Positions 1-32,000 of a stretch of DNA of 32,000 bases are shown here, piece by piece. A model generated the notes under the pieces. That model ran no database searches. It had not been told where the DNA came from and saw only the letters and a program-made list of their open reading frames with translations. The translations under genes and the position numbers were made by a program. This stretch comes from Candidatus Saccharimonadota bacterium. GTDB lineage: Bacteria; Bacillota_I; Bacilli_A; Mycoplasmatales; Hepatoplasmataceae. Within the stretch, counting starts at the first letter, position 1, and each line of letters starts with the position of its first letter. Location: NCBI GenBank assembly GCA_027925225.1, contig AP027131.1, positions 330,001 to 362,000 of the forward strand. The letters run 5' to 3'.

Positions 1-606
1 TAAAATTTGATTTTGATTATTCTCGACTCTACTTAATAAGTATTTTATTTCATTATTTTCTTTTATATTATCATTTCTTTTTTTTGAAGAAGTTTCAAAA
101 ATATTTTTTTCAAAAAATTTAATTTCATAATTAATAATATTTCTTAAATTTAAACTTCCTTTTCCTTTTCTTAAAAAATATTCAAAGTAAATATTTTCTT
201 CTTTTTTGATTTCTAAATTAGAAATAATAGTAATATCACCTTTAAAGTTTGCTTCTATTATTTTTTCTGTTGTTTCTGCTAATTTTCCATTAACATAAAT
301 ATTAAAATCTAAGGTTTTTTTAAATTCATCATTTAAAACATTTTTTAAAGAAATTTTAAAAAATAATTTCCCAAATTCAAGAATTTCAAATTTATTTGGA
401 TTAAGTTTTGTTTTAATGTATTTTTCATCAAAATTAATTATTTTAACTAATTTTGGTCTTATTTTTGTATTTTCTAGAAGTCCTAAAGGTAAAGAAATAT
501 ATTTTCCTGTTATTAATTTTTCTTTATTGGATATACATTTTTCATTACATTTTTTTTTAGATTCTAAAATAGGTTTATCATTTATTTGTTTTTTAATAAT
601 TTTCAT
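1..606 (-). CDS. Fibre-family paralog A, 5' part only (ORF runs off the window start): N-terminal beta-rich domain plus start of coiled coil
   Basis: ATG at 606-604 preceded by AAGGAAAA. Hand translation is open to position 1 (202 codons: MKIIKKQINDKPILESKKK...RVENNQNQIL). Roughly half the positions are identical by eye to the first 200 aa of the 662..1678 product. Absent from the ORF track because it has no stop inside the window. Confidence 0.7.
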   Translation of the reverse strand, partial: MKIIKKQINDKPILESKKKCNEKCISNKEKLITGKYISLPLGLLENTKIRPKLVKIINFDEKYIKTKLNPNKFEILEFGKLFFKISLKNVLNDEFKKTLDFNIYVNGKLAETTEKIIEANFKGDITIISNLEIKKEENIYFEYFLRKGKGSLNLRNIINYEIKFFEKNIFETSSKKRNDNIKENNEIKYLLSRVENNQNQIL

Positions 607-661
607 GATTTTCCTTTCATCAATATTTATTTATTAAAGATAAATAACTTTTAATTATTTT

Positions 662-1678
662 TTAACTAATTCTTTTATAAACATATATGTTATATCCAAT
701 TCCCAATCCATAACCGATGTTATATTCAGATCCAACTAAATTTGTATAAGCTAATTTATTTACTAAAGTACCATTGTTAGATCCTATTACAAATGATTTA
801 CCATTTTGAAATGTATTAAAACTTGCAAGAGCAGTATTATCATTCTCTAGATTTTCAATAGTTGTATATTTATTAGATCATATGTGATTATGATTAATAA
901 TATTTCCTCTGCTTGTTACTTTTTCTATTTCACAAATAATTCCTTTTCCTTCATATAATGCTCCCAAATCTTCTCAAACACCATAAGGGGGTTTATTTAA
1001 TCCGCTAATAATAATAGTGCCTATTGGCAATTCCAGATTATCTGCTTTTAATTGAAGTTTTGATAATCTTTTTTTTAAGTTTAAAATTTTGTTTTCATTA
1101 TCAATAATTTGATTTAATAAAATATTTTTTTTGTTATTTTTTATATCATAATTATCATTATTTTCATTTTTTAAAAAATCTTCAAAAAATTTGATTCTAT
1201 AATGAATAGAATTACTTAAATTTAAATTACCCTTTTTTTCTTTTAATGAATAATTAAAATAAATAAAATCTCCTTTTTTAACATTTAAATCAGCAGAAAG
1301 AATAATATTTTTATTAAAATTTTCTTTTATTGGATATTCTACTGTTTTTTCTAGTTTATTGTTTACATAAATATTAAATTCTAGGGTTTTTTTAATTTCA
1401 TCATTTAAAACAGATTTTAAATAAATTTTAAATAAAATTTTACCACATTTAATAATATTAAACTTATTTGGAGAGAGTTGCTCTTTAATATAATTTTCAT
1501 TAAAAGAAATTATTTTTAATAAATTTGGTCTTATTTTTATATTATTTGAAATTTTTAAAGATGAAGAAGTGTATTTGCCTATTATTATTTTTTTCTCATT
1601 GGATACAAATTTTTCATCACCCCTTTTTTTTGATTTTAAAATATATTCATTGTTTATTTTTTCTTTAACAATTTTCAT
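662..1678 (-). CDS. Fibre-family paralog B (338 aa): N-terminal beta-rich domain, Asn/Leu coiled coil, LPIGTIII...PPYGVW junction, ~105-aa C-terminal domain with NHNHIW..YTTI motif
   Basis: Track ORF 974..1678 ends at TGA. Read-through in code 4 (TGA at 974 and 878) continues to TAA at 662-664. Strong RBS AGGAGG 7 nt upstream of the ATG at 1678. The C-terminal extension aligns with the extension of the 1746..2273 gene. Confidence 0.8.
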
Positions 1679-1745
1679 AATTTCCTCCTAAATAAACATT
1701 AAAATCTAATATGTAAAATACAAAACACTTAACAATAAGAATTTT

Positions 1746-2273
1746 TTATGATTCTCTTCTGAAAATTTTTGGAGATGTTCCAATACCAACACCATAAATT
1801 TTGTTGTATATATTATTTTCAATTAATTTTATATTATCAGTCTCAGATGATACAGTTATTTCTGATCCATCTTTTTTACCTAGTCAAAATTGATTTCCAT
1901 TAATATCATAAGTATTAAAACCTGAAAAAGCACTAATTTGCTTATCTAAACTTCCAATGGTTGTATATTCAGTAGTTCATATATGATTATGTTTAATAAT
2001 TGAACCATTTGATGATTCGCCACCTATAATTGTTTGACCACTTTCTAATGTTCCTAATGTTTTTCAAGTGCCAAAAAGCGGAGCTTCTTCTCCTATGATG
2101 ATTGTTCCGATTGGCAATTCTTCATCATCTTCTTGTAATTCTAGTTTTAATATTTGATTTTCTAAATTTAATATTTGATTTTGATTATCGAATATTTTAT
2201 TTAATAAAATATCTAAATCTTTTTCTAATTTTAAATTAGATTTATTATTTGTTTGTTTTTTTATAATTTCCAT
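1746..2273 (-). CDS. Fibre-family paralog C (175 aa): short coiled coil plus LPIGTIII...PLFGTW junction plus the same ~105-aa C-terminal domain (KHNHIWTTEYTTI)
   Basis: Track ORF 2064..2273 plus read-through of TGA at 2064, 1977 and 1884 to TAA at 1746-1748. RBS GGAGG upstream of the ATG at 2273. The C-terminal domain is collinear with paralog B. Confidence 0.75.
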
Positions 2274-2422
2274 TATTCCTCCTCAAATTAATAATAAATA
2301 TTAAAACATAAAATAAGTTTTTTTATTTTAAAAATATTAAATAATACTTTACCTTCATTTTTTAAATAATATTAAAGATAAAGTATTATTTAATCAAGGA
2401 GAAAAATTAAGAAAATTAATTT

Positions 2423-3070
2423 ATGAATTTTTTTGTAAAAGAAAAAAATCACATTAGTTTGGGATTTTCAGTTTCTTTTTTATTATTAACTATTTCTGGT
2501 TTTTTAATTTTTATAATAATTGAAGAAAAATTTGGATATTTTCTTCTTTTTCTTCCTATTATTTTTATAATATTTTCTATTCTTAAAATTATAAAATCAT
2601 TTTTTTTGTTAAAAAATTTAAAAAAATTAGAAAACGAAACTTCTGATGAAAGAACAAATATTTATATTTTTGAAAATTGACATAAAAAAATTGTAATTAA
2701 TTTTTGAACATGAATAATTTTTCTCTTCTTTTATTTTTACATAACAATAATTTATACATTTTTATATTTTTTTGATGTAAAAGTAGTTGCAGATTTAAAA
2801 TATTGAATTTATATAATTTCAATTATTATAATTTCAATTATTACTTTTATTTTATATAAAGTTAATTTAACAATTTTAAGTAAAAATATAAATAATGGAA
2901 AAAAACATTTTGATAATGTCGAAGATCGAATAAATGAATTAAAACTTGTTTCTTTAAGTGTAAAAAATGATTATAAGTTTTTGCTTGTTTTAATAATTTC
3001 AACTTTTTTGGTTTTTCCTTTTATTTTTTGGTTTTTTCCTAAATTTAGGAAAAAATATAAAGAAATATAA
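2423..3070 (+). CDS. Hypothetical polytopic membrane protein (215 aa)
   Basis: Track ORF 2423..2680 continues through four TGA codons to TAA at 3068-3070. Several long hydrophobic Ile/Phe/Leu segments. Uses both TGA and TGG for Trp. Start uncertain: the GGAG lies about 20 nt upstream, which is far. Confidence 0.55.
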
Positions 3071-3084
3071 TTTTAAAATAAACA

Positions 3085-4131
3085 TTAAAAATTAATTTTT
3101 TTATTTTTTATTTTTCTGTTTAAATAAATTAATAATAAAAATAATCCCGAATAAATATAAGGTAGTCACATTATTATCATTCAAGAATCATATTTAAAAT
3201 TAGAGAAATTGCTATAAAATAATGGAAAAAATTGAAGTTGTGTTTGTGGTATTTCATTAAATTTTATTCCTTGATAAGTTAAATTTGTTATATTAGAAAT
3301 TTGTATTGTAAATATAGAATTTTGAAAAATTAAATATAAAAAATAAAAGGGGTTTAAAGTAAGTAAAATTTTTAAAACTCTAAAACTTTTAATATAATCA
3401 TCTGACACAATTATTGAATAATAAATTGTATTTGAAGAAACATCATAAAATTGATATGATTGATAATACAAAACTTCTTTATTATTAATACCTAGATATT
3501 GAAAAAACATGTCATTAAATACAAAAATTGTAGTAAATCAATAAGCTAACATTAATATAAATATAGAAACAAAAACAATATTAAAATTTTTATTACTCAT
3601 TATTTTTGATAATAAAAAAAATAATGAATATGAAAACATTAAAATTAAAAATAAACAATAAAGAGATATTGGAATATTTACTTTAAAGTTTTTGTATTTG
3701 TAAAGTGATTGTGTATTATTTTCTAAAAATCCAGTCTCAAAAAAAACTTTAATAAATAAAAAGAAAATAATCAAAAAGAAAATATTAATTAAAATAATTA
3801 CTGTAGAAATGGCAAAATAAAATATAAATTTATCTTCTTTTTCTTTTTTAAAAAACAACCTTTTGAATTTTAAATATATTGTTGTAAAAATATAATAATT
3901 TATAAAAATAAAAAGTGCAATAAAAACACCACTGATTACAACTTGTGGCTCAATTCCTATATCATTTATGATTCTTAAAGCCAAAAATAAAATAATAAAT
4001 GAAATTAAAAAAAATAAATAAATTTTTATATTAAAAAATATTTTTTTAAAAAATAAAATAAAATAATTAAAAAATAAACCCATATACCTTTTTTCTAAAA
4101 CATCATCTAAAATTCTTATTTGTTTTTTCAA
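3085..4131 (-). CDS. Polytopic membrane protein (348 aa), long member of the tandem membrane-protein paralog family
   Basis: Track ORFs 3538..4131 and 3181..3510 are in the same frame and are joined by TGA. Read-through of TGA at 3181 and one more reaches TAA at 3085-3087. N-terminal segment GLFFNYFILFFKKIFFNIK resembles the N-termini of the three downstream paralogs. The start is TTG at 4131, or ATG 16 codons downstream. Confidence 0.6.
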
Positions 4132-4203
4132 TTAAATAAATACAATTTTCTTAATAACAAAATTATACTTTAGGTTAATATTTTTTCATATCTTAAATTA
4201 ATG

Positions 4204-4234
4204 AAAAAGAGAGATTCTAACAATAGAACCTCCC
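4204..4234 (-). terminator. Rho-independent terminator (minus strand): GGGAGGTTCTA-ttgt-TAGAATCTCTC followed by TTTTT
   Basis: 11-bp stem (two G-U pairs in the RNA), 4-nt loop and T5 run, read on the minus strand. Lies downstream of the three-gene membrane paralog operon and about 75 nt upstream of the 3085..4131 gene. Confidence 0.55.
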
Positions 4235-4550
4235 TTATTATTAAATTTTAAAAACTAAAAGAATTATTTTACAAAATTGAATAAAAGAAATTTATTTAAA
4301 AAATTAAAAGAAATTTGTACACGTTTATTTTAAAATAAGTAAATAGAAACTATTAAGGGTGTAAATTCAAATAAGTATTACTACTTAAATAAAATTAACA
4401 CCCAAAAAATTTTATTTATTAATATTGTATTAAATGTATGAAAAGATCATTATCTGTATTTTATTTATAAGTCTGTATATAATCTTTTCACTTGTATTAT
4501 ATACAAACAAAATAATAAAAAACTATTTTTAATAATTATTTTCTAAATAA

Positions 4551-5306
4551 TTATTTATTAAATCTTCTAATGATTATTCTTTGCATTAAATTTAAAAATA
4601 TTAAAAAAAATAGAAATGGAACAAGTATTTTAGAAATATTATTAAATTTCATCATAATAACATTTGAAGAATTATTAAAAATAGCCAAAAGCACAAAATA
4701 AAATAAAAATTGTAAAACGAATACTCCTAATAAAAAAATATAAAATAAATTAAAGTTTCTCTCTTTTTTATTTTTAGTTTCATAAATTAAACTAATTATA
4801 AAAATAGAAATCAAATTAAAAACAAACATTAATATACTTGCATATATTAATGTTTTATAAATGTCTACAAGATCTCTTTCTTCTTGATTTTTATAATTAT
4901 TCATTTGAAAAATCATTACAGAAAAAAGAATTACTCAAAAAATAGTTAATATTAAAAAAACAATTATTATGTTTATTAATGTATTTTTATTATCTTTAAT
5001 TTGATTAAAATTATTTTTTTTAAGATATATATAACAATAATTTGTAATAAAAGTTATATATATTGCAAAAAAACACATTTTGCTTCTTCATTGATTAATA
5101 AATAATAAATATTTTTGCGAATCTTCTTGATAAATACTTTTAAAAAGTGTATTAACACTAAAAATAAGTGTTAAAAATAATAATAAAGAAATAATGAAAA
5201 AAACAACATTTTTAAAATTAAATAATTTTTTAATATAAAAAATAATTAAATAAAAAAAATTGTAAAATTCATCACTTTTATATTTTTTTGGAGTTTTTAA
5301 ATTCAC
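4551..5306 (-). CDS. Polytopic membrane protein paralog 1 (~251 aa)
   Basis: Track ORFs 5088..5306 and 4551..4916 share a frame. The gap 4917-5087 was hand-translated and contains only TGA codons. Conserved motif YIYLKKNNFNQIKDNKNT. GTG start at 5306 (uncertain). True TAA stop at 4551. Confidence 0.65.
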
Positions 5307-5335
5307 ATTAATTCATTTATAACTAAATTATTTTT

Positions 5336-6097
5336 TTATTTATTATTTTTTTTTATATTTCTTACAATTGATCTTTGAAGAAGATTTAAAGAAAATAAGA
5401 TTAATATTAAAATAAAAAATGTAAAAGATATTATTTTTAAAATTTTTAAAGCTTCATCATTTTCTAATAATTTTATAACAAATAAAAGAAGAATAAATTG
5501 TATTATTATTATTGCTATTAAAAATATATAAAATAAATTTGTATGAATTTTTTGATTGTTAAAACCTTCGCTTATTAAGCTTAATAAAAAAATAAATATT
5601 AAATTATAAGAAAACATCAATAAATATAAAAATCAAATAATCTTATATCAATAACTCATATCTCCATTTTCATAATTTTTTTCTTTACTGGGAAATTCAA
5701 AAATAACTAAAATAAAAAATATCCCTCAAAATAAAAATAAAAGAAAAAAAACAATAAATGCATTACATAAGGTGTTCTTATTAGATTTTATTTGATTAAA
5801 ATTATTTTTTTTAAGATATATATAAGAATAAATGGTTATAAAAGTAAAATAAATTCCTAAAATACATATTTTAAATCTTAATTCATAAACAATAATATTT
5901 GTTTCATTTCCACTATTAAAATTTTCAATAATTAAGGAGATACTATAATAAACAGTTCATAGTAAAAAAAAGAAGACAAAAAAGAGAATTATATTTTTTA
6001 TATTTAAAAGTTTTCTTATATATAAACTAATTAAATAAAAAAAATTGTTAAATCTTTTCTCAAAAAATTCTTCTTTTCTTTTATCTATCTTGTACAA
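5336..6097 (-). CDS. Polytopic membrane protein paralog 2 (~253 aa)
   Basis: Track ORF 5336..5620 extends upstream through six TGA codons to a TAA at 6107-6109. Contains YIYLKKNNFNQIKSNKNT. There is no ATG near the N-terminus; TTG at 6097 is proposed by alignment to the paralogs. Confidence 0.6.
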
Positions 6098-6144
6098 TTT
6101 TTTCTTTTAATATAATAGTAATTTAATTTTATTATTTTAAATAA

Positions 6145-6879
6145 TTAAATATTTTTTTTATAAAGTTTTCTAAAGATTATTTTTTCCAGTAAATTTAAAA
6201 TAAAAAATATAATCATGATGAAAAATAATATAAAGGATGTATTATGAAGTTTATCTAATATTTTATCATTAGATAAACTAATAAAATTTTGTATATTAAA
6301 AATAAAAATAATTTGTAAAACAATTACTAATATTAAAAAAATATAAAGAAAATTTGCTTTTTTGTGAATTTTTTTAAAAAATTCATTAATTAAACTAAAA
6401 ACAAAAAGAAATATTAAATTATAAAAAAACATAATAAAAAAAATATAAATTACAACATTATAATCATAAGAATTATAAAGATCTTTTAATGGCTTTATTT
6501 GAAAAAACATTATTGTAAATGTTGTGCCTCAACATAAAATAATAAAAAAAACAATAATGATTATATTTATCATTGTGTTTTTATTGGCGCTAATTTGTTT
6601 AAAATTATTCTTCTTTAAATATATATAAGAATAATTTATTATAAATGTAAAGAATATTCCGGTTATATATATTTTTAATCTTCATTGTCTAGTAATTATT
6701 CTTTCATCATTTGCGGTAGAATATTTTATTATTTCATTTAAATTTTCATAAAGTGTTCAAAGTGAAAAAAACAAGATTATAAACAAAATTATATTTTTTA
6801 AACCAAAAAGTTTTTTAATATGAAAAAACAAAATATATAAAAAATTATAGGACTTATTGAGCGTTTTTTTAGATTCCAT
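6145..6879 (-). CDS. Polytopic membrane protein paralog 3 (244 aa)
   Basis: Track ORF 6145..6510 extends upstream through TGA codons to the ATG at 6879 (MESKKTLNKSYNFLYILFF...). An in-frame TAA lies just upstream at 6883-6885. Contains YIYLKKNNFKQISANKNT. Confidence 0.65.
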
Positions 6880-6962
6880 TCATTATAAATTATCTTTTAA
6901 AAATAATTAAATTAAATAAAAATTATATTCTAATAAATTTTAAAATAATTAAACAAAAAAAA

Positions 6963-6989
6963 TTAGCAAAAAGACTTGACAACTGCTAA
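6963..6989 (+). promoter_or_regulatory. CIRCE-like inverted repeat 1 (TTAGCA-N15-TGCTAA), overlapping the -35 box
   Basis: TTAGCAaaaagacttgacaacTGCTAA has the exact 27-bp geometry of the CIRCE consensus TTAGCACTC-N9-GAGTGCTAA. The outer hexamers are perfect and the inner triplets are not conserved. Confidence 0.5.
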
Positions 6990-7004
6990 TCATATATGTA
7001 TCAT
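6976..7004 (+). promoter_or_regulatory. Sigma-70-type promoter of the hrcA operon: -35 TTGACA (6976-6981), 17-nt spacer, -10 TATCAT (6999-7004)
   Basis: Consensus -35 hexamer, canonical spacing and a near-consensus -10, 50 nt upstream of the hrcA ATG. Confidence 0.5.
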
Positions 7005-7005
7005 A

Positions 7006-7032
7006 TTAGCAGAGACAGTAATGGTTTGCTAA
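7006..7032 (+). promoter_or_regulatory. CIRCE-like inverted repeat 2 (TTAGCAgag-N9-gttTGCTAA), just downstream of the -10
   Basis: TTAGCAgagacagtaatggttTGCTAA has the same 27-bp geometry. It sits where the HrcA operator normally lies (transcription start and leader). Confidence 0.55.
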
Positions 7033-7054
7033 TTGTAGAAAAAAAGAAAATAAA

Positions 7055-8065
7055 ATGGAAAACGAAAGACAAAAAAAACTTTTATATCTAATAGTTTTTG
7101 ATTACATAAAGTATGGTAATCCTATTTCATCTTTTTCCCTTTTAAAAAATCATGATAATATAAATTTATCTTCAGCAACCTTAAGAAATGAAATGCTGTC
7201 TCTTGAAAAAGAAGGTTACATTGAAAAAGCACATAAATCTTCAGGAAGAATACCTACAAATAAAGGTTATGAATTTTATATAGAGAATATCGAAAAAAAA
7301 AATAGCGAAACAAATTTAATAAAAAATAAAATTGATAAACTTTTTACTAAACGTAATAAAAATATTGATGATGTAATAGAAGAAGCAATATCAATTATTA
7401 CTGATGCAACAAATACTTTTGCAATTTCGCACGAAGATAATAAAGATGTAAAAATTGAAGATATGCATTTTTATGAAGTGAAAAAAAATAAATTTCTTAC
7501 TTTAGTGATTGATTCAAATGGTAAATTATTTAATAAAGAAATTTTCTTAAAAAACGATGAAAATGAAATTGAAAATGTTAAAAGTGCTTTAAAAATAATT
7601 TCAAAAAGAATTATAGGAATAAAAATTTCAGATATTGAAAAAAGATTAAATTATATTTTTGAACTTATTTCAAAAGAATTAAAAAATATAGAACAAAATT
7701 TTCAGGTTTTTATTATAGAATTATTTAAACAAATTACCACAAGAGAAATAAATTATACAAACGGACTAAACAATATTGTAAGAATGGATTTTTATAACAA
7801 AAGAGAGCAAATTGAGAAAATTTTTAACATCATCCAAGAAAATTCAATATGAGATTTAATTTCAAAGCAAAAAGGAATAAAACATAAAGATACTAAAATT
7901 TTAATAAGTCTTGATAATGAAAATTTAAATGATGTTTCTTTAATTGAAAAAACAATAAAAGTTGGAGATAGTATAAAAAAAATAGCTTTTATTGGTTCTA
8001 AAAATCAAGATTATCAAAAATTGGTAAACATGATCGATATTTTGGATGAAAATTTAAAAGAGTAA
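7055..8065 (+). CDS. hrcA: Heat-inducible transcription repressor HrcA (336 aa)
   Basis: N-terminal winged-helix signature (SSATLRNEMLSLEKEGYIEKAHKSSGRIPTNKGYEFY). Track ORF 7055..7852 reads through TGA to TAA at 8063-8065. First gene of an hrcA-grpE-dnaK cluster. Confidence 0.9.
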
Positions 8066-8068
8066 AAA

Positions 8069-8611
8069 ATGGAAAATGAAAATAAAATAAATGAAAGTGA
8101 AATTCTTTCAAAAGAAAATGAAATTGAATTAGAAAAAATTGTTAATACTATAAAGGAGCTTGAAAATAAAAACCTTGAACTTCTTGCTGATATTGACAAT
8201 TTAAGAAAAAAACATCAAAAAGAAATAATAGAAACTGAAAAATATGCATTAATTAAATTTTTAAGAGATTTTTTATCTTCGTTTGATATGTTTGATTCAG
8301 TATTAAATAATAAAAATGTTTCAGAAGAAGTAAAAAATTGATTAAAAGGTTTTGAAATGATACATCAGAATATAAAAAATTTATTAGATCAATATAAAAT
8401 TAAAAAAGTTAATGCAAAATTAGGAGAAAATTTTAATAGTAATTATCATTTTGCAATTTCAGAAGATTTTTCTTCCGAAATAGAAAATGGAAGAATTTTA
8501 AAAATTTTACAAAATGGTTATTTATTAAATGACAGATTGATTAAACCTAGTATTGTTGTTATTTCAAAAGGTTTAAAAGAAGAAGAAAACGAAAATAAAG
8601 AGCAAAAATAA
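8069..8611 (+). CDS. grpE: Nucleotide exchange factor GrpE (180 aa)
   Basis: Track ORFs 8069..8341 and 8357..8611 are in the same frame and joined via TGA at 8339. GrpE-like coiled coil plus C-terminal beta domain (...QNGYLLNDRLIKPSIVVISK). Synteny supports the call. Confidence 0.9.
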
Positions 8612-8622
8612 AAAAAATATAG

Positions 8623-10443
<1,821 letters not shown>

Positions 10444-10444
10444 A

Positions 10445-11125
10445 ATGCTTTTAGATTTTGCAACAAAAAGAAGAGCGACAAAAAACTATAATCCAGACAT
10501 GTTTTTAAAAAAAGAAGATCTGGATTATATCTTTAAAGTTATAAATACTTCACCTACATCAGCGGGACTTGAACATTGGAGAGTTCTTTGTTTTAGAAAT
10601 AAAGATAAAAAAAATGAAATTCTTTCTGGAATAAATGAAGGAAATAAAAAGAAATTTTTAGATTCATCAGATGCATTACTTTTTTATGTAAAAAAAGAAG
10701 AATGATTTAAAAATATAAGTAATGAAGATTTTTATAAAATAGCAAAAAGAAACATAGAACAAGTAAATCAAACCTTTCATAAAGAAATAACAGAGGATCA
10801 AATTCAAACTTTTATGAAAAGAATCAGAGTCGATGATCATGCAAATAATGATCATAATTTAACTGAATGATCAAAAAGACAAGCTTATATTGCAGCAGGT
10901 TATGCATTTCTTGCCGCAAAAGAGATTAATGTTGAATCTACTCCTATGGAAGGATTTAATGAAAAAATATTAAATAAACTTCTTTTAGAAAAGGGATATA
11001 TAAATAATTTAGAAACAATAGCTTTAATTGTTTTATTAGGTTATAGCGATGGTGTTTCAATACCATATTTTGGTAAAGAACAAGTAAGAGAAAGTATTGA
11101 TAAGAAATTTAAAATTATTTATTAA
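10445..11125 (+). CDS. Nitroreductase-family NAD(P)H oxidoreductase (226 aa)
   Basis: N-terminus KRRATKNYNP...INTSPTSAGLEHWRV is typical of the nitroreductase fold. Track ORF 10445..10705 reads through two TGA codons to TAA at 11123-11125. The ATG lies 1 nt after the dnaK stop. Confidence 0.7.
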
Positions 11126-11169
11126 TGATAAAATTAGATTTGTTGTTTAATTAAAAAAAGAGGAATTAA

Positions 11170-12048
11170 ATGAATGCAGATTATTATGATATTTTAGGTG
11201 TTGAAAAAAAAGCAACACAAGAAGAAATTAAAAAAGCTTATAGAAAAAAAGCTATGCTTTATCATCCCGATAAAAATAAGGGAGATAAAAAAGCAGAAGA
11301 CAAATTTAAAGAAGTAAACGAGGCTTATGAAGTGCTTTCTTCTCCAGAAAGAAGAAATACTTATGATAGATTTGGAAAAGAAGCAAGCCAACAACAAGGA
11401 TTTAACAGAGGTGCTCATGGCTTTTCTGGTTTTAATGATTTTAGTGGAAATTTTAATTCTGAAGACATATCATCAATTTTTGAAGATTTGATGGGAGGAT
11501 TTGGATTTTCTGGCTTTAATCAAAATGCTAAAAGAAAAGGCAGAAATCTTAATTACATTGTTAAAATTGATATTTTAGATGCATTTAATGGTAAAAAAAT
11601 AAAAATTAAACTTTCAAATGGAAAAATAAAAGAAATTAATATTCCTGCTGGTATAAGAGAAGGAATGATTATTAGAATGACCGGACAAGGGAAACCTGGT
11701 ATAAATGGGGGGCCCAACGGGGATTTAAAAGTAGAAGTAAATATAACAAATAAAACTCCTTTTGAAAGAATAAAAGATGATCTTTATCATAGCTTGGAAT
11801 TAAATTATCTTTCTCTTTTAAAAGCACAAACAATAAATTTTAGATTATTTACAGGTGAATTAATTAAATTTGATGTTCCTCAATTTCATGATTATAAAAA
11901 ACTCATAAGAATAAAAGGAAAAGGGTTTACAAGTTTAAATTCAAAAAGAGGAGATCTTTATATAAAAATAAATATAAAGATGCCGAAAAAAATAACAAGA
12001 AAAGGCTTAAAAATTCTTGATGAATTTTTAAGCGAAGTTAAATATTAA
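11170..12048 (+). CDS. dnaJ: J-domain co-chaperone, DnaJ class B / CbpA-like (292 aa, no zinc-finger domain)
   Basis: J domain with HPD (YHPDKNKGD), Gly/Phe-rich linker and C-terminal substrate-binding domains. The protein contains no Cys, so the CxxCxGxG repeats are absent. RBS AGAGGAA. Confidence 0.85.
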   Translation: MNADYYDILGVEKKATQEEIKKAYRKKAMLYHPDKNKGDKKAEDKFKEVNEAYEVLSSPERRNTYDRFGKEASQQQGFNRGAHGFSGFNDFSGNFNSEDISSIFEDLMGGFGFSGFNQNAKRKGRNLNYIVKIDILDAFNGKKIKIKLSNGKIKEINIPAGIREGMIIRMTGQGKPGINGGPNGDLKVEVNITNKTPFERIKDDLYHSLELNYLSLLKAQTINFRLFTGELIKFDVPQFHDYKKLIRIKGKGFTSLNSKRGDLYIKINIKMPKKITRKGLKILDEFLSEVKY

Positions 12049-12055
12049 TACAAAG

Positions 12056-12079
12056 CTCTACAATTTGTAGAGTTTTTTT
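12056..12079 (+). terminator. Rho-independent terminator after dnaJ: CTCTACA-att-TGTAGAG followed by T7
   Basis: 7-bp perfect stem, 3-nt loop and a 7-T run, 8 nt after the stop codon. Confidence 0.7.
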
Positions 12080-12143
12080 ATAATAATTTTGTTATTATTA
12101 TGAAGTAATTAACAAAATTATAAAATTGAAGAAGGAGAATCTA

Positions 12144-12479
12144 ATGAATTTTTTAAATAAAATTACTGAAAATTCTAAATTATTTTTAAATAGTATTTTA
12201 AAAAATACTGATGGTGTAAACAGAGAGCTTGTTGCTTTTGTTGTGAAACATAAAATTGTTAAAGTATATTGAGGAATTTCAAAAGAAAATGACAAAATTT
12301 GATTAAAAAGTAGCGATGCAGAAATTATTGTTAATTTAACAGAAGAAGATCTTAATTTTTTAGTTAAATATTTAACTTATAGTTTTCATAATGAAAAATA
12401 TGATATTGATAAAACATTAGAAGATAAAATTAAAAGCTTAAATTTCCCTAAAAAAGAAGTTAATGATTTAGAAGAATAA
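12144..12479 (+). CDS. Small hypothetical protein (111 aa)
   Basis: RBS GAAGGAGAA 6 nt upstream of the ATG at 12144. Open in code 4 through two TGA codons to TAA at 12477-12479. The track instead shows only a low-complexity antisense ORF (12098..12295). Confidence 0.55.
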
Positions 12480-12548
12480 TAATTTCTTTATAAATTAAAA
12501 TTCTTATATATAAAAATAAATGATATAGTTTGAGATAAAATAATTTTT

Positions 12549-14450
12549 TTAAAAATCATCATCCATATCATTTATTTTTTTTCTATTTTTATATAAATTT
12601 ATTAAATAAAGAGCAAATACAACAATAAAAAATATAGGAATTACTAATAAAATATAGATATAATGGTTTTTTTCTAAATATAATTCTTCGTTTGCAAAAT
12701 AGATTTCATTAGGTTCTTTGTAATTATATTGATAACTTGTTTCATATTTTGTATTTATTAAATTACTTTTACTTCCTATATTATTTGGAATATAAATTTT
12801 AAAATTCGAATAATAAGAATCATTATTTAAATTTATAAGTTTAAATTGATATGTTTTTTGATTTTCGTTTTCACTTACTTTTTTTATTAATTGTAAATTA
12901 TTATAATCACTTGCATATCTTAAATTATCATTAGACTCATAGCTTAAATCTATGTTTTCCATTTGTAGAATTGTTGCATTTTCAAAAGTGACATTAAATG
13001 TTAATTTATCATTTTCTTTATTAATTATTTCTGCATTAATTATTTCTGCATTATTATTTATTGTATTTGAAAATTTAAATGGAAGATAATATGGAGGCAA
13101 ATTTTCATTTTCAAAATAAAAATCTGAATATTCATAACCTTTTTCTTTTTCTACATCATAATTGATCTCATATATCACAACTTTATCATATAAAGTTTCA
13201 ACATAATTAAGTTCAAGACTTTCTTTAATATCATCATTTAAAATATCATTTTTTTTATCATAAAAAATCGATAATGATAAATCACTATTTTCCTCTATTT
13301 TATTTGAGTAATCTACCATTATTTTGATTTTTTTATCATCAGTATATTTTATTATTGGAATATTTTTAATTATAAGATCATCTTTTTTTCAATTTGAGTA
13401 CTCTACTGTTATTGGTATTGTTGATACATAATCTTTTGGTATTAAATTTTTATAGATAAATTTAGGATAAAATTCTTTATCTAAGTAGTTATATTTAAAG
13501 TAATTTGTAGTTTGTATAAAAATATTGTAATTATCTGGTGAAATATTATAAATTTCATATATTAAGTTATCTCCTTTTCTTTCGATAAATTTCATATTTT
13601 TATTAGCGTCGGCCAATGTATAAAAATAAAAATCATTTTTAATTTCTATTTTATTTAAAATTCTTATTGAATTTAATTGATAAGAATTATAAATTTTAGT
13701 TGAAGGATTATAGATATTTATCGTATATGAAAGATAATCATTATTTATATTTTCTGTATAAGAAATACTCTGAGGGTTTATTGTTAGTCTTTCAAAAGAA
13801 GTAAGAACGTGACTATCATTACCATTTATTTTTGATGAAAAAATAGGTTCATTTTCATCATTATAATAAAATTTAAAATCATAATAATCAGTTGCATTAA
13901 ATATTAAATCATCAATTTCATATACATAAAAATGAGTATTTTCATATAAATTTAATTTTGATTTAATTTCTTTTTTAAAAATTAAATTTCCTTGTTGATC
14001 TTCATAAATTTCATTACTATCATATTTTTTATAGTCATAAGTTATTTTTAAATTATCTTTATTTTCAAAAAAATTATCATCATTTGTTACAAAAATAAAA
14101 TCAAATATATCTTTTTGATTACTTATATTTTTATGTTTATATATACTAATTGGATAATAATTATTATCAACATCATAATTTATTTTTTTTATATTTTCTA
14201 AATTGTATTTTAGATTTTTAATAAAAAAATCTCAGTGAGCAAAAATATAATTCACTCCAACTGATCCAACAAAATCTATTAAATATTCTTTTTTATTTAA
14301 AATAAATTCTTTTTCGTTTTTTGTAATTCTTATATTTTTTTCATATAAATCTACATCTTTTTTATAAAAAAGAGTTGAAAAAGAAACTATAAAAACACTA
14401 AGAGTTATAATAGAAAGAAGTAAAATTCTTTTTTTATTATTTAATTTCAT
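12549..14450 (-). CDS. Asn/Tyr/Asp-rich bitopic surface protein (633 aa): N-terminal signal-anchor and C-terminal TM anchor
   Basis: Track ORFs 14232..14450, 13389..13616 and 12549..13319 share a frame. Both gaps were hand-translated and contain no TAA or TAG. N-terminus MKLNNKKRILLLSIITLSVFIVSF; C-terminus YIYILLVIPIFFIVVFALYLINLYKNRKK. Confidence 0.75.
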
Positions 14451-14527
14451 ACATTTAATAATTAAATTAATATTATCAAATTATTTTAATAAAATTTTCA
14501 ATATTTTATTATTAAAAGAGACATAAA

Positions 14528-16438
14528 ATGAAAAAACTTAATTTAAATAAATATGCATTTCTTTTTTACATAAAAGGTGATTTTTATTGCTGAATACAAA
14601 ACAATGAGAATTTTTTAAATTTAGCAAAAAGAGATGAAGAATTAAAAAAAATAGCACCATGACGTTATAAGTCATTAATTAAAGAAAAAATTAATGATTT
14701 TGAAATTCCTGGACCCATTTTAGATGGACTTGATGTTTCAAAATATTCAAAAATATATTTTAAAAAAAAATATCCAGAATTAGAAATAATAAATTTAGAA
14801 AATGAATCTTTAGAAAAAGCAAAAAATATAACAAATAAATTTTTAGAGGAAAAAAATAATTTTATTATTTTTGAAGCAGTTTTTACTTACAATGAATTTA
14901 CAATCAAAACAGACGTTTTAATAAAAAACAATAATACTTTATATTTGATTGAAGTAAAAGGGGTTACTCAACCTTTTTATTATCATGCGTTAGATATAAT
15001 GTTTCAATATAAAATTCTTAAATCCTTAAAATATAAAATAAATAAAAAAAATTTAAGTTTATTAATTTTAAATAATAATTATATTTATTATAAAAAATCA
15101 AGCATCGAAAATACAATATTGAATTTATTTTTAGAAGTAAAATATTTTTATAATTCAAGAGTTGATTTAACAAATTATTCAAATAATATAAATAAACAAT
15201 TCAATATCTATGATGTTGTTAAAGAAGAAGAGTATTTTAGTTATTTTAATTTTTTTGATTTAATTTTAGAAAAAATTAAAAATGTACAGCTTTTAGAAGA
15301 ACCTCCCATTTCAATTTTTAAAAAAGAAAACTTTAGAGGAATGAATTCTGATTATGAATCTTATTATTTAAAATTAAAGGGTGCAGGTGAAGAAAATTCT
15401 ATTTTTAAATATTCAGGGGATAGTTGATTTAGCAAATGAAAAAAGGCCCTTCTTTTTGAAGAAGGTTTTAAAACAATAGAATCAATTGAAAATAAAAAAC
15501 TTATTTCAAAAAATAAAATAAAAAAATTAGAACCAGAGATAATGAGTTGAATCTCAAAAAATCCACAAAATATTATCCCTGACAATAAAAAATCTTTTGA
15601 AAGAATGATAATAGAAGAAAATGCAAATACCTTTAAAAGAATTATTCAAAGAAATAGTTATATGAATAAACATACTATTTTTTTTGAAGAAAAAATAAAA
15701 AAATTTTTAAATAATTTTAAAAAAGTTATTTATATGTTTGATTTTGAAACAGTACAAAATTCTATTCCTAGAATTTATGAAACTTCTCCTTATGAACAAG
15801 TTCCTTATCAATATTCAATTCATGTTATTTTAGATAAAGACAATTTTGATTTTTACAATATGAAAAATGTTATCCATCTTGAATGATTAGCTACAGAAAA
15901 AGATTTTTATGATGAATTTTGAAAAAATTTTTTAAATGATATACAAAAATATGGAGAAGGAAGTTATGTTTCTTTTAATAAATCATTTGAAAATATGATT
16001 ATTAAAAGAAGAATTCAAAAAATGATTTATGGTGATCCTATTTATTTTATGGAAAAACTAATAGATGAAACAATAGATTTAATGATTCCTTTTTATAATA
16101 AATGATATTATCATAATGATTTTGAAGGAAGATATAGTATAAAGGTAATAGCTCCCCATTTTGCGCCAGAATTAAATTATAAGGATTTAGATAGCAGAGT
16201 ACAAAAAGGTGATCAATCAGCAAAGCAATGCAAAATTTGACTTATGAATGAAAATGAAAAAATTGCAGAAAAAACATGAAAGGATGTAAGAAAATCAATG
16301 CTTAAATATTGTATGTATGATACTCTTTCAATGGTTGTAATTTTTCAAAGATTACAGGAATTAGTTAAATATGGTGTAGTTATTAATAATGAAAAAATAA
16401 GAAATAAAGAGGAAAGTTTATGAACACAGAAAAAATAA
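14528..16438 (+). CDS. DUF2779-family protein (PD-(D/E)xK nuclease-like, 636 aa)
   Basis: Motifs typical of DUF2779 as I recall the family: TDVLIKNNNTLYLIEVKGVT, YMFDFETVQNSIPRIYETSPYEQVPYQYSIH, YSIKVIAPHF and LKYCMYDTLSMV. Track ORFs 14945..15427 and 15605..15886 are in frame with the ATG at 14528 and are joined by TGA codons. Confidence 0.75.
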
Positions 16439-17376
16439 AAATTGTTTTTTTGGGAAACCCAGATATCTCTGTAGAAACATTAAAATCATTATTGGAAGAA
16501 GAAAAAATAGAAATTACTCTTATTATTACTAATATTGAAAAAAAAATAGGAAGAAATAAAGTTGTTAGCAATTCAGAGCTTGCAAAATTTTCAAATTTTA
16601 AAAAATTAAAAATATTAAAAACAGAAAATATAAATAACGATTATATTTATTTAAAAGAAAACTTTGAATTTGATTATCTTCTTACGTGTGCATTTGGTCA
16701 ATTTTTATCAGAAAATATTCTTTCTCTTCCAAAAAAAGCTGCATTAAATATACATGCATCTTTACTTCCGAAGGGAAGAGGAGGAGCTCCAATTCATTGA
16801 GCAGTAATCAACGGAGAAAAAGAAACAGGATATTCTTTAATGAGAATGATAAAAGAAATGGATGCAGGGGAATACTTTATACAACACAAAGTAAAAATAT
16901 CAAAAAACGAAACATATGATAGCCTAAAAGCAAAAATTATTAAATCAATAAAAGAAAACATTGTGAGTGATCTCTTAAAATTTGATCAAGGAAAATTAAA
17001 AGGAATTGAGCAAGATAAAAATAAAATAAGTTTTTGAAAAAATATAAAACAAGAAGATGAAAAAATAGATTTTAATTTAGAAGCAGAAAATATTTCAAAC
17101 AAAATAATGGGATTAAATTCTATTCCAGGAGCTTATGGTTTAATTAATGATTTAAATATTAAATTATGAACTTCTAGCTTTGAAAAAAATAATAAAAAAT
17201 ATAAAAATAATAAATTTGGAGAAATTTTAAAAATTGATAAAAATGGAATATTAATAAAAGCAAAAAATGGATTAATTTTAATAAATGAGATAACAATCCC
17301 AGGAAAAAAAAGAAATCAATTGGAAAATATTATAAATGGTAAATTGCCATTTAAGGTCGGCGACATTTTTAATTAA
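16420..17376 (+). CDS. fmt: Methionyl-tRNA formyltransferase (318 aa)
   Basis: IVFLGNPDISV..., HASLLPKGRGGAPIH-W(TGA)-AVINGEKETG, then C-terminal domain. Track ORFs 16420..16800 and 16840..17037 are in the same frame. RBS AGAGGAAAG. Overlaps the DUF2779 3' end by 19 nt. Confidence 0.9.
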
Positions 17377-17387
17377 ATTGACAAAAA

Positions 17388-17396
17388 TGATATAAT
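17388..17396 (+). promoter_or_regulatory. Extended -10 promoter element TGaTATAAT
   Basis: TGATATAAT lies 42 nt upstream of the ATG at 17438. The TTGACA at 17378-17383 is too close to act as its -35. Confidence 0.35.
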
Positions 17397-17437
17397 TTTA
17401 GTAATTTTAAAAGAAATATATACACGCTTATAAACAC

Positions 17438-18775
17438 ATGAAAAATAAAACTACAAGAACATTTTTATTTTTATCATTTTTATCAATTTTAGTTGTTCTA
17501 AATTTTTCAACACAAAATTATAAATATAATGATAATTTTTCTCTTTCTAAAAAAAATGAAAATAATTCTTTAAATTATAATGCTGAAGCTACTCCTTATA
17601 TCGTAGGAGACAGTTTAAAATGTAATTTAATTACAAATGACACTTTTGAATATCAAATGGAAGTTATTGGTAATTTTGCTAATAATGAAAATATGAGTGT
17701 AACAATAAATGGTGATGATCAACCCTTTAAAACCGCAAAAAGGATTGATACTGATGATAATGATAATATTTATGTTTATGAGGTTGAAAATTTAAATTAT
17801 TCCACTGATTATGATTTTTTTTCTTTAAATAATACTGGTCTTGCATATTATTCGCCCAATAATTTTATAGACAATGAAATTGAATTAAAAAATGAAGCAA
17901 ATATTGAAAACACTAGTTTCAAAACAAATCAAAATCCAATACTTACAGATTTTTGAATAAATGAAGATTCAATAACAACAACAACAATAACTTTTGGAAT
18001 TACTTTATATAATTATTCTGATGTTCACTTAGATATTGAAGATTCAATTAATTTATCACTAGAAAAAAAATCTACTGGAGAATATAAAACTTATAATGCA
18101 TCATTAATTTCTTCTGAAGGAGAATTAGGAAAAAAAGGAGAAATTAGTCTTACATATAAAATTGAAAACTTAGAACCCAATACAACTTATAAATTTATTT
18201 CGCTTAATAACACTAATCTTGCTATTACCTCAGGGAATAATCCAATAGATAATGAAATTTTAATAGAAGAAGAATTAAAGTTTAATAATAATGAATTTAC
18301 AACAGTATATTCAAATCCTTTTATTTCAAGCGGTGGTTTTAAAATAACAAATACACATGGAACAGTTGTTGAATTTTCACTTGAAATAACTGATGATTAT
18401 AATAATTTTAATTACTACAATCCTTTAAAAGTTAAATTAAATGATAAAAATGGAGAAATTGTTACAGCTCAATTTATAGATAAAAATGAAAATAAATATT
18501 ATTATCAAATTTCGGGATTAGAAGAAAATACAACTTATAGTATTTATTCATTAATTGATACTAATTTAGCAATAGAAGGTAATGGAAATGTTGTTGATGA
18601 AGAAATTTTAATAGAAGAAGAATTAGGGGTTTTAGATAATAATTTTACAACAGAAAAAATGGATAGTATTGAACTCGATGGAATGCCTGTGTACTGATTT
18701 CCAATAATTTTTGGAATATTTATTTTAATTGTTGCTGTTTTTATAGGATATAAAGTTAAAAAAAATAATATTTAA
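17438..18775 (+). CDS. Repeat-containing bitopic surface protein (445 aa): signal-anchor, three ~125-aa internal repeats, C-terminal TM anchor
   Basis: Track ORF 17438..17956 reads through TGA (17954 and 18695) to TAA at 18773-18775. The repeat core recurs three times: Y.Y.I.(N/G)LE.NTTY...SL..TNLAI....N..D.EILIEEEL....N.FTT. C-terminus FPIIFGIFILIVAVFIGYKVKKNNI. Confidence 0.75.
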
Positions 18776-18855
18776 TAAATATTTAAATAAAAAAAAATTA
18801 AAATACATTTTTATATTTATATTTTATTAAAATTTTCTTATATGATTTTAATAAT

Positions 18856-19800
18856 ATGAAACAAATAATTCTTTCAAATAGTTTTACTTTTACTAAAAAT
18901 TACATACAAAAAATAAAGCAAGAAGAAAATATTATTCAAGAAAATATCTATTATTTTGATTTCCTAGAAGATGAAATTGGGAAATCAATTTCAAAATATT
19001 TGTCAACTTCAATTTTTGGAGAAAAAAAAATAATACTTTTAAAAAATTCTAATTTTTTAAATAAAGCAAATTTAAATAAAAATTTTATTTCATATTTTAA
19101 TTTAGTTTTAAAAAATGAAAATAAAAATTTTCTTATTTTACAAATTGATACACTAAAAGAAAAAGATAGTTTTTTTGAAAAAATTTCACCTTTTTTCAAA
19201 TTAATAGAATTAACAGCAAAAGATAAAAAATTTAATAATATTACTATTGAAAAATATTTAAAAGAAAATAATATTAAATTTGATAAAAATGATGTAAAAC
19301 AATTATTAAAATATTGTAATAATAATTTTGAATTAGCATTAAATGAAATAAATAAAATTTTTTTAATTAAAGATCAATTTAATTTAAAAACATTAAATAA
19401 ATATGTGCTTGATTTAAAGGGAGAATCTTTTTTTAAATTACTTGAGGCATTAATTAAAAAAAAATATTTAATATTAAATGAAATATTTAAAACTATAACG
19501 GACAAAGGCATTTCTCCCATTGCAATAATAGAATCAATGTTAAAAGATTTAGAAATAATGATTAATATTAAACTTCATGAAAAATTTAATATTAAAAATG
19601 ATTTTAATTTTTCCGAACTTAATATTTATCCTTTTAAAATAAAAAATTTAATTTGAAATAGTGGATATATTAATTTAAAAAGTGCAATTTTTCTTTTTCG
19701 AGAACTTTTAAAATTTGAAAAATATATTAAAAAAAATAATCCTGATTATCTTGAAAAATTATTTTTTGGAAATATAATTTATCTTTCAAAAAAAATATAA
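18856..19800 (+). CDS. holA: DNA polymerase III delta subunit-like (314 aa)
   Basis: Length, N-terminal pattern (...SIFGEKKIILLKNSNFL...) and the classic Firmicutes/Mollicutes holA-rpsT convergent arrangement. Track ORF 18856..19656 plus TGA read-through to TAA at 19798. The sequence is divergent, so the call rests partly on synteny. Confidence 0.55.
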
Positions 19801-19806
19801 AAAAAA

Positions 19807-19823
19807 GAACTTATAATAAGTTC
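19807..19823. terminator. Bidirectional terminator between holA and rpsT: A-run, GAACTTA-taa-TAAGTTC, T-run
   Basis: 7-bp perfect stem flanked by A6 on the left and T8 on the right. It sits exactly between two convergent stop codons. Confidence 0.7.
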
Positions 19824-19829
19824 TTTTTT

Positions 19830-20072
19830 TTATTTTTCTTCTGTTTTTATTTTATGTACTCTAGAAACATATCTAGATGCTTTATTATCATGAATAATAC
19901 CAGCAGAAGCAGCTTTATCTATTAATTTTATTGCATTATTTATATCTATAGTAGATTTAGAAGTTTGTGCTTTTTTCATTGCTGTTTTTATTTCATTTTT
20001 TTTTGATTTATTTTTTAAATTTCTTTTATCATCTTGTCTTTTTCTTTTTTCATTTGATTTTATATTAGCCAT
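19830..20072 (-). CDS. rpsT: 30S ribosomal protein S20 (80 aa)
   Basis: MANIKSNEKRKRQDDKRNLKNKS...AASAGIIHDNKASRYVSR is the typical S20 sequence. RBS GGAGTG. Confidence 0.95.
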   Translation of the reverse strand: MANIKSNEKRKRQDDKRNLKNKSKKNEIKTAMKKAQTSKSTIDINNAIKLIDKAASAGIIHDNKASRYVSRVHKIKTEEK

Positions 20073-20267
20073 TTTTTCACTCCATATTTACACATAAAAA
20101 TAACTTTGTTATTATAACATAAGAAAAAAAGTTATTTTTATTTGATTTACATTAGTTAAAGTAATGTGTTAAAAATAACTTAAAAATTAAATAATATTAA
20201 AAAAAATTAATTCTTTTTATGTAATGAAAAAATAAAAAATTATAATTTTTATGGTTGTTAAATAAAG

Positions 20268-21959
20268 ATGGTTAACGTAATAAAAAATGAAGATACAGAA
20301 AATAGAAGTAGATATGGACTTATTTCTATGATTGCCATTGTTATTGGGACAGTTATTGGTTCAGGAATCTATGTAAAAAATAGTTCACTGTATGAAACAA
20401 CAAACTCTGCAATATATGTAACAATAGGTTGAATTATAGGTGGTTTAATTGTTATTTCAATGTTTATTGCTTTTATAGAAATAATGTCTATTACCACAAA
20501 GAAAAACGAACAAGGTACTTTTGCAAATTGAGGAAGGCATCTTTGAGGAGAAAAAACCTCAAAATATATAGGAATATATTTTATTTTTTTTTATTTTCCC
20601 TTTGTTATTTCAGTAGAAACAATATTTTCTTCAAATTATCTTAATAATTTGACATTTGGAGATGCTTCAACAAATGTTGTTGGATCTTTTTTCTTTATTA
20701 CATTTTTTGCGTTTATATTTCTTATTTTTACTTATTTTTTAAATATATTTTTTCTTAAAACTAGTAGAGTAATGCAAGTTACAGGTACAGTGATAAAAAC
20801 AATTCCGCTTTTTGCTGTAATATTTTTAATGATTATAATTGTTGCTGGTGTGATCGTCGGAGACTCAAGCACGGCAACAAATGAAATTTTTAATCCTGAT
20901 GATCCAATAAATTCAAATCATAAGGGTGTTGCATCAATTTTTTTAATAATTCCTGCGATACTTTTCACATTAGATGGATTCCTTTTTTCTGCTTCGATTT
21001 CAAAAGAAGCAAAGAAACCACAAACATTTAAAAATGCAGCAATAATAGCTATTATTTTTATTATTATTATTTATACATTATTTTCATTATCATCACTTTA
21101 TTTGGGTGGATATGATAGTACTGATAGTTCTGGTTTTGCAATAGAAGGAGTAATTAATAATATATTTTCTGATAATGTTGCAAGTGTACTGGTCACAGTG
21201 ACAGATGTTATACTTATTATCTCAATTCTCGTCGCCACTTTTGGTTATGTGGTTTCGGCAACTTATTCGCTTTCAGATGCTTCAAATTTTGATGATATTA
21301 AAGATGAAAAAGGATTATATTTAAGAAGAAGTGTTGATGGAGTTCCTTATAATGCTGGAATGAAATTACTTACTATTTCTTTTTTATTTGTTTTTATTAT
21401 GAGATTTTTTGATGGTACAGCTCTAATTTTTATAGATGATAAAGTTGAGGCTACTGGTTATATTGGAATGAGTGATTTTGCTTCTAATTTATTTACTATA
21501 ACAAACTTTTTTATTTATTCAATATTAATACTTGGTGCTTTTAGAAATAGATGAACTAAAAAAATTGAAACTGATAAAGTAAGGGGGTTTTTCGTATTTT
21601 CGATTATTTCTATGGTTCTTGTTTGACTTGTTGTTATAACTTCAATTTATCAAATATTTGATTCATTTTTTGACCCTAATGTAGAAATTTATAAAACAGT
21701 TTATCACATATTAATTATTGTTTTATTTGTTTTACTTATAATTATTATTTCGGAAAAAATAATAAAAAAATCTGAAACACTTACTAAAAAACAAATAAAA
21801 TATAAACAAAATTTTAAAAATGCTTATGATCAACATTTAGAATTAAATCATTATTTAAGAAAAAATAATATAAAAATAAAAGTAGATAAAAAATATTATG
21901 GGGAAAAAATAAATTCAAGTATAAATAAATGAAAAAACTGATTTAAAAAGAAAAAATAA
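20268..21959 (+). CDS. APC-superfamily amino acid permease (563 aa)
   Basis: N-terminus YGLISMIAIVIGTVIGSGIYV, the APC signature. About 12 hydrophobic segments. The ATG at 20268 is in frame with track ORF 20649..21554. Five TGA codons are read through and the stop is TAA at 21957-21959. Confidence 0.8.
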
Positions 21960-21996
21960 TATATTAAAATTTATTTTATAAATTTAATAGAAAAAA

Positions 21997-22026
21997 CCCT
22001 TAATAATTAAGTATTAAGGGTTTTTT
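21997..22026 (+). terminator. Rho-independent terminator after the permease: CCCTTAATA-attaag-TATTAAGGG followed by T6
   Basis: 9-bp perfect stem and a T-run, 38 nt after the stop. Confidence 0.7.
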
Positions 22027-22094
22027 ATTTTTAATATTTTAAAACATTATAAAGGATATATTTTAACAAGTAAATTAATGCTATATTTTTTTAA

Positions 22095-22500
22095 TAAAAG
22101 TCCTTATTTTAGATGTATTTGCCATTAATAATGAAGAAATAGCTATTGGTAAAAATGTTTTAGTTATTTTTGTAACATGAAGAAGACATAATAACTATGA
22201 AGATATAATTATTCTTTATGAAAGACTTGTAAAAGGTAATATTTATACTTCTTTTTGTATAGGAAAACATCGTTTATAACAAAGAATAAAAAAACTTGGT
22301 GAAGAAAAAAATAACAAGAGATATTCCTAATTCCTATAAATAATCAATGCGTAATTTAGATGGTGAAGAAATTATTTTTGTTGATTCTGAAATAAAAGTC
22401 GAAGGTGTTCTTATCGGAAAAATAACTTCAAAAGGTGTGAAAGCGATCTCTCTCCAGAAGAAAAACCTTTAGATATAATTCTTTGAAATAAAACTCTGAT
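22095..22500 (+). pseudogene. rpoB: Degraded fragment of rpoB (RNA polymerase beta subunit, central region of ~130 codons)
   Basis: Hand translation gives EIAIGKNVLVIFVTW(TGA)RRHNNYEDIIILYERLVKGNIYTSF. Compare the conserved RpoB block ELALG.NV.V.FM.W.GYN.EDAII.SERLVK.D.YTSIHI. It then reads ITRDIPNSYK*SMRNLDGEEIIFVDSEIKVEGVLIGKITSKGV; compare ITRDIPNV.E.AL.NLD..GI..IGAEV..GD.LVGKVTPKG. It is broken by TAA/TAG stops and at least two frameshifts, and no start or flanking rpoB sequence is present. Confidence 0.7.
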
Positions 22501-22538
22501 GTAATTAATTTTTTTAAATTTTAATTATATTAAAAAAA

Positions 22539-22568
22539 ATCTCAATAATAAGATATTGAGATTTTTTT
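22539..22568. terminator. Bidirectional terminator: A7, ATCTCAATA-ataaga-TATTGAGAT, T6. On the minus strand it terminates the giant fibre gene
   Basis: 9-bp perfect stem with an A-run and a T-run on either side. It lies 31 nt downstream (minus sense) of the TAA at 22599-22601. Confidence 0.7.
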
Positions 22569-22598
22569 GTTTATTTTTAATTGACAAAATATTTATTT

Positions 22599-23375
22599 TT
22601 AAGATTTTCTTTTATAAATATTTAGATTAATAGAATCATTTTTATCATTTAATAAAGTTTTAATTAAAAATCAGTTTCCGTATTTAGGTAAAACTCCATT
22701 ACTTATAATAACACTACCCACCGGAAGCATTAATTTATTAATCATTAAAATTAATAAATCTAATTGTTTTTGTAAATTAATAATTTCTAGACTTTCATTA
22801 TTTAAAACGCTTTCTGTGATTCTATTTAATTTAAGATTTAATTCTTTTAAATCTGCTTTATTAGCTTTTGTTTTTAAAGCATTATCAACATAAATTTTGG
22901 GAGTTGGATTTGTATTTTTTGTTGGCATTAAAATTTTATTTTTTTCATCAACAATATCTACTCCGTTTGTAAGGATTCTTAATTTTGTAAAACTTTCTGT
23001 TTTATCATCAATATTTTTAATATATGGATAAGAATAATTCTCATCATAATTAAATGATCCTAATTTATCAATATTTTTGTCATTTAAAGAAAATTGAATT
23101 GATTTATTATTTACTAATTTTTCTAATTTTATCAATCTTCAATTTATATTTTTATTTACTTTTGCTTGACTTATTCCACCTTCTAAAAAATTATTTGCTG
23201 TTGGTATTTCTAAAGTGCTTAAAATAGAAACACTATCTTTTAAAATGTGATTAAATCCATAAATAGATATATTATTTAAATTTTCATCAGCAATATTAAG
23301 AGTACCAGTTAATTCACTTGTTATTGTAAATGAACTTCTTCCATCTATTGAAAATACATTTTCGATATTTAGCAC
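22599..23375 (-). CDS. 3'-terminal remainder of the giant fibre gene (~258 codons from GTG 23375): end of head module 4 plus the family C-terminal cassette. Separated from the main ORF by the frameshifted segment
   Basis: Track ORFs 23139..23375 and 22671..23135 share the frame of the giant ORF and are joined by TGA. Read-through of TGA at 22671 gives ...MLPVGSVIISNGVLPKYGNWFLIKTLLNDKNDSINLNIYKRKS then TAA at 22599. Frame 0 is open upstream only to the TAA at 23475-23477. Independent translation is unproven. Confidence 0.5.
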
Positions 23376-24245
23376 TAATGAGTTTGTTGGAATTAGAATT
23401 CCAGCTAAAGTATTGTTTATATAATAAGAAACAAATATAAATTGATAATTACATCATGTTTCAGAAAATGAGAGATTATTGCCATTTAAAACTGAAATTT
23501 CATTTAATTGACGATTATTTTTAAATCCTCATATTCCAGTTAAAGATGAATCACTAGTTGTAAAATCAGTTTTATTAGTAAAAGTTAAATATTGTAATGT
23601 TCCAAAATAATTCATTGCAACATTTGAAAATATTTTATCTGTTTTTACAATATTAAAAGTTGTTTGTTGATTATTTGTTACTTGAGATTTAATTATTAAA
23701 AAATCATAATTTAAATAACTTTCACTCAATGTTGTATTGGTTCCATCATTAAGATGTGTACTTGGGAAAGAATAAGTAGAAATTTTTTCTATTCCTTGAA
23801 ATTTATTATTTGTAATTAAAGATTTATTAAATTTTTTAAATTTAATTTCATGATCAGAAACAACATTCATATAAAAACCATAATAATTTGGATTATCATC
23901 ATTATTATTAATATCACAAATACTATTATTAACATTTTCTCCAACTAAACTAAAACCACCATTTTTAAAATAATTTATATTTGCATCACTTGTTACAGAT
24001 TTAAAGAAATAAATATTATTATTTGTTATTGAATTAAATGATGTTCTTGAAGATAAACCTGCATTTTGTCCAGAAATTAAATTTGTTTCCTCAAACTCTT
24101 CTTCATCTGCAATTTTACCTACTAAATTATTTATTTTAATTTCAAAAGTATTAATAGCATTATGAATGCCAACATGGGCATTTGCATTTTCTACATTTAA
24201 ATTTTTTTGAATATTAGAATTTTCAGAAATTGATTCTAAAGAAGA
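23142..24245 (-). repeat. Head module 4 (~368 aa, SSLESISENSNIQ ... GISQAKVNKNIN), carrying the two frameshifts
   Basis: Same block order. The homologous peptide KNNRQLNEISVLNGNNLSFSE is encoded in the +1 frame between 23462 and 23517. Confidence 0.75.
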
Positions 24246-27200
24246 ATTTTCACTTAATAAAAGAGAAGTAATATTTAATTTTCAAGGTCATTCTCTAATC
24301 GTTACATCATTTAAAGTAAGCTTTGGATAATTATAATTTCCTTCTTTTATTGTTGTTAATTCTGATACATTTGTTTCGCCTTGAATTAAATAAGGGTTCA
24401 TTCCTCTAGATGAATTTGTATCACTATCATCAATTAGTTTTGATGTAGAGATTTTTATTACTGTTGTTCCACTTATTATTCCTGCTACTTCTGTATTTAA
24501 AGTATCTAATTCTGTACTTAAACTTTCTATATCTGTTGTATTTGTCTGAGTTTGAATTAAATAAGGGTTTATTCCGTCATCTGGATTTGTAACACTATCA
24601 TCTTCTAATGCTGATGTATTAGGTGTTGTTGTTATTACTGTTGTTCCATTTGTTATTCCTTCAACTTCTGTACTTAAAGTGTCTACTTCTGTATTTAAAC
24701 TTTCTATATCTGTTGTATTTGTTTGGGCTTGAATTAAATATGAATTTATTCCGTCATCTGGATTTGTAGCACTATCATCTTGTAATGTTGATGTATTAGG
24801 TGTTGTTGTTATTACTGTTGTTCCACTTGTTATTCCTTCAACTTCTGTACTTAAAGCATCTATTTCTGTTGTATTTGTTTGAGCTTGAACTAAATAAGGA
24901 TTTATCCCTTCATCTGGATTTGTAGCACTATCATCTTGTAATGTTGATGTATTGGGTGTTGTTGTTATTACTGTTGTTCCACTTGTTATTCCTTCAACTT
25001 CTGTACTTAAAGCATCTATTTCTGTATTTAAACTTTCTATATCTGTTGTATTTGTTTGAACTTGAACTAAATAAGGATTTATTCCTTCGGTTGGATTTGT
25101 AGCACTATCATCTTCCATAGATGAAGATGATGATAATATTTCTATGCCTGAAGGTCATTCATCTATTGCTTCTCCATTAATAATTAATTGCGGATAATTA
25201 TAAAGGCCTTCCTCTATTATTATTAATTGAGCACGATTATTTATTATATCGTCTTGAGTTTTATTAAAATCTGATTTATTAACTTTGGTTTCAATATTTA
25301 AAATATTTTCATCAATTTGTGTTTTTCAAGGATTTATTCCTTCTGTTGGATTTATAGCACTATCATCTGTAATTTTTGAAGAAATAGAAGTTACAAAAAG
25401 AGGATCTGTTCCGTCTATTATTCCTGTTATTGTATCATCTAAAGATGAAATTTCTGTATCTAAAGTATCTACTTCTGTATTTAAATTTTCTATATCTGTA
25501 GCATTTGTCTGAGTTTGAATTAAATAAGGATTTATTCCTTCAGTTGGATTTTCACTGCTATCATCAATAACTAAAGAACTTAAAGATTTTTTTGTTATAG
25601 GTATTGTCCCATTTTTTATTCCTGTTAATTCTGTATTTAAAGTTTCAACTTCTGTATTTAAATTTGTTATATTTTGAGTATTTTCTTGATTTTGAATTAA
25701 ATAAGGATTTATTCCTTCGGTTGGATTTTCACTGCTATCATCTACTAATTCAGAAGAAGATGGAATATCTTCCTCTGAAGGTCATGATTCTATTATCTCT
25801 TCATTTAATTTTAATTGAGGAAAGTTATAATCACCTTCTTTTATTAATTCTAAATCTTCAGTATTTTGAGTAACAATTGTATTCATTTCATCTAAATCTA
25901 ATTGATTTGCTTTTGTTGATATATTTAATTTATTTTCATCAAGTTGTGTTTTTCAAGTATTTATTCCTTCTGTTGGATTTTCACTACTATCATCTGTAAC
26001 TAACGAACTTAAAGAATTTTTTGCTGTAGGTATTGTTCCGTCTATTATTCCTGATACTTCTGTATTTAAAGAATCTACTTCTGTATTTAAATTTTCTATA
26101 TCTGTAGCATTTGTCTGAGTTTGAATTAAATAAGGATTTATTCCTTCTGTTGGATTTGTAGTACTATCATCTGCAACTAATGAACTTAAAGAATTTTCTG
26201 CAATAGGTATTGTTCCGTCTATTATTCCTGCTACTTCTGTATTTAAAATATCTATTTCAGAACTTAAATTTGTTATATTATCTGTATTTTCTTGAACTTG
26301 AATTAAATAAGGATTTATTCCTTCTGTTGGATTTTCATCACTATCAATTATTAATGAAGAAGTATTTGGAGTAGTTTCAATAGGTATTGTTCCGTCTATT
26401 ATTCCTGTTACTTCTGTATTTATAGTATCTATTTCGGTGTTTAAATTATTCATTTTTATATTTAAGGAATCTATGTTTGTAGTATTTTCTTGTCCTTGAA
26501 TTAAATAAGGATTTATTTCTTTGGTTGGATTTTCATCACTATCATCAGAAATTAAGCCTGAATATATTAAATTCCCTTGATTTCATGTTTTTATTAAATA
26601 ATTATTTAATATCAACTGAGGATAATTATATGTTCCATTTTTTATTAAAATTAAATCTGCAGTGTTTTGAACAATATCTCCATTTATTGAACATAAATCT
26701 GATTGATCAATTTTTTCTTCATTTAAATACATTAAACTATTTTGCACATTTTCATTAACTTCAGCTTGATTGCTTCCGCCTTCAAGTATGCTAAAAACTG
26801 TTGGTATTTTTGATGTATTTAAACTAGAAATTGCATCTTTTAAAATATGATTAAGTCCATAAATTTCTACATTGCTTAATTTTCAACTAATATTATTGAA
26901 AGTTCCTTCTAATTCATTTATTAATTTAAATGAACTTCTTGCATCGATTGAAAACCTATTATTATTATTTAATATTATTGAATTTGTTGGAATTAAAATT
27001 CCTGATAATTTATTATCAATATAATAAGAAACAAAAATAAATTGATAATTAGTTCATGTTTCTGAAAATGAAAAATTAATATCACTTAAAACTGCAATTC
27101 TATTTAACTGATGATTATTTTTAAAGCCTCATATTCCAAGCAATGAAGAATCACTAGCAATAAAATCTGTTTCATTAGTAAAAGTTAAATATTGTAATGT

Positions 27201-30200
27201 TCCAAAATAATTCGTTGCAACACTAGAAACAATTTTATCTGTTTTTACAATATTAAAAGTAGTTTGTTGATTGTTTGCTACTTGAGATTTAATTATTAAA
27301 AAATCATAATTTAAATAGCTTTCACTTAATGATGTATTAGTTCTATCATTAAGTTGAATATTAGAAAAAGGATATGCAGAAATTCTTTCTATACCTGTAA
27401 AACTGTTGGTTGTATTTGAAGACGGAGTAAATTTTGTAAAGGTAATGTCATAATCAGATATAACACTAGAATAAAAACCAAAATAAGCTGAATTTTCACT
27501 ATTTGTAGTATTATAGGAAATATTATTAATTTTTTCTCCAATTGAATTTATACCTGCATTTCTTAAAAAATCTGTAGTTTTATCGCCTGTTGAAGATTTT
27601 AAAAAATAAACATTATTATCTGTTATTGGATAAGGTAATGTTTTTTCAGTTAGACTTGGGGCTTGCTCTGAAATTATATTAATTTCTTCAATTGGTTCTT
27701 CATCTGTAATTTTACCTTTTAGATTTTTTATTCTATCTTCTAAAATATCAAAAGTATTATGAATAACTAAATGATCATTGACATTTTCTTGATTTATTAT
27801 TTCTTGATTTATTGCTGTTCCTGTAATCGACTCTAAAGAGGAATCAGTTGCTTTTACAAAAGAAGTATCTTTTGCTTCATCTTCTAAAAATCATTTTGTA
27901 ATTGTTTGCCCGTCTAAAATTAATTGTGGATAATCAAAAGTTCCTTCCTTTATTGTTGTTAGATCTGAATTATTTTTTTCAACAATTAAATTTGTTTCAT
28001 CTAAATTAATTTGATCTGATTTTAATAAAATATCTGCTTCATTTTTATCAATTTGTGTTAAATTTGGATTTATTCCCAGCATAGGATTAATCTCTTTATC
28101 GTCAGTCACTAAACCTGAATATATTGAATTTTCTAAATTTCATGTTTTTATTACATAATTATTCAAAGTAAGTTGAGGATAATCATAAATACCAGTTTTT
28201 ATTGATGTTAAATAATTTTGTACATTTTCATTAATTTCCGCTTGATTGTTTCCGCCCTCTAATGTACTATTTGATATTGATATTTTTGAAGTACCAACAC
28301 TAGAAACTCAATCATTTCAAATATGATTAAATCCATAAATTTCTATATCAGTCAATTTACCATCATTATCAACTAAAATACCTTCAAAATCACTTATTAA
28401 TGTAAGATGATTTCTTCCATCTAATGAAAATGTAATCCCTTTATTTAACACTATTGAATTTGTTGGAACTAAAAGACCACCTAAAACTCCACTTATGTAA
28501 TAAGAAATAAAGATAAATTGATAATTAGTTCATGTTTCTGAAAAAATAAAATTTGCATCATTTAAAATTGCAATTTTTTCTAATTTACGAGTATTTTTAA
28601 ATCCTCATATTCCAAGTAATGATGAATCATTCATTATAAAATCTGTTTCATTAGTAAAAGTTAAATATTTTAATGTACCAATATAACTCATTCCAACATC
28701 AGAAATTATTTTATCTGTTTTTACAATATCAAAAATAATTTGTTGATTAACTTGTATTTGAGATTTAATTATTAAAAAATCATAATTTAAATAACTTTCA
28801 CTTAATGTTGTAGTTGTTCTATCATTAAGTTTAGTATTTAAAAAAGAATATCCTGAGATTTTTTCTACTCCTTGAACATCATTACTGGCATTTAAAGGTT
28901 TAGCAAATTTTCCAAAAGTAACATCATTATCAGAAACAACATGCATATAAAAACCATGATAATTTGAATCATTAGAAGAATCTGGATTATGATGTGCATT
29001 AGTAAGATTTTCTCCTATTAAATTTAATCCAAAATTTAAAAAACCGTCTGGATTTTTAGTAATATAAATAAAATTATTTTCTGTTATTGGAAAAAGTAAT
29101 GTTTTTTCATTAAAACTTGGAGACTGTTCTGGTAATAGAATAATTTCTTCAATTTCATCTTCATCTGCAATTTTACCCATTATATTATTTGCTTCTAATT
29201 TTAAATCATTAATAGCATCATGAATAGATAAATGATTATTAACATTTTCCTTATTTACTGCCTCTTGATTTATTTCAGTTTGAGAAATTGATTCCAAAGA
29301 AGAATTGAAAAGCGAAAGAAGTGAAGTATTTCCTGTTCAATCTTCTGAACTTCAATTATTAATTAATTCTCCATTTAAATTAAGTTGAGGATAATTATAA
29401 GTTCCTTCTTTTATTTTTAATAAATCTGAACTATTTTGATTAACAACTGTGTTTATTTCATCAAAATTAGTTTGGTTTGCTTTTAAGGAAACATTTTCTA
29501 AGTTTGTATTTATTTGTGTTAAAAGTGGATTTATTCCTAATGTAGGATTAATATCAATATCATCAGTTATTTCACTAGAAGTTGGGGGTTCTTCTGAATT
29601 CCCTAAGGGTCATGTTGTAATTACTTCATTATTTAAAGTAAGCTGAGAATAATCATAAGTTCCAGTTTTTATTTCTGATAAATCAGTTTGTACATTTTCA
29701 TTAACTTCTTGTTGATTTTCTCCATCTTCAGATGTACTATCAACTGTTGGTATTTTTGATGTATTTAAACTAGAATCTTTATCTTTTAAAATATGATTAA
29801 GACCATAAATTTCTACATTACTTAATTTATTGTCAATATTATTAAAAGTACCTTCTATTTGATTTTCTAATGTAAATGAACTTCTACCATCTATTGAAAA
29901 TATATTTTTATTTTTTATTATTAATGAATTTGTTGGAATTAAAATTCCTGATAATTTACTATCGATATAATAAGAAACAAAAATAAATTGATAATTTTTT
30001 CATGTTTCTGAAAATGAAAAATTAGTATCACTTAAAATTGCAATTCTATTTAATTGATTAGTATTTTTTAATCCTCATATTTCAAGTAAAGAAGAATCAC
30101 TAATTGTAAAATCTTTTTCATTAGTAAAAGTTAAATATTGTAATACTCCAAAATAATTAATTGCAACATCAGAAATTATTTTATCTGTTTTTACAATATT

Positions 30201-31115
30201 AAAAGTTGTTTGATTATTGTTTGCTATTTTAGATTTAAAAATTAAAAAATCATAATTTGAATAATTTTCACTTAATGTTGTATTAGTTCTATCATTAAGT
30301 AATTTGTAATCAGGAAAAGAATACCCAGAAATTTTTTCTATACCTGTAAAAATATTATTTAAATTTGAGGGTTGAGCAAATTTTGTAAAAGTAATATCAT
30401 AATCAGAAATAATACTCATATAAAAACCATAATAGTTTGAATTATTACTATTTGCAGAATTATAAGAAATATTATTAACCTTTTCTCCAATTAAGTTTAA
30501 TCATCCATTTTTAAAGAAATCTGTAGTTTTATCATTTGTTGTAGATTTAAAAAAATAAATATTATTATCTGTTATTGAAAAGGGTAATATTTTTTCAGTT
30601 AGACTTGCATCTTGATCTGGAATTAATTGAATTTCTTCTATTTCTTTTTCATCTTCTGTTTTTCCAGCTATACTATCAATTCCTATTTTTAAGGAATTAA
30701 AAGTATTGTGGATTTTTTTGTGTTCATTAACATTTTCTTCATTTGCTGTTTTTTGATTTAAAGCAACACCAGAAAGTGATTCTAACGAAGAATCAAAAAG
30801 AGAAACAGAAGAAGTGTCTATTTCTACTTCATTTTCAGATAATTTATTAATTTTTTTATTATTTAAAAATTTTTTTGATTGATTAAAAACTTCATTCCTA
30901 ACTTTAATTAAATTTGTGTCATTTTCGGCACTTTTAATATTAATATTATTTAAACTAGTTTGATTTGTTTTAATATTAATATTTTCTAATTCTTTTACAT
31001 CTAATTTTTTAAAAGGCTTAGAAAACATTTGATTTTCATTTTTTTTAATTGGTGTAAAATTATTATTTTCTTTATTTAAATTTTCGAATTTATTTGTTGT
31101 TTTTTTTAATTTCAT
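23514..31115 (-). CDS. Giant modular fibre-like protein, intact reading frame of 2533 codons (conceptually 2838 codons to 22599 if two 1-nt indels are corrected)
   Basis: Nine track ORFs (30501..31115 down to 22671..23135) all lie in the same minus-strand frame. I hand-translated every gap: 30420-30500, 29298-30074, 28110-28604, 26454-27890, 25119-25952 and 23871-24287. They contain only TGA codons, no TAA or TAG. ATG at 31115 with RBS AGAGGAGAT. The first true stop is TAA at 23514-23516. Confidence 0.8.
24288..26546 (-). repeat. Stalk array: 12 tandem coding repeats of 52-85 aa, each starting (D/S/T)xNPxxGINPYLxQ
   Basis: Nine a-type units: NPTEGINPYLIQ.Q.NT.DI..LNTE.D.L.TEV.GI..GT..I, followed by a Ser/Thr linker and DDS. 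Two b-type units: NPTEGINxWKTQ.DEN...IKEG.YN(Y/F)PQL.LN...I..W. One hybrid last unit. The 3'-most four a-units (24480-25115) are nearly identical at the DNA level. Confidence 0.85.
26742..27842 (-). repeat. Head module 3 (~367 aa, SSLESITGTAINQ ... NQAEVNENVQ)
   Basis: Same block order. It starts 1461 nt downstream of the module 2 start. Confidence 0.8.
28218..29303 (-). repeat. Head module 2 (~362 aa, SSLESISQTEINQ ... NQAEINENVQ)
   Basis: Same block order as module 1. It starts 1488 nt downstream of the module 1 start. Confidence 0.8.
29688..30791 (-). repeat. Head module 1 of the giant protein (~368 aa, SSLESLSGVALNQ ... QQEVNENVQ)
   Basis: Collinear with modules 2-4. Shared blocks: IH..FN/ coiled segment, EEI.LIP.Q..SL.EK.LP..IT.NN.YF, N.YYGFY...SD.D.TF.KF, G.EKISGYSF, LNDRT.TTLSE.Y.NYDFLI.KS, F.IVKTDKI.S, L.YLTFTN..DF...DSSL..IWG.KN, FSETW.NYQFIF.SYYI, PTNS, FS.DGR, EIYG.NHI. 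Confidence 0.8.
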
Positions 31116-31154
31116 ATCTCCTCTTTTAAAATATGTTTTTAAATAATTTATTTT

Positions 31155-31183
31155 ATTTTAAAAATAAATATCACACATAACAA
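31155..31183 (-). promoter_or_regulatory. Candidate promoter of the giant gene: -35 TTGTTA (31183-31178), 17 nt spacer, -10 TAAAAT (31160-31155)
   Basis: Motif match and spacing only, in a very AT-rich spacer. About 40 nt upstream of the ATG at 31115. Confidence 0.25.
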
Positions 31184-31425
31184 AGTAAAAAATAATAATC
31201 AATAATTAACAAAAAGAAATTATTTCATTATTAAATTAACATAATATATTTTGACTTAAAAAGTCTTGTTTTTATATTCTAGTTTATATTTTATTGAATT
31301 AAATTTTTTTATCTTATATTTAAAATTAAATCTAAAAATTCAATCAACATAATTTTAATATGTTTTTAAATTATTTATATTAAATAATGTAAAAAAATAA
31401 TTTTAAATTAAAAAAATAAAAAAAA

Positions 31426-31447
31426 GAAGTTTAACTTCTTTTTTTTT
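31426..31447 (-). terminator. Terminator between the upstream fibre gene and the giant gene: A-run, GAAGT-tta-ACTTC, T-run
   Basis: 5-bp stem flanked by A8 and T9. It lies 20 nt downstream (minus sense) of the TAG at 31468-31470. The stem is short, so the call is weak. Confidence 0.4.
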
Positions 31448-31467
31448 ATAAATTAAATAATTAAATT

Positions 31468-32000
31468 CTAAGATTTTCTTATATAAACATTTAAATTATT
31501 TATTTCATTTTTGCTTAAATTATTATCATTTGATAATTTTTTTACTAAAGATCAATTACCATAATTTGGTAAATATTTATCACCAACAATGATACTACCT
31601 ATTGGAAGCATTAAATTATCAACCATAGATACTAATGAATTTATTTGTGTTTGTAAATTAGTAATAATATTATTATTTTTATTTAGGACATCTCTTTTAA
31701 TTTGATTTATTTGTAAATAAAATCTTCTTAAATCTGTTTTATTTAATTTTTCTGCTAAAAGATTATCAACATAAAGTTTAGATGTTATATTTGAATCTGA
31801 TTTTGGTAATAATGCATTACCATTTCCGTCAATAATATCTACTCCTGTTGTTAGAACTCTTAATTCTGCAACATTTCCATTTTTATTATCAAAATTTTTA
31901 ATAAATGGAGAAGCGTCAACATCATTATAACCAAATAATTTCATTTCATCATTTTCATTATTATTTAAAGAAGTAGGAATTACTTCACTATTTATTGATC
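31468..32000 (-). CDS. Fibre-family member, 3' part only (ORF enters from beyond the window end); the C-terminal ~150 aa are homologous to the giant protein C-terminus
   Basis: Track ORF 31552..31944 has no stop upstream of its ATG out to position 32000. Read-through of TGA at 31552 gives ...MLPIGSIIVGDKYLPNYGNWSLVKKLSNDNNLSKNEINNLNVYIRKS then TAG at 31468. It aligns with the giant C-terminus (LRVLTTGVDIIDG / LRILTNGVDIVDE; KLYVDNLL / KIYVDNAL). Confidence 0.75.

Follow-up and report, generated by a model that had tools for sequence, protein, structure and literature searches.

The stretch of DNA analysed here, which we call the window, is a 32-kb segment from Ca. Hepatoplasma vulgare, an isopod gut symbiont that uses genetic code 4, and calling ORFs with that code yields about twice as much coding sequence as code 11 (10,535 versus 5,258 aa). 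It returns exactly the genes of the initial annotation, all of them on the minus strand, and each has a strong ribosome-binding site of the AGGAGG type 5-8 nt 5' of its ATG. Three small genes stand at one end. Gene A (<1..606; probably HPAVJP_3010) lies in the window with its N-terminal 202 aa, which comprise a Lys-rich N-terminal peptide, a predicted TNF/C1q-like jelly roll (about nt 112-507) and the start of a coiled coil, its tip being beyond the window edge. Gene B (HPAVJP_3020; 662..1678) encodes 338 aa that look like a short fibre and correspond to the distal ~310 aa of the tail fibres of code-4 phages, and gene C (HPAVJP_3030; 1746..2273) encodes 175 aa made up of an N-terminal peptide, a coiled coil and a tip. 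At the other end are two further code-4 ORFs, a giant gene of 2838 aa (22599..31115) and a second giant-type gene (31468..>31998). A scan for promoters and terminators was uninformative in such AT-rich DNA (37 sites against 32 expected).

Small and giant genes had been grouped as one family in the initial annotation, and pairwise comparisons agree: A and B share 52% identity over 202 aa (E 1.6e-55), B and C 40% over 178 aa (E 5.7e-35), the second giant-type gene and the C-terminal 175 aa of the giant 45% (E 2.5e-40), and C resembles the giants in its coiled coil and its junction (E 3.5e-4 and 2e-6). The common plan proposed for the three small genes, a coiled coil followed by LPIGTIII..P.YG.W, holds in B and C, and A reaches the beginning of the coiled coil within the window. 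That no member has a signal peptide, lipobox or transmembrane helix is likewise borne out for A, B, C and the giants; indeed, the maximum 19-residue Kyte-Doolittle score in A, B and C is 0.7-1.1, with no segment at transmembrane level, and these three proteins have neither the signal peptide with lipobox nor the transmembrane anchor of a mollicute surface lipoprotein or membrane adhesin.

The junction motif LPIGTIII..P.YG.W is present in all four genes whose C-terminus falls inside the window (LPIGTIIISGLNKPPYGVW, LPIGTIIIGEEAPLFGTW, LPVGSVIISNGVLPKYGNW and LPIGSIIVGDKYLPNYGNW), and in every one of them its Trp is encoded by TGA (974-976 in B, 2064-2066 in C and 22671-22673 in the giant, for example). 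It had been a worry that this codon, although read as Trp, might be a true stop. We consider it a genuine Trp because the same column is Trp, nearly invariantly, in an alignment of 39 homologues, and because the codon, which is TGA in 14 homologues, is TGG in two (L003/P0010 and the fourth tip gene of the contig L009).

After the junction, B and C carry a full C-terminal domain of ~105-120 aa, as had been noticed from the letters alone, and a profile HMM of this tip, built from 39 sequences, covers positions 2-125 in both (E 1.1e-34 in B and 9e-41 in C). The tip of B (residues 215-338; 665..1036, minus strand) contains Trp235, the TGA codon already mentioned, and an HNH motif at 884-892, and ends in YGLGIGYNIYVYKRIS. 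In C, a coiled coil (nt 2133-2270, minus strand; AF2 helix 2-47) is followed by a tip (nt 1749-2123, minus strand) with Trp70 and an HNH motif at 1983-1991, which AF2 models as rich in beta structure. The HxH pattern (H95 and H97 in C numbering) is kept in at least 90% of the 39 sequences, and P0016, P0024, P0033-35, P0037 and P0040 have 2-5 extra HxH motifs. Sequence searches with single proteins and with profiles found the tip family in none of Pfam, PHROGs and the PDB, and tblastn of one tip against 50,697 GenBank phages gave no match, and on these searches the tip appears to be a previously undescribed domain. Its AF2 monomer models have a pLDDT of 46-89; Foldseek returned nothing below E 0.7 for the C model, and with the B model the jelly roll alone was matched. 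Beta-prism lectins, which came up for the C model, were rejected at a Foldseek probability of about 0.1.

That jelly roll, which the initial annotation does not mention in either A or B, occupies residues 31-166 of B (1181..1588, minus strand) and is modelled by AF2 at a pLDDT of 93-98 as a TNF/C1q-type beta jelly roll, predicted to form a trimeric knob. Foldseek against the PDB matched it to EDA-A1 (1rj7, E 5.6e-7), C1QL3, BclA, ExsFA and the spike knob of phage phi812 (9eul), with E from 5.6e-7 to 1e-5, a probability of 1.0 and target TM-scores of 0.55-0.66, and many phage fibre heads in BFVD match as well. Pfam gave no C1q or other sequence match for the N-terminal domain of A and B. Gene A matches the jelly-roll region of the phage fibres P0007, P0009, P0010 and P0013 (E 3e-25 to 1e-13). 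In B the knob is followed by a single long helix in the AF2 model (residues 178-214; 1037..1147, minus strand), which we read as a coiled coil and whose register is conserved with C and the giants in the alignment. The knob shares its fold with the C1q/TNF-like trimeric heads of BclA, ExsFA/BxpB, phage collagen-like fibres and the phi812 spike; such heads usually form the C-terminal end of a fibre, whereas in A and B the knob is internal and precedes a coiled coil and a second, different terminal domain.

Much less of the tip survives in the giant genes. The last 42 aa of the giant (22602..22727, minus strand) consist of the junction hairpin LPVGSVIISNGVLPKYGNW and then a terminal NLNIYKRKS, and the last 46 aa of the second giant-type gene (31471..31608, minus strand), recognised with the tip HMM and the alignment, are the same kind of truncated remnant. 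The HMM matches the giants at positions 2-30 only (E about 4e-6), beyond which just the terminal N(I/V)Y(K/I)RKS, in the last ~5 residues, is kept, and because the match stops at 30 and only this terminal motif persists, ~80 residues are missing internally. A related mollicute shows a graded series of internal tip deletions, and the full-length tip is the ancestral state, since it is the form shared with phages. In the giants, then, an internal deletion has removed the middle of the tip, much as the initial annotation had suggested when it saw only the first and last strands retained. The remaining hairpin may be analogous to the foldon of T4 fibritin; a phmmer search of the PDB with the last 58 aa of the giant, run to test this likeness, gave no hit. 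The four ~370-aa units of the giant remain orphans: with their HMM, a marginal N-terminal motif in a single protein of a phage contig was all that came up. The giant is one of the large repetitive ORFs of the Hepatoplasmataceae for which a role as adhesins has been proposed (Kawato et al. 2024, PMC10928387), in a paper that makes no connection between these ORFs and either phage fibres or the small tandem genes, and in which the units of H. vulgare could not be modelled.

A wide search with a family profile had been among the checks suggested at the outset, and an exhaustive hmmsearch over 1.84 billion proteins gave 41 hits, about 38 of them credible, in proteins of 163-1155 aa that always have the tip at their extreme C-terminus. 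All ten loci that we examined are AT-rich, with a GC content of 19-30% in the eight for which it was determined, and in all ten TGA is a Trp codon; the contigs are all code-4 and either phage-like (five contigs, one of them phi29-like) or Hepatoplasma-like. The connection to phages is new with respect to the initial annotation, whose description of the proteins as fibre-like has held up well, since on phage contigs the homologous sequence forms the C-terminus of tail-fibre or appendage proteins. Indeed, residues 34-338 of B align end to end in BLASTP with the C-terminal parts of P0007, P0009, P0010, P0011 and P0013 (E 4e-40 to 4e-23), and homologues lie in phage structural-gene regions on four contigs. 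On the phi29-like one, L010, PHROG matches identify a protein-primed polymerase (phrog_1907, E 2e-69) and, as phrog_2038 (E 5e-22), the upper collar connector; the tip protein is encoded two genes after the connector, behind a 173-aa gene. L004 encodes a portal protein and a tip-bearing fibre that begins with an adaptor-like N-terminus; L002 has a similar fusion of adaptor and fibre, a DNA polymerase, a Sak4-like protein and a capsid-like protein, which was read by eye as similar to that of L004 and has no PHROG hit; and L009 has four small tip genes in tandem and a tail protein (phrog_2248). Of the phage members, P0020 (E 3e-4 against phrog_541) and P0024 begin with the adaptor-like region, and A, B and C have no such part. 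Two pattern scans of IMG/VR gave zero hits and then an unrelated protein ending in NKAYGLGIG...YWKIGK.

In the chromosome of H. vulgare there are at least eight paralogues with a full tip (HPAVJP_2930, 2990, 3000, 3020, 3030, 5650, 5660 and probably 3010), at three or more separate sites; 2930, 2990 and 3000, just outside the window, and 5650 and 5660, elsewhere in the genome, had escaped the initial annotation, as had transmembrane-anchored relatives in another mollicute. In that related mollicute the family adjoins lepA and has members fused to two or four transmembrane helices (L011), whose tip, by the positive-inside rule applied by eye, might be cytoplasmic. The membrane proteins next to gene C have no significant similarity to the transmembrane parts of these fusions (best E 0.6). 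In a neighbour-joining tree, which carries no support values, the chromosomal copies fall into at least three groups interleaved with phage copies, a pattern equally compatible with repeated exchange with phages in place of one lasting domestication.

We think, with moderate confidence, that A, B and C are short homotrimeric fibres derived from the receptor-binding fibres or appendages of code-4 (Mollicutes) phages and now kept by the cell as a set of binding proteins. From N- to C-terminus such a fibre would consist of a short Lys-rich peptide, a TNF/C1q-like knob (in A and B), a three-stranded coiled coil, the beta-hairpin junction and the tip, with C, a coiled coil plus tip, as the minimal version. 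In phages the tip would be the distal end and probably the one that binds the ligand. Its HxH motif would most likely coordinate a metal ion at the three-fold axis, by analogy with the fibres of T4 gp37 and the R-pyocins, since trimeric fibres use HxH sites to bind Fe or Zn (PMC6116203). The tip family shares a nearly invariant C-terminal HxH with T4 gp37, the R1/R2 pyocin fibres and the spikes P2 gpV and phi92 gp138 described there, and the gp37 needle multiplies the motif, as some family members do, but there is no sequence similarity to any of these, and metal binding is putative here. The tip protein of L010 holds a place after the connector similar to that of the appendage of phi29/Cp-1-type podophages (the gp12 position). 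The phi29 gp12 is a beta-helix tailspike with an autochaperone, whereas the protein here would be a fibre built on a coiled coil, with a knob of the C1q type and a new tip. The giants would be mosaics of these fibre modules, with the middle of the tip deleted and the hairpin that caps the coiled coil left in place. As a chromosomal, multi-copy and diversified family, the fibres would be kept by the cell, most likely for surface attachment. Against a fibre reading counts the absence of a signal peptide, lipobox or transmembrane helix throughout A, B, C and the giants, which leaves export unexplained. A bolder version, which we hold only tentatively, is a permanent domestication, by the symbiont, of the receptor-binding fibres of phages that infect it. 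Interchangeable tips would come from the small genes and concatenated, tip-deleted modules from the giants, and the two together would make up an attachment apparatus (or a phage shield) exported without a signal peptide.

The same genes might instead be receptor-binding cassettes that belong to a prophage residing in the genome, to a phage remnant or to a particle of phage descent, serving the phage, for example as alternative tips for host range, and not the cell. Apart from the Hepatoplasma-like copies, every relative contig that could be characterised is phage-like, tandem small tip genes do occur in phage L009, the chromosomal copies interleave with phage copies in the tree, and export signals are absent, as they are in virion proteins. 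We still regard a prophage as rather unlikely, since no capsid, portal, terminase, polymerase or integrase gene, and no phage structural gene of any kind, was recognised in the translations of the 32-kb window, although phage genes might lie outside it, beside HPAVJP_2930-3000. The genes that follow the cluster encode membrane and housekeeping proteins (hrcA-grpE-dnaK-dnaJ), and copies of the family occupy at least three chromosomal sites. Moreover, the paralogues are old (40-52% identity) and yet intact in a reduced genome of 662 kb, and some relatives are fused to transmembrane helices. Phi29-like phages are not known to lysogenise. If the genes do belong to the cell, they could also act against phages, as decoys, fibre fragments with a full or truncated tip that mask the phage receptor on the cell's own membrane or that co-assemble with, and poison, incoming fibre subunits. 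The ancestral ligand of the tip was presumably a component of the mollicute surface, because its homologues belong to fibres encoded on contigs in which TGA means Trp, and the transmembrane-anchored variants with shortened tips keep the coiled coil and junction hairpin, the likely trimerisation elements. Hepatoplasmataceae do devote genes to defence against phages, namely CRISPR-Cas9 and restriction-modification systems (PMC10928387), but a decoy would not have to be nearly as large as the giant genes make it, and we find this idea distinctly improbable.

Two further readings concern the tip itself and both stem from the initial annotation. The first sees it as a tail-collar domain (PF07484, T4 gp12-type) that has lost its CDG...LPDLRGR core. 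The motifs are indeed collinear, in that the hydrophobic strand, P.xGW, HxH and terminal hydrophobic strand ending in K or R of the tip also occur in the collar and head domains (PF07484 and PF21939) of T4 gp10, gp11 and gp12, which are likewise C-terminal in trimeric phage fibres, and the most permissive hhalign run puts the HxH, and LG.L..GQ.IIGG against LPDL-RG..vG, in register. This resemblance in short motifs stands, but membership fails: the (C/A)(D/N)G...FxLPDLRGR core is absent, the Trp being followed directly by (E)DLG.L.EGQAIIGG without the ~35-aa core, PF07484 and PF21939 match 0 of 39 members even at E<=10, and A, B, C and the C-terminus of the second giant-type gene are unmatched at E<=1, whereas six phage proteins used as controls match PF07484 at E 1e-21 to 4e-26. 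The profile comparison with PF07484 that had been suggested as a check came out negative too, with hhalign against six verified Collar/Gp10_C proteins giving a probability of 0.25% and E 0.24 over 9-16 aligned columns, and the PDB searches returned no sequence match and, with the C model, no fold match below E 0.7, all of which makes a collar origin unlikely. The second, which seems to us very improbable indeed, takes C for a chaperone, or for a separate subunit supplying the tip that the giant fibres lack, as its small size and the coiled coil and junction common to C and the giants might suggest. A fibre chaperone is a distinct protein, encoded just downstream and unrelated to the tip; C matches the tip profile over its C-terminal 125 aa (E 9e-41), lies 20 kb from the giants and does not look like a chaperone, because it is a full paralogue of B and the phage tips, with all conserved residues present, and stands upstream of B. 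The small coiled-coil-plus-tip proteins of L009 are independent genes, four in tandem, and it is as a minimal fibre, the other role once proposed for it, that C fits best.

Short fibres of phage descent would be of interest beyond this locus. The compact tip domain, which occurs on contigs of phi29-like and other phage-like type with TGA as a Trp codon, offers a first handle on host recognition by phages of wall-less bacteria, and the giant Hepatoplasmataceae ORFs, published as possible adhesins of unknown ancestry, now appear to be mosaics assembled from modules of phage fibres. Should the chromosomal copies work as fibres, a symbiont with a 662-kb genome would have recruited the receptor-binding proteins of phages, and C, at 175 aa small and soluble, is an easy target for structure determination and binding assays.

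We consider it well supported that the small minus-strand genes at the left of the window, A (<1..606, its C-terminus beyond the window), B (662..1678) and C (1746..2273), each with an AGGAGG-type ribosome-binding site, encode phage-type fibres, predicted from models to be trimeric, with a new family of tip domain. B and C are 100% identical to HPAVJP_3020 and HPAVJP_3030 of Candidatus Hepatoplasma vulgare, a mollicute of the pill bug Armadillidium vulgare with a metagenome-assembled genome of 662,108 bp (PMC10928387). A and B share 52% identity (E 1.6e-55), and B and C 40% over 178 aa (E 5.7e-35). In all four genes with a C-terminus in the window, namely B, C, the giant gene (22599..31115, 2838 aa) and a second giant-type gene (31468..>31998), both also on the minus strand, a helical segment leads into a junction of the form LP(I/V)G(T/S)(I/V)I, 5-7 residues and P.(Y/F)G.W. 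Open reading frames and alignment agree with the initial annotation that three consecutive minus-strand genes share this plan with the giant, and it was also right that they lack a transmembrane helix, since the hydropathy of A, B and C reveals no segment of transmembrane strength.

The junction Trp is written TGA in all four of these genes, as had been claimed, and this TGA is Trp and not a stop. Indeed, the column is nearly invariant Trp in an alignment of 39 homologues, and in the DNA of 16 genes the codon is TGA in 14 and TGG in two (that of P0010, on contig L003, and the fourth tip gene of contig L009), which disposes of the concern that TGA might be a genuine stop. Every Trp in B, C and the giant is TGA, never TGG, and A encodes none. 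In this extremely AT-rich window (GC of 14-28%), coding content doubles from 5,258 aa under code 11 to 10,535 aa under code 4, and hrcA, grpE, dnaK, dnaJ, fmt, holA and rpsT are all intact under code 4.

Word-indexed searches found almost nothing, a single 49%-identical protein from a Logan assembly, while hmmsearch, run exhaustively over 1.84 billion representative proteins with a tip profile of three sequences, returned 41 matches at E<=1e-3 (24 of them at E<=1e-10); among the 41, P0038 and P0041 look spurious and P0042 is borderline. In every credible match (proteins of 163-1155 aa) the tip ends at most 1 residue from the C-terminus. Searches of Pfam, PHROG and PDB sequences with single members and the 39-sequence profile gave no match to the tip, nor did tblastn against 50,697 GenBank phage records. 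The 39 sequences share a fixed order: a hairpin LP.G..I....P.YG.W, then (E)DLG.L.(E)GQ.IIGG.SS.G, then HxH, a variable middle and, at the very end, N(K/R)A(Y/W)GLG.G...(V/I)W(K/R)R. Both His of the HxH are present in at least 90% of them, and seven of the 39 (P0016, P0024, P0033, P0034, P0035, P0037 and P0040) have 2-5 extra HxH inserted directly after the first, recalling multi-iron needle domains; their spacing in the alignment is roughly 3-12 residues, most regular in P0035 at about 8. In the solved trimeric fibres T4 gp37, R1/R2 pyocin, P2 gpV and phi92 gp138, three HxH pairs build an octahedral metal site on the axis, with Zn in gp12 (PMC6116203), and by analogy we propose that the HxH of three tip chains would form such an axial site. 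Monomer models are too low in confidence in the tip region to assign a fold; Foldseek of the C model against the PDB returned nothing below E 0.7, and its top matches, beta-prism lectins with a probability of only about 0.1, were not accepted. As an aside, the DNA pattern for NKAYGLG(I/V)G on IMG/VR contigs L018-L021 (GC ~29%) led to an unrelated viral protein ending ...TNKAYGLGIGVNNNLSPVANFRIYWKIGK, which shares the terminal motif and lacks both the LPIG hairpin and the HxH.

The resemblance to a tail-collar domain that had been suggested did not hold up, failing every test run (Pfam HMM and hhalign). Six phage control proteins, found with a Collar-like probe and then verified by Pfam, all match PF07484 (E 1e-21 to 4e-26; three also PF21939, Gp10_C), whereas none of the 39 tip-family members does, even at E<=10. 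When the tip profile was compared with an alignment of these controls by hhalign, the probability was 0.25% (E 0.24, over 9-16 columns), and only the most permissive mode put the HxH motifs in register, together with LG.L..GQ.IIGG and LPDL-RG..vG. The likeness is thus limited to short motifs and general plan, although a very remote homology is still conceivable.

Judged by sequence, B is the distal half of a phage-type fibre. Its residues 34-338 pair along their whole length with the C-terminal ~310 residues of the phage proteins P0007, P0009, P0010, P0011 and P0013 (E 4e-40 to 4e-23), and the 202 residues of A match the same region. Modelled by AlphaFold2 from an alignment of 29 sequences, B has a disordered start (residues 1-25, pLDDT <50), a beta jelly roll (31-166, pLDDT 93-98), a single long helix (178-214, mostly 71-88 as 10-residue block means) and a beta-rich tip (215-338, 46-89). 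By Foldseek the jelly roll has the trimeric TNF/C1q fold (probability 1.0, E 6e-7 to 1e-5, target TM-score 0.55-0.66), with matches to EDA-A1, C1QL3, BclA, ExsFA/BxpB, the BC2L-C lectin and the central spike knob of phage phi812, and many phage fibre heads match it in BFVD. Because of this fold and the long helix, B would be a homotrimer.

None of the retrieved loci translates with the standard bacterial code, all carrying in-frame TGA; the code-4 frame is intact in all those checked for frame, and GC is 19-30% in the eight checked. On the 12-kb contig L010 are genes for an upper collar connector (phrog_2038, E 5e-22) and a family-B polymerase of the protein-primed kind (PF03175; phrog_1907, E 2e-69), whose identity to the polymerases of Cp-1 and Bacillus phi29-like phages is about 24%; the tip-bearing protein of 608 aa is the second gene after the connector, with a 173-aa gene between, in the place where phi29/Cp-1-like phages have an appendage or fibre gene. 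The 31.7-kb contig L004 has a portal protein (phrog_64) and, by reading only and without PHROG match, scaffold and capsid, and the N-terminus of its fibre P0020 (8289-11183) weakly resembles a head-tail adaptor (phrog_541, E 3e-4). On the 11-kb L002, which carries a capsid-like protein similar to that of L004, a DNA polymerase, a Sak4-like protein and DUF669, the fibre P0024 (1560-5027) has a similar N-terminal sequence and appears to be an adaptor::fibre fusion of the same kind. Such a fusion, one gene downstream of a putative capsid gene, would be unusual. The phage-like L009 (13.6 kb) has four tandem tip genes at 7490-10447 (370, 213, 195 and 201 aa), and these give the impression of a receptor-binding repertoire, whether of alternative or of multiple proteins; at least three of the four have an N-terminal peptide in common. 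From this genomic context we take the tip to be the distal fibre end of TGA-as-Trp phages, for which Mollicutes are the obvious hosts.

B and C match the tip profile over positions 2-125 and continue for ~105 residues past the junction, including an HNH motif and ending YG(L/V)GIG.....(Y/F)(K/R)R.S, whereas the giants, which had correctly been said to lack the middle of the tip, match positions 2-30 only and keep ~20 residues after the Trp, ending N(I/V)Y(K/I)RKS. The direction of change is deletion, not insertion. The full tip is common to phage and chromosomal copies, and shortened forms occur in Hepatoplasma-type chromosomal genes only. On L011, a Hepatoplasma-like contig (Logan ERR14127475, GC 19%, same sample as L001), a graded series keeps positions 2-53 and 98-124, 2-42 and 95-124, or about 2-45 and HIWKRID, beside a full-length copy, and the giants, with 2-30 and YKRKS, are its extreme. 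Always kept is the hairpin, modelled in C as strands 58-61 and 70-75, that directly follows the coiled coil and may cap it; a PDB search for a foldon-like match to this hairpin found nothing.

Counting A (probably HPAVJP_3010), B and C, H. vulgare has at least eight full-tip copies, the others in NCBI records being HPAVJP_2930 (163 aa), HPAVJP_2990 (681 aa) and HPAVJP_3000 (467 aa, with the N-terminal domain of A and B) just beyond the left window edge, and HPAVJP_5650 and HPAVJP_5660 elsewhere. The giant shares NPTEGINP(Y/W)-type repeats with HPAVJP_2990 (E 1e-54) and HPAVJP_3000 (E 8e-17) and shorter modules with the phage fibres P0013, P0010 and P0007 (E 2e-9 to 3e-7), and the 31468 gene has, before its coiled coil, a segment with 49% identity to the P0013 N-terminal region. 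Four ~370-aa units of the giant (residues ~95-470, 590-960, 1085-1450 and 2280-2650; 138 of 377 columns invariant) are without relatives among phage contig proteins and unmatched in Pfam; they are separated by NPTEGINP(Y/W)/coiled-coil modules that HPAVJP_2990, HPAVJP_3000 and phage fibres also contain. The giant ORFs were described by Kawato et al., who proposed a role in adhesion without linking them to phages or to the small genes, and who did not succeed in modelling the H. vulgare units (PMC10928387). Rightwards of A-B-C the gap before hrcA is filled by five multi-pass membrane proteins, three of them minus-strand paralogues (4551-5078, 5336-5659, 6145-6879; E 2e-23 to 5e-5 mutually) besides two others (2423-3070, plus; 3085-4083, minus), and then comes hrcA-grpE-dnaK-dnaJ; no phage structural, replication or integration genes are recognisable within the 32-kb window. 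In a related mollicute a tandem tip pair adjoins lepA. In two L011 genes of this mollicute (316-1125 and 2318-2995) the fusion protein starts with 4 or 2 transmembrane helices and continues as a coiled coil with an internally shortened tip, which the positive-inside rule would place in the cytoplasm. The gap membrane proteins gave a non-significant best E of 0.6 against the transmembrane parts of these fusions.

What might such genes do in a 662-kb genome? We favour retention by selection, most simply as binding fibres, because there are multiple old intact paralogues at several sites, membrane-anchored variants and a large coding investment. Two things chiefly speak against this: no export signal is present, and the distribution of charge in the anchored variants would leave their tips on the cytoplasmic side. 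As the strongest alternative, the family may consist of phage cassettes or their remnants, which fits the phage homologues, the tandem arrays of L009 and a neighbour-joining tree (no support values) that scatters the chromosomal copies, as at least three groups, among those of phages. A role in defence or as a decoy would be a further possibility. Of the options first put forward for C, a minimal fibre fits best; that it is a chaperone found no support. Trimer formation we infer from models and metal binding by analogy, and any tip ligand and cellular location are likewise putative.

Candidates for true surface proteins, unlike the fibre family, are two Asn/Tyr-rich proteins in which a hydrophobic segment at the N-terminus is combined with a transmembrane anchor at the C-terminus (12549-14450, minus, 633 aa; 17438-18775, plus, 445 aa). 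Nearby, a 636-aa open reading frame (14528-16438) and the beginning of the methionyl-tRNA formyltransferase gene (16420-17376) share 19 nt, at 16420-16438.

What the first reader, a model, noticed from the sequence alone, without database searches (positions are those of the whole stretch)
22599..31115. Giant (~2838-codon) modular fibre-like gene: four head modules, a 12-unit stalk repeat and a tail-fibre-like C-terminus
Nine separate track ORFs are in fact one minus-strand reading frame once TGA is read as Trp. I checked every gap codon by codon. The product has a striking architecture.
- N-terminus: an Asn/Lys-rich stretch of ~108 aa with no hydrophobic signal, lipobox or TM segment.
- Super-repeat: three copies of a ~490-aa unit. 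Each unit is a ~365-aa head module plus a linker carrying one or two copies of a 21-aa motif IK(E/T)G.Y(N/D)YPQL.LN...I..W.
- Stalk: a ~750-aa region of 12 NPxxGINPYLxQ...LNTE.D.L.TEV.GI repeats (heptad-like, probably coiled-coil or beta-helical).
- Fourth head module.
- C-terminus: a 150-aa cassette with P..K(I/L)YVDN...K..K.DL, a long Asn/Leu coiled coil and the tip LP(V/I)GS(V/I)I...LP.YGNW.

The YVD motif, the coiled coil and the P-[IV]-G-[ST]-I-[IV]...P-x-G-W tip are, from memory, the organisation of phage tail fibres and tail-collar (PF07484-type) receptor-binding proteins. A protein carrying four divergent putative binding heads on one fibre, in a wall-less minimal bacterium and without any export signal, fits no Mollicutes adhesin or lipoprotein family that I recognise.
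Basis: partly seen in the sequence, partly recalled or inferred. Interest (0 to 1): 0.9.

Follow-up and report, generated by a model that had tools for sequence, protein, structure and literature searches.

The report
Giant fibre-like protein of an isopod symbiont
The 8.5-kb reading frame is a real gene of the woodlouse gut symbiont 'Candidatus Hepatoplasma vulgare', already published as a giant repetitive gene. It most likely makes a long three-stranded fibre carrying four copies of a binding-type domain seen nowhere else, and how a wall-less cell would export it is unknown.

Summary
It is HPAVJP_3220 of the Ca. Hepatoplasma vulgare MAG. The next gene upstream is a collinear 60%-identical paralog of 2,877 aa. 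Kawato et al. 2024 reported such giant repetitive ORFs, could not model them and suggested adhesins.

The ~360-aa head is an orphan: a profile search of 1.84 billion proteins returned only the gene itself, and AlphaFold2 failed (pLDDT 38). The stalk is not an orphan. Its 59-aa unit matches the stalk of the Salmonella trimeric autotransporter adhesin SadA (E 2.5e-5). The longer unit matches NadA and OMP100 beta-layer segments. The C-terminal KIYVDN motif resembles the short-neck-like element of a prophage tail-fibre hyaluronidase.

The C-terminal coiled coil and LPxG...YGxW end is shared with three small neighbouring genes. One of these has a confidently modelled TNF/C1q-like trimer domain.

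No link to PF07484 tail collar, phage proteins or phage genes was found. There is no signal peptide, lipobox or membrane segment.

Best reading: a homotrimeric, multi-headed adhesion fibre with an unknown export route. It is a new variant of a known kind, of moderate interest.

The parts
22599..31115 (-). Complete CDS of HPAVJP_3220: 2,838 codons plus TAA, genetic code 4
   Evidence: 100% identical to P0001, named 'MAG: hypothetical protein HPAVJP_3220 [Candidatus Hepatoplasma vulgare]'.
31118..31124 (-). Ribosome-binding site AGAGGAG, 2 nt before the ATG
   Evidence: Sequence read directly.
31155..31183 (-). Promoter-like site TTGTTA-17-TAAAAT upstream of the gene (consensus match only)
   Evidence: The number of such sites in the region is not above the shuffled expectation, so this is only a candidate.
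30816..31115 (-). N-terminal Asn/Lys-rich region (aa 1-100). Net charge +7, no hydrophobic segment, only 30% identical to the paralog.
29706..30815 (-). Head module 1 (aa 101-470)
   Evidence: Eight-head alignment. Orphan domain.
29328..29705 (-). Linker 1 (aa 471-596): IKxGxYDY motif, B-type NPxxGINP unit with KANQTNF beta-layer-like motif, second IKEG motif
28236..29327 (-). Head module 2 (aa 597-960)
27867..28235 (-). Linker 2 (aa 961-1083), same layout as linker 1
26766..27866 (-). Head module 3 (aa 1084-1450)
   Evidence: Best-scoring stretch in the profile search.
26556..26765 (-). Linker 3 (aa 1451-1520) with one IKNGTYNYPQL motif
24270..26555 (-). Stalk (aa 1521-2282): twelve NPxxGINPYLxQ units. 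Nine are A-type (3-4 heptads LNTEVDT, then GIIDGTxP...), two are B-type, one is short. Net charge -112. The DNA holds 177-bp and 156-bp tandem repeats that are 82-93% identical.
   Evidence: A-type profile versus SadA stalk 2yo3/2yo0, E 2.5e-5.
23196..24269 (-). Head module 4 (aa 2283-2640)
22911..23195 (-). C-terminal region part 1 (aa 2641-2735). Fold unknown, 39% identical to the paralog.
22725..22910 (-). Short-neck-like PKIYVDN, KANKADL beta-layer-like motif and the longest heptad segment (aa 2736-2797)
22602..22724 (-). C-terminal cap LPVGSVIIS..LPKYGNW...NIYKRKS (aa 2798-2838), shared with the small paralog family
22532..22568 (-). Hairpin plus T-run terminator just after the stop codon
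   Evidence: read from sequence; too A+T-rich for the scanner.
31468..32000 (-). 3' end (last 176 codons) of the tandem paralog HPAVJP_3230 (P0002, 2,877 aa, 60% identical, same module order and counts). It runs off the window.
31418..31447 (-). Terminator hairpin of the upstream paralog, which makes the two giant genes separate transcription units
662..1678 (-). HPAVJP_3020 (338 aa), a small relative: TNF/C1q-like N-domain, coiled coil, then an LPIGTIIIS..PPYGVW..HNHIW..YKRIS end. It shares the giant's C-terminal module.
1746..2273 (-). 175-aa relative with only the coiled coil and the C-terminal domain
1..606 (-). 5' part of a third small relative (TNF/C1q-like N-domain), cut by the window edge

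Best explanation
HPAVJP_3220 is an intact, separately transcribed gene of the extracellular woodlouse midgut-gland symbiont Ca. Hepatoplasma vulgare.

Structure (inferred). It most likely encodes a homotrimeric 'beads-on-a-string' fibre. By analogy with trimeric autotransporter adhesins of similar size, the fibre would be of the order of 200 nm long (own knowledge, not computed).

Parts of the fibre.
- Short three-stranded coiled-coil segments are broken by beta-layers and non-helical connectors. Together they form a segmented stalk.
- Four copies of a lineage-specific ~360-aa head sit along the stalk: a helix followed by a beta-rich part. These would be the ligand-binding modules.
- The C-terminal cassette has a short-neck-like KIYVDN, a ~48-aa coiled coil and an LPxG...YGxW cap. 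I infer that it sets the trimer register and nucleates folding, as C-terminal domains do in phage fibres, fibritin and collagens. It may also dock the fibre.
- Small neighbouring proteins reuse the same cassette, mounting a TNF/C1q-like head instead.

Function (inferred). Multivalent attachment of the symbiont to the host brush border or to luminal ligands.

Shown: the gene, its architecture, its orphan status, the stalk similarity to adhesin stalks, the shared C-terminal module and the TNF/C1q-like fold of the small relative.
Inferred: trimer state, binding role, surface location.
Unknown: how a protein without any export signal leaves a wall-less cell.
For: - Real gene. Its own RBS and terminator.
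- Identity and tandem collinear paralog. Only 63 gap columns in about 2,880 aligned positions.
- Stalk A-unit profile hits SadA trimeric-adhesin stalk fragments 2yo3/2yo0 at E 2.5e-5 and 3.4e-5. The match is 17/40 identical and ungapped, and it includes the post-helix GIxDG..I.TT part. The next hits are other trimeric fibres: paramyxovirus F and reovirus sigma-1.
- B-unit profile has as its top hits NadA (0.014) and the OMP100 beta-layer construct 5app (0.015).
- The profile of the C-terminal family hits only trimeric coiled coils: SadA fusions, beta-layer constructs and SlaB.
- Motif counts are far above shuffles: 15 LNTEV heptads against 0.18 expected, and 5 K[AVS][ND][KQ]x[DN][LFM] against 0.04.
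- Hartmann et al. 2016 (PMC4786415) show that IENKADKAD-type inserts form beta-layers in trimers. They list 'ATKAYVDKA' of HylP1 as a TAA short-neck homolog.
- The small relative that shares the C-terminal module has a confidently modelled N-domain (pLDDT 77-95). It matches the trimer-forming TNF/C1q/BclA fold at Foldseek E about 5e-7, TM 0.6-0.66.
- Biology: Hepatoplasma lives extracellularly and attaches to the microvillar brush border (PMC5033963).
- Kawato et al. 2024 proposed adhesin roles for the giant ORFs.
- Failure of monomer AlphaFold2 on the head is what intertwined trimers often give (inference).
Against: - There is no signal peptide, lipobox or credible membrane segment. The only hydrophobic 19-mer (2787-2805) contains N, K, P and G, and it is less hydrophobic in the paralogs.
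- By contrast, two neighbouring repeat proteins do carry an N-terminal signal or membrane segment plus a C-terminal membrane anchor.
- Trimer state rests on 40-75-aa similarities and motif resemblance. No multimer model could be run.
- The head has no homolog and no usable model, so a binding function is a guess.
- There are no expression or localisation data.
- dN/dS is uninformative: control paralog families in the window give the same values.
Confidence: 0.45

Rival explanations
1. Intracellular scaffold. The fibre stays in the cytoplasm and builds or stiffens the stalk-like cytoplasmic appendage that Hepatoplasma inserts between host microvilli. The large signal-less coiled-coil proteins of the Mycoplasma pneumoniae attachment organelle (HMW2) would be the precedent (own knowledge).
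For: - There is no export signal of any kind, whereas neighbouring surface-type proteins have them.
- Hepatoplasma forms stalk-like cytoplasmic appendages (PMC5033963).
- Both termini are basic and the body is very acidic.
- Module number is strictly conserved between the paralogs, as expected for a length-defining scaffold.
Against: - The sibling proteins that share the C-terminal module carry a TNF/C1q-like head. In known cases that fold is a surface or extracellular binding domain.
- The stalk resembles adhesin stalks, not cytoskeletal coiled coils.
- The heptad segments are only 3-4 heptads long.
- The heads are absent from the other Hepatoplasma species searched, although at least H. crinochetorum forms stalks too.
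Confidence: 0.2
2. Phage-derived fibre. The gene is a tail fibre or receptor-binding protein of a prophage, tailocin or other particle, or a domesticated descendant. It is assembled in the cytoplasm and released by lysis, and its C-terminus is a tail-collar-type tip.
For: - Lack of a signal peptide is normal for phage fibres.
- The KxYVD short-neck-like motif occurs in the HylP1 prophage tail fibre.
- The motif pattern P-x-G-x-I...P-x-G-(x)-W, followed by HxH in the small relatives, looks like gp12-type collars (sequence inspection).
- C1q/TNF-like heads are common at phage fibre tips.
- The stalk gives a summed PHROGs score to phrog_473 'virion structural protein' (E 4.6e-9), but no single stretch is significant.
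Against: - No PF07484 hit at E<=5.
- The tip profile misses all collar chains in the PDB, while a collar-like control finds T4 gp12 and others.
- tblastn against 50,697 phage records gives nothing for the C-terminus or the small relative. The stalk gives only chance hits inside a genuine terminase gene.
- Four IMG/VR scans found no relative.
- The window holds housekeeping genes and no capsid, tail, terminase or integrase gene.
- The phrog_473 score is built from repeated heptads.
Confidence: 0.12
3. Released multivalent agglutinin. The fibre is not anchored. It is shed by lysis or vesicles into the gland lumen, where its four heads cross-link host glycans, food particles or competing microbes.
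For: - No anchor of any kind is found.
- There are four near-identical heads per chain, so twelve per trimer. That would give high avidity.
- TNF/C1q-like siblings resemble soluble lectins such as BC2L-C.
Against: No direct evidence. The C-terminal module conserved across otherwise different proteins suggests a common docking or assembly role.
Confidence: 0.1
4. Functionless repetitive ORF. It is a drifting, recently expanded repeat gene with no selected function.
For: - Apparent dN/dS is 0.55-1.0.
- The DNA tandem repeats are recent.
- It is an orphan.
Against: - Two paralogs of about 8.6 kb each stay open in a 21% G+C genome, where a stop is expected about every 12 codons.
- About 95 head positions are invariant across the eight heads.
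- Module order is strictly conserved.
- The same dN/dS is seen in unrelated paralog families, so it reflects the method or the genome.
- The genome is reduced to 662 kb.
Confidence: 0.05

Closest known systems
Trimeric autotransporter adhesins (SadA, NadA, OMP100, BadA, AtaA): head-stalk-anchor fibres of Gram-negative bacteria
   Same: - Giant size and several heads interspersed with segmented coiled-coil stalks.
- The stalk unit is similar in sequence to the SadA stalk (E 2.5e-5).
- KA(N/D)KxDL beta-layer-like motifs as in NadA and OMP100 (PMC4786415).
- Heads lie N-terminal to a conserved C-terminal module.
   Different: - No Sec signal peptide and no YadA-type beta-barrel anchor. There is no outer membrane to hold one.
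- No YadA head, stalk or anchor Pfam hit.
- The heads are an unrelated orphan domain.
Phage tail fibres and fibritin-type fibres (HylP1 hyaluronidase fibre, T4 gp12, T4 fibritin)
   Same: - No signal peptide.
- Trimer-type coiled coil with beta-layers.
- KxYVD short-neck-like element as in HylP1.
- A small C-terminal domain after the last coiled coil could set the register, as the fibritin foldon does (own knowledge).
   Different: - No detectable sequence relation to any phage protein or to the PF07484 collar.
- No phage genes nearby.
- Four internal heads are not a phage-fibre layout.
Giant repetitive ORFs of other Hepatoplasmataceae (HCTKY_2320, HPPSJP_2240/2440, TYPL_3910; Kawato et al. 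2024)
   Same: - Same family of symbionts, with tandem clusters of very large repetitive genes.
- A proposed adhesin role.
   Different: Those are modelled as tandem Ig-like or other beta-sandwich arrays. The H. vulgare proteins could not be modelled. Here they show coiled-coil and beta-layer stalk units and an orphan head with no relative in other species.
C1q/TNF-headed trimeric fibres (BclA, ExsFA, Bdellovibrio Bd2734 fibre tip, phage C1q tips)
   Same: The small relatives at window 1-2273 have this head fold and share the giant's C-terminal module.
   Different: - In the small relatives the head is N-terminal rather than C-terminal.
- The giant's own heads show no profile similarity to it (hhalign probability 0.8%).
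Mycoplasma pneumoniae HMW2 and DUF16 (MPN010) coiled-coil proteins
   Same: - Mollicute proteins without signal peptides.
- MPN010 is a coiled coil with beta-layers (Table 2 of PMC4786415).
   Different: - No Pfam DUF16 hit.
- Those proteins lack globular heads.
- HMW2 is a long continuous coiled coil (own knowledge).

Membership tests
Phage tail collar domain (PF07484) | Match to the Pfam model at or near its gathering score | tested here: not met
   No PF07484 hit at E<=1 for the giant, or at E<=5 for the giant's C-terminus and three relatives.
Phage tail collar domain (PF07484) | Sequence relation to solved collar domains (T4 gp12 1ocy/1pdi/5iv5, 8kec, 9cuy, 5lye) | tested here: not met
   The profile of five C-terminal modules finds only coiled coils at E<=10. 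A collar-like control query finds those chains at E 4.5e-7 to 0.01.
Phage tail collar domain (PF07484) | Collar fold of the domain after the coiled coil | tested here: inconclusive
   The AlphaFold2 model of the small relative has pLDDT about 25 in that region. The giant keeps only about 40 aa of it.
Phage tail fibre / prophage element | Similarity to phage proteins | tested here: not met
   tblastn against 50,697 phage records: none, or chance hits in a terminase gene. IMG/VR scans with four profiles: none. PHROGs: only summed heptad scores.
Phage tail fibre / prophage element | Neighbouring virion, lysis or integration genes | tested here: not met
   The window holds hrcA-grpE-dnaK-dnaJ, fmt, rpsT, holA, an amino-acid permease and membrane proteins. 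The rest of the genome was not available.
Trimeric autotransporter adhesins | Stalk of trimer-type coiled-coil segments with connectors | tested here: met
   A-unit profile versus SadA 2yo3/2yo0, E 2.5e-5. B-unit versus NadA and OMP100, E about 0.015. Heptad segments. Trimer state itself was not tested.
Trimeric autotransporter adhesins | N-terminal Sec signal peptide | tested here: not met
   The N-terminus is Lys/Asn-rich with no hydrophobic stretch. The start is fixed by an upstream stop and the RBS.
Trimeric autotransporter adhesins | C-terminal YadA-type beta-barrel anchor (PF03895) | tested here: not met
   No Pfam hit. The host has no outer membrane.
Mollicutes lipoproteins / membrane-anchored adhesins | Lipobox or membrane segment | tested here: not met
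   There is no Cys in the first 1,474 residues. The best 19-aa hydropathy window (2.01) contains N, K, P and G and is not conserved as hydrophobic in the paralogs.
Giant repetitive ORFs of Hepatoplasmataceae (Kawato et al. 2024) | Very large repetitive ORFs in tandem in a Hepatoplasmataceae genome | tested here: met
   HPAVJP_3220 (2,838 aa) and HPAVJP_3230 (2,877 aa) are adjacent on the same strand. The paper describes 3-4 such ORFs per genome. Locus tags are not given in the text or the held supplement.
C1q/TNF-like jelly-roll domain | Fold match of the giant's head modules | tested here: not met
   The head model is unusable (pLDDT 38; Foldseek E>=0.06). hhalign of heads against the TNF-like N-domain of the small relatives gives probability 0.8%.
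C1q/TNF-like jelly-roll domain | Fold match of the small relative HPAVJP_3020 N-domain | tested here: met
   pLDDT 77-95 over residues 30-167. Matches EDA, C1q, BclA, ExsFA and BC2L-C at E about 5e-7, TM 0.6-0.66. Matches phage C1q tips at E about 1e-8.

The most novel reading that the evidence does not exclude
A wall-less symbiont has a Sec-independent fibre-display system. A shared C-terminal cassette (coiled coil plus the LPxG...YGxW...YxKRxS end) would trimerise and dock interchangeable payloads onto the cell surface or onto an as yet unseen particle. The payloads would be giant fibres with four orphan heads and small proteins with TNF/C1q heads. That would be a third solution to fibre display, beside autotransporters and phage baseplates, and the orphan head would be a new binding fold.
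Probability: 0.18. Interest if true: 0.8.

Novelty: new variant of a known kind. Interest (0 to 1): 0.5.

Why it matters
Hepatoplasma is the dominant, uncultured midgut-gland symbiont of woodlice, and how it holds on to the brush border is unknown. These two genes take up about 2.6% of a 662-kb genome, so they are probably important.

If the product is an external trimeric fibre, it is a candidate attachment organelle. It would also pose a clear question: how does a cell with a single membrane export and anchor an 8,500-residue trimer that carries no signal peptide?

The head domain has no relative among 1.84 billion proteins and resists structure prediction, so it could be a new fold.

The finding also shows that the sequence vocabulary of trimeric autotransporter stalks occurs outside Gram-negative bacteria.

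Tried and rejected
- Pfam, PHROGs, NCBIfam and PADLOC scans of all modules gave nothing beyond summed coiled-coil scores.
- PDB sequence searches with the heads, the C-terminus and the small relative gave nothing. The raw 782-aa stalk also gave nothing. Only repeat-unit profiles worked.
- A word-indexed search with the head alignment returned nothing, not even the query itself. I treat that as a tool limitation. The exhaustive profile search replaced it.
- AlphaFold2 of the head gave pLDDT 38, and its Foldseek hits are meaningless.
- AlphaFold2 of the small relative resolved only the N-domain and the helix, not the C-terminal domain.
- The weak tblastn hits of the stalk in Streptococcus phages lie inside a genuine terminase gene, so I rejected them as chance.
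- Scans of genome contigs (two), metagenome contigs (two) and viral contigs (four) found no relatives. The source genome itself is evidently not in genome contigs.
- A look-up of the paralog's contig failed, so the region upstream of HPAVJP_3230 was not seen.
- I rejected a C-terminal tail anchor. The hydrophobic stretch is interrupted by N, K, P and G and is not conserved.
- I dropped dN/dS as evidence of diversifying selection after control paralogs gave the same values.
- The giant's heads are not related to the TNF-like domain of the small relatives.
- Resemblances of 'GTYDYPQL' to influenza HA2 and to the adhesin neck motif 'DAVNxxQL', and of 'YGNWFLIKTLL' to the fibritin foldon, are too short to test. 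I do not use them as evidence.

Full report
**What is there**

Translating window 31115->22599 with genetic code 4 gives 2,838 codons ending in TAA. There are 26 in-frame TGA codons and no internal TAA or TAG. Under code 11 the frame breaks into exactly nine minus-strand ORFs of at least 60 aa, all in one frame. In nine genes of the window every Trp codon is TGA and none is TGG. The window is 20.8% G+C, so an open frame of 8.5 kb cannot be chance.

The ATG is fixed by a stop 14 codons upstream and an AGAGGAG ribosome-binding site at 31118-31124. A hairpin terminator follows the stop at 22532-22568. The upstream gene has its own terminator at 31418-31447. The gene is therefore its own transcription unit.

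**Identity and prior knowledge**

The protein is 100% identical to 'hypothetical protein HPAVJP_3220' of the Candidatus Hepatoplasma vulgare metagenome-assembled genome, a 662-kb contig. The gene whose last 176 codons occupy 31468-32000 is HPAVJP_3230, at 2,877 aa and 60% identity.

Kawato et al. [quoted passage not shown] They found Ig-like arrays in the other species, reported that the H. vulgare units 'could not be accurately predicted', and suggested adhesins. No later paper treats them. The single-gene reading and the repetitiveness are thus already public. The fold, function and relationships are not.

**Architecture**

- A basic Asn/Lys-rich N-terminus of about 100 aa.
- Three super-repeats of about 490 aa, each a ~360-aa head plus a linker.
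- A stalk with twelve NPxxGINPYLxQ units.
- A fourth head.
- A 198-aa C-terminal region.

The eight heads of the two paralogs are 54-73% identical, with about 95 invariant positions.

The units are of two kinds. A-type units (52-66 aa) have 'GINPYLIQTQTNTTDIE', one to three LNTEVDT heptads, then 'GIIDGTxP..TT..SS'. B-type units replace the heptads with 'N.S.KANQxDLDE.N..V.QN..DL' and end in IKEGxYNYPQLxLNG..I..W. So the stalk is a chain of 3-4-heptad segments separated by about 34 non-helical residues, not one long coiled coil.

The paralog has the same number and order of every element, with only 63 gap columns in about 2,880 aligned positions. At the DNA level the stalk contains 177-bp and 156-bp tandem repeats that are 82-93% identical.

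**Homology**

The head is an orphan.
- A profile of the eight heads, searched by HMMER against 1.84 billion representative proteins, returned only the protein itself.
- Pfam, PHROGs, NCBIfam, PADLOC and the PDB give nothing.
- AlphaFold2 with the eight-sequence alignment gave pLDDT 38. It shows a helix at head residues 19-49 and a beta-rich second half, and its Foldseek matches are noise.

The stalk does have relatives.
- A profile of twelve A-type units hits SadA stalk fragments at E 2.5e-5 and 3.4e-5. SadA is the Salmonella trimeric autotransporter adhesin (PDB 2yo3, 2yo0). The match is 40 ungapped residues with 17 identities, and it runs past the heptads into the connector. The next hits are the paramyxovirus F core and reovirus sigma-1, both trimeric.
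- A profile of eight B-type units has as top hits the Neisseria adhesin NadA (E 0.014) and the OMP100 construct 5app (E 0.015), aligned over 'KADKxxLDE'.
- Hartmann et al. 2016 (PMC4786415) solved that OMP100 segment. They showed that IENKADKAD forms a beta-layer, in which the three chains cross within a trimeric coiled coil. Their Table 2 lists 'DPTANDHAATKAYVDKAISELKKL' of the prophage tail-fibre hyaluronidase HylP1 as a 'TAA short neck homolog'.
- The giant's C-terminus reads 'NTNPTPKIYVDNALKTKANKADLKEL', which combines both motifs. These motifs are far more frequent than in shuffled sequence.

**The C-terminal module and its small relatives**

The last part of the giant is a coiled coil, LPVGSVIIS..LPKYGNW, then ...NIYKRKS. 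It aligns with the ends of three small minus-strand genes at window 1-2273. The full-length one is HPAVJP_3020 (338 aa). Its only close homolog (49% identical) lies on a Logan contig from run ERR14127475, next to a second copy and lepA.

These small proteins keep about 110 further residues with an HNHIW motif that the giants lack. AlphaFold2 models the N-domain of HPAVJP_3020 confidently (pLDDT 77-95), followed by a helix. Foldseek places the N-domain in the TNF/C1q/BclA jelly-roll fold (E about 5e-7, TM 0.6-0.66). The matches include lectin BC2L-C, a Bdellovibrio fibre tip and many phage C1q tips. That fold assembles as trimers in the matched structures.

One C-terminal cassette therefore serves both a small trimer-type protein and the giants. 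That fits a role in trimer registration or docking rather than in specific receptor binding. The giant's heads are unrelated to this TNF-like domain.

**Testing the phage and tail-collar idea**

- PF07484 is not hit even at E<=5.
- The tip-family profile finds only coiled coils in the PDB. A collar-like control sequence retrieves T4 gp12 and four other fibre chains.
- tblastn against 50,697 phage records finds nothing for the C-terminus or HPAVJP_3020. For the stalk it finds only E>=0.1 hits inside a genuine terminase gene.
- Four IMG/VR scans found no relative.
- The window carries housekeeping and membrane-protein genes and no virion genes.
- The motif pattern PxGxI...PxG(x)W with HxH does look collar-like. 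The fold of that region could not be modelled, so a remote relation is not excluded, only unsupported.

**Export and location**

The giant has no signal peptide, no lipobox (the first Cys is residue 1475) and no credible membrane segment. Both termini are basic (+7, +9) and the rest is acidic, with the stalk at -112. Two neighbouring repeat proteins (12549-14450 and 17438-18775) do have an N-terminal signal or membrane segment and a C-terminal membrane anchor. The absence in the giant is therefore real and not a habit of this genome.

Hepatoplasma lives extracellularly in the gland lumen and attaches to the microvillar border through stalk-like cytoplasmic appendages (PMC5033963). That leaves both an external adhesin and an internal scaffold plausible.

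**Selection**

Nei-Gojobori dN/dS is 0.55-0.95 among the four heads and 1.0 for the C-terminal 172 codons between the paralogs. Unrelated paralog families in the same window give 0.64-0.93. I therefore draw no conclusion from it.

**Verdict**

The specific tail-collar or phage assignment is not supported, and the nearest sequence relatives are bacterial trimeric-adhesin stalks.

My best explanation (0.45) is a homotrimeric, four-headed adhesion fibre. Its C-terminal cassette would set the trimer register, and its export route is unknown. The rivals are an internal appendage scaffold (0.2), a phage-derived fibre (0.12), a shed agglutinin (0.1) and a functionless repeat ORF (0.05).

The gene is already annotated and was noted in print. 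What is new here:
- the link between the stalk and trimeric-adhesin stalks;
- the shared C-terminal module with TNF/C1q-headed small proteins;
- the demonstration that the head is a true orphan.

I rate it a new variant of a known kind, interest 0.5.

Noticed in passing
window 1-2273 (-): ORFs 1-606, 662-1678, 1746-2273: Three small paralogs without signal peptides. The layout is a TNF/C1q-like jelly-roll N-domain (AlphaFold2 pLDDT 77-95, Foldseek E about 5e-7), a coiled coil, then an LPIGTIII..P.YG.W..LG...HNHIW...GIG..Y.KR.S domain of unknown fold. The head sits at the N-terminus, the reverse of C1q, BclA and phage tips. Two orthologs lie on Logan contig L001 (run ERR14127475) beside lepA.
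   Followed up: partly
window 3085-6879 (-), and 2423-3070 (+): Four paralogous polytopic membrane proteins (348, 251, 253 and 244 aa) with no Pfam match lie just upstream of the small TNF-like genes. A fifth unrelated membrane protein is on the other strand. Whether they form an exporter for the signal-less proteins is untested.
   Followed up: partly
window 12549-14450 (-) and 17438-18775 (+): Two repeat-rich proteins (633 and 445 aa) have an N-terminal signal or membrane segment and a C-terminal membrane anchor. The second gives weak fibronectin-III-like scores. They look like conventional surface proteins of this organism and contrast with the giant gene.
   Followed up: partly
window 22030-22530: A spacer of about 0.5 kb lies between the amino-acid permease terminator (21991-22026) and the giant gene's terminator. 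It holds + strand ORF fragments split between two frames, possibly a decayed gene.
   Followed up: no
giant protein aa 482-2270 (eight sites), e.g. window 26622-26645: The motif IK(E/N)GTY(N/D)YPQL closely resembles 'VKNGTYDYPKY' of influenza haemagglutinin HA2. That produced dozens of weak PDB hits (E 0.6-10). It is probably chance or convergence at the foot of a trimeric coiled coil.
   Followed up: partly
window-wide (nine genes checked): Every tryptophan codon is TGA and none is TGG. This is an extreme form of code-4 usage, in keeping with 20.8% G+C.
   Followed up: yes
window 14528-16438 (+): A 636-aa protein with a DUF2779 domain (E 3e-28) and a weak NERD nuclease-related match lies between the surface-protein gene and fmt.
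   Followed up: no
window 4551-6879, 1-2273 and 22599-31115: Nei-Gojobori dN/dS is 0.55-1.0 for every paralog family tested in this window, including membrane proteins. Such values cannot be read as diversifying selection in this genome.
   Followed up: yes
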